In this document: piece by piece, positions 1 to 64,000 of the stretch
Layout of the letters: every line of letters begins with the position of its first letter
How positions within the stretch are numbered: the first letter of the stretch is position 1
Assembly: GCA_021209525.1 (NCBI GenBank)
Contig: JAJOIF010000004.1
Coordinates: 35,730 to 99,729 of the forward strand
Source: Minisyncoccota bacterium
GTDB lineage: Bacteria > Patescibacteriota > Minisyncoccia > Phycocordibacterales > UBA1006
Direction: 5' to 3'
Length of the DNA stretch: 64,000 bases
Position numbers and translations under genes: made by a program
The notes under the pieces: model-generated
Told to the model about the DNA's origin: nothing
Seen by the model: the letters and a program-made list of their open reading frames with translations, nothing else
The model's database searches: none

Positions 1-1
1 G

Positions 2-142
2 GCTCTCGTCTTTCTTGAAAGAAAAACACGAGATATGTACGACTTTTTGAAGTCACGCATCAAAGGAAAAGTAGTGCCTCGTATCACCTTTATCAAAGAT
101 GAGGGAGAGAAAAACAGACAACGTATTGACCTCTTGGTATAA
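2..142 (+). CDS. 3' end of an upstream gene (partial; C-terminal 46 aa ...RIDLLV*)
   Basis: Open frame enters the window and stops at TAA 140-142; product not recognisable from the fragment. Confidence 0.3.
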   Translation, partial: ALVFLERKTRDMYDFLKSRIKGKVVPRITFIKDEGEKNRQRIDLLV

Positions 143-195
143 AAAACGTAATATAGTACTGTATTTTCAAGATACATCGATCTGTTCAAGATCGT

Positions 196-267
196 GGCGT
201 GGTGGCGAAGTGGTAACGCTGCGGTCTGCAAAACCGCCATGCGCGGGTTCGATTCCCGCCCACGCCT
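196..267 (+). tRNA. tRNA-Cys (GCA)
   Basis: Cloverleaf read by eye: acceptor GGCGTGG/CCACGCC, anticodon arm GCGGT-CTGCAAA-ACCGC, T-arm GCGGG-TTCGATT-CCCGC. Confidence 0.85.
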
Positions 268-304
268 CAGAGTGATTCATTCACTCTATCAGACACACCC
301 ACTT

Positions 305-386
305 GCCGGAGTGGTGAAATTGGTAGACACGCTTGCCTTAGGAGCAAGTGCCTTCGGGCATGCTGGTTCGAGTCCAGTCTCCGGCA
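305..386 (+). tRNA. tRNA-Leu (TAG), long variable arm
   Basis: Acceptor GCCGGAG/CTCCGGC, anticodon loop CTTAGGA, long variable arm, T-loop GGTTCGAGTCC. Confidence 0.85.
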
Positions 387-414
387 CCCATAGAGAAGAT
401 TATCTTCCCTATTT

Positions 415-495
<81 letters not shown>

Positions 496-575
496 ACGAG
501 AGGAATGACGAGTACATCTGGTTGTATGCTCTTTAGAGTATACATTGAGGGCGAGCTCTTTTTCATTGTAGATAT

Positions 576-659
576 GCCGAGATGGTGGAATAGGTAGACA
601 CGAGGGACTTAAAATCCCTTGCTAGCAATGGCGTGCGGGTTCGATTCCCGCTCTCGGCA
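576..659 (+). tRNA. tRNA-Leu (TAA), long variable arm
   Basis: Acceptor GCCGAGA/TCTCGGC, anticodon arm with loop CTTAAAA, T-arm GCGGG-TTCGATT-CCCGC. Confidence 0.85.
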
Positions 660-1012
660 CAGAAAATATTAGTTCTGCAAGCGATAGCTTGTGGAACTTT
701 TATTTTCGTGTTGAGACGGGAATCAAAAAAAGTGAGCAATGCCGCACGGAGCAGAGCGAGTACGGCGCGAACGGCGTGGTCAGGCGAATGAGCTCGCAGC
801 GAGCACTTATGTGCGAAGCGAGAGCCATGAGGGTGACCGATTCCCGCTCTCGGCACAGCTTAAAGTGCCCTGGCCCGCTCAGCGGGTCCTCGGCACAGAA
901 AATACACGCCACGTGGTGTCACAGATGATATGATCCCTATGTGCGTGTTTTACGTTACATAAATATATTTGACGTGGTTACTTCTACAAGCGATAGCTTG
1001 CAGAACTTTTAC
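660..1012. repeat. Degenerate direct repeats of the tRNA-Leu(TAA) 3' end plus its downstream flank (att-like scars) enclosing a ~330-bp GC-rich segment
   Basis: cgattcccgctctcggcacag (639-659) recurs at 839-858. ctcggcacagaaaata (651-667) recurs at 888-905. tctgcaagcgatagcttgtggaactttta (676-704) recurs as tctacaagcgatagcttgcagaactttta at 983-1011. Confidence 0.5.
676..712 (+). terminator. Candidate rho-independent terminator of the tRNA cluster (short palindrome caagc-gat-agcttg then T-rich tract)
   Basis: Palindrome CAAGCgatAGCTTG followed by gaacttttattttcg. Confidence 0.35.
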
Positions 1013-1162
1013 ATTTGCCGCGTTTACCCCATCAGCCCCGTCAGACGGGTTAGGCGAGGCCAATGCGGCATGCTTGCGTATTCCGGGAATGGGTGGTTAT
1101 AAAATTTGACTTTTATACCTAATTATGCTATAATATACTTAAATACGGACTTTGAAAATGCG

Positions 1163-1229
1163 TGTTAGTGAATATATTCCCCGTGATATTTCGTTGGTAG
1201 TATATTCACTAACACTAAAAAAATAAAAA
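1163..1229 (+). promoter_or_regulatory. 70-bp palindromic leader, copy 1 (16-bp inverted repeat GTGTTAGTGAATATAT / ATATATTCACTAACAC with ~24-nt spacer) ending at the ATG of the downstream gene
   Basis: Near-identical copy (1 mismatch) at 1713-1779. Contains TATATT -10-like hexamers. Confidence 0.5.
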
Positions 1230-1622
1230 ATGAAAATATTTACAATCATCGCTGTGATATTTCTAGGAATCTTCACGGTAAACCTCTTGATCAAACCATT
1301 TGGTCAAGGAAGTATAGAAAAAATTTCTCATATTCAAGATGAATATGAGGGCAGAGGTCTTTCTCCTGGTGATTTTTGTTTTTCGCTGTACAAAAGCGAA
1401 GAGCAGGCCAAGAAAAAAGGCTATAATGTGACCCTGCCTACGGGCAAGACACAAGTATGGCGTGTACCCAACATAGATATAGTGATTGCCGACAAGTACG
1501 GCATCATTATCGGTGAAATAGGGCCCGGCAAGCCCTACTTGCCCATCAATGGAAATAAATTCTATGTATGGGCAAAAGAAAAAAAATATACAGGTGAAAC
1601 ATTCTGTATAGAAATTAAGTAG
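1230..1622 (+). CDS. Small membrane-anchored protein (N-terminal TM, beta-rich C-terminal domain); possible NfeD-like partner of the downstream SPFH protein
   Basis: ORF with N-terminal hydrophobic segment MKIFTIIAVIFLGIFTVNLLI. Sits next to an SPFH gene. Shares the same 70-bp leader. Confidence 0.45.
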   Translation: MKIFTIIAVIFLGIFTVNLLIKPFGQGSIEKISHIQDEYEGRGLSPGDFCFSLYKSEEQAKKKGYNVTLPTGKTQVWRVPNIDIVIADKYGIIIGEIGPGKPYLPINGNKFYVWAKEKKYTGETFCIEIK

Positions 1623-1636
1623 CTCTGTGTAAAAAT

Positions 1637-1672
1637 TAAAGCAAGTCAAAAGACTTGCTTTTTTATTTTATA
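1637..1672 (+). terminator. Rho-independent terminator
   Basis: Hairpin aagcaagtc-aaaa-gacttgctt followed by TTTTTTATTTT. Confidence 0.5.
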
Positions 1673-1712
1673 TATGTTATAATACATATAAATAAGAGCC
1701 TTAACAAAGATG

Positions 1713-1779
1713 TGCTAGTGAATATATTCCCCGTGATATTTCGTTGGTAGTATATTCACTAACACTAAAAAAATAAAAA
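1713..1779 (+). promoter_or_regulatory. 70-bp palindromic leader, copy 2
   Basis: Identical to 1163-1229 except one T/C difference. Ends at the ATG of the SPFH gene. Confidence 0.5.
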
Positions 1780-2829
1780 ATGAAAGAAACAACAAGAGAA
1801 TTTGCTGGTGGAGACATTGCCAGTAATTACCTCATCTCATCAGTACTTGCTGCAGGTGTAGGATTCATATGTGCACTCATTGGCTATGTTGTAATAACAA
1901 TAGCTGGTGAACTTACGGATTCTTTGGGAGGTATTATTCCCAAAGAGGTAAAAACTGGGATCAGCATAGGCCTTGCGCTTATGGGAATCATGGTATTCAA
2001 GGGCAAGATGAAAAACTGGGCTCACCAGGTAAAGGTGGGAGAGGTTCACATTGTAACCTTTTTTGGTCAACCAACCGAAACCATCCTTGAACCGGGAGAC
2101 AGATTTCTTCCTTTCAAGAAAAAGGTGTTTGATATTATTATTAGGAGTATTTTAATTGAGAGTATTGCATCAAAAGACAAAGTAGATGCAATATCAAAAG
2201 ATACTATTCCTTTATCAATTGATAATGTAGAAATACGCTATCAATTAGACAAGGATAATATCTTGAAAACTCTTGATGTCAACCTTGACACACTCAAGAA
2301 AGACCTGGAGTCAAATGTACTTACCTTTGTACGCCAGGTGATTAGTAAACTTGAGTGGGATAAAGTTACCGGGATAAAGGATTTGACGAATGGACTCCGT
2401 TTTGACAAAAATAAATCGGAGACAGAAATCAAAGCCGAGCTGGAGAAAAAATTTGAAGACATTGGCGTTCATGCCGATGATATTAAAATTTGCATTGAAT
2501 ACGCAATGTCAATCTTAGAACAAAGCAAGCAATACGGATTTGTAGTACTTGCTATTCAAATCGGAGATGTTATTTTATCTGAAGCGTTTAAAAAAGCAGC
2601 CGAGAAAAAGAAAATCGAAGAATTTGAAAGGGATGCCGAGCGTACTGAGGCTAATCACACCCTTGAATTAGTTGATGCGATGGTTAATCGCATGATAGCA
2701 CAAGACCCTACCATCAACAAAAAAGAAGCCTACGAGATCGCGGTGGCAAATGCCAACATGATCAAAGGCAAAGACGTTAAAATCATCCACACTTCTGGAA
2801 AAGGAGGCGGATTGATTAATAATGTGTAA
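1780..2829 (+). CDS. SPFH/band-7 (stomatin/prohibitin/flotillin-like) membrane protein
   Basis: N-terminal TM. Motifs resemble the SPFH core (HIVTFFGQP...ILEPGDRFLPF; ISKDTIPLSIDNVEIRYQL; VVLAIQIGDVIL...AAEKKK...AE). Confidence 0.55.
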   Translation: MKETTREFAGGDIASNYLISSVLAAGVGFICALIGYVVITIAGELTDSLGGIIPKEVKTGISIGLALMGIMVFKGKMKNWAHQVKVGEVHIVTFFGQPTETILEPGDRFLPFKKKVFDIIIRSILIESIASKDKVDAISKDTIPLSIDNVEIRYQLDKDNILKTLDVNLDTLKKDLESNVLTFVRQVISKLEWDKVTGIKDLTNGLRFDKNKSETEIKAELEKKFEDIGVHADDIKICIEYAMSILEQSKQYGFVVLAIQIGDVILSEAFKKAAEKKKIEEFERDAERTEANHTLELVDAMVNRMIAQDPTINKKEAYEIAVANANMIKGKDVKIIHTSGKGGGLINNV

Positions 2830-2845
2830 TCCTAATTTTTACAAA

Positions 2846-2916
2846 CAAAATCCTACGCAGTATTGCGTAGGATTTTTTCTATACAAAAAAACCGCCCATG
2901 TAGATGAGCGGTTTTT
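2846..2916. terminator. Two hairpins forming a bidirectional terminator region between convergent genes
   Basis: aatcctacgcagtattgcgtaggatttttt and aaaccgcccatgtagatgagcggttttt. Confidence 0.5.
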
Positions 2917-2924
2917 ATTGTGTA

Positions 2925-3218
2925 TTAGATTCTAATATCAGCACCAAGCGTATTAATGAGAATACGCATAATACCAAATACTGAAACCATAATAAACATA
3001 CCAATGATTCCCCAGAGCATATGCTGCCTTCCCTCTTGAGCTTTTTCAGTATTTCCCTGTTTATAAACAAAAAATTGAAGCATACCAATTAAAAAGAGGA
3101 CGAGTGCCAGCGCAAAAAAGAATACAATGAGCGGATTAATGATGACTTCGTATACACGAGCCATAAAATTTCCTACATTATCTTCAAGTGTTTGTGCAAA
3201 TGCGGTAAGTGGAAACAT
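2925..3218 (-). CDS. Small secreted/membrane 'pilin-like' protein, paralog family member 1 (C-terminal TM-loop-TM hairpin)
   Basis: C-terminus LIVFFFALALVLFLIGMLQFFVYKQGNTEKAQEGRQHMLWGIIGMFIMVSVFGIMRILINTLG is shared with the next four genes. N-terminus looks like a truncated signal peptide. Confidence 0.5.
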   Translation of the reverse strand: MFPLTAFAQTLEDNVGNFMARVYEVIINPLIVFFFALALVLFLIGMLQFFVYKQGNTEKAQEGRQHMLWGIIGMFIMVSVFGIMRILINTLGADIRI

Positions 3219-3226
3219 AAAAAATA

Positions 3227-3589
3227 CTAGAGTACAACACCAGGGATTTGTGACGGCGCGAGAGTTCCTCCTTGCTGAATACCAAAGGTATTGTTAACAA
3301 TACGAATCACTCCAAAAATAGATACCATCAAGAAAAGCGCGATAATTCCTTGAAGCATTACATCCCGCCCTGCTGCTTTTTTGGTATCATCTTTTGCAAT
3401 GATATAATTAACCATTCCCCAAATAAAGTACACAAGTCCAAGTGTAATCAAAATAGGGATAATTCTACCTAAGAGCGTACCAATAGTTTGTAAAATATTT
3501 CCTGCATTTGGTCCTGTAGATACGGTAATTTGAGCAAATGTTGCAAATGGTGTCAAAAGTGTTGCAAGGGCTCCTAAAAATTTTTTCAT
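3227..3589 (-). CDS. Small secreted 'pilin-like' protein, paralog 2 (signal peptide + C-terminal double-TM hairpin)
   Basis: Signal peptide MKKFLGALATLLTPFATFAQ. C-terminus IPILITLGLVYFIWGMVNYIIAKDDTKKAAGRDVMLQGIIALFLMVSIFGVIRIVNNTFG. Confidence 0.55.
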   Translation of the reverse strand: MKKFLGALATLLTPFATFAQITVSTGPNAGNILQTIGTLLGRIIPILITLGLVYFIWGMVNYIIAKDDTKKAAGRDVMLQGIIALFLMVSIFGVIRIVNNTFGIQQGGTLAPSQIPGVVL

Positions 3590-3699
3590 AGTTATGAATG
3601 ATGTTAATTATAAATAAACGACATGTAATCTAATAATGTGTACCTTTTATTATACTACAGAGTATTGGGAAAGGTAAAGAGGAAGGGGTAAAAAATATA

Positions 3700-4095
3700 T
3701 TATCGAAACTGTGGAATAGCAAAAACACTGAGGCCGAAAGTATTGGTGAGCATTGCAACAATTCCCCAAATAGAAATCATAACAAATAACCCAATGATGC
3801 TCCACAACATGAACTGACGCCCTTCTTCACGCTTTGTTTGATCTCCGGCATTTGCAATAAACTTAACCATACCAAACATAAACATAACGAGCGCCAGAGA
3901 AATAATGAGGGGTACAATAGTTCGACTAAGGAGGCACGTGCCGTACACAAAAATATCTCCCAAAGTATTAAATTGTGCGGCACATGTATTGCTTTGCCCT
4001 TGTTGTGCATACGTGACAAGCGGCATACCGAGCAGTGTAATTGCGCCAAAACCTGTGGTATAAAGTGATTGTTGTAGTCTGGTGAAGTATTTCAT
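3700..4095 (-). CDS. Small secreted 'pilin-like' protein, paralog 3
   Basis: Start chosen at MKYFTRL (signal-peptide-like), which removes the overlap with the next gene. C-terminal LIISLALVMFMFGMVKFIANAGDQTKREEGRQFMLWSIIGLFVMISIWGIVAMLTNTFG. Confidence 0.5.
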   Translation of the reverse strand: MKYFTRLQQSLYTTGFGAITLLGMPLVTYAQQGQSNTCAAQFNTLGDIFVYGTCLLSRTIVPLIISLALVMFMFGMVKFIANAGDQTKREEGRQFMLWSIIGLFVMISIWGIVAMLTNTFGLSVFAIPQFR

Positions 4096-4117
4096 AGAAG
4101 TAATAGCTTGGGACATA

Positions 4118-4615
4118 TTAAGCTCGTAATTGATTAATCGTACCGGCAATAGCATTTGCAATAATCACAGCTCCGAGCACGAGCGCTCCGCCGATAATAA
4201 CATAGAGGAATGTTTGCTTGGCCTCTTTGAGTTTATTAGGATCTCCTTGAGCCGCAATAAAGAGAAAGCCTGAATAAATAATAGCGAGTGCCACTAATGG
4301 TACAGCAATAAGTAGAGCGATATTTAAAATAGTGCTCACAAGACTTGGAATACTATCTACCGACCCTTCGAGAGGGTTTTTAAGATATGCAAAATCAGCA
4401 CCACGAGTACTTGATGTATCGCCAGGCCCCATAGTATCAGGATCATTTGTAGTTCCTCCGCCCGCGGCTGGAGTTGAGGTGGTCCCTCCTCCACCTATTG
4501 TATCTGAAACGGAAATCTGTCCATGCACAATATATTGCGGAGTCACTCCAATCAAGAAGAATACTCCGAAAAGCACGAATAAATATTTAATTGCGGTAAT
4601 GGTTATGTATTTCAT
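4118..4615 (-). CDS. Secreted 'pilin-like' protein, paralog 4, with Gly/Thr-rich linker
   Basis: Start chosen at MKYITITAIKYLFVLFGVFFLIG. Linker GGGGTTSTPAAGGGTTNDPD. C-terminal IALLIAVPLVALAIIYSGFLFIAAQGDPNKLKEAKQTFLYVIIGGALVLGAVIIANAIAG. Confidence 0.5.
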   Translation of the reverse strand: MKYITITAIKYLFVLFGVFFLIGVTPQYIVHGQISVSDTIGGGGTTSTPAAGGGTTNDPDTMGPGDTSSTRGADFAYLKNPLEGSVDSIPSLVSTILNIALLIAVPLVALAIIYSGFLFIAAQGDPNKLKEAKQTFLYVIIGGALVLGAVIIANAIAGTINQLRA

Positions 4616-4664
4616 GATATATCTCTTATGAATAAAATCTTTCTTATTGTACGTCACTTATGAC

Positions 4665-6758
4665 CTAGAAATCAAGGAAGCGGTATGCTTGATCGACACC
4701 AAGCGTTGAAAGGATCAGACTAACAATGAGCCATGCTGCCATAACAAATATAATTCCAAGCACTACTTTTCCAAAAATACTGCTTGCGAGTTTTCTCTTG
4801 TCTGGACTGGCACCACCGGTAATATACAAGAATCCGGCATACATAAATGCAATAGCTGCAATTGGGAAAATGAGCGCAAATGCAAAATTGATAAGGTTTT
4901 GAATGAGAATGATAATATGTTTAAATTCACAATCTTCGAGACCTGAGTGTCCACATGGTACCAATCCTACTTCTGAAACTGCATATTGCGTATTAGTTGA
5001 AAAACCCGCAAAAGCTTGATTGCCGGCACGCGGCTCACCAATATTACCTTGCCCTGAACCTGAAATAGAACCAGAAATTGGACCAGTTACATTTCCTTCA
5101 AATGCACCGCTGTCAATACTGCCGGAGGTCGGACCAGTTACATTTCCTTCAAATGCACCGCTGTCAATACTGCCGGAGGTCGGACCAGTTACATTTCCAG
5201 AAAAGGCACTGCTGTCAATATCCCCTGACGATATTGACTCTGGATCTAAAATCATCCCTAAAGATGTTCCTGCAATAGGTACTCCATCTTCGTACACTAA
5301 TGCAAAATACTCTCTGTTCATAGTGATAGGAATTCTTTGTGTGCCGTCAATTGATTCATAATTACTAAAGAAATTAAAAGCAAAAGATCTATTACCTGTA
5401 CCATAGACACGCTCAGTATCGGTAATAATTTGACTTGTCCATGATGAACCGATACTAAAATCAATACGCCCCACTCCTGTACGAGGCGTGCGCATATCCA
5501 CCGCATAACTGATTACATTTTGAAAATCAGGCGTGCGGCTTATAAAGCCAGCAAATTGCTGACTTTCAAATTTTACATCAATAGCATTTGCGGGTTCTGC
5601 AAATGCGGGTGTTTGTTGAAATGAAGCCAATTGGCCATTTACATAGAGTCCAAGGTAATATTTTTGACCTGGCACCACAAAATTATCACTATGCTGTGTC
5701 GGATCATATGTTCTATAGTAATAAAAAGATGGTGATGAGAGTACTTCACGAATCAATATTTTTGAATTATGCTGCGCAAAGTTTGGTGTCTCGCTCAATA
5801 CTACAGCAATATCAATTTCTGATTGATTCCCAGGGAAATCACCTAAATCACCCTGCAAAAGAATATCAAAAATATAATCATCATATTCATCAAGTTCTAC
5901 ATCAATGAGCCATCGGATAAATGGTCGATAACTTACCCGAAAATAGGACCCTGATTCTGTTTCAGGAAATGAAGATGATTCTGTTTCTGTAATCTGCGTA
6001 AAACCAGAAGATGTTGTAGAGAGCGTTCCTTGTCCTGTTGAAAAAGGAAGTGGCCCAGGCACTGCAGAGGCAAATGCCTGCTGGCTAATAAATGACCAAG
6101 ATGAAGAAAGCGCTTCGCCCGGACTTTGTCGAAATGCATACGACCCTAATGTGTATGAATTAAAAAGTGTTCGAGGTACATTATTGCCACGTATGTATAC
6201 ACGAACTACGAGAGGTGTATTTTGAGGTAATATAGCTGCAGGATTAAGGCTATTGTCAGCACGCACACCACGTTCATCAATTACAATAGCATCAAGTGGT
6301 TGAATGGAGGATCGGAATTGAATAACATTATCACCATTCACATCAAATGCCGCGGCAATGGGAACTTCATGAATACGGTGCCATAATTCCCCTTGCATAT
6401 CTTCGAGATGGAATTCTAATACATAATTTTGAGCAAGAGCAGCATCGGCATAATAAATAGCCGGAGATACAGCAATATAATTTTCAAAAACCTCGGCAGT
6501 GAATACAGTACCATTTGCTTGCTGTTGCGTATGCAAGAAATTTGTATCCGGAGTAATAAAACGATGTCCCGTTTGTAATTTTTGAGGAACTTGAAAACCT
6601 TGCGTATTTGCACCTGTCCAATCAATGGTGATAAGGTCAGTTGGCAATGTTGATTGCGCATGCACATAGCCGCCGATCACACCAAAAATCGCAACGCATG
6701 CAACTGCTAGCAAGAATCCTTTTTTGAAAAATGTAGTAATGAAAGAATGAGATGACAT
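4665..6758 (-). CDS. Large secreted surface protein (697 aa) with 17-aa tandem repeats and the same C-terminal double-TM 'pilin-like' domain
   Basis: Signal peptide, large extracellular region, repeats TSGSIDSGAFEGNVTGP. C-terminal FALIFPIAAIAFMYAGFLYITGGASPDKRKLASSIFGKVVLGIIFVMAAWLIVSLILSTLG. Confidence 0.6.
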   Translation of the reverse strand: MSSHSFITTFFKKGFLLAVACVAIFGVIGGYVHAQSTLPTDLITIDWTGANTQGFQVPQKLQTGHRFITPDTNFLHTQQQANGTVFTAEVFENYIAVSPAIYYADAALAQNYVLEFHLEDMQGELWHRIHEVPIAAAFDVNGDNVIQFRSSIQPLDAIVIDERGVRADNSLNPAAILPQNTPLVVRVYIRGNNVPRTLFNSYTLGSYAFRQSPGEALSSSWSFISQQAFASAVPGPLPFSTGQGTLSTTSSGFTQITETESSSFPETESGSYFRVSYRPFIRWLIDVELDEYDDYIFDILLQGDLGDFPGNQSEIDIAVVLSETPNFAQHNSKILIREVLSSPSFYYYRTYDPTQHSDNFVVPGQKYYLGLYVNGQLASFQQTPAFAEPANAIDVKFESQQFAGFISRTPDFQNVISYAVDMRTPRTGVGRIDFSIGSSWTSQIITDTERVYGTGNRSFAFNFFSNYESIDGTQRIPITMNREYFALVYEDGVPIAGTSLGMILDPESISSGDIDSSAFSGNVTGPTSGSIDSGAFEGNVTGPTSGSIDSGAFEGNVTGPISGSISGSGQGNIGEPRAGNQAFAGFSTNTQYAVSEVGLVPCGHSGLEDCEFKHIIILIQNLINFAFALIFPIAAIAFMYAGFLYITGGASPDKRKLASSIFGKVVLGIIFVMAAWLIVSLILSTLGVDQAYRFLDF
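5080..5232. repeat. 51-bp tandem repeat (two perfect units plus degenerate flanking copies) inside the 697-aa surface-protein gene
   Basis: ggaccagttacatttccttcaaatgcaccgctgtcaatactgccggaggtc at 5080-5130 and 5131-5181, with a diverged third unit. Confidence 0.85.
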
Positions 6759-6762
6759 AATA

Positions 6763-8052
6763 TTATGGTAATAATTGAACTAATCCTGCATGCATACGAC
6801 GTATTGCATCGTCTACGCGAACTCTACCTGATGCCGTGTCTTGAATGACAGCGCGCCAGAGTTCACGCGTCGCTTGAGGGTCTGGATCGGGCCACGACCT
6901 TGCACTGATAGCACTATTATAAAACATAAGCCATAGAGGATCTGTGGGTGTCTCTCGTAATAATGATCGCTGCACTGGTGGCACAAAGAATTGATCCCGA
7001 AGGTACGCCCCTGCAAATGGTTGAGCAAATTGCTGTGCGACCAAATATGCGCCTGGGATATTTTGAGACATACGACTTATCCCCACAAAAGTGAGACGAC
7101 CTGATGTTGCGCGTAATTGTGTGTCCCGCATTTGAGGCATCATACGCACATCAAAATTCAAATTCGGATTACGTTCTCGTAATAATCGCGCTTCACTTGC
7201 ATATCCAAAATACAGAGCAAGCGTTCCTTCAATGAATGCGTCTTGATCATTTTTTTGAGCGGTGCTCCATGAGTACGCTGGCTGCGCAGGATTTGAAAAA
7301 GTTGTGTAGAAACGAACCGCAGATGCTGCAACACCTCCTTCTTGAAAAACAACCACGGGTTCACGAGCTTCGTTACGCCCCACGAGAGGATTACCCGCTT
7401 GGAGCATAATGAGTTCAAGCACATCGGTCCCATGCGTAATATTTGCAAATGTACCCATTGCCACGAGAGACTGACGCAGTGCTCCTGCGTCGTTTTTTTG
7501 TACAATACGAGGCGCCAAAGCAAAAAACTCATCCCAAAAAACAGGAGGATCTACGACAAAAGAAGATGCGAGAATATCTCGGTTTACATACATAACCATT
7601 GGGTCAACCATAATAGGAAAACCAAGAACCCCTTCGGTGTCAACAAGCATTTCCGCCTGATCAATAAAGGTTTCGCGCACTGTTTCTGGTGGATAGCTTT
7701 CAAAAGGAATAGCAAATAATTTATTACGATGCGCAAGGAGTGTTTCATCGGTCACAAAAAAGAGATCAGGGCCTCTTCCTTCTGCAAGGGCACGTAATAA
7801 TTCACGGTCAAATGTTTGTGCATCTTTTTGAATATAGGAAACTGAAAGATTGGGGTACAAATCATCAATAGTTGTAATGAGCGGTGCCATGCCTTCTTGA
7901 GGTAAGGTACCCCACACAACGATAGCACCTGAAGGGCCGGCATTCCTCCCTCCTCCGCCTTGGCTCCCTGATGTTGCAAAAAGTGCAAAACCGATCAAGG
8001 CTCCTATTCCAAAAATAATGAGAAAGATTGTTTGAAAGTCTAATTTTTGCAT
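6763..8052 (-). CDS. Membrane-anchored extracellular solute-binding-like protein (ABC SBP family 1 fold)
   Basis: N-terminal TM, Gly-rich linker. Motifs IVVWGTLPQ..., GPDLFFVTD, MYVNRDIL are typical of MalE-like SBPs. First gene of the operon. Confidence 0.5.
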   Translation of the reverse strand: MQKLDFQTIFLIIFGIGALIGFALFATSGSQGGGGRNAGPSGAIVVWGTLPQEGMAPLITTIDDLYPNLSVSYIQKDAQTFDRELLRALAEGRGPDLFFVTDETLLAHRNKLFAIPFESYPPETVRETFIDQAEMLVDTEGVLGFPIMVDPMVMYVNRDILASSFVVDPPVFWDEFFALAPRIVQKNDAGALRQSLVAMGTFANITHGTDVLELIMLQAGNPLVGRNEAREPVVVFQEGGVAASAVRFYTTFSNPAQPAYSWSTAQKNDQDAFIEGTLALYFGYASEARLLRERNPNLNFDVRMMPQMRDTQLRATSGRLTFVGISRMSQNIPGAYLVAQQFAQPFAGAYLRDQFFVPPVQRSLLRETPTDPLWLMFYNSAISARSWPDPDPQATRELWRAVIQDTASGRVRVDDAIRRMHAGLVQLLP

Positions 8053-8155
8053 ACGATACGATATATTATAAGTTGTTCCTTATTGTACCACATCAATTCC
8101 TTTTTGTAGCATACACCTGTGTATACCTCTTTCTATCGCCGTATGTGCGCTGCGA

Positions 8156-10609
8156 CTACAAAAGCGTGAGCGAAGCAATTTCATCACCTGCACGCAATTT
8201 CATAATACGCACCCCTTGTGTGGCGCGACCAAGCACTGAAATATCTTCTAAGGCAGTACGAATCACTTGACCTTTTTTAGAAATTACAATAACTTCAGTA
8301 TACGAAGCATCTACCACGCGAGCACCCACCAAGAGACCTGTTTTTGCGGTGAGTTGTGCGGTTTTAATGCCTGAACCTCCGCGATTTTGCACCTTGTATT
8401 CAGAGAGCTGTGTACGCTTACCAAAACCATTATCCGTTACCACGAGCATGTGCATCTCAGCAGCTACAGGAGTGATAACATCTACACTCACGAGCGTGTC
8501 ACCTTTTTTAAGTGCCATACCCTTGACCCCTGCGGCACCGCGCCCCATAGGACGAATATCAGCATTCTTGAAACGCACTGATTGACCATTACGAGACGAC
8601 ATAATAATGTCATCGTCTTCTGACAAGAGGCGCACATCAAGCAAGAGATCGTCACCCTTGAGCGAAAGTGCAATGAGCCCATTTCTGCGGACATTTTTGA
8701 ATTGATCAGCGGCTACTTTTTTGACAATACCTTTTTGAGTTGCAAAGAAGAATGACAATGTTTTTTGTTGTTCTGTTTTAGGAATAGCAAGAATTGAGGT
8801 GACTTTTTCATCATCAGCCAGTTGCAAGAAATTCATAATTGACTTGCCTTTGGTTGCGCGTTTTGCTTCGGGAATTTCGTACATCTTGATCGAATAGACC
8901 TTACCCATATTGGTAAAGAAAAGGAGGTCACTCTTAGTGCTCGTCACCAAGAGATGCGTCACGACATCTTCTTCTTTGGTTTCCATATCAACAACACCTA
9001 CGCCACCGCGTTTCTGTGCTTTGTATTCAGATGGATCAGTACGTTTTACATATCCTCCTTGAGTAAATACGAGTGCTGATTCTTTGTCTTGGACAAGGTC
9101 TTCGTCTGAAATTTCAGCAACACCGCGAGCTACGACACGTGTGCGTCGCTCGTCATTGTATTTTTCTTTGAGTTCAAGTAATTCGTCTTTGACGACTGCA
9201 AGCATTTTTGCAGGGCTCGCAAGTAATGCTTTGAGCGACTTAATGAGTTTGAGCATTTCTGCTAATTCATCTTCGATTTTCTTGCGCTCAAGGCCGGCAA
9301 GTTTTTGCAAGCGCATATCTAAAATAGCCTGAGCTTGAATATCAGAGAATTTGAATTTTTTAATAAGGTTTGCTTTGGCTGTAGGAGTATCAGGTGATGC
9401 TTTGATGGTTTTAATAACTTCGTCAATATGATCGAGAGCTTTTTTGAGACCTTCTAAGATATGCGCACGCGCTTCGGCTTTGCGTAAATCAAATTCTGCG
9501 CGACGCTTGATGACTTCTCGGCGGTGATCAATAAAGTTCACGAGAATGTCTTTGAGTGACAATGTTTGCGGCACACCATCAACGAGAGCAACGAGGTTAA
9601 AGTTAAAATTGCTTTCAAGGTCAGTATGTTTATAAATATAGTTCAAAATACGCTGCGGATTAATACCTGTCTTGAGTTCAATAACAATACGAATATCATG
9701 TGTTGATTCATCACGCAAATTTTTGATACCTTGAATTTTCTTGTCACGCACCAAATCCGCAATCTTGAGAATCAGATTCGCCTTGTTTACACGATATGGA
9801 ATTGAGGTAATGATAATTTGGAATGCACCACGAACGCTTTCTTCTATGGTTGCTTCGCCACGCGTCACAACACCGCCACGCCCTGTTGCATAAGCATGAG
9901 CGATATCTTTTTTGTTATAGATGACACCCCCTGTTGGAAAATCAGGCCCTTGTACATATTGCATCAAATCTTCATTGGTCGCATTTTTATTATCAATAAG
10001 TGCTACCGTAGCGTCAACCACTTCACCGAGATGGTGTGGCGGAATATTCGTCGCCATACCCACCGCAATACCCAATGTTCCATTCAAGAGCAGGCTTGGT
10101 ACTCCCGCAGGAAGCACAATAGGCTCTACTGTAGACCCGTCAAAGTTTGGACGAAAATCAACAGTTTCTTTGTTAATGTCGCGCATGAGTTCTCCTGCAA
10201 GCTTTGACATTTTTGCTTCAGTGTAACGATACGCAGCAGCAGCGTCGCCGTCAATAGAACCAAAGTTCCCTTGCCCAATAACAAGAGGATACCGGAATGA
10301 GAACTCTTGAGCCATACCCACCATAGAATCATATACGGCAGAGTCACCGTGCGGGTGATATTTACCGAGCACATCCCCTACAATAGTCGCTGATTTTTTG
10401 AAGCGTGCACTGGCGGTCAAATTGTTTTTGTACATAGAATACAAAATGCGACGATGTACCGGCTTGAGCCCATCGCGCACATCAGGAAGCGCACGCGAAG
10501 TAATCACGGACATAGAATACGCCAAAAATGAATCTTTCATTTCTTGGACAATAGGTACTGGTTCAATATGATCGTGAGGTGTTGATACGGGTGATTCTTT
10601 TTTAGCCAT
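8156..10609 (-). CDS. gyrA: DNA gyrase subunit A
   Basis: 817 aa. N-terminus [34 protein letters not shown] and C-terminal beta-pinwheel repeats. Confidence 0.95.
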
Positions 10610-10650
10610 AGATGATACAAGTATACTACAAATGAATAATTAATTAAAGT

Positions 10651-11076
10651 TTAAAGCTCTGTTTCGGATGTCTCGGTAATGTCTGTAATAGTGAGTTCGC
10701 GTTCTGCGGCGAGCTGTTCTTGATTTTCATTTGCAATACGACGCAGGCGTTCTTGCTCTAGTCGTTCAAAAAATGCCGCCTCGTCAACCTCTTGGGTAAG
10801 TTCTTCGGTGCCAATATTTTGAAAGAGTTCCGCGGCGTCCCTGCGGACACTTGGTCTATGTGCTTGAAAATCTTTGAATTGACTAGAGATTGATTGACGC
10901 AAGGCTTGAACTGGGCGAGCAGCCGAAGAGCGCTCCCTGCGATTATCTTCAAAGCGTCCAGCAATTAAGGCTATCCATATGCCTATAATACACAGCAATA
11001 TGACGAGCGAGATAATGAGTGCATAACGGCGACGTTCTGTATGAGTTTTCGTGCGTAATGTTTTCAAGAAATCCAT
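10651..11076 (-). CDS. Hypothetical single-pass membrane protein
   Basis: ORF with TM ALIISLVILLCIIGIWIALIA and an acidic C-terminal tail. Confidence 0.4.
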   Translation of the reverse strand: MDFLKTLRTKTHTERRRYALIISLVILLCIIGIWIALIAGRFEDNRRERSSAARPVQALRQSISSQFKDFQAHRPSVRRDAAELFQNIGTEELTQEVDEAAFFERLEQERLRRIANENQEQLAAERELTITDITETSETEL

Positions 11077-11090
11077 AAGGCGAGAACGGA

Positions 11091-11708
11091 TTATGCAAGC
11101 GGTATAATTTCTGCTTTCTTACCTGCAAGGTCTTTGTATTTGAGAGTAAGTTTTGGTTCTGCGGATACTTGCGCATCACCACCCTCTTTGACAAATTGAG
11201 TAAGTGATTCTTGGTCATATCCCATAGGGATAATAATGTGAGGATTAAATGATACCGCTAATTTATGAGCTTCTGCTGGCATCAAAAGTCCTTGCCCCAC
11301 AGGAACAAAGATGATATCTACATCTTCGATGACTTCTTGGACGGCGGCGGGGATTTCCTTGCTCGTTAATGCTCCTAAAAAGAGAATCTTGATATCGTCA
11401 AAGGTAAAGTAGTAGATAGTATTAATATATTCGCGCCCATCTAGAATAGTTTGCGTCATGAGCCCTTGGATAAAGTACCCATGCACTTCATATGATCCAG
11501 GACTATCTATAGTAAAGGGTTCTTTGTCGCCATAGGTAACATTTTCAAAACCATGATAGAGAGGATGCTGTACACTTGAAAGTGCTATATCAGCACCAAA
11601 TTTTGACACCTTGCCAGAGTCGGTATCTTTGCCGATAGGGTTAAGTGCGATAATGGTATCCCCTACTTGTAATTTAAAGAATTGTTTGCCGTGATGCGTA
11701 ATAATCAT
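11091..11708 (-). CDS. MBL-fold metal-dependent hydrolase (UPF0173-like)
   Basis: 205 aa with beta-lactamase-fold-like features (HHGKQ..., VPVGQGLLM, HIIIPMGYD). Confidence 0.55.
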   Translation of the reverse strand: MIITHHGKQFFKLQVGDTIIALNPIGKDTDSGKVSKFGADIALSSVQHPLYHGFENVTYGDKEPFTIDSPGSYEVHGYFIQGLMTQTILDGREYINTIYYFTFDDIKILFLGALTSKEIPAAVQEVIEDVDIIFVPVGQGLLMPAEAHKLAVSFNPHIIIPMGYDQESLTQFVKEGGDAQVSAEPKLTLKYKDLAGKKAEIIPLA

Positions 11709-11784
11709 ATATGTATAGTATACACTAATTCACGTAAAAATAAAAAGCCGCACATAGTGCGACTTCCTTTTAAATACAGATGCG

Positions 11785-12198
11785 TTATTTTTTAGCAGCA
11801 TCTCTGGCATTTTTTGCCTCCACAGTATGCGTGGTATGCGGCACAATACGTAAACGCTCCGCAGGAATAAGCTCTCCTGTTTTTACACAAATACCGTAGG
11901 TACCATTTGCTATTCTCAGAAGCGCCCTATCAAGATGCGCAATCATCTCCTTTTGACGATTAGTAGCATCAATGAGTTGTTTTTTTTGGTCTTCTGCAAT
12001 TTGAAAGTCGAGACCATTTTCACTCCGCAGAGCATCTCCAGAATAATCAGTTTTGATTTGTTTTTCGAACTCTTTAATGTCTGCCAGGCATTGATTTTTT
12101 TTCTCAAGAATTAATGTTTTGAATTCTGCGAGTTCTTCTGATGAGTATTTTTTCTTTCCTGTACTCACTGTCGGTGTAATTTGTTTTACAGTCATCAT
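11785..12198 (-). CDS. DksA/TraR-family protein lacking the Cys4 zinc finger
   Basis: ALLRIANGTYGICVKTGELIPAERLRIVPHTTHTV matches the DksA C-terminal pattern but retains only one Cys. Confidence 0.5.
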   Translation of the reverse strand: MMTVKQITPTVSTGKKKYSSEELAEFKTLILEKKNQCLADIKEFEKQIKTDYSGDALRSENGLDFQIAEDQKKQLIDATNRQKEMIAHLDRALLRIANGTYGICVKTGELIPAERLRIVPHTTHTVEAKNARDAAKK

Positions 12199-12403
12199 TT
12201 TTTAAGTTTTTTTGTGAACAATATTTGAAATGTATAATACAATATATACATACAAAGTGCAAGCAATCTTGCAATTTTCTTGTGAATAGGTATACTGTAT
12301 AAGCATTTTATTAGACAGATAACCTATAGCTTAACCTTTTGCTGGTAGTCACCTACCCGCAAAAACACTATAGGTGTCCGTTATATGCGGACTTTTATTT
12401 TTT

Positions 12404-13495
12404 ATGCAAACAGACAAATCAGAAGGAGTGCTTGCGCTTATGGATCAACTCATTGTTGACCTCAAAGACCGCGCAATTGCACCAGACGATCTCGTTGAAG
12501 GAACTGTTGTTGCGCTCGAACGACGCGCAGTATATATCAACCTCGGCGACCTCGGTACAGGAATTATTTACGGACGCGAATATATGAATGCGCGCGATAT
12601 TATCCGCAACCTCAATATTGGCGATCCTATCAAAGGAAAAGTAGTTGAAGCAGAAAACGAAGACGGGTACATTGAACTCTCTTTGAAAGAAGCAAAACAG
12701 GCACTTATTTGGAAAGAAGCAGATCAGGCAATGCGTGACAAAGTACAATTTGCTCTTGAAATTGCAGAAGCCAACAAAGGTGGACTCCTCGTTCACTGGC
12801 AAGGTGTTGAAGGCTTCCTTCCCGCATCACAACTCTCTCAAGACAATTACCCACGCGTTGCTGATGGCGACAAAGACAAGATCCTTGAAGAATTGAAAGG
12901 ACTCGTGGGCAAGAAACTTGAACTCAATATCATCGGCGTTAATCCAAAAGAAGGTAAACTTATCTTCTCAGAAAAAGGAAAAGACAAGGCTGAAAAACAA
13001 GAACGTATGGTGAAATACGAAGTAGGTGATACTATCGAAGGAGCCGTTACCGGAACCACAGACTTTGGTATTTTTATCAAACTCGAAGAAGGTCTCGAAG
13101 GATTGGTGCACATCTCTGAACTCGATTGGGCACTCGTAGAAGACCCAAAGAAACTCTTCAAAGTTGGCGATACTGCACATGCACGCATCATTGAAATCAA
13201 AGATGGTAAAGTATCTCTCTCTATTAAGCAACTCAAAGCAAATCCATGGGAAACAGCATCACAAAAATATGCTCCCGAACAAGAAGTGTCTGGTGTTGTT
13301 ATTAAACACAACAAACACGGAGCTCTCGTTGCTATTGAAGAAGGAGTTGCTGGCCTCGTACACGTAAGTGAATTTGGCGACGAAGCAACCTTGCGCAATA
13401 ATCTTGAAATTGGCAAGAGCTATCCATTCAAAATCAATGTATTTGAACCAAAACAACAAAAAATGACCTTGTCATACACAGGCGCAAAGAAATAA
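12404..13495 (+). CDS. rpsA: 30S ribosomal protein S1 (short, multi-S1-domain form)
   Basis: Repeated S1-domain motifs (GTVVALERRAVYINLG..., VHISELDW, GLVHVSEFG). Start at MQTDKSEG is uncertain (alternatives 12374 or 12440). Confidence 0.8.
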   Translation: MQTDKSEGVLALMDQLIVDLKDRAIAPDDLVEGTVVALERRAVYINLGDLGTGIIYGREYMNARDIIRNLNIGDPIKGKVVEAENEDGYIELSLKEAKQALIWKEADQAMRDKVQFALEIAEANKGGLLVHWQGVEGFLPASQLSQDNYPRVADGDKDKILEELKGLVGKKLELNIIGVNPKEGKLIFSEKGKDKAEKQERMVKYEVGDTIEGAVTGTTDFGIFIKLEEGLEGLVHISELDWALVEDPKKLFKVGDTAHARIIEIKDGKVSLSIKQLKANPWETASQKYAPEQEVSGVVIKHNKHGALVAIEEGVAGLVHVSEFGDEATLRNNLEIGKSYPFKINVFEPKQQKMTLSYTGAKK

Positions 13496-13514
13496 TATTC
13501 TCGCATGTGAAAAT

Positions 13515-13552
13515 ACCACCCTCATCAAGGGTGGTATTTTTTTATACCTCTA
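13515..13552 (+). terminator. Rho-independent terminator after rpsA
   Basis: aaaataccaccctcatcaagggtggtatttttttat. Confidence 0.55.
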
Positions 13553-13635
13553 TTTTTATAATATACAGTACCCCGGGCAGAGCATGGGGTATCACCTTTA
13601 CTCAGCGTAATGCTCTCATGTGGCGAAGTATATGT

Positions 13636-14196
13636 TCAAGAGTGTGCTTCATTGTATCTATTCATAGCGGCAGCATGGCCTTCTGCTATAATAACTGCCA
13701 GCGCTGAGGCAATACGCTTTGCAATATGAGGAATTTCTTGTAATTCATCATCAGGATGACGACCGAGCACAGGCGGTTTAATGATGCGACCATCTTGCCC
13801 TAATCGACTAATACCAATGCGTACACGCACAAAATCAAGCCCGCCGAGAGATCTGGCTATAGAATGTACGCCATTATTCCCTGCTGCACCTCGATTATAG
13901 GAAATCTTGAATGACCCAAAAAAAATATCGAGGTCATCATGAAGCACAACAATATGATCATGCGCTACATGATGACGATCCGCAAGAATGCGCACTGCAT
14001 GACCAGAGAGGTTCATCATGGTTTGTGGTTTTACATAAAGCGCATCTGATGTGGCATATGTGAGGGCATCTGCATATTTGTCATACTCCCAAGACGCTTC
14101 TGGTAAAAGCGCATCACATACCAACCAACCAATATTATGGCGGGTATATGTATATTTATCTCCCTTATTTCCAAGAGCAACAATGAGATATTTCAT
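13636..14196 (-). CDS. pth: Peptidyl-tRNA hydrolase
   Basis: MKYLIVALGNKGDKYTYTRHNIGW... is a typical Pth N-terminus; 186 aa. Confidence 0.9.
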   Translation of the reverse strand: MKYLIVALGNKGDKYTYTRHNIGWLVCDALLPEASWEYDKYADALTYATSDALYVKPQTMMNLSGHAVRILADRHHVAHDHIVVLHDDLDIFFGSFKISYNRGAAGNNGVHSIARSLGGLDFVRVRIGISRLGQDGRIIKPPVLGRHPDDELQEIPHIAKRIASALAVIIAEGHAAAMNRYNEAHS

Positions 14197-14277
14197 GCCT
14201 ATGAGTATAGCATACTTGTATATGCATGGTAAGTGATATGTTTGAATTCCGTCTCATCTAAAATAATCCACCAACAA

Positions 14278-14316
14278 AAAACACCCCTCAAAAGAGAAGT
14301 GTTTTTTGTTTTTACT
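14278..14316 (-). terminator. Hairpin + T-tract downstream of the 16S gene (minus-strand reading)
   Basis: aacacttctc-tttt-gaggggtgtt then tttttt on the minus strand. Confidence 0.35.
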
Positions 14317-14507
14317 TTGTGAACTTTTTGTTTCGTTCTATGACCCATTATGTATTCAATTGATATACACAATCAGGCTTTTGCCTCTTCTTAACGCAGA
14401 AGAGGAACGTGTGCCAATTTTCGAACTTGAGCACAATTGTTCGTTGCGTATAGACACAACATCGACCAATATACTAACGGTCAAAGACTCGTATAGTATT
14501 GGCAAAT

Positions 14508-15968
<1,461 letters not shown>

Positions 15969-16249
15969 AATGGATTCCATAGAACGAAACAAAAAATTCA
16001 CAAAATCACATAAGTGATGGTTCGTATTTGATTTACAAAGTAAAATGTCTGCAGGCACAGACACTTAGGAGATATACCGCTACAAATTGTATGTTAGTAT
16101 TTCTTCATAAGTATTGTGATGCAACGCACCTGTGTGAGAGTTTTCTCTAGGTGCGGTGAATATTATACTCATATAAAAAAAATATGCAAGTCTTTTCTTC
16201 AAGAAAATTTCTTGAAGTGCTGTGGAAAAGATATGGGGGTATATCAAGG

Positions 16250-16292
16250 GTAAATTCCAAATTACAAATTCCAAATTACGAACAAAATTACA
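16250..16292. repeat. Short tandem repeat (ccaaattacaaatt x~2.5) in the rRNA/LOG intergenic region
   Basis: ttccaaattacaaattccaaattacgaacaaaattacaag. Confidence 0.6.
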
Positions 16293-16512
16293 AGCCCAAA
16301 AACACAAGCGCATCAAACGGGATTAAGTCCCGCCGAGCCGGAAAAGTAAACTACAGACAATACATCTCAAACCCCAAAAACCGGTTCTGTAGATTTTTAT
16401 GTTTTGTGTTTATTTTTGAAATTTGGGATTTGCATCTTGTTTGTACCTTGTATCTTGCATCTTGCTTTGCTCGACCTGTAACGTTCACCTCTTTTATGCT
16501 ACAATACCCCAT

Positions 16513-17232
16513 ATGTCTCAGAATAATAACAATCACTACAGACCTAAAAAATTAACCACTGACGAAATTCGCGAAGGATGCGTACTCTTGACCGATGGCG
16601 ACGAACACGAGACGCGTATTTGTGTCATCAATGAAGAGTTCCGCCAAGGGCTTGATTTCATCAAAACCTATGACGCATCTGTAACCATTTTTGGTTCTGC
16701 GCGCACTCCGGAAACTGACCCTTACTATGATCTCGCTCGCACTATAGCGCGACGCATTGTCCAAGATCTCGGATATGCTATCGTCACCGGCGGCGGACCT
16801 GGTATGATGGAAGCCGGCAATCGTGGCGCACATGATGCAAGGGGTCGCTCTATTGGATTTTCAATCAAACTCCCTATGGAGCAAACGAGTAATCCATACA
16901 TGACTGATGAGCTCTCGTTTTACTTTTTCTTTTCACGTAAAGTATGTATGACCTATGCATCAGAAGCATACATCTATATGCCCGGAGGGTTTGGAACATT
17001 GGATGAACTCTTTGAAATTCTGACACTCGTGCAAACAGAAAAAATTAGCAGGTTCCCTATTATTCTTGTTGGCGAAGATTTCTGGAGACCACTTGATGCA
17101 TTCATCAAGAAAACACTTCTGGAACAATATCAAACAATTAGTCCCGAAGACTTGGATCTCTATATCATCACTGACGATGTAGATCTCATTATAGAGACGA
17201 TCAAAAAAGCACCTGGCAAGCGTGATGACTAA
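16513..17232 (+). CDS. LOG-family protein (cytokinin riboside 5'-monophosphate phosphoribohydrolase / TIGR00730)
   Basis: Motifs TGGGPGMMEAGNRGA and PGGFGTLDELFE. Start placed at MSQNNNN. Confidence 0.8.
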   Translation: MSQNNNNHYRPKKLTTDEIREGCVLLTDGDEHETRICVINEEFRQGLDFIKTYDASVTIFGSARTPETDPYYDLARTIARRIVQDLGYAIVTGGGPGMMEAGNRGAHDARGRSIGFSIKLPMEQTSNPYMTDELSFYFFFSRKVCMTYASEAYIYMPGGFGTLDELFEILTLVQTEKISRFPIILVGEDFWRPLDAFIKKTLLEQYQTISPEDLDLYIITDDVDLIIETIKKAPGKRDD

Positions 17233-17412
17233 TATGAAATCCCTCCGACACGGAGGGTTTTGTTGTGAATTACCCTTTGTCACCCCAAAGGAGGAAGAGT
17301 GTCACCTCATATGGTTAACTATACATTTACTTACAAATATTTCAGAAATAATGTATACTCTATGCACAAATGTCTTTCGGGATCCATCTCTTGTTTTCAA
17401 GAGAGGGAAATA

Positions 17413-17450
17413 AGAAAAACTCAGAACAGTACTGTTTTGAGTTTTTCTTT
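17413..17450. terminator. Bidirectional terminator between convergent LOG and mazF-like genes
   Basis: aaaaactcagaacagtactgttttgagttttt. Confidence 0.55.
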
Positions 17451-17870
17451 TATTTTACCAAATTCTTTCTTTGGCACATTACCGATCTTTTCAGTGTATC
17501 GCTTTTTATCGATAACCTTTACTTGCGAAAGAATTACATATGACGAATTCTTATGTTTAGGGTTGTGTAATTCAACATCAGAAATCTTGTGGTAAAAATT
17601 ATTATCCTTGCCCTTTATTGTTAAGGCTGCTGTAAAGAACAAATTTACTATCTTTTTTAATATCAGAACCGGTCTCAGGAAATTATCTTTTCCTTTTTCT
17701 TCAAAACCAATATTTTGTCCGATTTTAGCAAACCATATTTCGCGAGGATTGATATAAATAAAATCACCTACACCTCCACTCCTTCTCGCTGCAATAACTC
17801 TTTCTTTGCGTCTTCGCCGCCGCGATTGTAGGCACCTGCTTTTCCTGAACTCAAAATTACGCGATGACAT
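17421..17870 (-). CDS. MazF/PemK-family mRNA-interferase toxin (start uncertain; annotated ATG overlaps MGMT by ~100 nt)
   Basis: GDFIYINPREIWFAKIGQNIGFEEKGKDNFLRPVLILKK... matches the PemK/MazF core. An AGGAG-like sequence near 17775 suggests a later non-ATG start. Confidence 0.5.
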   Translation of the reverse strand: MSSRNFEFRKSRCLQSRRRRRKERVIAARRSGGVGDFIYINPREIWFAKIGQNIGFEEKGKDNFLRPVLILKKIVNLFFTAALTIKGKDNNFYHKISDVELHNPKHKNSSYVILSQVKVIDKKRYTEKIGNVPKKEFGKIKEKLKTVLF

Positions 17871-18025
17871 GGAATTGCTGGATCATAATTATTTTTCATA
17901 ATCGTTCCTACTGCGCGCGCAGCTTTGGGGTTTCCTGTGGCGCGTGCTACTTCGCCATAGGTCATGACAGAGCCTGCGGGTATTTTTGATACGACATGGA
18001 GGACTTTTTGGGTGAAGGTGGGCAT
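17768..18025 (-). CDS. Methylated-DNA-protein-cysteine methyltransferase DNA-binding domain protein (MGMT/Ogt family)
   Basis: 85 aa with the active-site motif PCHRVI and a helix-turn-helix region. Confidence 0.75.
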   Translation of the reverse strand: MPTFTQKVLHVVSKIPAGSVMTYGEVARATGNPKAARAVGTIMKNNYDPAIPCHRVILSSGKAGAYNRGGEDAKKELLQREGVEV

Positions 18026-18077
18026 AGTAAATTAGAGAATGGTGATGAATCATGATTTTAACACTATTTCATTCATC

Positions 18078-21000
18078 TCATACACATATCCAAAATTTTG
18101 AGGTTTTTGATTCGATCAAGCCTTCATCATACGGCTCAGGTAGTTCATCATATAAAACATCTTTGATGGTTACTAAAACTTTTGCTCTGCCTTGTTGAGT
18201 TTTTCTCCAATCCAAAACAAATGCTGTTTGCTTTAGTGTTTTAAGTAACTCTTTTGCAACTTTTTTAATTTCCTTGATTTCATTTTCTTTCAAGTCTTCT
18301 TTGTAAAGCAAATCAAAAATCGCAAGCTCTTCTTCGATTAACTCTTCTCTCACTCCTCTTTTTTCCTCATCATTCAAAGATTCAGCAAATTTCATCAAAG
18401 CCTCAAAAAACTCTTCAATATTTTTTGAGCCAGAATTATATTCTGAAAGTAATTTTTCAAATTGCTCTACTAGTTTTTGTCTAGTCGGGTTCAACCTCAC
18501 CAATTCTTCAAGTTTTTCTTTCAAGGACTGCTTCAATTTTTCTGCTTCTTTTCTTTTATTTTTCTCAAAATACTTTCGCAATTTTTCAAAATCAATCTTA
18601 CTCAAATCATATGGTTTGTAATCTTCAGAAATCACATACCCTTCAGCAGTAATCGCATTATCAAGAAGCTCTTCAATAGCATCTGCAACGTCTTCTACAT
18701 TCACATCTTTTCGAGTCAGAATTCGCACCCTCTCTGCTAAAACTCGATACAATTTAACCACATTGAAAAATTCACTCGCGCTTGGGTCTGGCATAATAGC
18801 CCCCAAAAGACTCGTCGCACGATTACTCATCGTCAAAAATTCGTTCTTTGATTCTTCATCGGTCAAAATAGCATCAACTGCATTTTCTATTAAAGCCAAT
18901 TTTTCAAAATCTACTGCTTCACCAATTTGCACAATATTGATTCCATATTCACTACAATATTTATCAAGCTCGCCCAAAACTCCTCGTAATTCATTTACCA
19001 GTTCTGTTTTTGGTTTTATAGGCTTTGCATCTTCATCACCTCGCGCTCCATAAATAGCCAATGCTTTTTTCAGACTTCGAAATACTCCGATATAGTCCAC
19101 AATCAATCCATTTGTTTTTGCGCCCCACACACGGTTTGCACGAGCAATGGTTTGCATCAGAGTATGATTTTTCATTGGCTTGTCCAAATACACCGTCGAA
19201 ATAATCGGAGCATCAAATCCAGTCAGCCACATATTACACACAATCACAATTTTCAAAGGATCATTTACATCTTTAAATTTTTTTTCCAAATCCTCATTGA
19301 TCATTCTTCGGCGATGAGTTTCTATATCAAGCCCAAGCTTTCGGAAATCATCCACTTCGTTTTGAGTCGAACTCATCACCATCGCAATATCAGGACAGTT
19401 TGGCTGCGTTTTCATTTTGTTATACATTTTCACCGCAGTTGGTCGATCTATCGCCACAAACAACGCCTTACCATCATTCCCTTGGCTGTTAAAATGTTCA
19501 ATCACATCACGGGCAATAGTGTTCAATCGTTCTTCTCTCGTGATCAAATGATATTCAGTATTAAATTCTCGTTCAAGCTTTTTCTCTTGATCATCATCAA
19601 GCTCAAAAGTTTCAAGCACTGTTCCCAAATCCTGCCCTAAACTCTCCAAATCAATCTGCAGCTCTGGAATACGGTTATCGTAATACAAAGGCACTGTTGC
19701 CTTGTCATCCACAGACTGCTTAAAATCATAAATACTGACATAATCTCCAAAAGTGCTTTTGGTTTGTTCTTCTTCGCCAGAAATAAGCGGTGTTCCGGTA
19801 AAACCAATAAATGAAGCATTCGGTAAAGCCCGACGCATATTGAGCGCCAAAGTGTCATACTGACTTCTGTGTGCTTCGTCAGTCATCGCGATAATATCGC
19901 TTCGCTCTGAAAGTACAGGAAATTCCGTCTCGCCTTCTTGCAATTGGAATTTGTGAATCAAGGTGAAAATATTGCGATGGTCTTCGGTTAAAAGTTCGCG
20001 AAGTTTTTGCACACTGCTTGCACGTACCATTTCTTCTGGTTCAAGCACTGCACCCACACCGGCAAAATTTGCATAAATCTGCTTGTCGAGTTCCTGCCTG
20101 TCTGTTACCACAAGAAAAGTATAATTCCCTTCATATTTTCGCAAAATCTTTTGAGCGAAAAATACCATAGAATAACTTTTTCCTCCTCCTTGTGTATGCC
20201 AAAAGACCCCAATTCGCCCATTGTTTTCTTCTCGCTTTTCAAAAGATTTAATCGCATTATTTACTCCCAAATACTGATGATTTTTCCCAATCAATTTTAT
20301 CATCCCTTTGTTTGTATCTTGAAACAATACAAAGTTTTCAATAATATCAAGTAAACGCGTTTTGTCGCACATACCACGAAGCAAGGTTTCCAAATCCACC
20401 CTTCCTTTTTCTTCTTCATCACTAATTCTTTTCCAATCAGAAAAATGTTCAAATCCGCTCGTAATAGAACCCATCTTTGCATCAAGTCCGTTTGAAATAA
20501 TCAAAAGCTGGTTATACCAAAACATCTGCGGAATTGTGTCTTTATAGTCTCGAATATTACCATCAAAGGCATCTCGCAAGTTTTTGTGCGCAGCCTTAAG
20601 CTCGATAAACACCAAAGGCAAACCATTCACAAACCCCACCAAGTCCGCTCGGCGTTTATACATATCACCCAAGATCCACATTTGCGATACCAAAGTAAAA
20701 TGATTGTTCTCTGGATTATCAAAATCAATCACACGCACCGTTTCCACATCACGAGTTCCGTCACCGCTCACCACATCCACCTTGACCCCGTTTTTCAAAA
20801 GCTCATAGATTTCTTTATTCGCTTTGACCATACTCATTTTTGAGCGGTCTTTGGTGATTTCTTCTATTGCATCATCAATGGCACTTTTTGCAATGCTTGA
20901 ATTCAATTTCTCCAAAGTAGTCCGAAGACGAGAAACCAAGACAACCTGACCCTGATGTTCTCGCCCAAGCTTTGCATCACCTTCATCAGTATAGGCATTT

Positions 21001-21092
21001 ACAAAATCCATTTCGCCGTCGGTACCCCAAAGCTCCGACAAAAGCCGGATTACGGGTTGCTCTATGAGATTGTCTTCGTTGAAGGGGTTCAT
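18078..21092 (-). CDS. hsdR: Type I restriction enzyme R subunit
   Basis: 1004 aa. SF2 helicase motifs including MTDEAHRSQY (DEAH), GGGKSY, and a C-terminal coiled-coil. Confidence 0.9.
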   Translation of the reverse strand: MNPFNEDNLIEQPVIRLLSELWGTDGEMDFVNAYTDEGDAKLGREHQGQVVLVSRLRTTLEKLNSSIAKSAIDDAIEEITKDRSKMSMVKANKEIYELLKNGVKVDVVSGDGTRDVETVRVIDFDNPENNHFTLVSQMWILGDMYKRRADLVGFVNGLPLVFIELKAAHKNLRDAFDGNIRDYKDTIPQMFWYNQLLIISNGLDAKMGSITSGFEHFSDWKRISDEEEKGRVDLETLLRGMCDKTRLLDIIENFVLFQDTNKGMIKLIGKNHQYLGVNNAIKSFEKREENNGRIGVFWHTQGGGKSYSMVFFAQKILRKYEGNYTFLVVTDRQELDKQIYANFAGVGAVLEPEEMVRASSVQKLRELLTEDHRNIFTLIHKFQLQEGETEFPVLSERSDIIAMTDEAHRSQYDTLALNMRRALPNASFIGFTGTPLISGEEEQTKSTFGDYVSIYDFKQSVDDKATVPLYYDNRIPELQIDLESLGQDLGTVLETFELDDDQEKKLEREFNTEYHLITREERLNTIARDVIEHFNSQGNDGKALFVAIDRPTAVKMYNKMKTQPNCPDIAMVMSSTQNEVDDFRKLGLDIETHRRRMINEDLEKKFKDVNDPLKIVIVCNMWLTGFDAPIISTVYLDKPMKNHTLMQTIARANRVWGAKTNGLIVDYIGVFRSLKKALAIYGARGDEDAKPIKPKTELVNELRGVLGELDKYCSEYGINIVQIGEAVDFEKLALIENAVDAILTDEESKNEFLTMSNRATSLLGAIMPDPSASEFFNVVKLYRVLAERVRILTRKDVNVEDVADAIEELLDNAITAEGYVISEDYKPYDLSKIDFEKLRKYFEKNKRKEAEKLKQSLKEKLEELVRLNPTRQKLVEQFEKLLSEYNSGSKNIEEFFEALMKFAESLNDEEKRGVREELIEEELAIFDLLYKEDLKENEIKEIKKVAKELLKTLKQTAFVLDWRKTQQGRAKVLVTIKDVLYDELPEPYDEGLIESKTSKFWICV

Positions 21093-21105
21093 ATTTATAC
21101 TATAA

Positions 21106-22209
21106 TCAATTTATTAAATTATTTAAAGCGTTTTCAGCTCTCTCTATTAAATCATCGTAAGTTAAAACTTCAACCCAATGAAAATAAGAAAGAAGCCTTC
21201 TTAAGTTTTTTGGTTCTGCAGATATAGTTTGAGAAGTACTATTTTTTACCAATTCTTTACCGCGTCTTCCTATAAGTAAAATACCTTTTGGTTTATAGTA
21301 TTTCCCATATCTATCTTCAAGTATTTCGTGACCTGTTTCATCATCTCTTTCATGAGAATATTCACTATAGTAATATTCCATATAACCTGTTAATTGACCA
21401 AGAGATTCTGCTAATTTAGGTGAAATATATTGTCTTTCTCTATCATCAGCTCTTAGTAATTCTTCTGAAGGTAGTTTTACTTCTAAAATATCTGATAATC
21501 CATCTATTCTTAAAAGCCTACCATCAGGATGACCACTAAAACCTGCATCTCTAAAATCTAAATTCTTATATTCAGGACCAAAAATCCATGGATTATTTTT
21601 TAAGAAATTTTGAATATCTGAAACCTCTTTTACGTTTGGATCTTCTATGAGTTTTTTAAATTCTTTTATTTTTTCTTGCTTCTCCTGAATTTTATTTTTT
21701 GTTAAACCTTTTTTTATTAAATCAGGAACATCTAAATCAGAGGTTAAGTAGCCATCTTCAAAAAGTTTTATAAGAGTTTCTTTTCCTTTCTCATCACTAA
21801 CAAGAGTTTTTAATTTTTTATCTAAATCTTCGTCTAGCTCTAAATTATCTTCAAAAGAAAGCTTGCCAGCAGAAACAGAAGAAAGATTTGCAGAAGTAAT
21901 AAATTTCAAAAAATTTGTTAAAGTTATTAAATTTTTTGTATCAAGTCTCACTTCAGAAGCGGGTACAAGTTTACCAGCTTTAATTTCAAATTTTTGTATT
22001 TTTAATTCAACAACTTGGTCCTTCTGACTTATAAAAGTTGCTTTAATTTGAGTTCTACCTGTCTCGTAAATAATCTCCTCTTTGCTCTGAAAATCATCTG
22101 AAACAACAGAGAGTATTTTTCCATTAGGAAAATCCGAAGTATATATTTTATCTTCATGTTTATTTGAAACATAATCTTCTTCTGTCGGATCGTAATTACT
22201 TAAGCCCAT
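21106..22209 (-). CDS. Hypothetical protein with a PD-(D/E)xK-like nuclease signature, embedded between hsdS and hsdR (possible Shedu/DUF4263-like defence gene)
   Basis: GHPDGRLLRIDGLSDILEVKLPSEE carries a PD...(D/E)xK arrangement. Tight coupling to hsdS stop and hsdR start. Confidence 0.4.
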   Translation of the reverse strand: MGLSNYDPTEEDYVSNKHEDKIYTSDFPNGKILSVVSDDFQSKEEIIYETGRTQIKATFISQKDQVVELKIQKFEIKAGKLVPASEVRLDTKNLITLTNFLKFITSANLSSVSAGKLSFEDNLELDEDLDKKLKTLVSDEKGKETLIKLFEDGYLTSDLDVPDLIKKGLTKNKIQEKQEKIKEFKKLIEDPNVKEVSDIQNFLKNNPWIFGPEYKNLDFRDAGFSGHPDGRLLRIDGLSDILEVKLPSEELLRADDRERQYISPKLAESLGQLTGYMEYYYSEYSHERDDETGHEILEDRYGKYYKPKGILLIGRRGKELVKNSTSQTISAEPKNLRRLLSYFHWVEVLTYDDLIERAENALNNLIN

Positions 22210-22213
22210 AATT

Positions 22214-23383
22214 TTATTTCACCTCAACTCTCCCGCCGACTAACTGCGGAATGAGGATGTCTCTTGTTTTTTGTAAATTTTGGTTTTGTTTTTCAAGATT
22301 ATATTTTTCAATCATCATCTCTTTTACATGTTCACCAAATTTTTCACACAAATCCACTGGTGGTAAATAAACTTTTTTTGCTGAAAATTCTGGCCAATGA
22401 CCCTTGTAGTCGTTGAAATAAATTAAATCTTTTGTTGCAAAATGTAACCAAAAAATATTTCTATAATTTTCTTTGCTAGGATAAAACGGCAAGACATTTT
22501 GAATAGCTGAAAACGGAAACATAATCAAATTTTGATAACATGTGTGATTTGCAAAAACAATAACAGGATTTTCTGTACTTGCATTTATACCTGGCTCATC
22601 ATTATGATAACCAATCACACCACTTTTCCCTTGATCTAAAATAGGAACATTTCCAATTGGTAAAGCTGTTTTATTGTCGTATTTTTTACCAACCGAAACT
22701 CTTTCAATCAAATCCTCAACTTTCTTCACCTCCCACCCATTAGGTAATCCATCTTTTACCGGTCTTACAAACCATTCTTTGTAGAGGGTTTGAGCGAGGG
22801 TTTCGAGGGTTTTTATTTTCTTTTGATTCACCTCAATCAAATCATCATACGCCGAAAGCACCTCCGCAATTTTCTTTTGTTCTTTATATTCTGGAACCAA
22901 AAAATCAATAGAAAGCATTTTTTCAAGACTCAAGTTATCTTGAGCAGCACCACTTGAAATAGATTGAAAATCTTTTTTAAACAAATCGAGCAAATATTTT
23001 ACAAATCTTACACCAGAAACATTTTCATAAGACCTAAATCCAACAACACTATCGGGAAAACATGCTGGTATTTTTAGAATAGCACTCTCAGAAATATTCG
23101 CCGCAATTGTAATACAAAGAGTATCAGGTTCCCAAAGTTTACTTTGAGCGAGTCCTTTTTCGTTATATGTTTGGGAATATTCTGAAATATAACAGTTAGC
23201 AGATTTTATATCTGAAGTTTGAATAAAAGGATATTCACCTCCATATAGACTTGAATCATTTCTTGGACGATGACGAGAGCGACCTCTATTTAATTCACCT
23301 AAATCGGTCAACCTCACCCTCTTCCACTCCGCCTTGCGAGTTTTCTCCCCACTATTCTTTTGTGTTGTTTGTGTTTTATTCAT
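22214..23383 (-). CDS. hsdS: Type I restriction-modification specificity subunit
   Basis: 389 aa with two target-recognition-domain halves and central/distal conserved repeats. Confidence 0.85.
   Translation of the reverse strand: MNKTQTTQKNSGEKTRKAEWKRVRLTDLGELNRGRSRHRPRNDSSLYGGEYPFIQTSDIKSANCYISEYSQTYNEKGLAQSKLWEPDTLCITIAANISESAILKIPACFPDSVVGFRSYENVSGVRFVKYLLDLFKKDFQSISSGAAQDNLSLEKMLSIDFLVPEYKEQKKIAEVLSAYDDLIEVNQKKIKTLETLAQTLYKEWFVRPVKDGLPNGWEVKKVEDLIERVSVGKKYDNKTALPIGNVPILDQGKSGVIGYHNDEPGINASTENPVIVFANHTCYQNLIMFPFSAIQNVLPFYPSKENYRNIFWLHFATKDLIYFNDYKGHWPEFSAKKVYLPPVDLCEKFGEHVKEMMIEKYNLEKQNQNLQKTRDILIPQLVGGRVEVK
23309..23383. repeat. 75-bp direct repeat, copy A (authentic hsdS 5' end)
   Basis: ~90% identical to 24201-24273. 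Confidence 0.8.
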
Positions 23384-23455
23384 AAATTCTTGTTTGTGGA
23401 TAACTATTTACATTTTTGACCATTTTTGATATATTGTAAATGTAGGTTTTTCCTA

Positions 23456-24166
23456 CTAATCACGCGGTCCCGCTTTTGCGGGATTTTCGCTTTTTGGCTC
23501 GTAATTTCTTTTTCCTGTATAGAGTCGCCCAAAATCAAAATATTTATCTTTAATTTTATGCAGTTCTTCTGCGACTTGATTTCTCACTCCACAAATCCCA
23601 ATCTTTTTATTTTCAATTTTCAATCTTTGTAAAGGACCCTGCATATCAGAATCCCCAGAAAACAAAATAACTGCAGAAAACTTTTTTGCATCATCTAATA
23701 TGTCCATAGTCATCTCTACATCAAAATTACATTTTGGTTCTTCTATTAAAATACCTGGTTTATGTAATTCGTCTACAAGTTCTTCAATTTTACTTTTTAC
23801 ACCATCATCAAAAAGAGTCATAGTTTTACGCTGAAAAAACATTCCTTCTTTTATTGTCTTGGGAATATACTTCATTGGTTTTGTTTTTAGGATTGCACCA
23901 GTTTTTAAAATTCTTTTATGAAAAGCTTTTGAGTTTTTCAAATCTCTGGTATTTAAACCATAGTAAACTTTTATTTCTTGAATATTTTTATATGTTTTTA
24001 GTTGTTCTATCAAGTCTTCTATTCTAAATTTCCAACCCAAAACATCTTGCCAGTGGAACATATTTGTTAAATCCAAATACACAAAAACCACAGGCTCTTT
24101 TTCTAACCATTCTAGATAGTCTTCTCTTACCATAATTTTATTTTTAATATCCTGTGGTATTTCCAT
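23456..24166 (-). CDS. NYN-domain (LabA-like PIN-fold) nuclease
   Basis: VFVYLDLTNM... and AVILFSGDSDMQGPLQRLKIENKKIGICGV match the NYN/LabA fold. Confidence 0.65.
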   Translation of the reverse strand: MEIPQDIKNKIMVREDYLEWLEKEPVVFVYLDLTNMFHWQDVLGWKFRIEDLIEQLKTYKNIQEIKVYYGLNTRDLKNSKAFHKRILKTGAILKTKPMKYIPKTIKEGMFFQRKTMTLFDDGVKSKIEELVDELHKPGILIEEPKCNFDVEMTMDILDDAKKFSAVILFSGDSDMQGPLQRLKIENKKIGICGVRNQVAEELHKIKDKYFDFGRLYTGKRNYEPKSENPAKAGPRD

Positions 24167-24167
24167 A

Positions 24168-24272
24168 TTATTTTCTAAAATTAAATTTAAGTAAAATGCC
24201 CAACTTCACCCTTTTCCACTTTGCCTTGCGAGTTTTCTCCCCACTATTCTTTTGTGTCGTTTGTGTAGTCAT
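24168..24272 (-). pseudogene. Truncated duplicate of the hsdS 5' end (34 codons, MTTQTTQKNSGEKTRKAKWKRVKL... then stop) immediately upstream of the NYN gene
   Basis: Reverse complement of 24201-24272 encodes MTTQTTQKNSGEKTRKAKWKRV; the hsdS N-terminus is MNKTQTTQKNSGEKTRKAEWKRV. Its stop is 1 nt before the NYN ATG. Confidence 0.7.
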
Positions 24273-24273
24273 G
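24201..24273. repeat. 75-bp direct repeat, copy B
   Basis: caacttcacccttttccactttgccttgcgagttttctccccactattcttttgtgtcgtttgtgtagtcatg matches copy A. Confidence 0.8.
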
Positions 24274-24276
24274 TAT

Positions 24277-25746
24277 TTATAGTAATAACAAATAATCTAA
24301 AGGAATCTTCACTATACTATCCTCTGATAATTCTAAAGAATCACTACCAAAAACAATTCCATACTTTGCTCGACCTTTTGTTTTTTTCATAGTTGTTTGA
24401 ACTTGGTTTATTTCATTCTTTGAAAAACCAATTTCAAATACAATTTCTGTATTGTCTTTAAATCGAACAATAAAGTCCGCTCCGCCTGACCCATAATCAT
24501 AGTATGCGTCTACTTGTCCATAGAGTTCTTTTGAAAATAGTAAAGCCAAATAATCTTCAAGAATTTTTCCTTTTATATCAACACCTATTACACCACTCAA
24601 AAGACCTATTCTAATATTAGGACTCATAAAGAGGTATTTCCCACTTTTTTTTACTTGCTTATATGGTTGTCCGTATGCTTTTAATTCATAAAGAATTTCA
24701 GCATCAGTGAGAGCGGATAGAATTTTATTCAAAGTTAACGGAGCCAAATCTATTGTTTCCGATAGTTTTTTTATACTTATCTCATCACTATTTGCAAGAA
24801 GAAAAAGTACATTTGGGATTTTTACCAGAGTCTCTGCATTAAAGTCATTAAGCAAAATCAAATCTCTTTGCACAATATTAATCAGAATCATTGCTTTTAT
24901 TCTTTCAAGGGCTTCTGACTCGTTAATCATTTCAGCAGAAAATGGAAAAGAGCCTCTATAAAAATAGTCTTTCTTGAGATCGTTTAAATTTGTAATAGTA
25001 GAAAGTTTTTTAATAATTACTGATTGTAGTTGTTTTATTTTATCAAAAACTTCTTGAGCATTTTTGCTATGAAAAATTGCTCGAGCTAGATTTTTAGATA
25101 AATCTTTCTCTGGAAAGATATCTTTATGTAAAGTTAGATACTCACAAAACTTTGTAGGTAAAACCCTTTCTGTTTTTGACCTTCTCACCAAATCTTTGTT
25201 TTTTTGATTAAGGAAAATTGCAGAAGATCCTGTTGCAATAACAAGAATATTTTTGTTTCCTTTTGTTTTATCAAAAAGTAATTTTAAGAACAAATCCCAC
25301 TTTGGATCGTATTGAATTTCATCAATAAGTAAAAGAATTTTCTTTTTATTCTGCAATAAATTTCCCCAAACATTTTTTTCTAAATAATCAATGAATTCAC
25401 CCAAAGAAATATCTTCAGAAAGCAAACGGTCAACAGAAATATAAATCCTTTCATCTACCGTAGTGTTAATATCTTTAGATAAATGGTTTACTGGTTTATT
25501 TATTTCAAAAAAATATAATTGAGATAACAAGGTTGTTTTACCAACACCACGAATACCTGGTAGAATAATTATTTTTTCCTCTTCGGGTAATTCTCCTGAT
25601 ATAAGTTTATTTACATATTTTTGTAACATTAAATAAGAGGAACGAGTTTTTCTCTTTTTCCCTTCAGGTGTTTGAAAGTAGCTTTTTAGATATTGATCTA
25701 AATTTGACTTCCATTCGATATAGAATTTTTCAATATTTTTGTTCAT
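24277..25746 (-). CDS. AAA+ ATPase (archaeal-ATPase/AAA_14 + DUF4143-like) embedded in the type I R-M operon
   Basis: Walker A ILPGIRGVGKTTLLSQL, Walker B LLIDEIQY. Confidence 0.65.
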   Translation of the reverse strand: MNKNIEKFYIEWKSNLDQYLKSYFQTPEGKKRKTRSSYLMLQKYVNKLISGELPEEEKIIILPGIRGVGKTTLLSQLYFFEINKPVNHLSKDINTTVDERIYISVDRLLSEDISLGEFIDYLEKNVWGNLLQNKKKILLLIDEIQYDPKWDLFLKLLFDKTKGNKNILVIATGSSAIFLNQKNKDLVRRSKTERVLPTKFCEYLTLHKDIFPEKDLSKNLARAIFHSKNAQEVFDKIKQLQSVIIKKLSTITNLNDLKKDYFYRGSFPFSAEMINESEALERIKAMILINIVQRDLILLNDFNAETLVKIPNVLFLLANSDEISIKKLSETIDLAPLTLNKILSALTDAEILYELKAYGQPYKQVKKSGKYLFMSPNIRIGLLSGVIGVDIKGKILEDYLALLFSKELYGQVDAYYDYGSGGADFIVRFKDNTEIVFEIGFSKNEINQVQTTMKKTKGRAKYGIVFGSDSLELSEDSIVKIPLDYLLLL

Positions 25747-25979
25747 ATTACAATATAATCATATCACATTTCTGATTATATCCTAGTGTTTTCAAAAAGT
25801 AAATACCCTTTATATCCTTATTTTAAAGAGTTTTTAACACATTTCTGATATTGAGTTTTTGGCATTTCACTTTTTATATGATTTCGTATAAAAAGTGAAA
25901 TACCAAAAATGTGTATAATTATACATAAACTATACACATTTTATACATATTCTGATTTTGAATTGTAAAATAAGGCTTT

Positions 25980-27497
25980 TTACAGTATTTTCTTCAGATT
26001 TTCTTTGATTTTCTTTTCTAAAACCGCTGATTCTTTAAACAGATTCTCTAGGTCATTTGAAAGATTTTTGACTTTTTCTTGGAAATCCTCTTCTGATTCT
26101 TCTATTACTTCAGTACCCACATATCGCCCTGGGTTGAGCGAATATCCAGCTTCAGCAACTTCTTGCAATGTTGCAACCTTACACAGTCCTTTTACATCTT
26201 CGTATTTCCCTGCCCCGCTTTCGCCACGATACGCACGAACAATATTTGCAATTTGATCTATTTGCTCTGGAGTGAATTCTCTATGTGCTCGATCAATTTG
26301 TCGGTAAATATTTCTTGCATCAATAAAAAGAATTTTATCTTTTCTATTAGAATTTATTTTTCCTTTATCAAAAAACCAAAGTGTACAAGAAAGAGTTACG
26401 GTATAGAAAAAATTTCCACCAATCGCAACCATCACATCTACCACACCTGACTCGATCAACTTTTTTCTAATTTCAAGTTCTGTTCCTCGTGCGTCACTCG
26501 CAGAATTTGCCATAACAAATCCTGCGCGTCCGTTTTTGTTTAAGCTTTCATAAAAATGCTCAATCCACAGATAGTTTGCATTGTCCACTGTTGGAATACC
26601 AAGTCTATATCTTTTATCTTCTCGTACTTTTTCCTTGTCTACACCACTGACATTAAACGGAGGATTTGCCATGACAAAATCAAATTGCCCCACACTTTCA
26701 TGCAAATCTTCATAAAAAGTATTTCCTTGTTTTATTTGCCCTTCGAGTCCGTGTACTGCAAGGTTCATTTTACACAAATCGGCACTTATTTCTGATTTTT
26801 CTTGTCCATAAATTGAAATAATATTTTGAGTGCTGTTTTTGTGTTTTTTTACAAATTCCGCGCTCTGTACAAACATGCCACCTGATCCACATGCAGGGTC
26901 ATAGACTTTTCCTTGGTACGGTTCGAGGATTTCTACAATCAATTTTACAAGTGAAGTCGGAGTAAAGAACTCTCCTCCACCCTGACCTTCTGCCATAGCA
27001 AAACTTGAAAGGAAATATTCATAAATTTTTCCAAAAACATCACCTTCTACATCCATCGGGATTTCACTAAAAGTTTTAAGAAGTCCAATCAAAATATGAT
27101 TTTCAAGTTTGTTGTATGTTTTTGGTAATACGCTTTTGAGGTTGGGATTATATTCCTCAATTTCTTTCATCGCATCATTGATTGCTTTTCCTATATTTAC
27201 ACCTTCTTTAAGATTGAGTAAATATGAAAAGCGAGCGATTTCAGGAATATACATAATTCCTTTTGCTTGATATTCTTCAGGACCGATCTTTCTCTCGCGA
27301 ACCAGAGAAGCTCCTGTTTTTTTAGTATTCTTCAGTTCATTATCCGCGTGTTCAAATTTAAATTCAGCAAATCTCAAGAAAATAAGCCCTAGAACTGGTT
27401 GAGAATATTGATGAACGGTAAGACCAGAATTTGCTCGCAATGAGTTTGCAGCATCCCACAATCGCTCTTCTAATTTTTTAAGACTTTCTTTTGCCAT
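25980..27497 (-). CDS. hsdM: Type I restriction-modification N6-adenine DNA methyltransferase subunit
   Basis: 505 aa. HsdM N-terminal domain. Motif I region [10 protein letters not shown]. Motif [11 protein letters not shown]. Confidence 0.9.
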
Positions 27498-27506
27498 ATT
27501 GTTATA

Positions 27507-28181
27507 TTAAAGCATTTTTTCACTTTTTATACTAGTAAAACCTTTTGCTGTAATAACCAAATGATCTTGCACTTGTACGCCCAATAATTCCCCCGCCTTT
27601 ACGAGTCTTTTAGTTACTTCAACATCCTCTATCGAAGGTTCCAATGATCCAGAGGGGTGATTATGAGTAATAATAATACTCGAAGCATGTAATCGTAAAG
27701 CTGGTTCAAAAACTTCTCGTGGGTGCACTAAGGATGCGTCGAGAATTCCGACGGAAACAATGATTCGTTCAATTAATCGACTTTGTGTGTCTAAATAAAA
27801 AACCACTAGATGTTCTTTTTTGGAATCTTTAATGTCAGAACACAACAGCCAAACATCTTTTGGGGATAGTATTTCTACTTGATCATTTTGAGTAAAGCGT
27901 TTTCCTAATTCAATAACTGCAAGTATTTGTAATGATTTCACCTTACCTAATCCTTTAATATCTAAAAAATCATTCAAGGAAATATCTTGGACTCCTTTCT
28001 TTTGAATTACCCGGAGCGCTTTACGAGAAATTTCAAGCACATTAATCCCTTGAATTCCTGAGCTAAGCAAAATAGCAAGCAGCTCATAATCTTGCATTTT
28101 TCGTGTTCCATATTTTTCTAATTTTTCACGAGGTAAATATTTTTCATACATATTTAAATATATTAAAATAATCATGCTCAA
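27507..28181 (-). CDS. RadC-like JAB-domain protein (UPF0758)
   Basis: HhH-like N-terminus and JAMM motif HNHPSGSLEPSIEDVEVT. 10 nt upstream of hsdM. Confidence 0.8.
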   Translation of the reverse strand: MSMIILIYLNMYEKYLPREKLEKYGTRKMQDYELLAILLSSGIQGINVLEISRKALRVIQKKGVQDISLNDFLDIKGLGKVKSLQILAVIELGKRFTQNDQVEILSPKDVWLLCSDIKDSKKEHLVVFYLDTQSRLIERIIVSVGILDASLVHPREVFEPALRLHASSIIITHNHPSGSLEPSIEDVEVTKRLVKAGELLGVQVQDHLVITAKGFTSIKSEKML

Positions 28182-28255
28182 TAGCTTATTAAATATAATA
28201 TAATCTACTTCATATAAAAATAAAAACAGCCCCTTCCAGAACTGTTTCTTTACCC

Positions 28256-28648
28256 TTACTCTGCATACTCAACATCCCACAAGAATCCATTGCTGCCTTG
28301 TGGCCATATACGATCCTCAAAACTATTATTAATATCAAGGCATATCTTGCCGCGCATGTTATAGAGCAATACCTTGCCATGTGGTGTTGCAATACGCACA
28401 CCACGATGTGACTGCATGAAATCAAAGGGGCGCTCACCATTTTGCTGTTCCGGCTCTGTGGATATAATCATAATCTCATTCCCGGTACGCGGATCGGTGG
28501 TAATTTTGAAATGACCTTGATCATAATGGTGAACAATATCTATGATGATTTTTTCAAAGTCTTTTTGTAGGTAAAATTTTTCATCAACGGTGCGATCAAT
28601 AAAGATATGATCGAATCTTTTTTTGAATATTTCTATTATATTTTCCAT
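28256..28648 (-). CDS. Hypothetical protein (130 aa)
   Basis: Clean ORF with balanced composition; no recognisable motif. Confidence 0.4.
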   Translation of the reverse strand: MENIIEIFKKRFDHIFIDRTVDEKFYLQKDFEKIIIDIVHHYDQGHFKITTDPRTGNEIMIISTEPEQQNGERPFDFMQSHRGVRIATPHGKVLLYNMRGKICLDINNSFEDRIWPQGSNGFLWDVEYAE

Positions 28649-28736
28649 AGGTGCTTTTTTGTTTGTATGATACTCGTGTAAAAGTATGTGTCAATTGATG
28701 ACTATGATCAATTTTGAGATATTTTTATATCGCAGA

Positions 28737-28918
28737 TACGCGGGCTCGAGGGGCGGACCTCGTCAAACAGGGCAGGCTTCGCGGGTCCTTGGTTCGAGCC
28801 CCATCCGTCAACATAAATAAAAACACCAAAAGCTGTCGCTTGTGGTGTTAATATTTATGTGTTGGCGTCCTTGAGCCAGAACCGTGGTCAGTCAAGCCCT
28901 GCAAGGACATTTTTAGTT
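28737..28918 (+). ncRNA. Candidate structured RNA (~180 nt, GC-rich, unclassified)
   Basis: Sits in a 305-bp ORF-free gap. Stable hairpin CGAGG-GGCGGA-CCTCG. T-loop-like GGTTCGAGCCCC. Hairpin caccaaaagctgtcgcttgtggtg. Terminal stem GTCCTTG...CAAGGAC followed by ATTTTTAG. Confidence 0.3.
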
Positions 28919-28952
28919 TCTTTATCTTATCATTCCGACGGTCTTTGAGCAC

Positions 28953-29144
28953 CTATAAAATCACCTGGTTTCCGTCTTTATCTAGCACCACTCCTTTTGG
29001 CAGTTTATACCTATCTGGATTTTGTTTTCTATCCTGATCTAGTAGCCACTGAAAAACTGCTACCACTCTATCAGTTTCTTCCTTAGTCCAATTTTTAGGA
29101 TTTCTTTTATCTTCTTGATTCATAAAAAGTGACAAAAGTGACAC
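28953..29144 (-). CDS. Small hypothetical protein (63 aa), last gene of the NTase operon
   Basis: ORF 25 nt downstream of the TM effector gene. Confidence 0.3.
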   Translation of the reverse strand: MSLLSLFMNQEDKRNPKNWTKEETDRVVAVFQWLLDQDRKQNPDRYKLPKGVVLDKDGNQVIL

Positions 29145-29168
29145 AGTTTTGAGTATAAAAGTTACAAA

Positions 29169-29768
29169 TTACTGTAACTTTTTAACTTCAAAAGAGCCTG
29201 TATTATTACGATCTCTACCTGAGTAATATTCTGTTTGAAGCACTCCTTCATCTTCTAGCTTTGCAGATGCTGATCCCTCATGTATATGCATACTTTCAGG
29301 TGCATTATCTTTTGGTTTGTTTCTGTATTGATAATGTATTCTAGCCGTCCCGAATTCATCGACATTCATTGACGCTTCAAAACTGAAAGATTCTGATGTC
29401 TCTGTTTCCAGATAGATAAGTAGATGAGTCCATGTTTGTTTAATACAAAATTTCTTTATCTGTATTGGACCGTTGGCATGATTTGAATGAGATGTTATGG
29501 TTCCAGACCAATTTCCGTCTATGATAGGAGTTTTTATACTAGCAATTTTGCGAATAAAATTATTTCTCCACAAATTAGTTTCGAACCACTTATGTAAAAT
29601 TCCATAAAATCCAATTACCGAAGGAGCTTCTATCCACCACGGTAAGGGAAAGATGTTTTTTGAAAATAGATATAATCCCCATGCAAGCAATATCGATATT
29701 ACTGCAAGATAAAGCGACACATACTTGTGTTCTTCTGAGTTTATTGAATATGGATGTATGTTTTGCAT
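29169..29768 (-). CDS. Predicted membrane effector: two N-terminal TM helices + ~130-aa beta-rich C-terminal domain (Cap15-like architecture)
   Basis: TM1 YVSLYLAVISILLAWGLYLF. Second hydrophobic segment PLPWWIEAPSVIGFYGILHKW. Start is 3 nt after the NTase stop. Confidence 0.45.
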   Translation of the reverse strand: MQNIHPYSINSEEHKYVSLYLAVISILLAWGLYLFSKNIFPLPWWIEAPSVIGFYGILHKWFETNLWRNNFIRKIASIKTPIIDGNWSGTITSHSNHANGPIQIKKFCIKQTWTHLLIYLETETSESFSFEASMNVDEFGTARIHYQYRNKPKDNAPESMHIHEGSASAKLEDEGVLQTEYYSGRDRNNTGSFEVKKLQ

Positions 29769-29770
29769 AG

Positions 29771-30694
29771 TTATTTATTCCAATTATCCCAAAGTTCCAC
29801 AAAAGCACTAATAGTTTTTACTGCATCATCTTGGTTCCACTGCTCCTCACTTTCACCAAATAATTCATGAAAATGGTTTTGACACATACATTGACCAAGA
29901 GCTAATGCAGACCAGAGATGTTTTAATACTGCGTGTACGGTTGTAGAATGATCACCAGTAAAGTGCTCATCAGGGACATTGTAAATTAATGACTGTAAGA
30001 AATATGAAGGCGCTACACCATCGGTAAGTTTACCTGTATCAACAAGATGATTTCTCATATTTTTGAAAATTCGCACTGTTGGCTTAAAACGCCCGCCTGT
30101 ACGAGTATCTGAATTTTTATCAACTCCATTTTGATAGTGGTGCTCTGGATAATTTATGATTCCACGATTTGTTGTGCGATGATAGAATTTAACACCCTCT
30201 TCCGCATTATGACTATTAGTACCATAGAAATAATCATATTTTCGATAATTTATAACAGGAACAATGTCGGCCTTTAGTCTTCCTGAAGAAGGTTTGAGTT
30301 TAATTGACTTATTACCACTTGTATCAACGGAAAGTAATCCATAATATTTAGTCAGAGCAGAAATGACATCTCTGCGTAAATCTTGCCAATCATAAACAGC
30401 ACTACCATATGCCTGATCATGAGCATTTTTCTGATCATAAGGAAGTTCGTGTGCATTATGACCAAATGTAGTTGTTAACTCGACAACTACATCCACATCA
30501 CTATCTGCTCGAATATTTGTATCGTTTTTATATGATCCCTGGAGATAGATTTTTACCGAACCATTACTGATACGATCTTTAAGTGGTGACTGATCATGTG
30601 TCAGTGCTGTTCGAATAGATTCATGAGTTGCTTTTGCTGAAACAGTAGCACCTTGATTCGACCATGTTGTTAGTTGAGAGAGTGGAATTGCCAT
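29771..30694 (-). CDS. Pol-beta-superfamily nucleotidyltransferase of the SMODS/CD-NTase type (candidate CBASS cyclase)
   Basis: GS-x9-DSDVDVVVEL gives GS...DxD. A downstream LKADIVPV supplies the third acidic residue on a beta-strand (the 'DIVP' signature of cGAS/DncV-like enzymes). Confidence 0.6.
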   Translation of the reverse strand: MAIPLSQLTTWSNQGATVSAKATHESIRTALTHDQSPLKDRISNGSVKIYLQGSYKNDTNIRADSDVDVVVELTTTFGHNAHELPYDQKNAHDQAYGSAVYDWQDLRRDVISALTKYYGLLSVDTSGNKSIKLKPSSGRLKADIVPVINYRKYDYFYGTNSHNAEEGVKFYHRTTNRGIINYPEHHYQNGVDKNSDTRTGGRFKPTVRIFKNMRNHLVDTGKLTDGVAPSYFLQSLIYNVPDEHFTGDHSTTVHAVLKHLWSALALGQCMCQNHFHELFGESEEQWNQDDAVKTISAFVELWDNWNK

Positions 30695-30695
30695 A

Positions 30696-31607
30696 TCATT
30701 TAAATAGATTATCGATTTCAGCCGACCAATTATCGCTATGTATTATCCTATCTTTTTGATAGTTATTTTTAAGTATTTCTGCTTTGGTCATTTGAGAAAG
30801 CACCTCCCAATCAGTACCTAACACGTAAGTAGCATTACCATAATGCAAACTTTCAAGTAAATAAATACTTTTATCTTTATATCCAAACACAAGATACCCA
30901 GTAAAACCTCCCAACCCTATCGCTATTTGATCAGGCTTGTAAGATTCAATTTTTTTGAACCTGTCAGCTATCATTGCTTTTTCTCCAACAGATCTTTTTT
31001 CAATAATTTCTTTTACTCTTTCGTTAACCTTACTCCAGGGATTTATTCCAGGAGGTAGTAACTCCCAGTTGAGTCTAATAATTTTAGTTTTGACTGGTAG
31101 AGTCAAATTTTCTTTAAAAATCTGAAACTCATCAAATATTTCAAAAAACAAATTCATTGCATGCTTAATATCAGCATATTCACTTTTTACTTTTTTAAAT
31201 TTCTTTGAAATAACTATTTTCTTTGCATCATTTTCAGCAATTTGAAACTCCAAACTAGGAGGAGGGACTAGTTCTCTTTGCCATCTTTCATATGGCATGT
31301 AATTTACACCACTATGTTCATAGCCGCCCCAATCAGTTAATGTCCATTCTCTAGGATAATAAACTGTCTCTTTTGGTAGATCTTTTCTAGGATTTTCTTT
31401 ACCTTCTGCATTAAACTCTGAAACATTTCCAAATATCGCAGGAAGAACAGTCTCACCCACATTGAGATTATTAGAGAAACCTATCTTTTTAAGTAAATCA
31501 AATAAATTATCATTAATCTCAATACCGACATAAAAATTCTCATTCTCTTTTATTAAGGAGAGGTATTTTTCAGGATTAATTACTCTTTTGTGTCTTTTCT
31601 TTGCCAT
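30696..31607 (-). CDS. Hypothetical protein (303 aa), second gene of the repressor-NTase-effector operon
   Basis: Overlapping or abutting neighbours (4-nt and 1-nt gaps). No recognisable motifs. Confidence 0.45.
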   Translation of the reverse strand: MAKKRHKRVINPEKYLSLIKENENFYVGIEINDNLFDLLKKIGFSNNLNVGETVLPAIFGNVSEFNAEGKENPRKDLPKETVYYPREWTLTDWGGYEHSGVNYMPYERWQRELVPPPSLEFQIAENDAKKIVISKKFKKVKSEYADIKHAMNLFFEIFDEFQIFKENLTLPVKTKIIRLNWELLPPGINPWSKVNERVKEIIEKRSVGEKAMIADRFKKIESYKPDQIAIGLGGFTGYLVFGYKDKSIYLLESLHYGNATYVLGTDWEVLSQMTKAEILKNNYQKDRIIHSDNWSAEIDNLFK

Positions 31608-31610
31608 AAT

Positions 31611-32228
31611 TTAGTATAGATCACCAGGAAGTACAGCAACGACTACTCCTTGTATGATGCAGTTATCTGTTAATATAATCGGCTTATGGTCTTTGTTTGT
31701 TGATTTCGGTTGAAGTACAACAGCACCATTCGCTTTCTTGAACACCTTGACGGTTGCTTCGTCATTTATAAGGGCAACAACCTTTTCATTATCTTCCGCT
31801 GTATCCTGTTGTCGAATCAAAAGCAGATCTCCACTATTAATTCCTGCAAGATTCATCGAGTCACCCATAGCACGCAATAGAAAATATTTTGAACCCTTTT
31901 TAGCTAGCCCTGTTGATACAGGAATCATGGCTTGAATATTTTCTTCAGCTAGTACTGGTGAGCCACAAGTTACAGCACCAACCAAAGGAACATCAACTGT
32001 GCTTATTGAAGCTGTTGTCTGCGATCCAGTAAGGATAAGCTGTCGTCCGATTTTCTTTATTAGACCAGCCTCGATAAGTCGATTAACAACAAGGCTCGCA
32101 GATCGTGGAGATTTACCGCCTGTAACCTCATTAATCTCATCGAGAGTAGGGCTTTTGCCATAATGAACAATCTTGTTACGGATAAGGGCAAATGCTTTTT
32201 TGTCTTTGTCGCTAAGGTTATTTGTCAT
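31611..32228 (-). CDS. LexA/CI-like repressor (HTH + S24 autopeptidase)
   Basis: HTH PTLDEINEVTGGKSPRSASLVVNRL. Cleavage-site-like VGAVTCG. Ser/Lys dyad region GDSMNLAG...K. Start placed at MTNNLSDK; the upstream in-frame extension is palindromic operator DNA. Confidence 0.8.
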   Translation of the reverse strand: MTNNLSDKDKKAFALIRNKIVHYGKSPTLDEINEVTGGKSPRSASLVVNRLIEAGLIKKIGRQLILTGSQTTASISTVDVPLVGAVTCGSPVLAEENIQAMIPVSTGLAKKGSKYFLLRAMGDSMNLAGINSGDLLLIRQQDTAEDNEKVVALINDEATVKVFKKANGAVVLQPKSTNKDHKPIILTDNCIIQGVVVAVLPGDLY

Positions 32229-32286
32229 AGTATAAATAGTATAAATTATACTATACAAAAAAGCAAGTATTTGCTATGATATTCTT
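32229..32286. promoter_or_regulatory. Divergent promoter/operator region with palindromes
   Basis: TAGTATAAATTATACTA (32237-32253), direct repeat agtataaat x2, near-palindrome gcaagtatttgc. Confidence 0.4.
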
Positions 32287-32919
32287 ATGGAAAATGACCA
32301 GAAAAAACCAATGACTGTCGGTGAACTGGTAGCAAAGATACACTCTCCTGTTTTAAGCGAGGGGCAGATTTCTCAATTTCGAGAGATTGGTAAAAGACAT
32401 GCGGAAATGATTGAAAATATCAGAAAAGTTGCACAACCTATTATTGAACAAATGAATCGTGTTCGCGAACAAACAAAGCTTTTTGAACCAGTAGAATATC
32501 CAGCAATAGTATATCGTCGCCCCGTTGAATATGACATCCTGGAAGAACTACAAGAATTAAATAAAAACCACAAACGTCTTCTGTCTTCAAGCGAAGATAG
32601 TAATATAATCATCTACGACACAAGTAATGGGTCGCTCGACAGACATTTGGGTGGCAAACTATTTTCATACGATCTCACTGAAAATGGAAAAAGAAAGAAA
32701 TTACTTGAAACATTACTGAATCGAGATGCTTATGTACAAACAAAAGACTTACAAAGAATACTCTCTTGCCCATCATCGCAGGCAGTAGCAAAAATAGTTC
32801 AAACTTTTAATGACTATGCGATAAACACACTAAGACTACCAAAGAAGACAAAACTCATTCAAGGAAAGAAAGGTTCTGGATATCGTATTAATCCTAAAAT
32901 ACACATAGAGAAAGAGTAA
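32287..32919 (+). CDS. Hypothetical protein (210 aa), divergent from the repressor. Possible Cro/antirepressor-position regulator
   Basis: Position divergent from the CI-like gene. C-terminal basic region. Confidence 0.4.
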   Translation: MENDQKKPMTVGELVAKIHSPVLSEGQISQFREIGKRHAEMIENIRKVAQPIIEQMNRVREQTKLFEPVEYPAIVYRRPVEYDILEELQELNKNHKRLLSSSEDSNIIIYDTSNGSLDRHLGGKLFSYDLTENGKRKKLLETLLNRDAYVQTKDLQRILSCPSSQAVAKIVQTFNDYAINTLRLPKKTKLIQGKKGSGYRINPKIHIEKE

Positions 32920-33093
32920 ATTCCTAAGTTGACACCAAGTTGAGTGGATAACTTTGAAAAATCGCCTTTAAATAGGCGTTTTTTCTTTATGTTACTCAAT
33001 TTTGTGGTGATTACATGACTATGTACCTTTTTGATTTCATAGAGTTAGTAGATTAGTCATCTACAAATTTATAAGTAATTAAATAAAAACTCT

Positions 33094-34371
33094 ATGAATA
33101 AAAAACCTTCATGGAAAACAGGAGTTAGAGAAGTCAAAGATTTACTCCCTTGGAAAGAAAATCCAAGAAAAATCTCACGGGTCGCTATGGAAAAATTAAA
33201 AGAGAAAATCATTCAAAGTGGTTTTCATAGTGTAATTGTTATTGATACAGACAATACGATTATTTCAGGTAATCAAAGAAAAACTGCTTTGATACAGCTC
33301 GGTATTAAACAAGTAAATGTACTGATTCCTGATCGTAAATTGTCTGACGAAGAACGTCGCAAGATTGCGATCGAAAGCAATGTCAACGACGGTGAGTGGG
33401 ATTTCGAAAAGCTTAAGTCTTTTGACCTTGAGCTTTTACAGTTCGCTGGATTCAACGAAAAAGAATTAGTTAAGTTTTGGGACGAAGAAAAGGATACCAA
33501 AGATGACAAATTCGATGTCGATAAAGAGTTAAAGAAAATAAAAACACCGCAAACAAAGCCGGGTGATCTTATCATCATGGGTGGTCATAAGTTGCTATGT
33601 GCTAGCTCAACCGACATGAATGCTGTCACTAAGCTATTCGGAAATGATAAAGCCACGGCTATCTATAATGATCCACCTTTTAATATCGGGCTTTCATACG
33701 ACAAAGGTGTTGGTAATAAATCTAACTACGGAGGTACGTTTGACGACAATCAATCACCTGAAGAATATAAAGAATTTATTCGCAAGGTTCTAAAATCTTC
33801 ACTAACCGTATCTACCAAAGATGTACACGTCGCTTTCTGGTGTGATGAAGCCTGGGTGTGGGTTTTTCAAACGCTCTATATGGAAAATGGAGTTAAGAAC
33901 CGAAGACTTAATGTCTGGGTTAAAAACAATTCATCACCGACACCAACTGTTGCGTTCAATAAGTGTCTTGAGTATTGCGTGTATGGCACAAAAGGATCTC
34001 CATATATTTCAGATCTCGTAAAAAATCTCAACGAAGTACAAAACAAAGACTATGGAACTGGTAACCAACTTCTTGAAGACATCTCAAATATCTGGGCAAC
34101 AAAACGACTACCTTCAAATCAAATGGAACATGCGACGAGTAAAAATCCTGAATTACACCATAAGTTTATTATGCGTTGCACTAAGCCAGGAGACATCATT
34201 TTTGATGCCTTCTCTGGATCTGCTAGCACCATGATCTGTGCAGAACAACTGGGTCGAAAGGTCTATTCCCTAGAGATAGAGCCTGTGTTTTGCGATTTGG
34301 CGATTCGTCGTTATGAAAAATTAACTGGTCATAAGGCACAAGTAATTAAGAACTTCTATGAAAAAGAATAA
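33094..34371 (+). CDS. ParB-like nuclease domain fused to an N6-adenine/N4-cytosine DNA methyltransferase (phage-type orphan MTase)
   Basis: N-terminal ParB/Srx motif region. C-terminal IYNDPPFNIG (DPPF motif IV) and FDAFSGSAST (motif I). Confidence 0.8.
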   Translation: MNKKPSWKTGVREVKDLLPWKENPRKISRVAMEKLKEKIIQSGFHSVIVIDTDNTIISGNQRKTALIQLGIKQVNVLIPDRKLSDEERRKIAIESNVNDGEWDFEKLKSFDLELLQFAGFNEKELVKFWDEEKDTKDDKFDVDKELKKIKTPQTKPGDLIIMGGHKLLCASSTDMNAVTKLFGNDKATAIYNDPPFNIGLSYDKGVGNKSNYGGTFDDNQSPEEYKEFIRKVLKSSLTVSTKDVHVAFWCDEAWVWVFQTLYMENGVKNRRLNVWVKNNSSPTPTVAFNKCLEYCVYGTKGSPYISDLVKNLNEVQNKDYGTGNQLLEDISNIWATKRLPSNQMEHATSKNPELHHKFIMRCTKPGDIIFDAFSGSASTMICAEQLGRKVYSLEIEPVFCDLAIRRYEKLTGHKAQVIKNFYEKE

Positions 34372-34765
34372 ATTTCAAGATCAGTTTCTTGATGAGCTAC
34401 GGAAAGTGCCAATCATTCAGGTTGCTTGCGAGAAATCAGGACTATCTCGTCAAAGTGTCTATCGGTGGAGAAAGGAAGATAAAGAATTTCTCAAGAAAAT
34501 GGATAGTGCACTTTCTGAAGGTGTCGCCTTGGTAAATGACATGAGTGAAAGTCAATTACTTACGCTCATCAAAGAGAAAAACTATCCTGCAATTAGTTTT
34601 TGGCTCCGTCACCGAAATGATAATTACAAAAACAAGCTTGAGATTACTACTAAAGATGATAACGAGGAACTAACACCGTCACAAGCGAAAATTGTAAAGC
34701 AGGCGCTCAAACTCGCAAAAATTACTAAGTCGAAATCTATTAAAAATATTAATCGTAAAAAATAA
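34358..34765 (+). CDS. Phage terminase small subunit-like HTH protein
   Basis: HTH VACEKSGLSRQSVYRWRKE. Sits immediately upstream of the terminase large subunit. Confidence 0.5.
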   Translation: MKKNKFQDQFLDELRKVPIIQVACEKSGLSRQSVYRWRKEDKEFLKKMDSALSEGVALVNDMSESQLLTLIKEKNYPAISFWLRHRNDNYKNKLEITTKDDNEELTPSQAKIVKQALKLAKITKSKSIKNINRKK

Positions 34766-34767
34766 TT

Positions 34768-36264
34768 ATGACTAAAATAATTCCCAAAGCACTGGTGAAT
34801 ACGATGATAAAAGATCGTTCAGTGCGAACATCAATTACCAAGGATAGTTTTCTGTATTTCTTCCATTTTTACTATGCACACTATGTAAAGTATGAGACAG
34901 CAGATTTTCAAAAAGAGATTATTCATAATCTCGAAAAAAGTACCACAGAAAATCTGTATGTAGTAGCATTTCGTGGATCAGGAAAATCGACCATGGTTAC
35001 AACAGCATACCCAATTTGGGCAATCCTCGGAAAACAACAAAAGAAGTTTTGTATTATCTTTTGTCAGACACGAGCACAAGCAAAGCAACATATGATGAAT
35101 ATCCGTACTGAACTTGAGGGTAATGACGTTCTTAAAAAAGACCTTGGACCTTTTCAAGAAGAAAGTGACGAATGGGGCTCATTCTCTCTTGTATTCAAAA
35201 AGCACGGAGCAAGAATTACTGTAGCTTCTGCCGAGCAAAGTATTCGTGGAATTCGTCATAATGAACACCGTCCTGATCTCATCATCTGCGATGACGTTGA
35301 AGATGTTCAATCTACTAAAACTCGTGAGGGTCGAGAAAAGACATATAACTGGCTCCGTGGCGAGGTTGTACCTGCTGGCGATAGAAATACACGCTTAATC
35401 ATAGTCGGAAACTTACTCCACGAAGATTCGTTGTTAATGCGTATTAAAGACGAAATTGCAAAAGGTAAGGCGAAAGGAATTTTCAAAGAGTATCCGTTGA
35501 TTGATAAGAATGGTGTTTGTTTATGGTCTGGGAAATATGCAACAGAAAGAGATCTTGAGGATGAGAAGTTAAAAGTTGCCAGTGAAATATCGTGGCAACG
35601 AGAATATTTACTCCGTATTATTCCAAGCGATGATCAAGTTATCTATCCAGAATGGATTCAGTTTTATGACGAACTGCCAGGAGAAAAACATCGTGGCTAT
35701 CGTGGTACCTATGCAGGAGTAGATCTTGCGATTTCAGCTTCAGAAACAGCTGATGACACAGCTGTGGTATTTGCCCACATTTATTCACGCCGTGAGAAAT
35801 TACGAATTTATATACTACCTAACCCTATTGCAAAGAAACTTAACTTTCCTGCACAGGTGGATCTTATGAAAGATATTCGCAACACTTTGCTCACAAGAAG
35901 CTCTGACGAGTTGTTTGTTGAGAGTGTTGCATATCAAGAAGCCCTACCACAAATGCTTGAACATCATGGTGTTAAGGCTACAGCAATAAAACCTAAGGGT
36001 GACAAAAGAACACGACTTGCTCTTACTTCAACTGCAATAAAATCAGCAAAAATTTTATTCCCAAGACAAGGGTGTGAAAGACTTATCGAGCAACTTGTTG
36101 GATTTGGAGTAGAAAAGCATGACGACTTAGCGGATGCATTTTCTCTCTTAATTAACTCAACTATGGATAAACATTCAGGAGAATCTACATGGCTTATGTA
36201 CTGGATGGGAGATGATGAACCTTTGTATTTTAGGGATTATGTAGATATGGGTCAAAAAAAGTAG
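34768..36264 (+). CDS. Phage terminase large subunit
   Basis: Walker A FRGSGKST, Walker B LIICDDVED, and a C-terminal RNase-H-like nuclease region. Confidence 0.8.
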   Translation: MTKIIPKALVNTMIKDRSVRTSITKDSFLYFFHFYYAHYVKYETADFQKEIIHNLEKSTTENLYVVAFRGSGKSTMVTTAYPIWAILGKQQKKFCIIFCQTRAQAKQHMMNIRTELEGNDVLKKDLGPFQEESDEWGSFSLVFKKHGARITVASAEQSIRGIRHNEHRPDLIICDDVEDVQSTKTREGREKTYNWLRGEVVPAGDRNTRLIIVGNLLHEDSLLMRIKDEIAKGKAKGIFKEYPLIDKNGVCLWSGKYATERDLEDEKLKVASEISWQREYLLRIIPSDDQVIYPEWIQFYDELPGEKHRGYRGTYAGVDLAISASETADDTAVVFAHIYSRREKLRIYILPNPIAKKLNFPAQVDLMKDIRNTLLTRSSDELFVESVAYQEALPQMLEHHGVKATAIKPKGDKRTRLALTSTAIKSAKILFPRQGCERLIEQLVGFGVEKHDDLADAFSLLINSTMDKHSGESTWLMYWMGDDEPLYFRDYVDMGQKK

Positions 36265-36359
36265 TCGCGAGTATGCAATATTTCGCTAGTTCTGCATAGA
36301 CTTAGCAAAACGCTCAAATTGCGTCATCAATATAATATGGAGACGCAATATATAAGTAA

Positions 36360-37655
36360 TTTAGGGGTAAGGACAGAAGTACCAAAACCAAGATTCGGTA
36401 TGTCCTGTATGCTCGAAAATCAACCGAATCAGACGAAAAGCAAGCCTTATCTATTGAATCACAGGTTAAGGAAATGCTTGCCATAGCCGACCGTGACGGC
36501 TTAACAGTTGTTGATATTAGGCGTGAATCTCATTCAGCTAAAGAATCCGGTCAACGACCAGTATTTAGAGAGGTATTAGAGGATGTAAGACGTGGTAGAT
36601 ATAACGGAATACTCACATGGGCACCAGATCGTCTATCAAGAAACGCTGGCGACCTAGGATCAGTGGTTGACCTTATGGACGAGACAAAACTTCTTGAAAT
36701 AAGAACATATGGACAGCATTTTAAAAATTCTCCCAATGAGAAGTTTCTTTTGATGATCCTGTGTTCCCAAGCAAAGCTCGAAAACGATAACAAAAGTATA
36801 AATGTAAAACGAGGACTGCGAACAAGGTGTGAAATGGGATTGCGACCTGGACCTGCTGTAGTCGGATATCTTAATGAAAAGAGAATGGATAAAAAGTGCG
36901 AAGTGGTTATAGATCCTGAACGAGCACCGATAGTTAAACAAATGTTTGAAAAAGTAGCTTATGAAAAATGGTCAGGAAGAAAGCTCTATCACTGGCTTAA
37001 GTTTGATCTTAATTTCAAAACTCGTAGTGGCAACAAAGGTCTTACCCTTAGCAATATTTATCTCATACTTCAAAATCCATTCTATTATGGAGTTTTTGAG
37101 TATCCACGAAAAAGTGGAAATTTCTATACTGGAAGACACAAGCCAATAATCAATAAGGAGCTTTTTGAATTAGTCCAAGAGCAGGTAAAAAGCCAAGTTT
37201 TAAGGACCCAAGAACCAAAAGAGTTTGCTTTTACAAAAATGATGACTTGCGGGCTTTGTGGCTCAGGAATATGTGCTGATGAAAAGTTTAAAAAGTTAAA
37301 AGATGGGTCAGTAAACAGGCATATCTATTATGGATGTACTAGATCTAAAGATAAAAATTGTAAGTGTGGGTATATAAACGAGATTGAATTAATACAGCAA
37401 TTTGAAAAGTTGATTGATCAAGTAAATATCAACGAGATTGGGATGAAAGAGAAAATCAAATATGAAGTTGAGCGAATAAAACGCTTTAATCAATCTGTAT
37501 TAAATACAAAACAGCAGATACAAATAAAAGACGTAGACATCAGAGACTACGCCAAATTTATTTTGAAAGACGGTTTGATTGAGGAGAAACGAGAATTACT
37601 AACTTGTTTTAAGAGTAAGATTTTCCTAAAAGAGAAAAGAATTTTCCTCGACTAG
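36360..37655 (+). CDS. Large serine recombinase (resolvase/invertase catalytic domain + recombinase and zinc-ribbon regions); start codon unresolved
   Basis: Catalytic motif IRYVLYARKSTESDEKQALSIESQ is in frame upstream of the first ATG (36474). No ATG, GTG or TTG lies in frame between the TAA at 36357 and the Ser codon. Confidence 0.75.
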   Translation, partial: FRGKDRSTKTKIRYVLYARKSTESDEKQALSIESQVKEMLAIADRDGLTVVDIRRESHSAKESGQRPVFREVLEDVRRGRYNGILTWAPDRLSRNAGDLGSVVDLMDETKLLEIRTYGQHFKNSPNEKFLLMILCSQAKLENDNKSINVKRGLRTRCEMGLRPGPAVVGYLNEKRMDKKCEVVIDPERAPIVKQMFEKVAYEKWSGRKLYHWLKFDLNFKTRSGNKGLTLSNIYLILQNPFYYGVFEYPRKSGNFYTGRHKPIINKELFELVQEQVKSQVLRTQEPKEFAFTKMMTCGLCGSGICADEKFKKLKDGSVNRHIYYGCTRSKDKNCKCGYINEIELIQQFEKLIDQVNINEIGMKEKIKYEVERIKRFNQSVLNTKQQIQIKDVDIRDYAKFILKDGLIEEKRELLTCFKSKIFLKEKRIFLD

Positions 37656-37659
37656 ATAT

Positions 37660-38094
37660 TTAATTCTGTCTAAATCCCTGCATTCCTGAACCTAGCTGAA
37701 TCGACTGAGCATTTACGCTACCATCTGAATTTGCTTGACCCATAATAACCACATTCTCTCCCACAACCAAATCAGCAACAGTTCCTGCTTGTGTTTTGTT
37801 AATAGATGTCGAAGTTGAAAGTAGAATAATTTTAGATCCACCATCTGTGAGTTTTACAGTGATACTCGTATCGTCCTTAGCGATAATTTCACCAACAGTG
37901 CCACCACCGAACACACCTTGTCTACTTTGCGCTCCACTTGGACCGCCTTGTCCACCTCTAAATTGACCCGCTTGTCCCTCTGGGAACCCAGTTGGTCTAT
38001 CGCTAGATTGAGAAACTTTGGTACCTGCATAAAATGCACCACCCCCAACAACCAAAACACCAATAATCGCACCTATAATTATATTTTTGTTCAT
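37660..38094 (-). CDS. Secreted DUF5666-like protein (N-terminal TM, Gly-rich linker, beta-rich domain); paralog of 41757-42248
   Basis: GEIIAKDDTSITVKLTDGG...DLVVGENVVIMGQANSDGSVNAQSIQL is similar to the 163-aa protein upstream in the operon. Confidence 0.45.
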   Translation of the reverse strand: MNKNIIIGAIIGVLVVGGGAFYAGTKVSQSSDRPTGFPEGQAGQFRGGQGGPSGAQSRQGVFGGGTVGEIIAKDDTSITVKLTDGGSKIILLSTSTSINKTQAGTVADLVVGENVVIMGQANSDGSVNAQSIQLGSGMQGFRQN

Positions 38095-38119
38095 ATACTT
38101 TTATTAATTAAACTATTAA

Positions 38120-39343
38120 TTACTCATATCGCAGAGCCTCAATTGGATTGAGGGCGCCTGCGCGACGAGCTGGATAATATCCGAACACAATGCCGATTAC
38201 GGCAGATACACCAAAGGCAAGAAGTATGGAACCAACTGATACTTTTGTTTGGATAATTCCAAACGCTGTTAGTCCGAAGGAAAGCGTTGCACCTAATACA
38301 ACTCCTATTACACCTCCAACAAGGGTGATAACAATTGCTTCTACAAGGAATTGACGATTAATATCACTTCGTTTCGCGCCAATTGCCTTGCGAAGACCAA
38401 TCTCTCTTGTTCGTTCAGTTACGGTGGTAAGCATCATGTTCATGATTCCGATACCACCCACTACAAGAGAGATGCCTGCAACAGCTCCAAGGAGAATAGT
38501 GAACGTTTGCGTTACACTTGAAGCTGTTGCAACAATGTCATTTTGATTCAGAATACTAAAATCAGCTGAAGCAGGATCGGATATACGATGTCGATCGAGA
38601 AGTAAATTTGTAATGTCCGTTTGCGCTTGCGACATTGCGTCAGCGTCTATAGCCTGGGCTGCAATTGTTGATACATAATTGTCACCGGCGAGGAATTTCT
38701 GTGCACTCGTTAGAGGAATAAATATCATGTCATCTTGGTTTTGAAATCCTGAACCTCCTTTTGCTGTTGTAATTCCAATAACCTTGAACTGCATTCCGTT
38801 TATACGAATTGTTTGACCAACAGCAGAAGCACCTTCGCCGAATAAATCATCTCGAACAGTTGGACCAAGTACTACAACCTTTGAAAGACTCTTTAAATTC
38901 TGATCTGACAGAAATACTCCTTCTGAAACAGAAACATTACGAACACTTGGATAATTTGGTGTTGCCCCCATAACAGTAGTGTTTGTGTTCGTACCTTTAC
39001 CAGTTACTTGATATCTTCCTGAAAGCTCAGCGGATACCGCAGAAATCGTTGAGACTTCCTCTGCTACAGCCTGAGCATCTTCATATGTGAGAGTACGCGC
39101 ACTCCCTCGCCCCTGACTTACTTGTGAACCTGGACCACCCTGTGCTCCTGGTGTGACTTGGATTAGGTTCGCACCAAGGGATTGGATATTAGATTGAATT
39201 GTACCTTGTGCTCCTTGACCAATAGCAACCATAGCAATAACCGATCCAATACCGATTATGATGCCAAGCATAGTAAGCCCCGTTCTCACTTTATTAGAGA
39301 GAAGCGCTGTATATGTTTCATGAATAATATCTGATGTTTTCAT
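38120..39343 (-). CDS. ABC transporter permease, MacB/FtsX family
   Basis: N-terminal TM, large periplasmic MacB-like domain, C-terminal FtsX 3-TM domain. Confidence 0.85.
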   Translation of the reverse strand: MKTSDIIHETYTALLSNKVRTGLTMLGIIIGIGSVIAMVAIGQGAQGTIQSNIQSLGANLIQVTPGAQGGPGSQVSQGRGSARTLTYEDAQAVAEEVSTISAVSAELSGRYQVTGKGTNTNTTVMGATPNYPSVRNVSVSEGVFLSDQNLKSLSKVVVLGPTVRDDLFGEGASAVGQTIRINGMQFKVIGITTAKGGSGFQNQDDMIFIPLTSAQKFLAGDNYVSTIAAQAIDADAMSQAQTDITNLLLDRHRISDPASADFSILNQNDIVATASSVTQTFTILLGAVAGISLVVGGIGIMNMMLTTVTERTREIGLRKAIGAKRSDINRQFLVEAIVITLVGGVIGVVLGATLSFGLTAFGIIQTKVSVGSILLAFGVSAVIGIVFGYYPARRAGALNPIEALRYE

Positions 39344-40053
39344 ACGTGGTGTTTTGCGTCTCTCTTTGAATGCGCCTTACCATCTTCAACAATCTGGCCG
39401 TCACGAATAAAGATGATGCGGTCCGCATGCTCAGCGACATCTGGTTCATGTGTGATAAGAATGACTGTTCGACCAAGTTCTTCATTGAGTTTCTGGAATG
39501 TGCCAAGCACGATGTTTCCAGTTTTTGTATCAAGATTTCCCGTAGGTTCATCAGCGAGGATAAGCGATGGATCATTTACAAGTGCGCGCGAGATTGCAAC
39601 ACGTTGAATTTGTCCACCCGAGAGCTGATTAGAGAGATGTTGAAAGTGCGTTTCATCGAGTCCTGCCGCCTTGAGTGCTTTAATCGCTTTCTTTTCTCTG
39701 TGTTCTTCATCAAGACCTGCATATACCAACGGAAGCATTGTGTTACGAAGAACGGTTGTGCGTGGAAGTAAATTGAAAGATTGAAATACAAAACCAACCT
39801 TTTCTCTACGAATGTCTGCAAGTTCGTCATCCGAAAGTGTTGAGACATCTTTTCCATCAAGGAAATATGTCCCCGAGGTCGGCGTATCGAGACATCCGAG
39901 AATATGCATCAGGGTAGACTTTCCAGATCCCGAAGGCCCCATGATGGCAACAAACTCCCCATCATTGATAGTAAAACTAACTCCCTTAAGAGCCTGAAAG
40001 GAGTTATCACTCCCAGCGTTATATGTCTTATTAATGTTCTTTATCTCGATCAT
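39340..40053 (-). CDS. ABC transporter ATP-binding protein (MacB/LolD-type)
   Basis: Walker A GPSGSGKST, signature LSGGQIQRVAISRAL, Walker B ILADEPTGNLD. Confidence 0.9.
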   Translation of the reverse strand: MIEIKNINKTYNAGSDNSFQALKGVSFTINDGEFVAIMGPSGSGKSTLMHILGCLDTPTSGTYFLDGKDVSTLSDDELADIRREKVGFVFQSFNLLPRTTVLRNTMLPLVYAGLDEEHREKKAIKALKAAGLDETHFQHLSNQLSGGQIQRVAISRALVNDPSLILADEPTGNLDTKTGNIVLGTFQKLNEELGRTVILITHEPDVAEHADRIIFIRDGQIVEDGKAHSKRDAKHHV

Positions 40054-40056
40054 AAA

Positions 40057-41754
40057 TTATCGTGGGAAATTTCCGCCTCCACCACCGAATCCACCCGAAG
40101 GTCGACCGCCTCCTGTGCTTCCGCCAAATAAACTAGGTGCTGCACTCTGAGTTGACTGAGTAGCTGTTGAATTAGTGGTTACAGTTCTCGATACATACTG
40201 TTGGCCTTCCTCAAGTCCACTTACAATCTCGATCGTTTCATCATTTGAAAGTCCTGTAACCACTTCTACCTGACTTGGCGGGTTAGGTAGTAATACACCA
40301 GTTCCACCTTGTGATCCTTGTGGAATCTCCTGATTAACCACTTCAACATAACTAATATTTCCTTGTGTTTTAACTGCGCTCACTGGAATTGCAAGAACAT
40401 CTTGTTTCATCTCAGTAATAATGTTTGCAGTTACCGTCATCCCTGGTTTAACCTTGTCGTCGTCTGTATCAAATCCAATTTTTACAGTGTAATTCACCAC
40501 ACCGGAGCTAACCGTACCAACCATATCAACCTCAACGACTTGCCCTGAGATAGTCAGTTCCTCAAGAGCGTCGAATGTAAGCGTTGCCTTTTGTCCAACT
40601 TCAACTTTTGCAACATCAATCTCATTAAGAGAGATCTCGGCAACTTTCTGTTTTGTAATAAGCGTTGCAATTGTTGCACCGCTGTTCATACTGTCACCTT
40701 TGTGAGCATCGACTGAGGCAATCACTCCGTCGAACGGAGCGCGAACGTAATAATCAGCGAGAGCTTCTCGCTTTTGTCGAAGTGATAATTCCTCTGAGCG
40801 GAGATCGAGTGTATCAGGACCTGCTTTTAGATCTTCAAGATCACGTTCAGCATCTTCCAATGCTCTCTTACTTGTAGACAAAGAGCTTTTTGCAGATGAC
40901 AAACTTGAAACAACAGCATTTGCATCTGCTACTAAACCAGTAACTGTGGAGTATGCTTCATCAGCTTCAGTTTGATTATTATCTTCTCTATCTCGAAGAT
41001 ATACGACCGCATCTTGTGCGTATTTTGTAGCTTGAGCAACAGAAACAGATATTTGATACGACTCACTAATCATCTTCTCAATATCTTCTCGTGGAGTTGA
41101 AGCAGAGATGATTCTGTATTGTTTAATAAATTCTTTCTGAAGTTTGTTGGCTGCGTAATAACTTTCCTCAGCACGATCAATATAATCTTTTGAGGTTTTA
41201 CTTAGACTAAAATTATTTGTAGTACTTAAGTATCCACTAAATAATTCATCGACACTAGCAAGCACATCAGCCATGTCAGTCGAAGCACTTGTGAGCGATG
41301 CTCGTGCATCAGTATATGCATCGTTTAAGTCTTCAGTTGCATCAGTAACAGCTCTTTCAGCATCACGAAGATCATCGGCATCAACATTGACTAGTTCTGC
41401 ATAAGAAATCTCAGCAGTCTCAAGCTCATATGCCGCGTCTCCTGCATCAAGTTGTGCAATGAGAGTTCCTGCCTTTACCTCTTGTCCTGCTTTTGCGTTG
41501 AGATATATAAGATCCCCGGATGCTTTTGCAGAAACATCTACTTGGTTTGAAGCAGATACTTGTCCTGTTCCACTGATGGAAGAAATAATTGACCCGCGTT
41601 CTACGGTCGCAAGAACGTATCTGGTTTCTTCATCGCCTTTACTGAACATTTGAAATGCTCCATATATCAGGACAACTAGAACAAGTGCTAAAACAGCAGA
41701 AGTCTTTTTGTGAGTAAGAACCCATGTTTTTGATTTTAAAATAAATGGTTTCAT
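40057..41754 (-). CDS. Periplasmic adaptor (HlyD/MacA-like membrane fusion protein) with Gly-rich C-terminus
   Basis: N-terminal TM, long coiled-coil, beta-barrel region. C-terminal GGSTGGGRPSGGFGGGGGNFPR. Confidence 0.75.
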   Translation of the reverse strand: MKPFILKSKTWVLTHKKTSAVLALVLVVLIYGAFQMFSKGDEETRYVLATVERGSIISSISGTGQVSASNQVDVSAKASGDLIYLNAKAGQEVKAGTLIAQLDAGDAAYELETAEISYAELVNVDADDLRDAERAVTDATEDLNDAYTDARASLTSASTDMADVLASVDELFSGYLSTTNNFSLSKTSKDYIDRAEESYYAANKLQKEFIKQYRIISASTPREDIEKMISESYQISVSVAQATKYAQDAVVYLRDREDNNQTEADEAYSTVTGLVADANAVVSSLSSAKSSLSTSKRALEDAERDLEDLKAGPDTLDLRSEELSLRQKREALADYYVRAPFDGVIASVDAHKGDSMNSGATIATLITKQKVAEISLNEIDVAKVEVGQKATLTFDALEELTISGQVVEVDMVGTVSSGVVNYTVKIGFDTDDDKVKPGMTVTANIITEMKQDVLAIPVSAVKTQGNISYVEVVNQEIPQGSQGGTGVLLPNPPSQVEVVTGLSNDETIEIVSGLEEGQQYVSRTVTTNSTATQSTQSAAPSLFGGSTGGGRPSGGFGGGGGNFPR

Positions 41755-41756
41755 AA

Positions 41757-42248
41757 TTATTGAGCAGGTTCGTTATTAGAGCGCATATCTGGTGGAGGCG
41801 GTGCCAAACGGATAAGCTTTGCATCGACCTGACCCTGATCATTTGGAGTTCCAAGAACAATAATGAAATCTCCAATAGAAAGCTGATCCGATTTTAGTGT
41901 GTCTCGGAACTCTCGAATCTCAGTGGTATCAGTAACAACCACTGTTTTTTCCAAATTATCTGGACCGGCAACGACAACTAATGGGAGGTTAATGCTTATA
42001 ATTTCTCCGACCGCTCCATGTCCACTGGGCATGTTCGCGCCTCCTGGGAGACCTCTCTGCATAAAGACTCCACCACGAGGATCTCTAAAATTTCTTTCAA
42101 AATTATCACCGAATCTATGCGCGAATGATGCCTTACGTTCTCCGACCGCTACACCAGATTGAAAGATGATGAGAGCGATGATTGCAATAAAAATTCCAAT
42201 AAGGATACCTTTGAACGACTGTGATTGTATGTATTCTTTTATGTTCAT
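41757..42248 (-). CDS. Secreted DUF5666-like protein (N-terminal TM + beta-rich domain)
   Basis: GEIISINLPLVVVAGPDN...DFIIVLGTPNDQGQVDAKLIRL. Paralog of 37660-38094. Confidence 0.45.
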   Translation of the reverse strand: MNIKEYIQSQSFKGILIGIFIAIIALIIFQSGVAVGERKASFAHRFGDNFERNFRDPRGGVFMQRGLPGGANMPSGHGAVGEIISINLPLVVVAGPDNLEKTVVVTDTTEIREFRDTLKSDQLSIGDFIIVLGTPNDQGQVDAKLIRLAPPPPDMRSNNEPAQ

Positions 42249-42259
42249 ATTTTTAAAAG

Positions 42260-42673
42260 TTAATTGTTAAATGAGGGCATTAAATGTGGTTTCGCATTAT
42301 TTACTAATACACGCATTGAAGTGAGAAGTGTCGCAAGAGCAATGAGTGCAAGTGTTATCCCAACAAACGGTACTGTTTCAATGAGTGGCAGTGACAATTC
42401 TTTCCAATAAGAAACTGCGATATCAGGATCAGAGAAAATGAGTGAGAAGTAGCTATAAAAACTGGACTGATAAAACCCTTGGAGCATGTACTTAAACGCA
42501 AAAACCGCACCGAGAGATGAGGTTGCAATTGTGGCAAGTGCTACAAATACATACATTCGAGCACGACGAATTTCTTCACTTTTTATAGAAGCGATAATTT
42601 TTCCACGAAGTCCTTTAGGTAATTCTAATCTGTCCATAACATATATACGAAAACAGGATGCATTTTGGTGCAT
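42260..42673 (-). CDS. Membrane protein in the anti-sigma position (3-4 TM)
   Basis: Immediately downstream of the ECF sigma. Hydrophobic segments. Confidence 0.35.
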   Translation of the reverse strand: MHQNASCFRIYVMDRLELPKGLRGKIIASIKSEEIRRARMYVFVALATIATSSLGAVFAFKYMLQGFYQSSFYSYFSLIFSDPDIAVSYWKELSLPLIETVPFVGITLALIALATLLTSMRVLVNNAKPHLMPSFNN

Positions 42674-42688
42674 CCTGTTTCTTTGAGA

Positions 42689-43258
42689 TTAAGCGGTCTG
42701 GGTTTCAAGTAATCGCCGTAGTGCGACTAAACCTCTTCGATGTTGGCTTTTGACGGTATGGAGAGGTCGCTTGAGTACTTTGCCTATTTCATCAAATGTC
42801 ATATTGCTTGTGTGGCGAAGCGTGAGAACTTCCCGATACTCGGGGTTGATCTGTCCAAGTAGTATTCCGAGGAATCTCGCATCTTCTGCTCTGGCAAGTA
42901 ATTCATCAGGCAAAGGTCCTGTATCAGCAAGGGTTGCAACAAGCACATTCTCACCATCGGTATTTGTCTCAAAGGCAGAAAATGGTACTGCCTTTTTCTT
43001 TCTAAGAAAATCAATTGCTGTGTTGCGAATGATACTAAAAAGCCAACCTCGGAAACTATTTCCTGGCACAAATTTTCGCATATTCTTCCATGCTTTAGTA
43101 AAAGATTCTTGGGTGATATCTTCTGCAACTTGAGTATCGCCAGTTAGTTTAACTGCGAACGTATAAGCATCGCTAAGATAACGATCAACAAGAACCGTAA
43201 GGGCTTTTTCATTTCCCTCAAGATAATCAGAAATTAGTTGTTCGTCTGATTTATTCAT
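42689..43258 (-). CDS. ECF (sigma-24 family) RNA polymerase sigma factor
   Basis: Region 2 (DITQESFTKAWKNM) and region 4 HTH (MTFDEIGKVLKRPLHTVKSQHRRG). Confidence 0.8.
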   Translation of the reverse strand: MNKSDEQLISDYLEGNEKALTVLVDRYLSDAYTFAVKLTGDTQVAEDITQESFTKAWKNMRKFVPGNSFRGWLFSIIRNTAIDFLRKKKAVPFSAFETNTDGENVLVATLADTGPLPDELLARAEDARFLGILLGQINPEYREVLTLRHTSNMTFDEIGKVLKRPLHTVKSQHRRGLVALRRLLETQTA

Positions 43259-43388
43259 CTTTTACATTATAGCAAAAAATCACCGCTTTGTTGACGGTGA
43301 TTTTTTGCTCTGGTTACTGCTCTCAGCAGATATGCAATTACTGTATAGATTTCCTGATTAGCTCTATCTTTGAGCTAGCTCAAGTTTG

Positions 43389-43459
43389 CTGCCGGGCTAG
43401 GACTCGAACCTAGATACCCAGGACCAAAACCTGGTGTCCTACCATTAGACGACCCGGCA
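43389..43459 (-). tRNA. tRNA-Gln (TTG)
   Basis: Revcomp TGCCGGG...CCCGGCA acceptor (U1:A72), anticodon arm CCAGG-TTTTGGT-CCTGG, T-arm CTAGG-TTCGAGT-CCTAG. Confidence 0.85.
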
Positions 43460-43477
43460 CTACTGTGCATACCAGCG

Positions 43478-44515
43478 CTACATATCTTGCCCTAAAATAC
43501 GCATAAATGCAAGCTCAAGAGCAAGGACAGGAATCGCTGCGTGTCGCATATGTGCATGCGCTTCGAGCAAGTGCGCGATAGCTTGTGCATTAATATGCTT
43601 GCCCTCTATAGTACTCATTTTTTTCAAAAATGCAAAGTCTGTATCTGTGTATTCTTGAGCAAGATATGCTGATGCTTGGGGTGCAAAACGAATGAGGAGT
43701 ATTGCGCGTAATTGTTGCAATAAAAATAGTACTGATAATGAAATATCTGCATGATCAGCAGTGAGTTGTTGCAGTGCGCGCGTAATAGATTCAAAATCAT
43801 GATGCGCAATACCCGTAATGAGTTCGTGAATAATTTCTTGGGATGGAATACCGGTCACGAGACGGAGCGCATCATACGTAATTTCCGTACCCGGTGTTGC
43901 AGCAATGATCTTTTGGAGCATCCCTTGCGTGTCACGAAATGAACCATCACCCAAGAGCGCAATAGCTTCAGGTACACCTACGCCCAGTGTATATCCTTCG
44001 CGCGTAGCAATATCGCGCACGACATCCTGAAGGAGCGCATGCGTTGGTTTGTGAAAATGGAGTACCTGACAACGAGAAACAATGGTCGGCAAAATTTTGT
44101 CGAGTTCAGTCGTTGCTAAAATAAAAATAACATGAGCAGGTGGTTCTTCGAGGGTTTTCAAGAGTGCATTAAATGCATCCTTGGTGAGCATATGCACCTC
44201 GTCAATAATGTACACTTTGTATGGTGATGAAAATGGAAGTGTCCCTACTCCACTACGGAGTTCGCGAATATCATCAATACCTCGATGTGAAGCCGCGTCA
44301 ATTTCATAGAGATCATGATCGTGCGTACCAAGTGCTTTTGCAAAAATGCGCGCAAGAGTAGTCTTGCCGGTACCACGAGACCCCGCAAAGAGATAGGCGT
44401 GCGCAATAGATTGCTGAGCAAGAGCGCCTTCAAGGACAGAGACAATGTGATCTTGACCACGGACATCGGCAAATGTTTGTGGGCGATATTTACGATAGAG
44501 TGCTTGAAATGACAT
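43478..44515 (-). CDS. dnaX: DNA polymerase III gamma/tau-like clamp-loader subunit (short form)
   Basis: YRKYRPQTFADVRGQ, Walker A GSRGTGKTT, SRC motif SRCQ. Confidence 0.75.
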   Translation of the reverse strand: MSFQALYRKYRPQTFADVRGQDHIVSVLEGALAQQSIAHAYLFAGSRGTGKTTLARIFAKALGTHDHDLYEIDAASHRGIDDIRELRSGVGTLPFSSPYKVYIIDEVHMLTKDAFNALLKTLEEPPAHVIFILATTELDKILPTIVSRCQVLHFHKPTHALLQDVVRDIATREGYTLGVGVPEAIALLGDGSFRDTQGMLQKIIAATPGTEITYDALRLVTGIPSQEIIHELITGIAHHDFESITRALQQLTADHADISLSVLFLLQQLRAILLIRFAPQASAYLAQEYTDTDFAFLKKMSTIEGKHINAQAIAHLLEAHAHMRHAAIPVLALELAFMRILGQDM

Positions 44516-44535
44516 GCAGAGAGTATACCATATTT

Positions 44536-45546
44536 TTATAAAATAATAATATCATCCGCATGCGGACTTTCCTCAAGGAATTGTTGGACACGCGCTTGAA
44601 TAGTTGCATAATCTGGCGCATCCATAAGCTCAATACGTAATTCTTTTGCAGAAGGAAATCCGTGCACATATGCTTTGTAGTGCTTTTTCATTACAGAGAA
44701 TTTCTTGATGTCGCCAATGAGCTCTAAAAAGAGTTCAGTGTGCTCGAGCATCACCATGAGGCGTTCACGCACCGTCACTGTTTTCTTGGATTCATCAAAG
44801 AGCCATGGATTACCAAAAACAGCCTTACCCATCATCACCCCGTCACATCCCGTAAGCGCTACAACATGACGCGAATCATCATGATTCATGATGCCACCAT
44901 TGGCGATAATGCGTGTCTCCTTGCCAGAAGCATTGCGAATTTCTACAGCGCGCGCTACCGCATCCCAATGTGGAGGCACTTTGGAAAGCTCTTGGCGTGT
45001 ACGCGCATGAATGGTAATGACTGCAGGATCAGCTTCGAGCAGCGCCGGAAGCCATGTTTCAATTTCATTACGCGTCCATCCGATACGAATTTTTACACTA
45101 ATGGGTAAGTGCGGTGCACCTGCTTGTGTTGCACGAATAATTTCTTGGGCAAGGGGTGGGTTTTTGCAGAGTGCTGCACCAGCACCTTGTTTATTAACGG
45201 TACGATCTGGGCATCCCATATTAATATCAATGCCATCATATCCAAGATCAGCAACCATCCGCGCGACGAGGGTAAAATTTTCAGGACGTGCCCCAAAGAG
45301 TTGCGCAACAATAGGACGCTCCCCTTCTGAATACGCAAGATCACGCATGAGGCGATCGCGGCCACCCTCTGAAGCGAGTCCGTCAACAGATACGAATTCA
45401 TTCCATATCACCGAAGGACCACCACCTGGTGCTCCCATGCGAGAATATTTTGCAATGATGCGACGAAAAGCGCTGTCAGTGACATCAGCCATAGGGGCAA
45501 GTACGATGTACGGTTTTTCTAAATCTTTCCAAAATCCTAATTCCAT
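44536..45546 (-). CDS. dus: tRNA-dihydrouridine synthase
   Basis: TIM-barrel Dus motifs LAPMADVTD and INMGCP. Confidence 0.85.
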   Translation of the reverse strand: MELGFWKDLEKPYIVLAPMADVTDSAFRRIIAKYSRMGAPGGGPSVIWNEFVSVDGLASEGGRDRLMRDLAYSEGERPIVAQLFGARPENFTLVARMVADLGYDGIDINMGCPDRTVNKQGAGAALCKNPPLAQEIIRATQAGAPHLPISVKIRIGWTRNEIETWLPALLEADPAVITIHARTRQELSKVPPHWDAVARAVEIRNASGKETRIIANGGIMNHDDSRHVVALTGCDGVMMGKAVFGNPWLFDESKKTVTVRERLMVMLEHTELFLELIGDIKKFSVMKKHYKAYVHGFPSAKELRIELMDAPDYATIQARVQQFLEESPHADDIIIL

Positions 45547-45670
45547 ATAGCGCTTATACTACAGGTCAGCGCGCTAACAATCAAGTCCCTTTCTTTTTAT
45601 GCGCACCAAAAAAAACAACGAGATACTCATTGCTTTACTGACATATCTTGAGCAAAGAACAGAAATATTC

Positions 45671-46540
45671 TTAATAAAATTTAAAGAGTGCGCGTCCTTC
45701 AAAGCGTACATCAATATAGTGCAGGTCTTCGCCTTGTTGCAAGCGCTCACGAAAACGAGATTGCTCACGCACAGCAGTAATAGCAGCGAGAATGACGTCT
45801 GGATCTTGGGTAAGAGCAATACGTATATGACTCTCATGAGGCATACTGCGTCCGTCCAAGGTGTCAATATATAATTCAATATCACGATGCTCGCCTTGAG
45901 ATATTTTATACACAAAGACACCGCGTGATTCTAATTCTTGACGTAGGGCAAGGAGCATCTCAAAGTCGCCTTCATTAAAAACATACCTACCGAGCGGTTC
46001 TCCGTACTCAGCTTCGCGCGTATGAAATTTCATATACACATAATCAGAAAAAAGCGGCGCACGCGCAAAGACATATCCATCACGCGCCACATACCAACAT
46101 ATTTCAGATGTGCGCATTGTTGTAGATTCAGTTTCTGTATAGGTACACCATAAATACGCAGGCGCATATTCACGAAGCGAAATGACTATGTGACGCAATC
46201 CATTGCGCTCAATACGTATTTCTTCAATACGTGAAATACGATCAGGCAAGAGTGTACGCATGCGACGCTTGGGTACAAACAAGAGCGATGTGCGCGGTAC
46301 GAGCCCGAGCCATTTTTCTTCAAGGAGCGGATCCGTCACACGACGTAATTCATATTCAGCAATCATCGTATTGCCGATAAAAGTGACTGACTCAATCTGC
46401 AAAAAAGGACGCCGCAGCACCATCACGAGCAAGATACCCACCACAATGAGCGCACATAGATTGAGTACGCCAAAGACGATATTGGTACGAAGCGAGGCTT
46501 CTTGTTTTTCTTGCATGCGCACGCGACCTTTAGTAGACAT
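45671..46540 (-). CDS. FtsQ/DivIB-like cell-division protein (single TM + POTRA-like region)
   Basis: N-terminal basic region, TM IVFGVLNLCALIVVGILLVMVL, then beta-rich domain. Confidence 0.4.
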   Translation of the reverse strand: MSTKGRVRMQEKQEASLRTNIVFGVLNLCALIVVGILLVMVLRRPFLQIESVTFIGNTMIAEYELRRVTDPLLEEKWLGLVPRTSLLFVPKRRMRTLLPDRISRIEEIRIERNGLRHIVISLREYAPAYLWCTYTETESTTMRTSEICWYVARDGYVFARAPLFSDYVYMKFHTREAEYGEPLGRYVFNEGDFEMLLALRQELESRGVFVYKISQGEHRDIELYIDTLDGRSMPHESHIRIALTQDPDVILAAITAVREQSRFRERLQQGEDLHYIDVRFEGRALFKFY

Positions 46541-46549
46541 AGAGGAATG

Positions 46550-47821
46550 TTAGAGCGAATGACTTAAGATGTCTTTTTTCATATACGGACGAAGGACTTC
46601 GGGAATGACAACAGTTCCGTCAGCTTGTTGGAAATTTTCAACGAGTGCCACCAAGAGGCGCGGTGTTGCAGCAGCGGTATTGTTCAAGGAATGTGCAAAA
46701 CGCATATTACCTTCGGCGTCTTTGTAGCGCACATTAAAACGACGTGTTTGAAAATCATGAAAATATGATGCACTCGCTAATTCACGATATTGATTTTGTG
46801 ACGGGAACCACGCCTCAATGTCGTATTGTTTGACTTTGCTCGCAGAAAGATCACCTGTACAAATAAGGAGGCGACGGTATGGAATACCGAGCGATTCTAG
46901 AAACATTTCAAAATTGCGTGTAATTTCTTCGTGGAGTTCATGTGACACTTGATGATCCGCAGGGCACAACACAACTTGCTCTAATTTATAAAATTCATGT
47001 ACACGAATGAGCCCTTTGGTGTCCTTGCTATGACTCCCGGCTTCGCGGCGATAACATGGAGAGAAAGCGAGGAATCGTTTTGGAAAATCTGATGCCGCGA
47101 GCACTTCATCAGCATAATATCCCATCATAGAAACTTCTGATGTTCCGGTTAAGTAATCTTCGTCCTGAGTAACAAAAAGGTCTTCGGCATCATTGGGCAA
47201 GTGCCCTGTCGCATAAAAATATGGCTTGCGTACAACAGCTGGTGCAATGAATGATTCGAAATTACGCGCACCAAAAAAATCACGTGCATAATTCCAAATT
47301 GCCCATGACAATTCTGCGCCATCCTTTTTCAAGAAATACCCACGAAAACCGTGTACTTTGGTACCGCGCTCAAAATCAACCATATCCAAGTCTTTCATAA
47401 TATCAACATGGTCGCGCACCGGAAAATCAAATTGCGGTAGCGTACCCCATGTCGCCACTTCGACATTATCTTCTTCGCCCCGACCTTCGGGTACAGAAAT
47501 ATGAGGAATATTAGGCACAGCAAGCATGAGCATACGCCATTCTTCCATGATTGTTTTGAGGCGTTCTTCGTATTCTTGAAGATCCGCCTTGAGCGCACGC
47601 ATTTCAGTCAAGAGTTGCTCCTTGATATCTGGCGTTGCTGCAGTAGCAATGTTTTTGCTCACCATATTTTGTTCTGCGCGAAAATGTTCAACGCGCTGAA
47701 GTACTGCCCGGCGATCTTCGTCAACAGCCAATAGACGATCAATGTCTACAGTGATATTTTTCTTGCGCGCCGCTTCTTTGATAATGTCGGTGTGATTACG
47801 TATAAAATGGATATCTAACAT
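46550..47821 (-). CDS. serS: Seryl-tRNA synthetase
   Basis: N-terminal coiled-coil. Class II motifs including FRRE-like YRREAGSHSKDTKGLIRVHEF. Confidence 0.9.
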   Translation of the reverse strand: MLDIHFIRNHTDIIKEAARKKNITVDIDRLLAVDEDRRAVLQRVEHFRAEQNMVSKNIATAATPDIKEQLLTEMRALKADLQEYEERLKTIMEEWRMLMLAVPNIPHISVPEGRGEEDNVEVATWGTLPQFDFPVRDHVDIMKDLDMVDFERGTKVHGFRGYFLKKDGAELSWAIWNYARDFFGARNFESFIAPAVVRKPYFYATGHLPNDAEDLFVTQDEDYLTGTSEVSMMGYYADEVLAASDFPKRFLAFSPCYRREAGSHSKDTKGLIRVHEFYKLEQVVLCPADHQVSHELHEEITRNFEMFLESLGIPYRRLLICTGDLSASKVKQYDIEAWFPSQNQYRELASASYFHDFQTRRFNVRYKDAEGNMRFAHSLNNTAAATPRLLVALVENFQQADGTVVIPEVLRPYMKKDILSHSL

Positions 47822-47909
47822 ATACATATAGTATACATAATTTTATGATTTTAAGAAAATAAAAACCCCTCACCATTGTAGGCGGGGGTTTTGGTTAAGA
47901 AAATACTTA

Positions 47910-48458
47910 TTACACATTCATGAGCGCATAAGCATAATCTCTCTTTTTAAAAGAGAGTAGTTCGCACGCTCTCTTAAATGCCAGTTTATGTCCAGGGAAA
48001 ATCACCTTGGACAAATTTTGAGCGCTCATCCAAAAAGGAGGTGATACTTCTCCTGCATCAGCGCTTGATACGGTCTTTAATATACCGCCAGCTTTTCCAA
48101 TTAAAAAAAATACCTTGTGATGCACATTATATGCACCACTATTTTTCTTAGGTGGAAAAATTTGATGCTGAATGATCTCAGCTTCATTTTGAGCAGGAAA
48201 CAATCCTGTTTCGGTCTTCATTTCTCTTACAAGGTTTTCAAAAGGAGACTCTCCTTCTTTTGAGCACCCTCCAGGAAATTTGATCTGAAGTGGACCTATT
48301 CCATCTCTGCGATAATTCACTACTAAAAATTTTATTTCTCTTGAATCTGTATCAAAAGTATAAAAAATTCCCGCAGCAAAAAAATCATTTTCAGAATTAT
48401 GGATCATTTCAAGAATTTCTTGATTTTCCATTTCTTTAATTATTTGCTCTTTTTCCAT
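47910..48458 (-). CDS. NUDIX hydrolase
   Basis: Nudix box GGCSKEGESPFENLVREMKTETGL. Confidence 0.75.
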   Translation of the reverse strand: MEKEQIIKEMENQEILEMIHNSENDFFAAGIFYTFDTDSREIKFLVVNYRRDGIGPLQIKFPGGCSKEGESPFENLVREMKTETGLFPAQNEAEIIQHQIFPPKKNSGAYNVHHKVFFLIGKAGGILKTVSSADAGEVSPPFWMSAQNLSKVIFPGHKLAFKRACELLSFKKRDYAYALMNV

Positions 48459-48573
48459 TTTTTAAGTTTTAAAAGTTTTTGCCAATATTAGCCTAATAAA
48501 TATATTAGCATAGTTATCTATATATGTCAAATAATTTATCATAATTTGAAGAGATTCATGTTATATACATTCT

Positions 48574-49434
48574 ATGGAATATATACCTGCAGATGACCCG
48601 CGCTTTCCCCCGCTCTTGCGTCACATACAAAAACCACCCAAAGGTATCTATGTACGCGGAACATTACCAGCCCGCAATGACATTAAATATCTCTGTATTA
48701 TTGGATCAAGGAAATACACCTCTTATGGCAAAGCAGTGTGCGAATACCTTATCAAGGGACTCGCAGGATACCCTATTGTTATTGTATCTGGTTTAGCGAG
48801 CGGTATTGATGCATGCGCACATAGACAGGCTCTTGCTTGTAATATTCCTACTATTGCATTTCCAGGATCTGGTATTGATGATACGGTCATCTATCCCCGA
48901 AATAATCTGGCTCTTGCTCAGGATATTCTCAGATCAGGCGGTGCACTCATTTCAGAATTAGAACCACATACACCTTCATCGCACTGGGCTTTCCCGATGA
49001 GAAATAGGCTCATGGCAGGTATTAGTCATGCCGTACTCATTATTGAAGCAGAAGAAAAATCAGGAACACAAATTACAGCGACCTATGCGGCGACCTATGG
49101 TCGCGATGTGCTCGTGGTACCAGGAAATATTTTTTCACCCCAATCAAAAGGAGTGCATCAACTCCTTGCCCAAGGCGCTCTACCCATCACAGCGCCCCGA
49201 GATATTCTCGAGCATTTTCATTTTCACATACACCCAACAACGCCATCTCTCCTTGAAAAACATCATGATGAACTCGCTCAAAAAATCCTTGACCACCTCG
49301 TGCAACCGGCGGCGCGTAATGAACTCTTGCGCTTGCCGCATAGTACTGCGGTCGAGATACTGCACAAGCTCTCGGAACTAGAACTTGATGGCTATATCAA
49401 AGAAGAATACGGCACCTACATACGCATCCGCTGA
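48574..49434 (+). CDS. dprA: DNA-processing protein DprA (Smf)
   Basis: Rossmann-like core GSRKYTSYGK...IVSGLASGIDACAHRQAL. Confidence 0.85.
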   Translation: MEYIPADDPRFPPLLRHIQKPPKGIYVRGTLPARNDIKYLCIIGSRKYTSYGKAVCEYLIKGLAGYPIVIVSGLASGIDACAHRQALACNIPTIAFPGSGIDDTVIYPRNNLALAQDILRSGGALISELEPHTPSSHWAFPMRNRLMAGISHAVLIIEAEEKSGTQITATYAATYGRDVLVVPGNIFSPQSKGVHQLLAQGALPITAPRDILEHFHFHIHPTTPSLLEKHHDELAQKILDHLVQPAARNELLRLPHSTAVEILHKLSELELDGYIKEEYGTYIRIR

Positions 49435-49506
49435 CAACCTTATGCACATGGGTATCTGTGCTCTATTTGCAAAAAAAATGTATGCGTGCTACTAATATGT
49501 GCATAT

Positions 49507-51942
49507 ATGAAACTCGTTATTGTAGAATCACCATCAAAAGCAAAGACCATTGAAAAGTATTTAGGTAGCCCGTACAAGGTGGTTTCAAGTATTGGTCATA
49601 TTCGCGACTTGCCCAAAACGAACAAAGACGCCATTGATATTGAAGGTGGTTTCGTACCCAAATACGAAGTGAGCAGCACCAAGAAAAAAGTCGTACGCGA
49701 TATTTTGCAATTAGCACATCGCGCCGATACAGTGCTTCTCGCTACTGACCCCGACCGCGAAGGAGAAGCTATTGCGTGGCACCTCCAAGAGCTCATCCAT
49801 AATGATGAGGTGAAGGCTCCGTGCGTACGAATTACATTTAATGAAATTACCCGAGATGCTGTCATGCATGCCATAGAACACCCGCGCGACGTTGATCAGA
49901 ATCTTCGTAAAGCTCAAGAAGCACGACGTGTTCTTGATCGTCTCGTAGGATATGATTTGTCAGGACTCATTTGGAAAAAGGTGCGCTATGGACTTTCTGC
50001 AGGGCGGGTGCAATCACCTGCATTACGCATTCTCATGGAACGCGAGCGAGAAATACGCGCTTTCATTCCCGAAGACTACTTTGTAATCACCGGACAATTC
50101 ACCAAAGACAAAACCGCCTTTCCCCTACTCTGCGAAGAGACTCCCGCAACACAAGCCGAAGCAGATCGTATTATTGCTGCCGGAAAAAAATATCCATGGC
50201 ATGTTCATGAAGTGAAAAAAACACCTGCGACACGCAAACCGTACGCACCGTTTACTACATCAACACTGCAACAAGCCGCATCAACATATCTAGGATTTGC
50301 GCCATCGCGCACGATGCAACTTGCCCAAAAATTGTATCAAGAAGGACATATTACCTATATGCGTACTGACAGCCCAGCGCTTTCAGCGCAGGCTCAAAAA
50401 AGTATCTTGGCGTACTTGCATAGTGCATACGATGCATCATATGTACAACCGCGCAATTATCGTGCGCGCTCAAAAAATGCTCAAGAAGCTCACGAAGCGA
50501 TTCGCCCTACATCATTTGCATCTGCAAGCCCCAAAGGCGCCACGCAAGCTGAGCGAGAATTATACACCCTCATCTGGAATCGTACGCTCTCATCACAAAT
50601 GGCAGATGCGCGTCTTGAGCGTACCAAAATTATTGCAACTATTACAGGCGATACCATTCCTCCTTTTTCTGCGACAGGGTCACGTCTCCTCTTTCCTGGT
50701 TGGCTTGCGCTGGATACGCGCGCACGCCGTGATGACGTAGAAGTACCTCCTCTCGAACAAGGAGACGCACTCGCTTGCACAGATATTTCTACAGAAGCAA
50801 AACAAACACAACCACCTCATCGCTATACCGAAGCAGGACTTATCAAAGAACTCGAAAAACGCGGTATTGGACGACCTTCAACCTATGCAAGCATTATGCA
50901 AACACTCCAAGAGCGTGGCTATGTTACCAAAGAAGGCAAAACACTCTTTCCTACCGATACAGGCGATGTCGTATCATCATTCCTTGAACAACATTTCATG
51001 GAATATATTAATGACACCTTTACAGCGAGTATGGAAGACAATCTTGATCATATTGCACATGGTGATGCTGAATATGTGCATGTTTTGCGCACATTTTATA
51101 TACCATTTCACGAGCATGTCATGTCAAAAAATGACATCGAGAAAATCACCAATCTTGGAGATGCTGATACGCGTCATCGATGCCCACTCTGTAGCGGTGA
51201 TATGGTTATCAAGCTCGGTAGTGCGGGTAAGTTTTTGTCATGCAAACGCTTCCCTGAATGTACTGGCGCGCTCACCCTCGAAGGATACGAAGTATCTGGC
51301 CACACTGCTCTTGGATATGACCCAGAGACCAACCTCCCTATTTTTGTTAAAGATGGACGCTTTGGTCCATATGTACAATTAGGAGAGTCTCCTGAAATAC
51401 CTCCCCTTACTCAATTCCCGAAAGGTCATAAAAAAACTGCCGAAGAAAAAGAGCTCGTCAAAAAAGAAAAAGAAGCGCGCGCAGCAGCACAAGAACTCCC
51501 TCAACCTAAACGCGCCAGTATTCCTAAAAATATTACTCCTGAAAATATTACCCTTGAACAAGCACTCCACCTCTTAGCGCTACCGCGCACCTTGGGTACG
51601 CATCCCGAAAGTGGCGATGATGTCATTGCAAATATCGGTCGCTTTGGTCCATATGTAGGCCATGGACGCACTTTTGCATCATTAAAAAAATCAAGCGGTC
51701 TTGACCCATATACCATTACCCTTGATGAAGCACTTAAGGTATTAAGCGCACCTAAAGCACTCCCCAAAGGAACAGAATTGGTACGCACTTTTGCGCATCC
51801 AAAAACAGGAAAAGAGTTGCGTATCTTGAAATCTAAATCAGGAACCTTTCTCATGCGCGGCATGAAGCGGCTCTACTTACCTGATACTTTTGATGCAGAG
51901 CATGCAACCCCCGAAGAGATTATGGCTGTGGTTGCAGTGTAG
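49507..51942 (+). CDS. topA: DNA topoisomerase I
   Basis: MKLVIVESPSKAKTIEKYLG Toprim start, active-site Tyr region, C-terminal zinc ribbons (CPLCSG) and basic repeats. Confidence 0.92.
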   Translation: MKLVIVESPSKAKTIEKYLGSPYKVVSSIGHIRDLPKTNKDAIDIEGGFVPKYEVSSTKKKVVRDILQLAHRADTVLLATDPDREGEAIAWHLQELIHNDEVKAPCVRITFNEITRDAVMHAIEHPRDVDQNLRKAQEARRVLDRLVGYDLSGLIWKKVRYGLSAGRVQSPALRILMEREREIRAFIPEDYFVITGQFTKDKTAFPLLCEETPATQAEADRIIAAGKKYPWHVHEVKKTPATRKPYAPFTTSTLQQAASTYLGFAPSRTMQLAQKLYQEGHITYMRTDSPALSAQAQKSILAYLHSAYDASYVQPRNYRARSKNAQEAHEAIRPTSFASASPKGATQAERELYTLIWNRTLSSQMADARLERTKIIATITGDTIPPFSATGSRLLFPGWLALDTRARRDDVEVPPLEQGDALACTDISTEAKQTQPPHRYTEAGLIKELEKRGIGRPSTYASIMQTLQERGYVTKEGKTLFPTDTGDVVSSFLEQHFMEYINDTFTASMEDNLDHIAHGDAEYVHVLRTFYIPFHEHVMSKNDIEKITNLGDADTRHRCPLCSGDMVIKLGSAGKFLSCKRFPECTGALTLEGYEVSGHTALGYDPETNLPIFVKDGRFGPYVQLGESPEIPPLTQFPKGHKKTAEEKELVKKEKEARAAAQELPQPKRASIPKNITPENITLEQALHLLALPRTLGTHPESGDDVIANIGRFGPYVGHGRTFASLKKSSGLDPYTITLDEALKVLSAPKALPKGTELVRTFAHPKTGKELRILKSKSGTFLMRGMKRLYLPDTFDAEHATPEEIMAVVAV

Positions 51943-51957
51943 AATACCTTCTGATGA

Positions 51958-51992
51958 CATAATAAAACCCGCACATATCAGCGCGGGTTTTC
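51958..51992. terminator. Bidirectional rho-independent terminator
   Basis: aaaacccgcacatatcagcgcgggttttcatttttt. Confidence 0.6.
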
Positions 51993-52010
51993 ATTTTTTA
52001 TTTTTTAAAA

Positions 52011-52544
52011 TTAAATTGAAATAATAGCTTCAACATGATGAGGAGACACTATGCCGTCATCTATACTATAATTATATGATATATCAAGCCTATCTAGATC
52101 ATGCTGAGCGGACTGTATGGTCTGCAAATCTTCGGTACGCACTCTATTTTGAACGCGAGACAAAGCAGTCTCATGGTCTACATTTATATGTACGGTAACC
52201 AATTGTATTGAATATCTTTTGGCAAGATTCTCAAGAAATTGATACATACCCTTATCCTGATGCACAGCATCAAGTATGAGCACATCAGTGCGATTATTGA
52301 GAAAAATTCCCTCAACCATGCTCATTTTTAATAATTTAATAGAATCTCTAATAAATACTGCTTGAGTGCATGCATACGTACTATTTACCGTACTGTCCTC
52401 AGTTCCTGTAATCATTTTTCTGATGACATCATTTTCAATAATCAGAATGTTTTTACCTTGACGCCTCAAAAATGTATACAATTCTTTTGCTAGCGTGCTC
52501 TTGCCAGCACCAGGTACGCCACTGATCACTATAATTTTTTTCAT
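52011..52544 (-). CDS. P-loop NTPase / small-molecule-kinase-like ATP-binding protein
   Basis: Walker A ISGVPGAGKSTLAKEL at the N-terminus (start placed at MKKIIVISG). Confidence 0.5.
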   Translation of the reverse strand: MKKIIVISGVPGAGKSTLAKELYTFLRRQGKNILIIENDVIRKMITGTEDSTVNSTYACTQAVFIRDSIKLLKMSMVEGIFLNNRTDVLILDAVHQDKGMYQFLENLAKRYSIQLVTVHINVDHETALSRVQNRVRTEDLQTIQSAQHDLDRLDISYNYSIDDGIVSPHHVEAIISI

Positions 52545-52693
52545 GTGTTTTAATTTTTTAGTTTTAAATGTTAAAAGTATCCGCATTTTTATAGCATAAT
52601 TAATTACACAAGTCAAGTTTTCGTACTATTTCAGTGCCCTTTACCAAAACAATCTCCTACCCTTCTTTAATTCCATGATATACTACACTCCGT

Positions 52694-54376
52694 ATGAATA
52701 CATTTTTTGAATTTGCGCTACTCATGGCGCTCGCAACCACCATTGCTATCATTATGCGCCTGCTCAAGCAGCCGCTCATTATCGGACATATTATTACTGG
52801 ACTCATTGCAGGATCATTCTTTTTTGCTATTTTGCCTTCAATGGAAGTGCTCCATCTCTTTAGTGAAATTGGTATTGCTATCTTGCTCTTTCTCGTAGGT
52901 CTACACTTGCACCCAGACAATATTCGTCAATTTGGAAAAGTGTCAGTCATTACCGGTGTCGGACAAGTACTCTTTACTTCTCTTGTTGGTTTCGGCGTTG
53001 CATTACTCCTCAATTTTCCAGTACTCACCGCCATATATGTAAGCGTCGCCTATGCATTTAGTAGCACCATTATTATTCTCAAACTCATCCAAGACAAAGG
53101 TGACGTGGATGCACTCTATGGACGCATCAGTATTGGGTTTCTTTTAGTCCAAGACTTTATTGCCATTTTGATTCTGTTCTTGCTCCCTCTCGTAGCATCA
53201 GGTAATTTCTCTCTTGTAAATATTGCTATTCTTTTTGCGCGGGCAACGATATTGCTCATTATTGCATACATTGTGGCGCAGTACATCATTCCGCGCATTG
53301 GGCGATTCTTTGAACGGTCTCATGAGCTTTTGTTTATTTTCACCATAACATGGGGACTCTTGGTTGCAGGTATTTTCGGCATTACTGGTTTTGGTATTGA
53401 GAGTGGTGCCCTTATTGCAGGGATTACCCTTGCAGGGATGCCGTCTCGTCATGAAATTAATGCGCGCCTTACACCACTTCGTGACTTTTTTATTATTATG
53501 TTCTTTGTGATTTTGGGTGCGCAAATGAATCTTGGAAATATTCTAGAGCTCTTGCCATTGGCGCTCATTTTCTCAGCGCTCATCCTCATAGGAAATCCAC
53601 TTATCCTTATGAGTATTATGGGGCCCCTTGGCTACAAGAAAAAAACGAGTCTCCAAACAGGATTTACTGTTGCGCAAATTAGTGAATTCTCTCTCATTGT
53701 AATCGCGCTCGGCGTGCGTATTGGCCATGTCTCAGAGACAATTCTGTCACTCTCGACACTGGTTGCCCTGATTACGATTTTTGGATCAACATACCTCATT
53801 ACATATTCTGATCAGATCTATGTATTCTTGGAAAAGTATCTTGATATATTTGAGAGAAAAAATGTGCAAGCAGAGACACCCCTTAGCACCTCTCCTGAAA
53901 TTATTCTCTTTGGTGCAGGGCGTATTGGCCAAGAATTCGTGCATCATTTCAACGAGCGCAATCTATCCTATTTGGCAGTAGATCATAACCCAGATATTAT
54001 TGCAGAATTGAGCGCTGCAGGTGCCCATGCAATTCATGCTGATGCGGGAAGTATTGCATTTCTAGAGTCGCTCTTGGTAGAAAAAACACGGATGATTATT
54101 ATTACAACCCCCGAAATAGAAACATCGCTCACGATTAGCACTGCACTACGCGAGGCACAACCTACATGTCTCATTATAGGAGTTGCCGCACATCACAGAG
54201 ACGCTCAAACACTCTACACCGCAGGATATGATTATGTTATCACCCCTTATGCATTAGGAGCGCATCATGCTACAGAAATTTTTGGATCATATGGCTTTAA
54301 CAAAGAATCATATGCCTATATGCGCAGCGCGCATCAAAAACACCTCGAGAGATTTTACAGAGAACCTATCGTATAA
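52694..54376 (+). CDS. Kef-type cation:proton antiporter (CPA2) with C-terminal TrkA-N/RCK domain
   Basis: 12-13 TM Na+/H+ exchanger domain. Rossmann ILFGAGRIGQEF. Confidence 0.8.
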   Translation: MNTFFEFALLMALATTIAIIMRLLKQPLIIGHIITGLIAGSFFFAILPSMEVLHLFSEIGIAILLFLVGLHLHPDNIRQFGKVSVITGVGQVLFTSLVGFGVALLLNFPVLTAIYVSVAYAFSSTIIILKLIQDKGDVDALYGRISIGFLLVQDFIAILILFLLPLVASGNFSLVNIAILFARATILLIIAYIVAQYIIPRIGRFFERSHELLFIFTITWGLLVAGIFGITGFGIESGALIAGITLAGMPSRHEINARLTPLRDFFIIMFFVILGAQMNLGNILELLPLALIFSALILIGNPLILMSIMGPLGYKKKTSLQTGFTVAQISEFSLIVIALGVRIGHVSETILSLSTLVALITIFGSTYLITYSDQIYVFLEKYLDIFERKNVQAETPLSTSPEIILFGAGRIGQEFVHHFNERNLSYLAVDHNPDIIAELSAAGAHAIHADAGSIAFLESLLVEKTRMIIITTPEIETSLTISTALREAQPTCLIIGVAAHHRDAQTLYTAGYDYVITPYALGAHHATEIFGSYGFNKESYAYMRSAHQKHLERFYREPIV

Positions 54377-54927
54377 GCACCTTGCCGCACGAGTGTGTAT
54401 CCATCATCATGCAGGTGAATAATCGTTGATGGTTCAGTATTGTGTATCACACCTCCATCACTATACACATCAATGCCTCGAGGAAAATAATGTCGCGCCT
54501 CGTCGCATGTGGCTGCTGGTGTTTCGCCTTCCCTATTTGCGCTTGGTGCAATGAGCGGTCCTGATATACGCAAAAATTCACGGAGATGCTCGTCCTTGGG
54601 TATGCGAAATGCAAGAGATAATGTACCGCGATGAATATCTGCAAAGAGATCTTGATTAAGGTCTAAAATAACACTGAGCGGCGCCGGCCAATGTTTTCTG
54701 AGAAAATCTTTTTGAAATGAATTGAGGTCTATCGGAAATTGATCAAGGTCAGTAATATCAGCAATAAGAATAATACAGGGCTTTGTAGGCGTGCGCCCTT
54801 TGAGCTCATATACACGCGCAATAGCATCAGAATGAAACACTGACGCCACTATACCATAGAGCGTATCTGTGGGCAGAATTCCTATACCCCCTTGGCGGAG
54901 TATTTTTGCATCTAATGGAGAAAACAT
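54355..54927 (-). CDS. tsaC: L-threonylcarbamoyladenylate synthase (TsaC/YrdC)
   Basis: ILPTDTLYGIVASV and the KGR...P motif. Confidence 0.8.
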   Translation of the reverse strand: MFSPLDAKILRQGGIGILPTDTLYGIVASVFHSDAIARVYELKGRTPTKPCIILIADITDLDQFPIDLNSFQKDFLRKHWPAPLSVILDLNQDLFADIHRGTLSLAFRIPKDEHLREFLRISGPLIAPSANREGETPAATCDEARHYFPRGIDVYSDGGVIHNTEPSTIIHLHDDGYTLVRQGAYTIGSL

Positions 54928-54951
54928 ATAGAAATATGATACACTGCATCT

Positions 54952-55641
54952 ATGAAATACGCAAAAGAAATCACTTCATGGCATCCTCGTATCGCGGCAT
55001 TTTTTGTAAGTCATACAGGCAAGAAACTCCTTGAGGATATAGAGGCTGCCTATCGTACAGGCACAATATTTCCCCCGCCTCATGACATCTTTCATGCATA
55101 TAGACGTACTGCATTTGATGCAGTACGCGTCATTATAGTAGGCCAAGATCCTTATCATCAACCAGGTCAAGCACATGGTCTTGCATTTTCAGTACCAGAA
55201 AACACTCCATTACCGCCATCGCTCCGTAATATTTTGAAAGAAATATACACCAATGACCCTATGCCAAGATCAGGAGATTTGAGATACCTCGCCGATCAAG
55301 GAGTTCTTCTTCTAAACACCTATTTAACCGTACCTCAAGGATGTGCATTAGGTCATAAAAACATTGGCTGGCAAGCATGTACTGAGCTCGTCATACAAAC
55401 CCTCTCTCAAGAGAGAGAGCATCTCGTTTTTATGCTTTGGGGCGCTCATGCGCAGTCATATATACCACATATTCATAATACCAATCGCCATCTCATTCTC
55501 ACTGCACCGCATCCATCACCACTGTCTGCGCATCGTGGTTTTATAGGGTGTAATCACTTTGCATTGGCAAATGAGTATTTAGAAAAAAATGATACAGGAA
55601 AAATTATGTGGCAAAAAAAATCATTTGATAAACTTGAGTAA
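54952..55641 (+). CDS. ung: Uracil-DNA glycosylase, family 1
   Basis: GQDPYHQPGQAHGLAFSV and HPSPLSA motifs. Confidence 0.85.
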   Translation: MKYAKEITSWHPRIAAFFVSHTGKKLLEDIEAAYRTGTIFPPPHDIFHAYRRTAFDAVRVIIVGQDPYHQPGQAHGLAFSVPENTPLPPSLRNILKEIYTNDPMPRSGDLRYLADQGVLLLNTYLTVPQGCALGHKNIGWQACTELVIQTLSQEREHLVFMLWGAHAQSYIPHIHNTNRHLILTAPHPSPLSAHRGFIGCNHFALANEYLEKNDTGKIMWQKKSFDKLE

Positions 55642-55763
55642 TGTTGCTCATTATATTAAATATGTATGCGGATAGAGTTACCTGTGCACACTGATCAAGA
55701 ATTTGACAAAAATAGCAAAATCTGTATAATAATATAAGATTTTTAACCTTAAAAACAAATACA

Positions 55764-56093
55764 ATGAGCACATTAGAAAAAAAAGTTGTTGACAGTCTAC
55801 TTCAGGTAAGCACACCAACACAAACCGTAGAAGAATTATTGCTGAAACAATTTGCCCAAGGCGAACATTTCACGCTTACAAATGGGAGCGGTGCCAAATG
55901 GAATATCCACCTCACCAACATGATGAGAGAAGACGGCAGTGGTAAAAAATTCATTTTCAAAGGAACATTATGTTCCACGGTATCACCCACGGGTAATATT
56001 ATTAATAAAGGAAATACTATTGCCTGTGAAGGTTTTGTTGATATGGCAACACAAAAAGGCACCCTCAAATTTCTTCCTAAAAAGAACGGATAA
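55764..56093 (+). CDS. Hypothetical protein (109 aa)
   Basis: Isolated ORF followed by a terminator hairpin. Confidence 0.3.
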   Translation: MSTLEKKVVDSLLQVSTPTQTVEELLLKQFAQGEHFTLTNGSGAKWNIHLTNMMREDGSGKKFIFKGTLCSTVSPTGNIINKGNTIACEGFVDMATQKGTLKFLPKKNG

Positions 56094-56109
56094 GAGTACT
56101 CGAATAAAA

Positions 56110-56150
56110 AAGCGCGGACAATTGTTCGCGCTTTGATTTTTAGAGGGTAT
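56110..56150 (+). terminator. Rho-independent terminator
   Basis: aaaagcgcggacaattgttcgcgctttgattttt. Confidence 0.55.
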
Positions 56151-56282
56151 TTAATTTTATTAATACCCATACAAGAAAGGTTCTAGAGTGTCTGACATCG
56201 CTTCTGACGTGACTAGTCTCATATTTGATTTTACCAAGATGTTTTCCCATTATCTTTACTCCTCCAAAACCTTTCCGTGTGC

Positions 56283-56603
56283 TTAATTATTAGTTTTTCG
56301 ATTATTCATATGTTCAATGAATACATCTATTTTTTCTAAGCCATCAACACGTGGGAAAAGTAGAGTGAAAACAACCCCCCCCACTCCAACAAAGAAGAAA
56401 TAAAGGAAAGCGGATTGTTCAATAGATAGCAAGAATCTCACCCAAACCCACATCCCAAAAATGTGAAACAAAGCGAGAAAATTTAAAACTATTATTGCAG
56501 CCGCAATGAATCGAAAATTTTTTGTCTGCACTATATACCAGAAAGCAGGTATAGTAAGAGCAGAAACAAGAAAAATTAAAAGTGTTACGAGTATTAGTGA
56601 CAT
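56283..56603 (-). CDS. Hypothetical 3-TM membrane protein
   Basis: Hydrophobic ORF. Confidence 0.3.
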   Translation of the reverse strand: MSLILVTLLIFLVSALTIPAFWYIVQTKNFRFIAAAIIVLNFLALFHIFGMWVWVRFLLSIEQSAFLYFFFVGVGGVVFTLLFPRVDGLEKIDVFIEHMNNRKTNN

Positions 56604-56702
56604 TTTAAAGAATTTTAAAGTTTAAAAAATTTAAACTAATAAAGTATGCAGCATATAGAAAAGTCAAGTTTTTACGCATACTTAAATTTAAGCTTTTATT
56701 TT

Positions 56703-57011
56703 TTAGAGAGTATACCTGCTAACATTGTTATTTTTAAGTTTGGATAGAATCGGATTAGGAACCCTCTCAAGACACAGTGAAATCTCAGCATCTGGAGTAA
56801 TGGACATTACATAATCAGTAATATCGATTGCGTCGCGAGGATCAAGTACTGCAAAACGTACGACATTGTCTTTATCCTCCGCATTTTCAACGAGTACATT
56901 GATATTCTTTTCAATACACAGCTTGCGTATTCTACCACGAAACATAACACCATGAAGAGGTTGTGTGGGCGAATATATTTCATAAATGGTGTAAAGATTG
57001 AGAGACTGCAT
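56703..57011 (-). CDS. Acylphosphatase-like protein
   Basis: LHGVMFRGRIRK...NVLVENAEDKDNVVRF resembles VQGVxFR / GWVxNxxDGxV. Confidence 0.35.
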   Translation of the reverse strand: MQSLNLYTIYEIYSPTQPLHGVMFRGRIRKLCIEKNINVLVENAEDKDNVVRFAVLDPRDAIDITDYVMSITPDAEISLCLERVPNPILSKLKNNNVSRYTL

Positions 57012-57058
57012 ACTATATATTTAAAAAGTTTTCTGTATTATACACTATTATACACTTT

Positions 57059-58178
57059 TTACGCCCCAATCTTGAACTCAATCACATCCCCATCTTGCAC
57101 AATATATTCCTTCCCTTCTGTGCGCATTTTGCCTAATTCACGTGCCTTGGCATGAGATCCAACTTCAAGGAGTACATCCCATCCAATCGTCTCAGCACGA
57201 ATAAACTTCTTTTCAAAATCAGTGTGAATCGCAGCGCCGGCCTGGGGTGCAGTACTGCCTTTTTTGATCGTCCATGCACGCGTTTCTACCTTACCTGTTG
57301 TAAAGTAGGTCATAAGCCCCAAGAGGTCATATCCTGCACGAATGAGCGCATCGATTCCTTCGCCTTCATAACCAAGGTCTTGGCGCATGAGTGATTTTTC
57401 TTCGGCATCAAATTCTGATAATTCATGCTCTGTAACAGCATCAATAACCACATAATGAGAACCATCAGCAGTCAGCGTAGATACAATATTCTTGAATGTT
57501 TCTGGATCAGTCTCGTCAAGATTATTCCCTCCTGATTTTTTATTGAATCCATAGAGGACCGGCTTCATAGTCAAGAGATGCAGTGATTTTGCTCGCTTTT
57601 TTTTCTTCGTCAGTTAATACAACAGTATTGGCGAGTTGTTCTGCTTCGAGTGCTGTGAGCAATTTTGCGCAGAGAGCGTCTTCGGCGAGTGCCTCTTTGT
57701 CGCCACGCTTGATATCGCGCGCGAGATTGGCGCGTCTCTTGTTTAAGGTTTCCATATCAGCCAAGATGAGCTCCATGGTAATGACTTGGGCATCACGAAG
57801 TGGATCAATATTTCCGTACACATGATGCTGTTCAGTTGAGGTGGTGTCGTGAATATCAAAAATACGAATGAGGTGCAAGATGGCATCTACTTCGCGAATA
57901 TGCGCAAGGAATTGATTGCCGAGACCTTCACCCTTGCTGGCGCCCTCAACGAGCCCCGCAATGTCAACGAATTCAACAACAGCAGGAATAGTTTTTTCTG
58001 ATTGTGAAAATTGCGCGAGTGCATGCAAACGATGGTCAGGTACAGCGACAATACCCACCGATGGATCAATGGTACAAAAAGGATAATTTTCTGCGGGTAC
58101 AGATTTTTGAGTCAGGGCATTAAAGAGTGTAGATTTACCAACATTCGGCAACCCTACAATACCAATAGAGAGTGACAT
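57059..58178 (-). pseudogene. ychF: Ribosome-binding ATPase YchF, split by a +1 frameshift at an A8 homopolymer (genuine pseudogene or sequencing error)
   Basis: N-terminal piece has G1 MSLSIGIVGLPNVGKSTLFNAL. C-terminal piece has KPVLYGFN and TGS domain EYIVQDGDVIEFK. With A7 instead of A8 at ~57593-57600 the frames join as ...DEEKKRAKSLHLLTMKPVLY. Confidence 0.75.
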
Positions 58179-58181
58179 AGA

Positions 58182-58562
58182 TTATTGCATGAGCGCTTTT
58201 TGGAATTCAGCCTGCATCTCTCGTTGTACTTGCATTGCAGCTGCTGTCTCATTCATACCTTGCGCTTGTTTTTCTTTCATTTTCTCTTCGGCCTTTTTAA
58301 AGAGGTCAAGGATTGCTGGATTGCTTTGGATTTTTTCCAAAATCATATCTATTTGAGCTTCAGGAATACCTTGTTTAGTTAATTGTCTTTTGAGCAATGC
58401 CATCATTGCTTTGTCGCGTAATTTCTTGAACATATGGGGATATGGTAGCACGAGGGCAAGTAAATTACAAATCTCAAAATACGCACGTGCGGTGAATGAT
58501 CTATGGTCACAGCTGTACCTTGTGTCTTTTTCATATTTTGCTTGCTCGTCGTAGTACTTCAT
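58182..58562 (-). CDS. Hypothetical protein (start probably internal at MFKKLRDK)
   Basis: Small helical/charged ORF. Confidence 0.3.
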   Translation of the reverse strand: MKYYDEQAKYEKDTRYSCDHRSFTARAYFEICNLLALVLPYPHMFKKLRDKAMMALLKRQLTKQGIPEAQIDMILEKIQSNPAILDLFKKAEEKMKEKQAQGMNETAAAMQVQREMQAEFQKALMQ

Positions 58563-58630
58563 CCTTCGTCGCGTCGAATGCGACTATGGATGACACAGAG
58601 CGAAGGAAAGTATATTCTTCTATTTTCTTC

Positions 58631-61282
58631 TTATGCTTCGCTTCGTCTCACAAAGAATTTGCGCACTTCTTCAAAAAATATAATGGAACTCGCCACAGCA
58701 AGGGCGATAAGCCATTCATAGAATGACAAAGGTACTGTTTCAAATATTTTTTGCATAAAAGGTGTATATACTGCAAAACTTTGTAGCGCCAGTGCACCCA
58801 GTACTGCAAAGAATGTCAGCCGATGCGCAAATGGATTTACGGTGAAAACCGAGGTTGTATCTGACTGAATGGTGAGTAATCTAAAAATCTGGAAAAGTGC
58901 AAGGGTGACAAATACCATCGTACGCGCCACTTCAATACCTTGCCCAAGGTAAGCAATAAAGACAGCAAGTGTTCCTCCGGTAATAATGAGCGCGAAAAAT
59001 ACCATTCTCAAAAAGGTGGGCATATCTAAGATATATCGTGGATGTTTTTTATGAGCATCTTTATTGAGATCTTGTGTCATGCGTGGCAAAAATGCCAGCG
59101 TCATTACCAAGAAACTATCAGTCACCAAGTTGAGCCAAATAATCTGAGCAGGGATGAGCGGAATACGCATTATCACCAATACCCCAAACATAATCACGAG
59201 GAGTTCGGCAAGATTAGTTGAAAAAAGGTAAACTAAAGTCTTTTTGAGTGTTGCATAAATATGCCTCCCCTCTTCTACAGCGCGTGAAATATTACCAAAA
59301 TCATCATCAAGAAGAACAATGTCAGCTGCGTCTTTTGCTACTTCGGTACCCACAATACCCATTGCCACACCAAGATCTGCAGCAACGAGCGATGGTACGT
59401 CATTTACACCATCACCAGTCATGGCAATAATTTCTCCGCGTGCTTTGAATGCTTTGATAATACGCATTTTGTGCTGAGGAGCAACGCGCGCAAAAACCGT
59501 CACACCCACCACGCGTTCTTGTAATATTTCATCAGACATATGCGTCATATCATGACCTGTGAGTACCTTGTCGCCATCGACAAAAATACCCGCCTGCCTC
59601 GCAATTGCCTCTGCGGTAATTGCATGATCGCCTGTAATCATGACGACACGCATACCTGCATCTTTTGCTTTCTGAACGGCGAGAGGGACTTCGGGACGGA
59701 GCGCGTCTTGCATAGCAACAAATCCTACAAAGGTGACCCCATCTTCAGATGATTCAGCGAGACCAATAACACGCAATCCTTGTGTTGAGAAAAGATGCAT
59801 ATGCTCATCAAGCACACGACGCTCTGCTGGATCAAGTGGCGCGGCGCCATCACGCTTCCACACAAGAGCACTCATATCCAAAATGACTTCTGGAGCACCA
59901 ATCATAAGAGTGCGCTCTGTTCCTTGATCAGAAAATGTGGTCATCAAATATTTCTTTTCGAAATCAAAAGGAGTGTGTACGATATGATCAATACCCGAAA
60001 TACCTTTTTCTCGATCATAATTATTTTTCTTACCAAAAACAATGAGGGCGATTTCTGTAGGATCTCCTACATAGGTCACAGCGTCATCCTGATAAAAAAT
60101 CTTTGCATCAGAAGCGAGCGCAGATATCATCGTGATGTAATCAAGAGCTCTGCGATGATCTCTATCCTGAGAACCCTCAGGGCCGGTAATGGTGCCCTGA
60201 GGATTATATCCCGTACCTGAAACATTATAGAGCGTATCATCAATAAAACACTGCACTACTGATAATTCATTTTTGGTAAGTGTTCCTGTCTTATCAACAG
60301 CAATAATGGTCGCTTGCCCCAATGCTTCAACCGCTTGTAATCTCTTGACGAGCGCATTATGCTCACTCATTCTTTTGACACCTCGTGCTAGAATCAGGGT
60401 CATAACCACTGGTAATCCTTCGGGAATAACGGATACCATGAGCGACAATGCCACCAAGAACATATAAGAGACATCATTGCCGAGCAAAATACCCGCACCA
60501 AACAAGAACCCAATAGCAAGCACCACGACCACAATAATAATACGCGCCAAATTGCGCACCTGCACTTGCAGAGGTATTTCTGTGGTATTTTCTTTAATGT
60601 TTTGAGATATTTTTCCAAGCTCAGTTTCTATACCCGTAGCAACAACCACTACGTGAGCTGTTCCTTTTGCAACAGTGGTGCCACTCAGCACCATATTCAC
60701 TTGATCGGTAATCATGCGTTCCTCATTGAGTGGTAGTGTTGTATTATTTTTAGAAACAGGAAAAGACTCACCCGTGAGAAGAGCCTCACTCGTAGAAAAA
60801 TCTTTACTTTCCAAGATGCGCCCGTCAGCAGGCACCTTGTCTCCCTCGCGCAGTATAATCACATCACCAGGAACGAGCAGTGTGCTTGAAATTAAATCGT
60901 GCACACCATTACGCACCACCAATGTTTGAAAATCGGTTAATTTTTTCAGCGCAAAAAGAGCATCTTGTGCTTTTCCTTCTTGAAAGGCACCCATAAAACC
61001 ATTCAAGAGGAGCACTGCACCAATAATAATACCGTCAGTGATTTCACCAAGGAGCACGGCAATAATTGCAGCTCCCACAAGAATGTACAAGAGCGGACTC
61101 GTGAATTGACGCAAGAAGATAAAGAAATATGAATCCTTTGAAGTCTCAGGCAATGTATTCATGCCGTGTATTTCACGACGAGAGAGAACTGCCTCATCAG
61201 CAAGCCCTAATATGTTTGTTTCAAAAATTTCTAATGTTTCGTCAGGGGTGATACTACTCCAATCATGATTATAGAGAGACAT
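58631..61282 (-). CDS. P-type cation-transporting ATPase (type II, Ca2+/Mg2+-like)
   Basis: Phosphorylation motif DKTGTLT, TGES, GDGVNDVPSL hinge, 10 TM. Confidence 0.9.
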   Translation of the reverse strand: MSLYNHDWSSITPDETLEIFETNILGLADEAVLSRREIHGMNTLPETSKDSYFFIFLRQFTSPLLYILVGAAIIAVLLGEITDGIIIGAVLLLNGFMGAFQEGKAQDALFALKKLTDFQTLVVRNGVHDLISSTLLVPGDVIILREGDKVPADGRILESKDFSTSEALLTGESFPVSKNNTTLPLNEERMITDQVNMVLSGTTVAKGTAHVVVVATGIETELGKISQNIKENTTEIPLQVQVRNLARIIIVVVVLAIGFLFGAGILLGNDVSYMFLVALSLMVSVIPEGLPVVMTLILARGVKRMSEHNALVKRLQAVEALGQATIIAVDKTGTLTKNELSVVQCFIDDTLYNVSGTGYNPQGTITGPEGSQDRDHRRALDYITMISALASDAKIFYQDDAVTYVGDPTEIALIVFGKKNNYDREKGISGIDHIVHTPFDFEKKYLMTTFSDQGTERTLMIGAPEVILDMSALVWKRDGAAPLDPAERRVLDEHMHLFSTQGLRVIGLAESSEDGVTFVGFVAMQDALRPEVPLAVQKAKDAGMRVVMITGDHAITAEAIARQAGIFVDGDKVLTGHDMTHMSDEILQERVVGVTVFARVAPQHKMRIIKAFKARGEIIAMTGDGVNDVPSLVAADLGVAMGIVGTEVAKDAADIVLLDDDFGNISRAVEEGRHIYATLKKTLVYLFSTNLAELLVIMFGVLVIMRIPLIPAQIIWLNLVTDSFLVMTLAFLPRMTQDLNKDAHKKHPRYILDMPTFLRMVFFALIITGGTLAVFIAYLGQGIEVARTMVFVTLALFQIFRLLTIQSDTTSVFTVNPFAHRLTFFAVLGALALQSFAVYTPFMQKIFETVPLSFYEWLIALAVASSIIFFEEVRKFFVRRSEA

Positions 61283-61298
61283 AGGCTGCGTTTGGTGA

Positions 61299-62495
61299 TT
61301 ATATTATTTCATTGCGAGCAAAAAATGCGCGCCATGCTTTGGGTAAGGATAAAATCGACAGATAGAATTTAAAGTCAATAATATGGCGCACGAGCCATGG
61401 CAAACGTCCATAAAAAGTACGATTACCTATAACGAGTGCTGCCCAACCAGGACCCACCGGCACATCAAAAGCAACAGGACGAGGGGTGTATAGTGTTTTT
61501 TTCTTGCCCAAAACATGTGCTTCAATAGAGCGCGCAATATAGGCGCCGTCATAGAGTGCTGTTTGCGCTAAACCAGAAAAAGGCGTTGCCGCATTATCGC
61601 CAGCAATAAAAATATGCTCGTGGCCTTTGGCTTGCAAATACTCATCAACAATAACGCGCCCCTTGCCGTCAAATTCAAAATGATCGACGAGTGATTGAAA
61701 GACATTATTGGTTTTAACTCCTGCTGTCCAAATAATAGTACGCGTTCCCATATTCATGTCTTTAAGGAGTGCTGTCCATGACTTACCTTGAATCAGTGTA
61801 CGATTCGGAAGCACATTCACCCCAAGCATACGCAGGCGCTGTGTTGCACGAGCAGATACTTCTTCGGGAAAAGTAGGTAAAATACGCGAAGACGCCTGAA
61901 TGAGATTAATAGAAATAAATGATTCTGGAATATTGTGTTTTTGAGCAAGTGCGCGTGCGTAGAGCGCGAGCTCACCAGCAAGTTCCACACCAGAAGGACC
62001 AGCTCCAACGACGAGAAAATTTAAGGCAACTAATGTTTCGTCGACTTCTTCGGGGCGAGCACGCTCAAAGAGCTGATGAATATGTTTTTTAAGTTCAAGT
62101 GCTTTGTGTACGCTCTTGAAATTAAATGATACTTGCTCGAGACCTTCGATGTTGAAGTAATTCATTTCTGATCCAAGCGCAAGTACGAGCATATCGCCCA
62201 CATAGGTTTCCCCTCCTTCGCATATAACCGTTTTGGTTGCAGTATCAATACGCTCTACCGTATCATGCACGAGACGCACACGCGTATGTTCAAAAATATC
62301 CCCTAGAGGTATTTGTACGCGCATAGGAGACGAACCTGTCACCACACGATACATAGCAGGATAATATTCAAAAAAAGGATAATTACTGATGAGTGTAATC
62401 TCGATAGTGTCTGTATGGCGAAAACGGTGTGCAAGGTCAAGCGCTGTACGCACACCTGCAAATCCACCTCCGACAATAATAATATGAGTATTCAT
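61299..62495 (-). CDS. ndh: Type II NADH dehydrogenase (NDH-2) / FAD-dependent pyridine nucleotide-disulfide oxidoreductase
   Basis: Two Rossmann motifs IIIVGGGFAG and LVVGAGPSGVELAGEL. Start placed at MNTHIIIVGGG. Confidence 0.8.
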   Translation of the reverse strand: MNTHIIIVGGGFAGVRTALDLAHRFRHTDTIEITLISNYPFFEYYPAMYRVVTGSSPMRVQIPLGDIFEHTRVRLVHDTVERIDTATKTVICEGGETYVGDMLVLALGSEMNYFNIEGLEQVSFNFKSVHKALELKKHIHQLFERARPEEVDETLVALNFLVVGAGPSGVELAGELALYARALAQKHNIPESFISINLIQASSRILPTFPEEVSARATQRLRMLGVNVLPNRTLIQGKSWTALLKDMNMGTRTIIWTAGVKTNNVFQSLVDHFEFDGKGRVIVDEYLQAKGHEHIFIAGDNAATPFSGLAQTALYDGAYIARSIEAHVLGKKKTLYTPRPVAFDVPVGPGWAALVIGNRTFYGRLPWLVRHIIDFKFYLSILSLPKAWRAFFARNEII

Positions 62496-62645
62496 GGGGA
62501 CTATATTAGCATATTTTAGGGGTATTAAAAACACACCTATGCGCTTTTCCTGCACATTTTGGGTATATCTATGCTATACTAAGCATTATACACCTCGTAT
62601 ATCTTGCTTTTATGTAAGAATACTACTTGTGATGCGTCATCATAT

Positions 62646-63167
62646 ATGAACACGAATATGCCACAATACCAGGATTTTTCAGCAGCATATGACACCTATG
62701 CTGACGAGATTTTCCGATTCTGCCACTTCAAAGTGGGTAATCGTGATGATGCTCTTGATATTACCCAAGAAACATTTGCAAAAACATGGGTCTATCTCGA
62801 GAAAAACGGCACCGTACAAAATATACGCGCATTCCTCTACCAAGTAGCTCGCAATATGATTGTTGATTTCTTTCGCAAGAAAAAATCATACTCTCTAGAC
62901 GCAGTCCTTGAAGAAGGTATTGATTTTGGTTCTCATGATCATATCTCTATGATTGAGCGAACCGAAGCCCAGATATCTATTAGTATTCTCGAGCTCTTGA
63001 ACCCACTCGATCGAGAATTACTCGTACTGCGCTACGTCCAAGATATGGATATTCCTGACATTGCCCGCCTTGTTGGTCACAAAGAAAATACCGTTTCCGT
63101 CAGGATACATCGCGCACTCAAAAAAGCAAAAGAATTGATTGAAAAGAAAAACACCTATGAAACATAA
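62646..63167 (+). CDS. ECF-type sigma-70 family sigma factor
   Basis: Region 2 DITQETFAKTW and region 4 HTH MDIPDIARLVGHKENTVSVRIHRAL. Confidence 0.75.
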   Translation: MNTNMPQYQDFSAAYDTYADEIFRFCHFKVGNRDDALDITQETFAKTWVYLEKNGTVQNIRAFLYQVARNMIVDFFRKKKSYSLDAVLEEGIDFGSHDHISMIERTEAQISISILELLNPLDRELLVLRYVQDMDIPDIARLVGHKENTVSVRIHRALKKAKELIEKKNTYET

Positions 63168-64000
63168 TTTTATTACACAATTGAAAAAAGATTTTGACGC
63201 ATGGGGGCTCACCCCACTAGAAAAAGCTTCTCTCAAAAAGACGCTCTTTGAACGCATTGGCGCTTCATCATCTACACCAACACCTTCTCCGTATCATCGT
63301 ATAATGATCTTTTCAATGCGCGCATCAGTATTTGGCCTCATGATGATGCTTGGCGCAGGAGGAGGACTCACTTATGCATCTCAAAACACACTCCCTGGTG
63401 ACAGACTCTATGGATTCAAAGTACATGTCGTTGAGGAAATCAAAGAACATGTACAGCCCTCACCAGAAGCGCGTGCACGCATTGCCATTGAACGAGCGAC
63501 AGAACGCCTCGACGAAGCTCATGCACTCCTCTTGAAAGAAGAACTCACCCCAGAACATATTGAAAAAATTCACGAACTCATTACAGAAAATATCGCTACC
63601 ACACGCACTGTTCTTGCGCGTCATGACATTACACGCACCGAAAAAGCGCTTGATATTTATATGCGTATTGAGACACGTCTGCGTCCGCGCCACGAGGCAT
63701 TACGCCACGCCCAAGCATCTCTTGATTTTGGCACAGAAATAGCACTTCTTGATGATGTTGCACAACATCTTGACTATGTTATTGCTATGCAACAAGATCT
63801 CATTGAAATAGTTCCTGTACGCATTGCTGATGCATCTATTGTGCAAAACAAAGTTTCAACCATCAAAGAAAATCTTGCCCGCATAGAATCACTTATTCCC
63901 ACTTCAACAGAAGGAGGAGAACAGGAAACACCCGCTCTTGCAATGATGTCTACAGTATTCTCATCAGAATCAACAACCCAAGACACGCGAGACACCATTC
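63157..64000 (+). CDS. Anti-sigma-factor-like membrane protein (DUF5667-like), 5' partial. Overlaps the sigma stop by 11 nt and runs off the window
   Basis: Read manually: MKHNFITQLKKDFDAWGLTPLEK...IMIFSMRASVFGLMMMLGAGGG (TM) then a helical domain. Open to position 64000. Confidence 0.5.
   Translation, partial: MKHNFITQLKKDFDAWGLTPLEKASLKKTLFERIGASSSTPTPSPYHRIMIFSMRASVFGLMMMLGAGGGLTYASQNTLPGDRLYGFKVHVVEEIKEHVQPSPEARARIAIERATERLDEAHALLLKEELTPEHIEKIHELITENIATTRTVLARHDITRTEKALDIYMRIETRLRPRHEALRHAQASLDFGTEIALLDDVAQHLDYVIAMQQDLIEIVPVRIADASIVQNKVSTIKENLARIESLIPTSTEGGEQETPALAMMSTVFSSESTTQDTRDTI

What the first reader, a model, noticed from the sequence alone, without database searches (positions are those of the whole stretch)
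23309..24273. 75-bp duplication of the hsdS 5' end flanks the NYN-nuclease gene: footprint of cassette insertion
A ~75-bp sequence covering the hsdS start codon and first ~23 codons is repeated upstream of the NYN gene at ~90% identity. The copy encodes a truncated hsdS N-terminus (MTTQTTQKNSGEKTRKAKWKRVKL...) that stops 1 nt before the NYN ATG.

This direct repeat indicates the NYN gene (and probably the ATPase) entered by recombination at the hsdS 5' region. It may allow excision or exchange of the cassette.
Basis: seen in the sequence. Interest (0 to 1): 0.65.

Follow-up and report, generated by a model that had tools for sequence, protein, structure and literature searches.

The report
Leftover hsdS start beside inserted NYN cassette
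The repeat is real: it is the conserved first ~24 codons of a restriction-enzyme specificity gene (hsdS) present twice, a dead stub and a live copy, bracketing a small, widely travelling nuclease-plus-antisense-RNA gene cassette that was recombined into this defence locus.

Summary
A 66-nt core (61/66 identical, with a 35-nt exact block) occurs twice, 892 nt apart, bracketing the NYN gene. The upstream copy is a 34-codon stub that stops 1 nt before the NYN ATG.

The repeat is the conserved N-terminal leader of this HsdS family. Sister loci (L169-L172) have RadC-hsdM-ATPase-hsdS with no NYN, and their hsdS starts exactly where the stub sits. So the stub is the remnant of the resident hsdS, and the ATPase predates the event.

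The intact hsdS follows the NYN cassette in the same layout seen in at least 9 hsdM-NYN-hsdS loci elsewhere. The best reading is that an [NYN cassette + hsdS] segment from another type I locus recombined in, with a homologous crossover downstream and a non-homologous joint just after the resident leader. A target duplication at insertion is the main rival.

The cassette is not just a gene. It carries a conserved convergent antisense small RNA (13 base pairs, 100% paired across 65 sequences, compensatory changes, GNRA/UUCG loops) and a DnaA-box-like 9-mer. It is spread across candidate-phyla bacteria at a median 76% protein identity, and 15 of 90 copies are bracketed by locus-specific host-derived repeats.

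The parts
24201..24266 (-). R1: upstream copy of the conserved HsdS leader (core of the repeat), inside the stub
   Evidence: 93.2% over 74 nt to the hsdS leader of sister locus L166
24168..24272 (-). hsdS' stub ORF (34 codons plus stop). It starts 4 nt after the ATPase stop and stops 1 nt before the NYN ATG. It is the remnant of the resident hsdS in its native position.
   Evidence: L169-L172 have hsdS starting 2 nt after the orthologous ATPase stop, and collinear homology with L169 reaches stub+28
23456..24166 (-). NYN (PIN-like, LabA/DUF88-type) nuclease gene, 236 aa, with catalytic acids conserved
   Evidence: Pfam PF01936 E=6.7e-16; 647 homologues, top ones 70-77% identical across Patescibacteria; D32, D149/E151 and D172/D174 motifs invariant in 67 cassettes
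23407..23435 (+). Promoter of the antisense small RNA (TTTACA-17-TATATT with TG extension), convergent with NYN
   Evidence: best promoter match in the region, 10/12; equivalent TTGAyn-N17-TATACT in other cassettes
23442..23495 (+). Predicted ~55-nt antisense small RNA: a 5' hairpin, a linker, and an intrinsic terminator that overlaps the last ~13 codons of NYN
   Evidence: terminator scan; fold -22.2 kcal/mol, z = -4.7; covariation over 65 sequences; covariance-model hit 23429-23514, 68 bits
23395..23403 (.). TGTGGATAA / TTATCCACA 9-mer (DnaA-box consensus) at the outer edge of the cassette, upstream of the antisense promoter; 11 nt before the hsdS ATG
   Evidence: exact in 41/67 cassettes and within 1 mismatch in 59/67, 52-75 nt after the stop, both orientations; background 0.0026 per 130 nt; only exact copy in the window
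23309..23374 (-). R2: downstream copy of the conserved leader, at the start of the intact hsdS
   Evidence: 90% over 80 nt to the L166 leader
22214..23383 (-). Intact hsdS (389 aa). Only its leader, central region (nt 502-661) and C-terminal region (nt 1096-end) align to sister alleles.
   Evidence: Pfam PF01420; mosaic homology map
24277..25746 (-). AAA_14/DUF4143 ATPase (PADLOC PDC-S01-like): an older guest gene of this locus family, not part of the NYN event
   Evidence: 88% aa identity to the ATPase of NYN-less L169
25980..27497 (-). hsdM
   Evidence: Pfam N6_Mtase/HsdM_N
21106..22209 (-). Shedu SduA-like nuclease: guest gene in the hsdS-hsdR slot, replaced by KAP NTPase or other genes in sister loci
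18078..21092 (-). hsdR
   Evidence: Pfam HSDR_N, SWI2_SNF2, T1RH-like_C

Best explanation
The repeat is two copies of the conserved 5' leader (about the first 24 codons) of this family of HsdS specificity genes. The upstream copy is a dead stub of the hsdS that originally followed the ATPase gene. The downstream copy heads the intact hsdS now in use. Between them lies a compact mobile module made of an NYN nuclease gene, a convergent antisense small RNA and a DnaA-box-like 9-mer.

The most likely history is this. A DNA segment carrying [NYN cassette + hsdS] from another type I R-M locus of the common hsdM-NYN-hsdS type recombined into this locus. On the downstream side the crossover used one of the conserved hsdS or hsdR segments. 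On the upstream side the end was joined non-homologously just after the resident leader. This is homology-facilitated illegitimate recombination, also called displacement. The resident hsdS body was replaced and its leader stayed behind as the stub.

The stub's stop codon lies 1 nt before the NYN ATG, so NYN is probably translated by coupling within the hsdM-ATPase operon. The NYN/antisense-RNA pair most likely works as a type-I-like toxin-antitoxin (addiction or abortive-defence) module.

Shown: the repeat; the stub's native position; the absence of NYN from sister loci; the cassette's discreteness and spread; the structure and covariation of the antisense RNA; the existence of donor-type loci. 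Inferred: the direction and mechanism of the recombination event, translational coupling, and the toxin-antitoxin function.
For: (1) Sister loci L169-L172 (HsdM 81%, ATPase 88%, HsdR 82% aa identity) read RadC-hsdM-ATPase-hsdS-guest-hsdR. Their hsdS starts 2 nt after the ATPase stop and there is no NYN. DNA collinearity with the window runs to stub+28.
(2) Against L166 (HsdM and HsdR 95% aa identity), only the HsdS leader, central region and C-terminal region align. Both the stub (93.2% over 74 nt) and the intact hsdS 5' end (90% over 80 nt) match that leader, and the R1/R2 similarity ends exactly at the leader/TRD boundary.
(3) Each copy carries private differences relative to L166. The stub keeps ACG and ...VKLG as in L166 and L169. 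The intact gene has ACA...VRLT and a different start (MNKTQ vs MPTQ/MTTQ). Over the 66-nt core, my hand count from the sequences gives 5 differences for R1-R2, 4 for R1-L166 and 3 for R2-L166, so the two copies are no closer to each other than to a foreign allele.
(4) Mismatches between coding repeats fall mostly at third codon positions (18/29 over the window, L103 and L092; binomial p = 0.0014).
(5) Donor-type architecture is common. At least 14 loci have hsdM directly followed by NYN, and 9 of them have hsdS next, with its ATG 7-11 nt after the 9-mer box. The window has box, 11 nt, then the hsdS ATG.
(6) The cassette is a discrete transferred unit. DNA homology between cassettes in unrelated contexts is confined to the ORF plus about 5-60 nt upstream and 31-72 nt downstream.
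(7) 15/90 non-redundant NYN loci have locus-specific flanking direct repeats, against 7/163 control genes (p = 0.002). In several loci weaker homology extends well beyond the core (L045: 448 nt at 81%; also L120, L092, L020), as expected for diverged alleles. Arrays with repeated stubs exist (L025, L020).
(8) Antisense RNA evidence.
(9) Precedent for displacement by homology-facilitated illegitimate recombination leaving remnants: PMC5361080.
Against: No donor locus with this exact leader (MNKTQTTQ...) after an NYN cassette was found, and no intact resident allele that continues like the stub. The origin of the stub's 34-nt tail could not be assigned. The numbers behind the two-alleles argument are small: 5 mismatches in the window core, 29 in total. 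Some other loci have perfect or near-perfect flanking repeats (L056 96/96, L019 80/80, L009 99/102). These are more simply explained by a duplication made at insertion, so a different mechanism may operate in general and possibly here. Homology-facilitated illegitimate recombination is rare where it has been measured (PMC5361080). Nothing about expression or toxicity was tested.
Confidence: 0.6

Rival explanations
1. Target duplication at insertion. The NYN cassette inserted de novo into the 5' end of the resident hsdS by a mechanism that duplicates a long, variable stretch of target (staggered breaks with fill-in, or replication template switching). R1 and R2 then diverged from one sequence.
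For: 15/90 NYN loci are bracketed by host-derived direct repeats of 20-156 nt with a consistent 0.8-1.2 kb spacing. Some are perfect (L056 96/96; L019 80/80 around a different cassette). Arrays R-cassette-R-cassette-R (L025, L020) are what repeated duplicative insertions at one site would give.
Against: There are no conserved cassette termini and no fixed junctions: R1 ends 5-186 nt before the ATG and R2 starts 0-265 nt after the box. There is no transposase or integrase in the unit. In the window the repeat ends exactly at the conserved-leader boundary. The intact copy has its own native-looking start codon in the standard box-to-ATG layout. Each copy has private differences, including changes in the functional copy. 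Mismatches are biased to third positions. Homology extends at lower identity beyond the core in L045, L120, L092 and L020.
Confidence: 0.25
2. One reading: NYN and the ATPase entered together as one cassette by recombination at the hsdS 5' region.
For: The ATPase and NYN both have lower GC (28.6% and 30.5%) than hsdM and hsdR (35.9% and 38.4%). The hsdM-hsdS slot does hold different guests in sister loci (AAA_21+RloB in L166, DUF3800 in L167).
Against: The ATPase lies outside the repeat. The same ATPase (88% aa identity) occupies the same slot in L169-L172, which lack NYN, and homology continues from it into the stub.
Confidence: 0.04
3. Programmed hsdS variation: the stub is a silent partial hsdS kept for recombinational switching of specificity, as in phase-variable type I systems.
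For: Type I loci with extra partial hsdS copies and repeats are known (PMC7383803, listed). The repeat would allow deletion.
Against: The repeats are direct, not inverted. The stub carries only the leader and no alternative target-recognition domain. No recombinase gene lies adjacent (the nearest, a serine recombinase, is about 12 kb away at 36474-37655). Recombination between the copies would only delete NYN.
Confidence: 0.03
4. Chance similarity or assembly duplication.
For: None beyond the AT-rich background.
Against: The 35-nt exact block occurs twice against 0 in 100 shuffles. The copies differ at 5 sites. Three independent assemblies agree at 100% across all junctions.
Confidence: 0.01

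Closest known systems
Mosaic type I R-M loci with embedded guest genes (for example PIN-like nucleases coupled to hsdM/hsdS/hsdR, PMC5499597 section 17; the 'restriction-linked orf' rlo genes of Campylobacter type I loci, from my own knowledge)
   Same: Guest genes sit between hsdM and hsdS and between hsdS and hsdR and are swapped between otherwise homologous loci. Here these are ATPase, AAA_21+RloB, DUF3800 and NYN in one slot, and Shedu, KAP NTPase and others in the other. A PIN-like nuclease without a protein antitoxin sits inside the operon.
   Different: Here the event left a leader stub that dates and locates the insertion. The guest also brings an antisense RNA gene, which that literature does not describe.
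Displacement arrays formed by homology-facilitated illegitimate recombination (T6SS effector-immunity arrays of Vibrio cholerae, PMC5361080; Rhs C-terminal displacement, cited there)
   Same: Incoming DNA is anchored by a conserved segment on one side and joined illegitimately on the other. A remnant of the displaced gene is retained, and repeated rounds give arrays (L025 and L020).
   Different: In those systems the conserved anchor is the 5' body and the displaced parts are 3' tips plus immunity genes. Here the retained remnant is a 5' leader, and the cargo is an unrelated nuclease/antisense-RNA cassette rather than an alternative tip of the same gene.
Type I toxin-antitoxin modules with a cis-antisense RNA: SymE/SymR (PMC1891008), and the 3'-overlapping convergent pairs of Bacillus such as txpA/RatA (my own knowledge)
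   Same: A nuclease-type toxin candidate is paired with a short, structured, terminator-ended RNA transcribed from the opposite strand and overlapping the mRNA. The module is mobile and associates with R-M systems and defence islands (PMC1891008).
   Different: The toxin candidate is a 236-aa NYN/PIN-like enzyme, not a small peptide or an AbrB-fold protein. The overlap is at the 3' end of the ORF. A DnaA-box-like 9-mer precedes the antisense promoter. Neither toxicity nor antisense control has been shown.
HsdS domain shuffling through conserved regions (established knowledge of type I families)
   Same: Only the N-terminal, central and C-terminal conserved segments align between alleles, and the TRDs are swapped. 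The repeat is one of these recombination-prone conserved segments.
   Different: The outcome here is not a new TRD combination alone. It is a duplicated leader enclosing a foreign cassette.
Transposon target-site duplications and integron gene cassettes
   Same: A single-gene unit bracketed by direct repeats, sometimes in arrays.
   Different: The repeats are 20-156 nt, differ in length and sequence at every locus, and derive from the host. There are no fixed termini, no attC-like shared site, and no transposase or integron integrase.

Membership tests
Type I restriction-modification locus (hsdR/M/S) | HsdM N6-adenine methyltransferase, HsdS with two TRDs and conserved regions, HsdR helicase-nuclease | tested here: met
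   Pfam hits for all three. The leader, central and C-terminal conserved segments of hsdS align to sister alleles.
Displacement / homology-facilitated illegitimate recombination footprint | A remnant of the resident gene is retained at its native position next to the incoming segment | tested here: met
   The stub starts 4 nt after the ATPase stop, as hsdS does in L169-L172. Homology with L169 runs into the stub.
Displacement / homology-facilitated illegitimate recombination footprint | The two copies of the anchor segment derive from different alleles (donor and recipient) | tested here: inconclusive
   Private differences in both copies relative to L166, a different start codon context, and third-position bias all point that way. 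But the window core has only 5 mismatches.
Displacement / homology-facilitated illegitimate recombination footprint | A plausible donor architecture exists | tested here: met
   At least 9 hsdM-NYN-hsdS loci have the hsdS ATG 7-11 nt after the box. The exact donor allele was not found.
Transposable element with target-site duplication | Defined element termini and a fixed-length duplication | tested here: not met
   Junction offsets vary (5-186 nt on the left, 0-265 nt on the right) and repeat length ranges from 20 to 156 nt.
Transposable element with target-site duplication | Element-encoded transposase or recombinase | tested here: not met
   The only ORF is the NYN nuclease. NYN is not a known transposase fold; whether it could act as one is untested.
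Integron gene cassette | A shared attC-type recombination site at cassette boundaries and an IntI integrase | tested here: not met
   The flanking repeats are unrelated between loci. No integron integrase appeared among the eight locus proteins scanned against Pfam or among the precomputed Pfam annotations of the neighbouring genes.
Phase-variable type I system (hsdS shufflon) | Inverted repeats, alternative TRD-bearing partial hsdS copies, and an adjacent recombinase | tested here: not met
   The repeat is direct, the stub has a leader only, and no adjacent recombinase exists.
Type I (antisense-RNA) toxin-antitoxin module | A cis-encoded small RNA overlapping the toxin mRNA, with its own promoter and terminator | tested here: met
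   Promoter and terminator on the opposite strand. 13 pairs, 100% paired in 65 sequences, 5 pairs with compensatory changes, 0/500 shuffles. GNRA/UUCG loops and G-U pairs occur only on the antisense strand. Covariance-model hits occur only at NYN 3' ends. This is predicted, not observed, transcription.
Type I (antisense-RNA) toxin-antitoxin module | The protein is toxic and the RNA represses it | not testable with these tools
   Only indirect evidence: invariant catalytic acids, mobility, frameshifted copies.
NYN / PIN-like nuclease (PF01936, COG1432 LabA-like) | NYN domain with conserved acidic active-site residues | tested here: met
   PF01936 E=6.7e-16 over residues 27-211. The DLTN, NFDVE and SGDSD motifs are invariant.
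Rfam RNA families | Match to any curated family for the antisense RNA region | tested here: not met
   No meaningful hit at E <= 10 over 23250-24350.

The most novel reading that the evidence does not exclude
The NYN gene plus its antisense small RNA and DnaA-box-like 9-mer is one member of an undescribed class of single-toxin/antisense-RNA cassettes in candidate-phyla (Patescibacteria and neighbouring) genomes. Sibling cassettes carrying a MazF-like gene or unrelated ORFs share the box-promoter-sRNA module. These cassettes would spread by a duplicative insertion process that copies 20-156 nt of host sequence at gene ends and builds cassette arrays, with antitoxin-RNA expression tied to DnaA.
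Probability: 0.2. Interest if true: 0.8.

Novelty: new variant of a known kind. Interest (0 to 1): 0.5.

Why it matters
For the locus itself, the stub is a clean molecular fossil. It shows which gene is the newcomer (NYN), which is older (the ATPase), and where the joint lies in a mosaic type I R-M defence locus of an uncultured Patescibacteria genome.

More broadly, the guest is not a lone nuclease. It is a conserved two-part module (NYN enzyme plus convergent structured antisense RNA plus a DnaA-box-like site) found in hundreds of candidate-phyla contigs at about 76% protein identity, often inside type I R-M loci or after radC. That would explain earlier reports of PIN-like nucleases in R-M operons that lack an antitoxin: the antitoxin may be an RNA. 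It would also add a large enzyme toxin to the antisense-RNA class of toxin-antitoxin systems.

The recurrent host-derived flanking repeats and stub arrays give a tractable record of how small defence and addiction genes are stacked into islands in genomes where mobile-element biology is poorly known.

Tried and rejected
- A degenerate DNA pattern for the leader peptide QKNSGEKTRKA found nothing in 185,579 species genomes. This leader is rare and the organism has no close representative there.
- Searching the protein database with the stub failed: the query was too short, and a concatenated stub+leader query found no candidate sharing three words. That cost one of the three searches.
- Exact-protein look-ups of hsdM, NYN, hsdS and the ATPase returned only contigs of the same organism from one study. 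They confirmed the junctions but gave no allelic variation.
- Rfam has no family for the antisense RNA. NCBIfam has none for NYN or the Shedu-like gene.
- I tried to assign the 34-nt stub tail to a donor hsdM 3' end (best 28/500 shuffles, and no better than unrelated contexts), to the intact hsdS (344/500), or to the resident-type TRD start of L169 (24/500). The result is inconclusive.
- Transposon, integron and shufflon readings were considered and rejected on the feature tests listed under membership.
- The 87-nt extent reported by the repeat finder was trimmed to a 66-nt core, because the outer 21 nt are not above chance.
- One Pfam call failed on a wrong strand reference.
Full report
OBSERVATION. 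All genes in this region are on the minus strand. In order of transcription they are:
- radC (27507-28181)
- hsdM (25980-27497)
- an AAA_14/DUF4143 ATPase (24277-25746)
- a 34-codon ORF (24272-24168)
- an NYN-domain gene (24166-23456)
- hsdS (23383-22214)
- a Shedu SduA-like gene (22209-21106)
- hsdR (21092-18078).

The repeat finder reports 23288-23374 vs 24180-24266, 87 nt at 85%. In register, the core 23309-23374 / 24201-24266 is 61/66 identical with a 35-nt exact block. That block occurs exactly twice in the window and never in 100 shuffles. The outer 21 nt are not above chance.

The short ORF reads MTTQTTQKNSGEKTRKAKWKRVKLGILLKFNFRK*. It begins 4 nt after the ATPase stop and ends 1 nt before the NYN ATG. 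The intact HsdS begins MNKTQTTQKNSGEKTRKAEWKRVRLTDLGEL. Contigs from three other sequencing runs of the same study match the window at 100% across every junction. The arrangement is therefore real.

WHAT THE REPEATED SEQUENCE IS. The organism is a Patescibacteria ('Candidatus Pacebacteria') MAG, according to the source name of the identical NYN protein. The locus lies in a low-GC island with a CBASS system and a serine recombinase.

Using HsdM as an anchor, I recovered allelic versions of the locus:
- L166 (HsdM and HsdR 95% aa identity) reads hsdM, AAA_21, RloB, hsdS, a 382-aa gene, hsdR.
- L167 reads radC, hsdM, DUF3800, hsdS, further genes, hsdR.
- L169-L172 read radC, hsdM, the same 489-aa ATPase (88% aa identity), hsdS, KAP NTPase, hsdR.

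At the DNA level, only three hsdS segments align between the window and L166: the leader, a central 160 nt and the last 83 nt. These are the classical conserved regions that flank the two variable target-recognition domains.

L166's leader (MPTQTTQKNNGEKTRKAEWKRVKLG) matches both window copies: 93.2% over 74 nt for the stub and 90% over 80 nt for the intact gene. The repeat is therefore the conserved HsdS leader present twice, and it ends where alleles normally diverge.

WHICH COPY IS RESIDENT. In L169-L172, hsdS starts 2 nt after the ATPase stop. Collinear homology with the window runs from radC through hsdM and the ATPase and 28 nt into the stub. The stub is thus the resident hsdS start in its native position.

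WHAT THE INSERT IS. The NYN protein has 647 database homologues. The best 120 are 69-77% identical and come from many candidate-phyla lineages. I fetched 160 loci.

Between cassettes in unrelated contexts, DNA homology stops about 5-60 nt before the ATG and 31-72 nt after the stop. The 3' part is strikingly conserved. It contains, in order:
- a hairpin within the last codons
- a second hairpin just after the stop
- a GTATAGCA motif and a GTCAA motif
- TTATCCACA or its reverse complement TGTGGATAA.

Read on the strand antisense to NYN, this is the 9-mer box, a sigma-70-type promoter (window: TTTACA-17-TATATT, the best match in the region), a hairpin closed by GNRA or UUCG tetraloops, a linker, and an intrinsic terminator.

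Across 65 sequences, all 840 pair cells form standard pairs. Five pairs show compensatory changes. No shuffle and no slid control approaches the observed values. The G-U pairs exist only on the antisense strand. The window RNA folds at -22.2 kcal/mol, z = -4.7.

A covariance model hits every NYN locus of at least 44% identity, always antisense at the ORF's 3' end. It hits once in the window and nowhere else in 964 kb, apart from one marginal hit. Rfam has no such family.

The 9-mer equals the DnaA-box consensus. It is exact in 41/67 cassettes and within one mismatch in 59/67, at 52-75 nt past the stop, in either orientation. Background is 0.0026 exact matches per 130 nt, and the window's only exact copy is this one.

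The NYN catalytic acids are invariant, and several copies elsewhere are frameshifted. I infer a type-I-like toxin/antisense-antitoxin module. This is inference from architecture. The closest analogues are SymE/SymR, which also associates with R-M systems (PMC1891008), and the 3'-overlapping Bacillus pairs (my own knowledge). PIN-like nucleases inside type I operons 'without antitoxin' have been noted before (PMC5499597).

HOW THE DUPLICATED LEADER AROSE. Two models fit a direct repeat around an insert.

Model A is a duplication of the target made at insertion. Model B is recombination with a donor locus that already had NYN upstream of an hsdS, using a homologous crossover downstream and a non-homologous joint upstream just after the resident leader. 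The result is resident stub, NYN, donor hsdS.

Evidence for B in the window:
(i) The repeat ends at the leader/TRD boundary.
(ii) The intact copy has its own start context (ATG AAT AAA ACA... vs ATG ACT ACA...) located 11 nt after the box. That is the layout of at least 9 hsdM-NYN-hsdS loci, where the hsdS ATG lies 7-11 nt after the box.
(iii) Relative to L166, the stub keeps ACG and VKLG while the intact gene has ACA and VRLT. The three leaders are about equidistant: 5, 4 and 3 differences in 66 nt, by my count.
(iv) Mismatches between coding repeats in the window, L103 and L092 fall mostly at third codon positions (18/29, p = 0.0014). This is expected if both copies diverged as parts of functional genes.

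THE WIDER PATTERN. 15 of 90 non-redundant NYN loci are bracketed by direct repeats of 20-156 nt that differ from locus to locus and derive from the host. They are gene 5' ends, gene 3' ends, promoters or terminators. The figure for control genes is 7 of 163 (p = 0.002).

The positive 'controls' are themselves small guest genes: a second NYN, a SocA/Panacea antitoxin, and a 161-aa ORF behind hsdM with a perfect 80-nt duplication of the hsdM end.

L103 mirrors the window. A 38-codon stub of the downstream gene, 83% identical to the intact copy, stops just before the NYN ATG.

In L025 and L020 the same host segment occurs three times, separating NYN from a MazF-like gene or a DUF3800 gene.

Junctions with the cassette are not fixed. 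In L045, L120, L092 and L020, weaker homology extends beyond the high-identity core, up to 448 nt at 81%. These features fit displacement by one-sided homologous recombination, as proposed for T6SS effector-immunity arrays and Rhs loci (PMC5361080). They fit poorly with a transposon-type target duplication.

However, the perfect repeats in L056, L019 and L009 are more simply explained by a duplication at insertion. I could not find any empty site for those loci. I therefore keep Model A as a serious rival (0.25) to Model B (0.6).

CONSEQUENCES.
- The sense strand has no terminator between NYN and hsdS, so the operon can read through.
- The stub's stop codon 1 nt before the NYN ATG suggests translational coupling. 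The same tight spacing (1-10 nt) to an upstream stop codon is seen in most other cassettes that have an upstream ORF.
- Recombination between the two leader copies (35 nt exact) would delete NYN and recreate an ATPase-hsdS junction like that of L169. This is plausible but untested.

VERDICT. The ATPase part is not. The mechanism is better described as allelic displacement at the conserved HsdS leader than as a fresh duplication.

The event itself is an ordinary kind of mosaicism for type I R-M loci. The unexpected part is the nature of the guest: a conserved NYN plus antisense-RNA plus DnaA-box-like cassette that appears undescribed in Rfam and in the papers I could search, and that recurs with stub-like flanking repeats across candidate-phyla genomes.

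Noticed in passing
window 23395-23403, and 52-75 nt after the NYN stop in L006-L165: A 9-mer identical to the DnaA-box consensus (TTATCCACA/TGTGGATAA) sits at the outer edge of nearly every NYN cassette, just upstream of the antisense promoter, in either orientation (22 vs 19). It is the window's only exact copy. Whether DnaA binds it is unknown.
   Followed up: partly
L025 9276-9393; L019 3527-3680; L015/L098 around 3124: Other small genes (a MazF/PemK-like toxin, an unrelated 161-aa ORF, and one more) end with the same architecture: hairpin/terminator, antisense promoter, 9-mer box. The box-promoter-sRNA module seems to be shared by a wider class of cassettes than NYN.
   Followed up: partly
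L025 7818-9435; L020 7926-9925: Cassette arrays. L025 has GIY-YIG gene end (R), NYN, R, MazF-like gene, R, methyltransferase. L020 has R, NYN, R, DUF3800 gene, R, hydrolase. The same host-derived segment is repeated three times.
   Followed up: partly
window 25856-25909 (hsdM-ATPase intergenic region): A near-perfect 23-bp-stem palindrome (DNA fold -19 kcal/mol, z = -9.2). It is 96% identical over 54 nt in L169, where the surrounding DNA is only about 77% identical. L166 homology also extends through it although a different guest gene follows. It is a candidate operator, terminator or recombination signal at the edge of the guest-gene slot.
   Followed up: partly
window ~17000-37700: A low-GC island (28-38% vs 41-46% in the flanks). 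Besides the type I locus it carries a CBASS-like operon (CD-NTase 29771-30694, Cap15-like 29169-29768), an N6/N4 methyltransferase (33094-34371), a DEAD-like gene, and a serine recombinase at its end (36474-37655). It is probably an integrated defence island.
   Followed up: no
L166, L167, L169-L172 vs window 21106-25746: Both the hsdM-hsdS and hsdS-hsdR slots are guest-gene hot spots. The first holds AAA_14 ATPase, AAA_21+RloB, DUF3800 or NYN. The second holds Shedu, KAP NTPase or unknown genes of 382 aa or 403+148 aa. In the second slot the swap boundaries fall within a few nt of the guest ORF's start and stop, while the flanking hsdS and hsdR ends stay about 90% identical.
   Followed up: partly
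L017, L023, L034, L042, L044, L094, L104, L108, L115: In many genomes the NYN cassette sits 3-4 nt after the radC stop codon. radC also precedes hsdM in the window and its sister loci, so radC looks like a conserved anchor next to a variable defence slot.
   Followed up: no
L009 2554-3258; L050 3999-4717; L051 8000-8713; L056 7940-8648: NYN copies that are frameshifted or truncated while their antisense-RNA module is still detected by the covariance model. This is consistent with decay of a selfish or toxic gene.
   Followed up: no
L001 end (window 24228); L003 (window 24252-23336): Logan assemblies of the same organism break inside the repeat, and NYN appears on its own 917-nt contig. Many NYN homologues in the protein database are on contigs of about 0.9-1.3 kb. 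This may reflect the same repeat-bounded layout elsewhere, or simply the short median contig length.
   Followed up: no

Follow-up and report, generated by a model that had tools for sequence, protein, structure and literature searches.

A LexA-type autopeptidase repressor heads a CBASS operon in a compact, probably satellite-like element of Patescibacteria

Introduction

The locus described here raises the question of how a CBASS immune operon comes to be headed by a single LexA-type repressor, and whether that repressor belongs to the immune system or to the element that carries it. Damage-responsive regulators beside bacterial immune operons are known. CapH and CapP, an XRE-HTH repressor and an ssDNA-activated M78 metallopeptidase, control CBASS and other immune operons (Lau et al. 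2022, bioRxiv 10.1101/2022.04.27.489752), and a paper of June 2026 names only CapW/BrxR, CapH+CapP, and CapK+CapS as regulators of this kind (PMC13373217). A literature search on CBASS together with LexA and S24 found no paper. The LexA-type gene at the head of this operon, together with sister elements in which the same repressor heads other defence systems or gives way to CapH/CapP, suggests a further DNA-damage switch of bacterial immunity, a fourth kind that has so far gone undescribed. The locus lies in a stretch of 64,000 nucleotides (64 kb), hereafter the window, an earlier account of which was made from its letters alone (the sequence-only reading).

The operon and its genes

Five genes run head-to-tail on the minus strand of the window, listed here from the first to the last:

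31611-32228, minus strand: LexA-type repressor, winged-HTH and S24 autopeptidase (profiles; alignment with E. coli LexA)
30696-31607, minus strand: U303, 303 aa, optional slot gene between the repressor and CBASS (ORF; comparison with sister elements)
29771-30694, minus strand: clade-E (CdnE-like) CD-NTase, 307 aa, the cyclic-nucleotide synthase of CBASS (PADLOC and PDB matches)
29169-29768, minus strand: Cap15 effector, 199 aa, two transmembrane helices and a beta-barrel cyclic-dinucleotide receptor domain (Pfam, PADLOC, PDB)
28953-29144, minus strand: 63-aa ORF (s63), last gene of the cargo arm (ORF call)

All ORFs of the sequence-only reading, the 63-aa ORF included, are present at these coordinates, and the single tight operon headed by a LexA-type HTH+S24 protein that it had proposed is borne out. 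By ORF coordinates, the intergenic gaps from the repressor to s63 are 3, 1, 2, and 24 nt, and two of the junctions can be read directly from the letters (TAA-ATT-ATG for repressor/U303 and TGA-T-ATG for U303/CD-NTase). A scan of the operon for internal promoters and terminators gave none that was convincing, with matches at the level of shuffled sequence. Two other contigs (L005 and L013) have the same gene order and match the element from end to end with 90-93% nucleotide identity; a short contig (L096) shares it at 97% in the part it covers, from U303 to s63. Because it recurs in these three, the arrangement is not due to chance.

The CD-NTase matches the PADLOC oligonucleotide cyclase model PDLC00788 over its full length (9.6e-107), its top PDB sequence match is Rm-CdnE (6e0k, 3.4e-65), and the motifs GSYKND, DSDVD, and KADIVP can be read in it in that order. 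The effector is matched by Cap15_CD_rec (1.8e-27) and Cap15_TM (1e-07) in Pfam, by the PADLOC 2TM effector model (8.7e-57), and by the PDB entry of Cap15 (7n34, 2.9e-09). The earlier assignment of a SMODS/CD-NTase with a Cap15-like effector is thereby confirmed, and the HMM checks proposed with it (SMODS, CD-NTase, Cap15, and Peptidase_S24) recovered the CBASS cyclase, Cap15, and S24, with Pfam SMODS alone falling below threshold (22.9, gathering score 26.5). Ancillary Cap2/Cap3, HORMA/TRIP13, or Cap6-8 genes were not found in the operon, and the repressor, U303, and s63 match no PADLOC model. Judged by gene content, the CD-NTase and Cap15 are a predicted type I CBASS. Like known systems with CdnE and Cap15 (7n34), it combines a CD-NTase with GS/DxD/D motifs and a 2TM-beta-barrel effector and has no ancillary genes; the core pair is ordinary, and the differences lie upstream (the LexA-type gene and U303) and downstream (s63).

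The reading frame of the repressor extends upstream as far as a TTG at 32258 (31611-32258, 215 aa), and the ATG at 32228, giving 205 aa, is the more likely start. The protein matches Pfam Peptidase_S24 (1.2e-27) and, over its full length, the NCBIfam model TIGR00498 lexA (133.9 bits, curated cut-off 110.95), while Pfam LexA_DNA_bind alone scores just below its cut-off (21.6, cut-off 23.7). Residues 5-196 of E. coli LexA align with it, so that Ser124 (in GDSM) and Lys161 (in VKVFKK) stand opposite LexA S119 and K156, and the linker VTCGSP stands opposite VAAGEP. Cys88-Gly89, Ser124, and Lys161 are invariant across 23 relatives. The repressor thus belongs to the S24 autopeptidases, keeps both the cleavage site and the Ser/Lys dyad, and is predicted to cleave itself. 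It shares with LexA, lambda CI, and SetR-type S24 repressors the winged-HTH and S24 domains, the Ser/Lys dyad, the cleavage site in the linker, and a place in the divergent control region of an integrated element; the palindrome at its own promoter is a candidate operator of the kind known from these repressors. In contrast to LexA, its predicted scissile bond is Cys-Gly and not Ala-Gly; Cys-Gly is also the scissile bond of UmuD. The 64-kb window holds no second LexA gene and no recA.

The divergent control region

Between the repressor start codon (32228-32226) and the ATG of a rightward gene for a 210-aa protein (32287) lie about 58 nt:

32227-32286, no strand: divergent promoter and candidate operator region (half-sites, palindrome, conserved promoter core)

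Three ATAGTATAA half-sites are found here, at 32227-32235, at 32236-32244, and inverted at 32246-32254, the latter two forming a perfect 19-bp palindrome (32236-32254) that occurs once in the 64-kb window. A leftward promoter-like sequence, TTGCTT-17-TATACT-9-ATG, is kept in 8 of 9 lineages of the element. Its TATA and TTATACT cores do not vary, whereas the remainder of the intergenic region diverges among them; its -35 (TTGCTT) agrees with 3 of 6 consensus positions and lies under the threshold of the scan tool. The first hexamer of a rightward promoter-like sequence, TATACA-17-TATGAT, overlaps the palindrome. Because the repeats that resemble an operator overlap both the -10 and the start site of the repressor gene, negative autoregulation, and hence induction on cleavage, would be expected. 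Because the palindrome is degenerate in close relatives (in L005, for instance, GAGTAA replaces GTATAA in the left half-site), the true operator half-sites are uncertain, and the conserved block could stem from the promoter alone. Orthologous LexA-U303 loci of other phyla each have a palindrome of their own at the same place.

The element

The operon is one arm of a compact integrative element of about 8.8 kb (about 28860-37655), whose further parts are as follows:

28860-28952, no strand: left end of the element (homology stops at 28860-28865 in four independent copies, L005, L013, L096, and L102)
32287-32919, plus strand: 210-aa protein, first gene of the backbone arm (ORF; conserved in L005, L013, L097-L099, L115, and L119)
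33094-34371, plus strand: ParB-N-like protein with N6/N4 DNA methyltransferase (N6_N4_Mtase, 1.6e-28)
34358-34765, plus strand: small terminase subunit, TerS (phrog_4044, 1.8e-09)
34768-36264, plus strand: large terminase subunit, TerL (phrog_38, 4.6e-78)
36337-37655, plus strand: large serine recombinase, right end of the element, frameshifted (Resolvase, Recombinase, and Zn_ribbon_recom domains)

On the right, homology to sister copies stops at about 37615-37631, and in some sister elements unrelated small genes replace the 210-aa gene. The recombinase is frameshifted near codon 17, with two parts of the L005 orthologue, residues 1-20 and residues 17-438, matching in different frames, and induction of the element may therefore be defective in the window copy. 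No capsid, tail, or conjugation genes and no recognisable replication module were found within the 8.8 kb, and IMG/VR yielded a single close copy. With a serine recombinase, a repressor, TerS, and TerL but no virion structural genes, the content is satellite-like, and the element is probably an integrative, satellite-like, and presumably mobile element of a Patescibacteria (CPR) host. Its backbone (serine recombinase, TerL, TerS, ParB-methylase, and LexA-type repressor) is not known to match any of the four satellite families described so far. The operon, which the sequence-only reading had assigned to the edge of a prophage remnant, is instead one arm of this conserved element, and in sister loci the element is flanked by host genes on either side.

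Sister elements and their cargo

Repressors that are 76-96% identical occupy the same backbone in many Patescibacteria contigs. The operons behind them carry CBASS (three kinds), a TIR system, or a PADLOC candidate. The backbone and LexA-type gene are combined with CBASS in the window, L005, and L013, in L097-L099, and in L102, L115, and L117; a third, CBASS-like cargo (L123) carries a SMODS/AGS-C nucleotidyltransferase and no recognised effector. In other copies, the cargo is TIR with 8xMP (L119), PDC-M48B (L113 and L122), or U303 with Pycsar and PD-T4-3 (L089), the repressor that heads Pycsar being more distant (phmmer 1e-58). CBASS operons behind a repressor of this subfamily occur in at least four diverged lineages of the element. 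Six of six LexA-anchored context samples (five random look-ups and one IMG/VR match, repressors 76-96% identical) lie in an element of this type, past which host genes follow; the context sample as a whole is small and partly CD-NTase-anchored.

U303 is exactly replaced by DUF2188 in L097-L099 and L102, elements that are about 90% identical, and the slot holds DUF2188, DUF3892, or nothing in sister elements with the same repressor and CBASS. U303 is a swappable insert and not a CBASS component. Its family is large (at least 413 homologues; 2,101 cluster representatives) and, as far as found, unnamed in Pfam, PHROGs, NCBIfam, and PADLOC, none of which gave a match.

In one sister element, CapH and CapP (PADLOC 3.5e-11 and 2e-07) sit where the LexA-type gene would be, upstream of the same CBASS (CD-NTase 75% identical) and in the same methylase/TerS backbone. 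The PADLOC capH and capP models match the pair in L101 and not the window repressor; they gave no hit at the present locus, and an XRE-HTH (HTH_3) or Peptidase_M78 gene is absent in or beside the operon. The window switch is for this reason not CapH/CapP, and the repressor may work like that module but is no member of it. The two arrangements are alike in a repressor inactivated by proteolysis, here a predicted step, beside CBASS, with a DNA-damage response expected. They differ in that a single protein here unites DNA binding with an S24 serine autopeptidase, with no metallopeptidase, and in that the trigger would be the RecA filament, whereas CapP binds ssDNA directly. Moreover, the CapH/CapP genes are usually on the strand opposite to the operon (bioRxiv 10.1101/2022.04.27.489752), whereas the LexA-type gene is co-directional with the cargo as the first gene of the operon. 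The proposed alternative to the CapH/CapP damage switch is supported by this comparison, by the lineages with LexA-headed CBASS as well as by CapH+CapP in the repressor's place. Of the broader claim of a distinct LexA/CI-like S24 switch coupled to CBASS, the operon and the protein family hold; that the repressor is dedicated to CBASS does not, as it stands at the divergent promoter of a compact mobile element and heads Pycsar, TIR, or PDC-M48B cargo in sister elements. A prophage CI transcribed separately had been named as the observation that would speak against the claim, and the repressor is probably the element's CI equivalent, with no sign of separate transcription.

Defence hotspots are known from prophages and phage satellites, including those of P2/P4 and the cargo of PICI (Rousset et al. 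2022, PMC9122126; de Sousa et al. 2023, PMC10085698). The present family resembles them in a fixed slot of a small element that holds different defence systems in closely related copies, and it resembles lambda cI-rexAB in defence genes co-transcribed with a maintenance repressor. Unlike in those hotspots, the slot lies directly behind a repressor of the self-cleaving type, in a probable CPR host, and unlike LexA, CI, and SetR, this repressor heads swappable anti-phage cargo in an element without capsid, tail, or conjugation genes.

Proposed mechanism and alternative explanations

The best overall explanation, which we consider somewhat probable, is that the CBASS is the cargo arm of a satellite-like element whose LexA-type damage switch derepresses both arms. 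The two arms would diverge from the one control region, where the repressor would sit on the GTATA/TATAC palindrome, covering its own -10 and start (a leaderless promoter is probable) as well as the opposite -35, and hold both arms low. With the repressor encoded at the head of its own operon, negative autoregulation would let a trickle of U303, CdnE, and Cap15 through. DNA damage or phage replication would give rise to RecA-ssDNA filaments that stimulate S24 self-cleavage at Cys88-Gly89 by the Ser124/Lys161 dyad, whereupon CBASS would be boosted and the methylase, terminase, and recombinase genes turned on. On sensing a phage, CdnE would make a cyclic dinucleotide, which Cap15 would bind to disrupt the membrane and abort the infection. 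RecA dependence, induction, and phage protection are what we infer from this arrangement, in which one LexA-type protein would fill the role that CapH+CapP, CapW, or CapK+CapS have elsewhere.

The same genes could also be explained by lysogenic conversion, with the LexA-type protein serving as maintenance repressor only and CBASS riding on its transcript as a moron steadily expressed in cells that carry the element, damage induction being irrelevant or even harmful to defence. The repressor does stand where two arms of a mobile element diverge, in a control region reminiscent of CI/Cro, the cargo behind it varies freely as in prophage and satellite defence hotspots (PMC9122126), and co-transcription would guarantee basal expression. 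We nevertheless regard this as rather unlikely, as the repeats on the repressor's own -10 and start predict negative autoregulation, and as CapH/CapP, a demonstrated damage-induced CBASS switch, takes the same position in a sister element (bioRxiv 10.1101/2022.04.27.489752). The two models have much in common, and what separates them is mostly a matter of emphasis. Co-transcription with an autoregulated repressor would also fit an arrangement of the lambda cI-rexAB type, so that induction of the defence genes by damage may be no more than a by-product. It is very improbable that the repressor is the host's ordinary housekeeping LexA, with CBASS and the terminase and recombinase genes inserted on either side by chance. 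The score above the curated LexA equivalog cut-off, relatives in CPR genomes annotated "transcriptional repressor LexA", and the lack of a second LexA in the window would agree with it, but the block of homology to independent contigs extends beyond the gene in both directions, stopping at the recombinase on one side and after the cargo on the other, all six LexA-anchored samples show the same backbone surrounded by host genes, and the palindrome is found nowhere else in the 64 kb.

U303 would, in a further alternative, be an obligatory partner, either as a signal-sensing trigger of repressor cleavage or as a CBASS ancillary protein priming the CD-NTase. Its position 3 nt past the repressor and 1 nt ahead of the CD-NTase, the co-directional LexA-U303 pairs also found in Omnitrophota and Saccharibacteria, and an S24 repressor or M78 peptidase within four genes in 23 of 84 U303 loci would favour such a role. 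Yet the roughly 90% identical elements do without U303, it stands alone on small plasmids or beside unrelated genes elsewhere, and no fusions were recognised and no fold match was found, although the structure model is confident; we judge the role very improbable. That the element is a decaying relic with an unexpressed or non-functional operon is suggested by the recombinase frameshift, which could be an assembly error. The remaining listed ORFs of the element are intact, the catalytic residues are preserved, and copies of 90-97% identity in several metagenomes keep those cargo frames that could be checked, which makes this explanation extremely doubtful.

Accessory genes around the core

DUF2188 or DUF3892 genes follow both kinds of switch, the LexA-type and CapH/CapP. 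DUF2188 (the PADLOC candidate PDC-S16) accompanies U303 in 15 of 84 loci, and in L001 U303 occurs with DUF3892 and DUF2188 behind an M78/HTH pair. Operons of "DUF2188 + hypothetical protein" and of DUF3892 behind CapH/CapP-like regulators were noted by Lau et al. 2022 (bioRxiv 10.1101/2022.04.27.489752); in a like manner, U303, DUF2188, and DUF3892 use the same slot in the present family. A joint reading, speculative and on the whole unlikely, would see LexA-type S24 autopeptidases as a fourth, single-protein kind of "controllers of adjacent pathways" in abortive-infection immunity, wired to the RecA filament in place of direct ssDNA sensing and spread through CPR by an undescribed minimal satellite-like family, with U303, DUF2188, and DUF3892 as a guild acting on the switch. 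If this were true, the cargo slot would rotate among CBASS, Pycsar, TIR, and other systems, and the guild members would be, for example, anti-repressors, cleavage modulators, or feedback brakes and not independent effectors.

At the other end of the operon, homologues of s63 lie 3' of Cap15 in L005, L013, L096, L097, and L102. L117 has one in this place as well, and its CD-NTase is only a distant relative.

A CBASS operon headed by a LexA-type repressor

CBASS and other abortive-infection systems kill the cell, and the restraint of their expression is therefore an active question. The operon described here is real and of greater interest than a typical CBASS locus. Its parts are of known kinds: a type I CBASS, a repressor of the LexA type, and a defence hotspot on a small mobile element. 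What is new is an immune operon headed by a single LexA-type protein of the self-cleaving kind, the natural exchange of this repressor with the CapH/CapP pair, the CPR element family that carries the repressor, and a slot directly behind the repressor that holds U303, DUF2188, or DUF3892 genes.

The five minus-strand ORFs of the sequence-only reading lie head-to-tail exactly where it placed them: the repressor, U303 (303 aa), a CD-NTase, Cap15, and s63 (a 63-aa ORF), separated by 3, 1, 2, and 24 nt. When read directly, the junction of the repressor and U303 genes is TAA-ATT-ATG and that of the U303 and CD-NTase genes is TGA-T-ATG. In a promoter and terminator scan covering 28000-33200, matches were at shuffle level, and a single transcript is not provable from that scan alone. 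Two of the genes are located as follows:

29771-30694, minus strand: CD-NTase
28953-29144, minus strand: s63

The proposed combination of a SMODS/CD-NTase with a 2TM Cap15-like effector is borne out by Pfam, PADLOC, and PDB matches. The CD-NTase matches the PADLOC oligonucleotide-cyclase model over its full length (9.6e-107), carries the GS, DSDVD, and KADIVP motifs, and has CdnE enzymes as its closest solved structures (top Rm-CdnE 6e0k, 3.4e-65). Cap15 is recognized by Cap15_CD_rec (1.8e-27), Cap15_TM (1e-07), the PADLOC 2TM effector model (8.7e-57), and PDB 7n34. Since the operon contains no Cap2/3 or HORMA-type gene, it is assigned to type I CBASS. The CD-NTase also matches NCBIfam NF053871 (DS2_2_antiphage, anti-phage nucleotidyltransferase) over its full length with 297 bits, which is below the 350-bit cut-off. 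A 53-aa homologue of s63 (phmmer 1.4e-22) lies behind Cap15 in the sister element L117 (2636-2797), which keeps it despite an only distantly related CD-NTase (4.5e-18); s63 may be a small CBASS-linked protein.

The repressor and its control region

The first gene matches Peptidase_S24 (1.2e-27) and, over its full length, the NCBIfam LexA equivalog (133.9 bits; curated cut-off 110.95), in agreement with the earlier description of a LexA-like HTH and S24 autopeptidase. The alignment covers residues 5 to 196 of E. coli LexA. VGAVTCGSP of the repressor lies opposite VGRVAAGEP of LexA, which puts a Cys-Gly bond at the position of Ala84-Gly85; the scissile bond of UmuD is also Cys-Gly. Furthermore, GDSM aligns with GMSM (Ser119 in LexA) and VKVFKK with VKRLKK (Lys156), and all 23 aligned relatives keep Cys88, Gly89, Ser124, and Lys161. 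The start is likely the ATG at 32228: the genes called on sister contigs encode 205 aa, and operator repeats make up the ten additional codons of the TTG-started ORF.

About 58 nt separate the repressor start codon from the ATG (32287) of the divergent 210-aa gene. This spacer contains ATAGTATAA three times, and a pair of these copies forms a perfect 19-bp palindrome (32236-32254) that occurs once in the 64-kb window. Towards the repressor, the promoter-like sequence TTGCTT-17-TATACT-9-ATG has its -10 hexamer covered by the palindrome and its start by the third half-site; with this spacing, the predicted transcript would be nearly leaderless. On the opposite strand, the promoter-like TATACA-17-TATGAT ends 6 nt ahead of the divergent ATG, and its TATACA hexamer falls within the palindrome. 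Taken together, this points to one putative operator region that would shut both promoters, with a negatively autoregulated repressor.

An alignment of the element from nine lineages keeps the promoter core, with TATA and TTATACT invariant, and the remaining spacer has diverged. Perfect palindromes of their own lie at the equivalent position in the orthologous loci of Omnitrophota (L004) and Saccharibacteria (L089), and in L004 a TTGACA-17-TACAAT sequence ends 7 nt ahead of the ATG. In close relatives the left half-site of the palindrome is degenerate, and in the window the -35 hexamer of the repressor promoter is weak.

A conserved ~8.8-kb element

To the right of the operon are the 210-aa gene and genes for a ParB-N/N6_N4 methyltransferase, TerS, TerL, and a large serine recombinase. 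BLASTN against independent contigs returned one homology block, from ~28860-28865 to ~37615-37631, that is 90-93% identical in L005 and L013, has its left end in common in four contigs, and is bordered on either side by host genes in sister loci. The operon is therefore part of a conserved ~8.8-kb element and not, as had been read from the sequence, at the edge of a prophage remnant. No capsid or tail genes are found within the element, which by gene content resembles a minimal phage satellite. Its closest genome copy is L013, from a Candidatus Paceibacterota metagenome-assembled genome, and the window is accordingly of probable CPR origin. Neither of the two tRNA sites in the window, which are four genes (Cys, Leu, Lys, Leu) at 196-660 (plus strand) and tRNA-Gln at 43388-43459 (minus strand), adjoins the element ends. 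A search for recA with an E. coli RecA query gave no match, a result that bears only on the 64 kb of the window.

A frameshift near codon 17 splits the recombinase gene (36337-37655, plus strand): the L005 orthologue matches in two different frames, with its residues 1-20 in one and 17-438 in the other, which leaves the catalytic YARKST motif without a start codon. Either the gene is truly inactivated, and the copy hence immobilized, or the assembly is in error.

The element adjoins a defence island. There, a minus-strand type I restriction-modification operon (18078-27497) has three other genes between its subunits.

Genes of the restriction-modification operon and the gene that follows hsdM
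18078-21092, minus strand: hsdR
21106-22209, minus strand: Shedu SduA_C gene, embedded among hsd subunits
22214-23383, minus strand: hsdS
23456-24166, minus strand: NYN-domain gene, embedded among hsd subunits
24277-25746, minus strand: AAA_14/DUF4143 ATPase, embedded among hsd subunits
25980-27497, minus strand: hsdM
27507-28181: RadC, after hsdM

Just beyond the element, a 130-aa ORF without a family match (28256-28648, in 28222-28694, minus strand) has the region's best sigma-70-like promoter (TTGACA-16-TATCAT, 11/12) and a 12-pair terminator-like hairpin at its 3' side.

Defence cargo behind related repressors

At E<=1e-20 the repressor has 1,652 homologues, and over 100 of these share 75-96% identity with it. 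These close relatives are each ~205 aa long, and every source name among them that identifies an organism points to Patescibacteria. Six LexA-anchored contexts were sampled (five random look-ups and one from an IMG/VR scan), and all six have the same element backbone. An IMG/VR search with the CD-NTase gave no match, and one with the LexA profile gave a single close locus.

Cargo behind the repressor in sister elements (repressor identity to the window in brackets)
L115 (76%): CD-NTase and Cap15 directly behind
L117 (76%): DUF3892, distantly related CD-NTase, Cap15, s63-like ORF
L123 (78%): DUF3892, membrane protein, SMODS/AGS-C nucleotidyltransferase, 190-aa protein
L113 and L122 (80% and 79%): PADLOC candidate PDC-M48B (2e-68) and two unknown proteins
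L119 (96%): two ThsB-like TIR proteins and 8xMP membrane protein

This varied cargo indicates that the repressor heads a slot that rotates among defence systems, with CBASS-type cargo being the most common (three of the six lineages). The TIR pair and octameric 8xMP protein of L119 (7001-8949) are possibly a TIR-plus-membrane-effector system. In L089 from Saccharibacteria, the TerL/TerS/methylase backbone is the same but the repressor is less closely related (phmmer E=1e-58); the order at 5345-9424 is LexA-type repressor, U303, Pycsar (PycTM 1e-25, PycC 1e-57), and PD-T4-3, so that U303 precedes another cyclic-nucleotide defence system there. Little is known about the immunity and mobile elements of Patescibacteria, and a compact element family, apparently in this group, shuttles diverse defence systems.

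In another locus (L103), a 621-aa fusion (1213-3078, minus strand) joins a complete LexA (LexA_DNA_bind and Peptidase_S24) to a type II N6/N4 DNA methyltransferase (PADLOC MTase_II 2e-137). Its neighbours are genes for an MvaI/BcnI endonuclease and a C-protein, and a CD-NTase (3188-4090) and Cap15 pair runs divergently from it. The fusion could be a restriction-modification methylase with a self-cleaving regulatory domain.

Exchange with CapH/CapP and proposed mechanism

The sister elements L100 and L101 encode CD-NTases that are 75% identical to that of the window, with Cap15 present in L100 and a methylase/TerS backbone of 66% nucleotide identity in L101. Where the window has its LexA-type gene, L100 and L101 each encode an XRE-HTH protein and an HExxH peptidase, a pair that is matched by the PADLOC capH (3.5e-11) and capP (2e-07) models. 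CapH/CapP is an experimentally characterized DNA-damage switch for CBASS (bioRxiv 10.1101/2022.04.27.489752). A paper of June 2026 gives only CapW/BrxR, CapH+CapP, and CapK+CapS as such regulators (PMC13373217), and a literature search joining CBASS, LexA, and S24 found no paper. A self-cleaving LexA-type repressor in this role would be a fourth family, one that couples the expression of immune operons directly to the classical RecA/SOS signal.

In the resting cell, a repressor dimer on the palindrome would keep both arms low, and with autoregulation basal amounts of repressor, U303, CdnE, and Cap15 would still be made. ssDNA from DNA damage or phage replication would be loaded with RecA, and the filament would stimulate S24 self-cleavage at Cys88-Gly89. 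Both promoters would then open, raising the CBASS level and expressing the methylase, terminase, and recombinase arm. Upon sensing a phage, CdnE would make a cyclic dinucleotide that is bound by Cap15, which would permeabilize the membrane. The steps from repression to derepression are derived from the locus anatomy and established knowledge of LexA, CI, and SetR, and the CdnE/Cap15 step follows from family membership. As a whole, we regard this mechanism as moderately probable.

The chief alternative follows the lambda cI-rexAB pattern, where damage would induce the defence genes only incidentally; it overlaps with the proposed mechanism. The strongest computational argument for the LexA-type protein acting in the CapH/CapP role is the non-orthologous replacement of one by the other, which also provides a ready-made experimental comparison. 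A housekeeping LexA was considered because many close relatives, over 100 of them at 75-81% identity, are annotated LexA; it is rejected, every sampled relative lying within the element backbone. The CapK/CapS system, which pairs a GHKL kinase with a STAS-wHTH protein, is likewise rejected for the repressor/U303 pair.

U303 and the slot behind the repressor

U303 has no match in Pfam, PHROGs, NCBIfam, or PADLOC, and no fold relative was detected. The family is well conserved (28 invariant columns among 48 sequences) and large, with at least 413 homologues and, at 50% identity, 2,101 cluster representatives that are all ~300 aa and stand-alone. Members are found across numerous bacterial phyla, in a single archaeal metagenome-assembled genome, and on plasmids. 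Among 80 U303-anchored genome loci, CD-NTase and Cap15 accompany it only in a copy of the same element. Compared with the window, L097-L099 (CD-NTase 96-97% identical) and L102 (68%) lose homology at 31597 and regain it at 30695. These positions are the limits of the U303 ORF, whose place is taken by a 74-76-aa DUF2188 protein (Pfam 3.8e-19; PADLOC candidate PDC-S16, 1.3e-27). This exact replacement and the restricted association place U303 outside CBASS.

Families within four genes of U303 (84 loci)
DUF2188: 15, of which 13 directly downstream
S24 LexA-like repressor: 12
M78 peptidase: 11
XRE-HTH: 10
Serine recombinase: 8

Two loci that adjoin a serine recombinase have a CapP/CapH-like M78 peptidase/HTH pair facing DUF3892, DUF2188, and U303 in a row (L001, 4482-6918) or DUF2188 and U303 (L007, 2616-4932). 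Behind CapH/CapP-like regulators, Lau et al. had noted DUF3892 operons as well as 'DUF2188 + hypothetical protein' operons (bioRxiv 10.1101/2022.04.27.489752). From the slot replacement and the U303 neighbourhoods, U303, DUF2188, and DUF3892 behave as interchangeable front-slot genes behind damage-type switches. U303 is a large unannotated family that tracks damage-responsive switches across many phyla. The predictions for DUF2188 and DUF3892 reportedly originate from Burroughs and Aravind (2020). That the two share one position is an independent observation, which narrows the search for their function. An independent, co-induced function of U303 is favoured over an obligatory regulatory role because it also occurs alone on small plasmids; U303 may nevertheless modulate the switch.

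Stand-alone U303 genes annotated 'hypothetical protein' are found after a very large DEAD/DEAH helicase on Lactococcus cremoris SK11 plasmid 5 (L093), beside a BrnT/BrnA toxin-antitoxin pair on an 8.6-kb plasmid of Acinetobacter johnsonii (L094), and between Fic and MobQ on a Priestia flexa plasmid (L095). A further defence-type neighbourhood is L011 (4365-9489), in which a UvrD-like helicase lies upstream of a U303 homologue that has a ThiF/E1-like gene on one side and HNH and SIR2_2 genes on the other.

Follow-up and report, generated by a model that had tools for sequence, protein, structure and literature searches.

In the packaging of double-stranded DNA phages, the small terminase (TerS) is the DNA-recognition part and the large terminase (TerL) the motor-nuclease part. 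PICIs (e.g., SaPIs) redirect the packaging of a helper phage with their own TerS (PMC10085698). Their hallmarks are an integrase, for which SatelliteFinder treats serine and tyrosine types as exchangeable, a regulator homologous to alpA, merR or stl, a primase-replicase, a small terminase and the absence of other phage genes, TerL included (PMC10085698). The only described satellite family with TerL besides TerS is that of the cfPICIs (PMC10085698), which also encode a capsid protein, a head-tail adaptor and a connector. PICMIs, the minimalist satellites of Vibrio, carry int, alpA and a primase, with which they excise and replicate, but no packaging genes; they depend wholly on their helper for particles and shield the host from other phages (PMC10803314).

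The DNA analysed here, referred to as the window, is a stretch of 64,000 nt from a Minisyncoccota bacterium (GCA_021209525.1, contig JAJOIF010000004.1, positions 35,730-99,729, forward strand). CPR/Patescibacteria account for a large share of bacterial diversity, and their mobile elements, phages and routes of gene exchange are poorly known. At a probability of about 0.5, positions 28861-37655 of the window correspond to a single member of an extensive family of small integrative islands of CPR/Patescibacteria, satellite-like “hitcher” islands that would package themselves by their own terminase into the capsids of a putative helper phage. The element is very widespread and apparently undescribed so far; full-text literature searches returned no description of such an element. 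As part of the same even-odds reading, the fixed core would comprise three parts: (i) a switch, in which an autocleavable LexA-type repressor is divergent from a small DNA-binding protein; (ii) a tightly coupled operon of ParB-methyltransferase, TerS and TerL; and (iii) a large serine recombinase preceded by a conserved region of its own.

Comparison with Described Satellites

Like PICIs, the island is small (about 9 kb) and integrated, and it has an integrase (a large serine recombinase, frameshifted in the window copy), a switch under repressor control, a TerS of its own and cargo of accessory or defence genes, and no particle genes. Unlike PICIs, it has no primase-replicase, and searches of the element for an AlpA/Stl/MerR regulator and a capsid-remodelling gene found neither; in place of such a regulator are a LexA-type S24 repressor, a LexA orthologue-level protein, and an OmpR-type winged helix. 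It also carries a ParB-methyltransferase and a full TerL, which is absent from PICIs, and its host belongs to the CPR. The label “PICI-like” given in the original prediction is thus apt as an analogy and not as an assignment. With cfPICIs the island shares terL and terS, whereas the capsid, adaptor and connector genes of cfPICIs are found neither in the window nor in 86 related loci. PICMIs resemble it in their minimal gene set and, on the satellite-like reading, in full reliance on a helper for particles and in guarding the host against other phages; in gene content they are its mirror image, the island having packaging genes and no replication gene: a replication function is not recognizable, and no ORF of 28861-37655 contains a primase, helicase or Rep domain according to Pfam, PHROGs and NCBIfam. 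Packaging enzymes without particle or replication genes are a combination absent from the described satellite families.

These components could cooperate in the following manner: Cleavage of the repressor, upon DNA damage or helper-phage infection, would derepress the rightward arm. The recombinase would excise the island and later re-integrate it. Its TerS and TerL would recognize and cut island DNA and pump it into procapsids supplied by the putative helper, packaging possibly starting from the chromosome directly or from the excised circle. The ParB-methyltransferase would modify the island DNA, which could then survive restriction in the next host. With such a core and mechanism, the island would own the packaging specificity and the motor, and none of the particle.

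Constant architecture, lack of structural genes, retained function, mobility, cargo swapping and an inducible-type repressor slot speak for this satellite-like reading; five observations speak against it. First, neither a helper phage nor a pac/cos site, att sites, an empty site, an excised circle or a packaged form turned up. Second, there is no replication module, whereas known satellites replicate before packaging (PMC10803314, PMC10085698). Third, a TerL that is 77-99% identical across CPR lineages requires either a similarly conserved portal partner or a portal-independent function. Fourth, no related TerL turned up in a phage with structural genes, the nearest hits being 23-27% identical. 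Fifth, the left end has no similarity to the recombinase-proximal end. More tentatively, the family may constitute a formerly unrecognized class of phage-satellite-like element, perhaps even the chief carrier of defence islands in CPR; having a full terminase and a ParB-methyltransferase but no particle or replication genes, its members would therefore hijack helper procapsids with their own motor, and the element could mark so far unknown CPR phages. Docking of the terminase on a helper portal would imply conserved CPR phages that await discovery; were it not to dock, a terminase would have been put to a new use.

Extent of the Island and Its Cargo

The unit common to relatives covers window positions ~28861-37655, its ends being mapped by loss of homology; the guessed extent of ~28.7-37.7 kb was close. 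The five plus-strand ORFs lie at exactly the coordinates originally given. In the window, the island is flanked by gyrA, S1, 16S rRNA, SerRS, DprA, TopA and MacB/ABC/HlyD. CBASS and R-M genes had been regarded as cargo next to the element: the CBASS proves to lie inside the common unit, whereas the type I R-M system at 18-27.5 kb is neighbouring cargo outside it.

The alignment of nine copies with unrelated left flanks begins with a conserved non-coding left end (28861-28952). Homology starts at the motif G(C/T)TGGCGTCCTTGAGCCAGAACCGTGG...CAAGCCCTG(C/T)AAGGAC, which at least 19 loci contain, in a single plus-strand copy per element and always at the left end; a related end is seen in two of the loci (numbered with the prefix L), L030 and L042. 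The motif is a candidate att half-site, pac site or terminator. At the left end of L001, L002 and L013 there is an inverted repeat, CTAGCTCAAG-N12-CTTGAGCCAG, with no counterpart at the right end. A tRNA fragment at the left junction was considered and rejected: the GC-rich stretch 28725-28830 is not called by ARAGORN or Rfam. The left end is followed on the minus strand by a small conserved protein of 56 aa (MNQEDKRNPKNWTKEE...; 28953-29123), whose reading frame is kept in the translations of nine copies and for which none of Pfam, PHROG, NCBIfam and PADLOC gave a match; a role as directionality factor or regulator is possible.

Cargo occupies two exchangeable slots, one from the left end to the repressor and one from TerL to the recombinase, and consists mostly of anti-phage systems. 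In the window copy the cargo is a Cap15 CBASS on the minus strand (29169-30694), with the two components that define such a system, a CD-NTase (29771-30694; PADLOC cyclase 9.6e-107) and a nucleotide-sensing effector, the 2-TM protein Cap15 (29169-29768; Pfam Cap15_CD_rec 1.8e-27, PADLOC 2TM effector 8.7e-57). Other copies have Thoeris-like ThsB/ThsA-macro, caspase+TIR or other genes in the CBASS slot, and across copies the cargo swapped at fixed slots includes CBASS, Thoeris-like, caspase+TIR, DGR with type III R-M, R-M systems and Sie-like genes. Between CD-NTase and repressor, a 303-aa protein (30696-31607, minus strand) without a family match in Pfam, PHROGs, PADLOC or NCBIfam is present only in the window, in L002 and, at 28% identity, in L047; it is either cargo or a CBASS accessory gene. 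A circular permutation of the cargo, with type I R-M on the left in the window and on the right elsewhere, was rejected, the R-M proteins being only ~25% identical. With at least 3294 TerL relatives, and with CBASS, Thoeris-like, R-M, DGR and Sie-like genes accumulating at its fixed slots, the family offers a tractable handle on the movement of defence genes in CPR.

The Regulatory Switch

A LexA/CI-like repressor had been predicted on the left. A LexA-type gene does exist, on the minus strand at 31611-32228 and hence outside the span first assigned to the element. The 205-aa product (from the ATG at 32228) matches Peptidase_S24 (1.2e-27), LexA_DNA_bind and NCBIfam TIGR00498 (lexA; 134 bits, cut-off 111), and its C-G cleavage site, GDSM serine and lysine are all present. 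Judged by these sequence features, i.e., a winged-helix N-terminal domain, an S24 Ser/Lys dyad and an Ala/Cys-Gly cleavage site, the protein is a predicted autocleavable LexA. Of 70 loci, 40 have a LexA-like gene that points away from the core; some loci without it have an ImmA-like peptidase and an XRE repressor in the same slot, and with either occupant the slot resembles that of inducible elements.

The repressor is separated from the rightward arm by a divergent control region of 58 bp (32229-32286), which is highly conserved in 12 copies and contains promoter-like hexamers and a conserved inverted repeat (AGTATAAATTATACTATAC), presumably the operator. The first gene of the rightward arm (32287-32919, plus strand) had been taken for the CI-like protein, an assignment that its predicted structure contradicts: the N-terminal half is coiled-coil and the C-terminal half an OmpR/PhoB-type winged helix (AF2 pLDDT 77; 38 homologues aligned), and Foldseek matches the DNA-binding domains of CovR and AdeR (TM 0.70-0.75). 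The model thus indicates a DNA-binding protein that is not CI-like. In most other copies, its position is taken by a different protein of 138 aa without assigned function. A terminator scan places a terminator-like hairpin at 32963-32978, 3' of the gene. As a separate observation, the SOS-box-like pattern AGTATA-N8-TATAC is enriched in the window (seven matches, one expected), but the sites resemble AT-rich promoter sequence, and the enrichment carries little weight.

The Packaging Operon

The predicted trio of ParB-methyltransferase, TerS and TerL was borne out by Pfam, PHROG and NCBIfam, all three genes being on the plus strand. The methyltransferase (33094-34371) combines ParB_N with an N6_N4 methyltransferase domain (Pfam 1.6e-28; phrog_498 1.7e-72); motif IV (DPPF) precedes motif I (FDAFSGS), the order of beta-class N6A/N4C enzymes. 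No restriction partner is present inside the unit, consistent with the orphan status ascribed to it. The start of the small terminase-like HTH protein (TerS, 34358-34765; phrog_4044 1.8e-9, also phrog_4102 and phrog_309), which is present in all 73 loci, overlaps the methyltransferase stop. TerL (34768-36264; phrog_38 4.6e-78) reaches 41.7 bits with NCBIfam TIGR01630 (cut-off 41.65), matches termin_lrg_T7 on its ATPase half and has PDB entry 8dgc among its best phage matches. Its catalytic motifs are all intact (Walker A AFRGSGKST, Walker B LIICDD, nuclease motif DDLADAF), from which a phage large terminase is predicted, a Walker A/B ATPase joined to an RNase H-like nuclease with acidic catalytic residues. 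The best phage matches are Mu-like/T7-like terminases (SuMu and Mannheimia 3927AP2 TerL, 27% identity), but there portal and head genes come after TerL, whereas in the island the serine recombinase or cargo does, and identity is only 23-27%.

Public data contain at least 3294 TerL relatives among 8000 candidates (E ≤ 1e-5, clustered at 90% identity), and none of the top 120 falls below 77%; in cultured phages identity does not exceed 27%, and no TerL of comparable closeness turned up in any phage that has structural genes. Nearly all related loci come from CPR genomes, and between many CPR lineages TerL sequences share 77-99% identity. ParB-methyltransferase and TerS lie directly upstream of TerL in all 73 loci whose upstream sequence is long enough, even where TerL identity falls to 51% (L086), and a recombinase follows TerL on the same strand in 63 of the 73. 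dN/dS is 0.007-0.008 for TerL (dS 0.6-1.0), 0.022 for the methyltransferase, 0.029 for TerS, 0.02 for the recombinase and 0.07 for LexA (dS 0.4-1.0 across core genes), with a range of 0.007-0.08 over every core gene, the recombinase downstream of its frameshift included. Such ratios point to very strong purifying selection and retained function.

These data bear directly on the “satellite or degraded phage” of the original prediction, whose first half gains support at the expense of the second. Decay of an ordinary temperate phage through deletion of its structural genes would fit the gene types, which are those of a temperate phage, and the frameshifted recombinase of the window copy. Yet the same minimal architecture recurs in 73 of 73 loci at 51-99% TerL identity, every core gene is constrained, structural genes follow TerL in no relative, and the frameshift is polymorphic in otherwise identical assemblies and may be an error. 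Instead of the idiosyncratic remnant under relaxed selection with complete-phage relatives that defines a defective prophage, a uniform family was found, and no complete-phage relative; decay is thus highly improbable and largely refuted.

As predicted, capsid and tail genes are missing, and portal genes likewise, from the entire 64-kb window. A structural module elsewhere, which would have made this an ordinary prophage, was found neither there nor in the element span or within 10 kb of the 86 related loci. Gene-transfer agents can have split loci. The island could accordingly be the packaging and regulatory module of a dispersed, domesticated system of this kind, or of a split prophage, with capsid and tail genes elsewhere in the genome; the purifying selection and wide distribution would suit a host-maintained function. 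This is nevertheless very unlikely: the head-tail cluster is absent from window and 10-kb flanks, CPR genomes measure only ~1 Mb and no such cluster is described in the literature searched, and the module carries an integrase and is multi-copy at different sites in some genomes, as expected of a selfish element rather than a fixed host locus.

A different use of the same enzymes is somewhat easier to envisage, although still unlikely. The island may be a mobile defence island whose TerS and TerL act against an infecting phage, by cutting its replicating DNA, packaging that DNA wrongly or occupying the procapsids, with self DNA marked by the ParB-methyltransferase; the recombinase would only move the island, and capsid transfer would be incidental or absent. 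Defence systems and Sie-like genes surround the core in every case, the methyltransferase and a nuclease-ATPase are coupled in translation, an arrangement that follows R-M logic, and a TerL that need not fit one helper portal would account more readily for its strong conservation between hosts; packaging interference by PICIs provides a precedent (PMC10085698). However, PADLOC has no match for TerS or TerL (nor for the recombinase, LexA or the proteins without family), TerL keeps all features of a bona fide packaging enzyme, and the LexA/ImmA-type switch and the integrase suggest an inducible mobile life cycle.

The Recombinase and Island Mobility

The original prediction had assumed that integration was retained. 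Resolvase, Recombinase and Zn_ribbon_recom domains are indeed recognized by Pfam in 36474-37655 (plus strand), i.e., the domain set of large serine recombinases, but the gene is not intact in the window copy as sequenced. The catalytic serine is missing from the ORF called from ATG 36474; the gene in fact begins at ATG 36337, and the catalytic motif YARKST is found in frame upstream of the called ORF. The full gene (36337-37655, 439 aa in relatives) is split by a 1-nt deletion in an A-run, A4 at 36384-36387 as against A5 or CA4 in every relative. Since the site is polymorphic among otherwise identical assemblies and a sister assembly has other indels, the frameshift may be an assembly error rather than a pseudogene; L101 and L104 encode full-length recombinases of 438-439 aa. 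Upstream lies a conserved region (36265-36336) with an invariant CTTAGCAAAAC, and an inverted repeat TGCGTC...GACGCA surrounds the start codon. Post-TerL cargo, where present, is inserted just upstream of this region (break points at window positions 36274-36283), and homology to relatives stops at the recombinase stop codon. A C-terminal tail derived from the flank was rejected, the tails still being alignable between copies. These enzymes, numerous, varied and small (~439 aa) for large serine recombinases, could serve as genome-engineering tools.

The nearest NCBIfam model of the recombinase is CcrB (3.5e-35) and the nearest PDB entry SprA/YokA. An SCC-like element (CcrAB/CcrC) could therefore be considered, in which the recombinase shuffles cargo cassettes into a chromosomal hotspot and terminase and methyltransferase are conserved passengers. 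The island shares with SCC variable cargo, found on either side of the recombinase, the lack of its own transfer apparatus and tandem accumulation; extra serine recombinases are located just left of L016, L020, L025, L027, L036, L062 and L075. The CcrB score, however, is far below the cut-off (122 vs 900 bits), cch, primase-like and other SCC core genes and an rlmH target are absent, and SCCs have no terminase. Moreover, the terminase operon is conserved more than the recombinase and is so not a passenger, which makes a cassette element quite unlikely.

Att repeats flanking the unit, for which a search had been suggested, were not recovered: local alignments of the left end with the region upstream of the recombinase and with the 3' end of its gene scored no better than shuffled controls on either strand, and no common core or half-site symmetry was found between the ends at ~28861 and ~37655. 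Look-ups of both flanking proteins (a DUF5666-like protein, 37660-38094, and a 130-aa protein, 28256-28648) for an empty site gave only contigs identical to the window. Signs of mobility come from the relatives: the island is found between unrelated flanks in different genomes, two copies occur in one MAG in five cases, and L013 contains a tandem pair. In L055, it is inserted between a sigma-70 gene and tRNA-Gln, which are adjacent in the window. The contigs of 9-11 kb retrieved by exact-protein look-ups, L101, L102 and L104, which were considered as possible circular or excised forms, are linear chromosomal fragments.

Gene content and selection

All five open reading frames on which positions 32287-37655 had been read as a prophage or PICI-like remnant are present on the plus strand at the coordinates assigned to them. 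Family searches upheld the original prediction for four of the five: a ParB_N-fused N6/N4 DNA methyltransferase (33094-34371), a small-terminase-like HTH protein (TerS, 34358-34765), a large terminase (TerL, 34768-36264) and a large serine recombinase, which ends at 37655. TerL carries a Walker A motif (AFRGSGKST), a Walker B motif (LIICDD) and a C-terminal nuclease motif (DDLADAF). The methyltransferase, TerS and TerL genes have overlapping or abutting ends, which indicates that they form one operon.

The fifth product (32287-32919), previously taken for a CI-like repressor, has no CI-like features: its AlphaFold model, built from 38 homologues (pLDDT 77), displays long N-terminal helices and a C-terminal half matching OmpR/PhoB winged-helix DNA-binding domains (CovR, AdeR; TM 0.70-0.75). 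The island repressor is encoded divergently, by the minus-strand gene at 31611-32228; the score of its LexA-type product exceeds the NCBI LexA cut-off, and its C-G cleavage site, GDSM serine and lysine are all present. A control region of 58 bp with a conserved inverted repeat separates this gene from the winged-helix gene, which is followed on its 3' side by a terminator-like hairpin.

The core genes do not look like those of a degraded phage, one of the readings proposed before. In comparison with the nearest copies (88-90% nucleotide identity; dS 0.4-1.0), dN/dS is 0.007-0.008 for TerL, 0.02 for both the ParB-methyltransferase and the recombinase, 0.03 for TerS and 0.07 for LexA; this range of 0.007-0.07 largely refutes a decayed prophage remnant.

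The serine recombinase

CcrB and SprA are the best matches to the recombinase, but at scores well under the family cut-offs. Its reading frame as originally listed begins 3' of the catalytic serine codon; the start codon used in relatives is the ATG equivalent to position 36337, and compared with them the window is one A short in an A-run (36384-36387) of the 5' part of the gene. Assemblies that are otherwise 100% identical differ in this run (A4 in the window and L092; A5 in L091, L093 and L094), and a sister assembly has further indels. The A4/A5 difference may reflect a polymorphism that switches the integrase on or off, or else an assembly error in a homopolymer; the window copy may be a pseudogene or misassembled. 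Constraint 3' of the frameshift is equal as judged by dN/dS; any inactivation of this copy is thus either very recent or not real.

The recombinase gene has its own upstream region of 72 bp (36265-36336), which is conserved even in distant copies, includes the invariant CTTAGCAAAAC and travels with the gene where cargo is inserted after TerL. An inverted repeat, TGCGTC...GACGCA, brackets the start codon. The region could be a regulatory or a recombinase-binding site.

A family of related islands

Scanning one genome per species yielded 207 stretches encoding a TerL relative, of which 80 were fetched; a viral-contig scan added six, down to 51% identity, giving 86 loci for comparison. Nearly all fetched loci (TerL identity 60-99%) bear CPR/Patescibacteria names, MAG taxon labels being used as deposited; a few non-CPR labels may represent binning errors. 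The ParB-methyltransferase and TerS lie directly upstream of TerL in all 73 loci with sufficient room, and a serine recombinase gene follows in the same orientation in 63 of the 73; it adjoins TerL in 33, and in 30 inserted genes spanning 0.9-8 kb intervene. A divergent LexA-like gene is found upstream in 40 of 70 loci; several others have an ImmA-like metallopeptidase and an XRE repressor in the same position. Portal, capsid and tail genes are absent from all 86 loci. That the terminase genes belong to a dispersed GTA-like system appears quite improbable.

In the protein database, at least 3294 TerL relatives were found among 8000 candidates scored. The best 120 all have at least 77% identity and are named, where at all, only "phage terminase large subunit" or hypothetical. 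TerL identity reaches 27% in cultured phages (Mu-like SuMu, 3927AP2) and 26% in plasmids.

Extent and insertion sites

Homology with the copy at locus L002 spans 28863 to 37644, and where the cargo of a copy differs, it falls into two blocks, the left end (about 28860-29180) and 31600-37645. The left boundary is a conserved non-coding motif, G(C/T)TGGCGTCCTTGAGCCAGAACCGTGG, present once per element at the same position in at least 19 loci and followed by a conserved 56-aa reading frame on the minus strand; the right boundary is the recombinase stop codon. We place the unit at about 28861-37655 (8.8 kb). The flanks differ and are unrelated between genomes, and the island occupies multiple insertion sites; in L055 it separates a sigma-70 gene from tRNA-Gln, two genes that are adjacent in the window. 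An att core, an empty site, a circular form, a pac site and a helper phage were not found in the sequences examined. At 28725-28872, the AT-rich DNA bordering the island on its left contains a GC-rich stretch with apparent structure and, after it, a long, imperfect hairpin (28801-28872) across the left junction; there is no tRNA, tmRNA or Rfam match.

Five MAGs contain two copies each, one pair in tandem. An SCC-like cassette would account for tandem arrays, but not for a terminase operon that is better conserved than any other part. In L016, L020, L025, L027, L036, L062 and L075, another serine recombinase gene (24-72% identical) sits just left of the cargo arm, which suggests that islands pile up side by side.

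Cargo

Two slots hold variable genes. Between the left end and LexA, the window copy has CBASS (CD-NTase and Cap15) and a 303-aa protein (30696-31607, between CD-NTase and LexA), whereas other copies have Thoeris-like, caspase and TIR or other genes. The 303-aa protein has no family match and is 94% conserved relative to L002 (dN/dS 0.10); its gene may be accessory to CBASS or a defence gene in its own right. In the slot that separates TerL from the recombinase, six loci (L004, L005, L012, L018, L032, L081; for example L005:11605-19124) carry type III R-M and a diversity-generating retroelement, consisting of bAvd, reverse transcriptase and a putative target protein of roughly 300 aa; others carry Sie-like, nuclease or regulator genes. 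The terminase itself is unlikely to be a defence or interference device within a mobile island.

Relation to phage satellites

From this anatomy we infer an inducible integrative island whose own terminase packages its DNA into helper-phage capsids. Upon induction, the island would be excised and later integrated; TerS and TerL would load its DNA into the helper's capsids, and protection of that DNA on transfer would fall to the methyltransferase.

PICIs encode an AlpA/Stl/MerR regulator, a primase-replicase, TerS and often capsid-remodelling genes, and no TerL (PMC10085698). The island shares their logic but departs from them in three defining features: the AlpA/Stl/MerR regulator, the primase-replicase and the absence of TerL. 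TerL is common to the island and cfPICIs, although in the latter it comes with capsid and connector genes. PICMIs retain excision and replication genes without packaging genes (PMC10803314), the opposite of the island. Because of these differences, and since our literature search found no paper describing its gene arrangement, the island is filed as a kind of satellite or hitcher, not as a PICI.

Genomic surroundings

The remaining window comprises housekeeping genes (tRNAs, 16S rRNA, gyrA, S1, SerRS, DprA, TopA, transporters and a MacB/ABC/HlyD pump) and a separate low-GC defence island at 17.4-28.2 kb, so that no structural module lies within the 64 kb; the predicted absence of capsid and tail genes holds, and a nearby structural module, which would have spoken against the prediction, was not found. 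The defence island (17421-28181) encodes, in order, a MazF/PemK toxin, type I R-M (HsdR 18078-21092, HsdS 22214-23383, HsdM 25980-27497) and RadC; the R-M series is broken up by three other genes, one Shedu SduA_C-like (21106-22209), one for an NYN nuclease (23456-24166) and one for an AAA_14/DUF4143 ATPase (24277-25746). Among the housekeeping genes, 4665-6758 encodes a 697-aa protein with a C-terminal T4SS_pilin domain.

In several genomes, tRNA-Gln is located a few kb right of the island (window 43388-43459; L001:19718-19878; L002, L009, L055), the intervening DNA being the pump operon in the window and, in other genomes, R-M of type III or of a type IIG-like kind; the 3' side of tRNA-Gln appears to be a hotspot of variable DNA. 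L001, L003, L014, L045, L051 and L059 all have copper-resistance genes (P-type ATPase, CsoR-like repressor, multicopper oxidase) beside the island, on either side.
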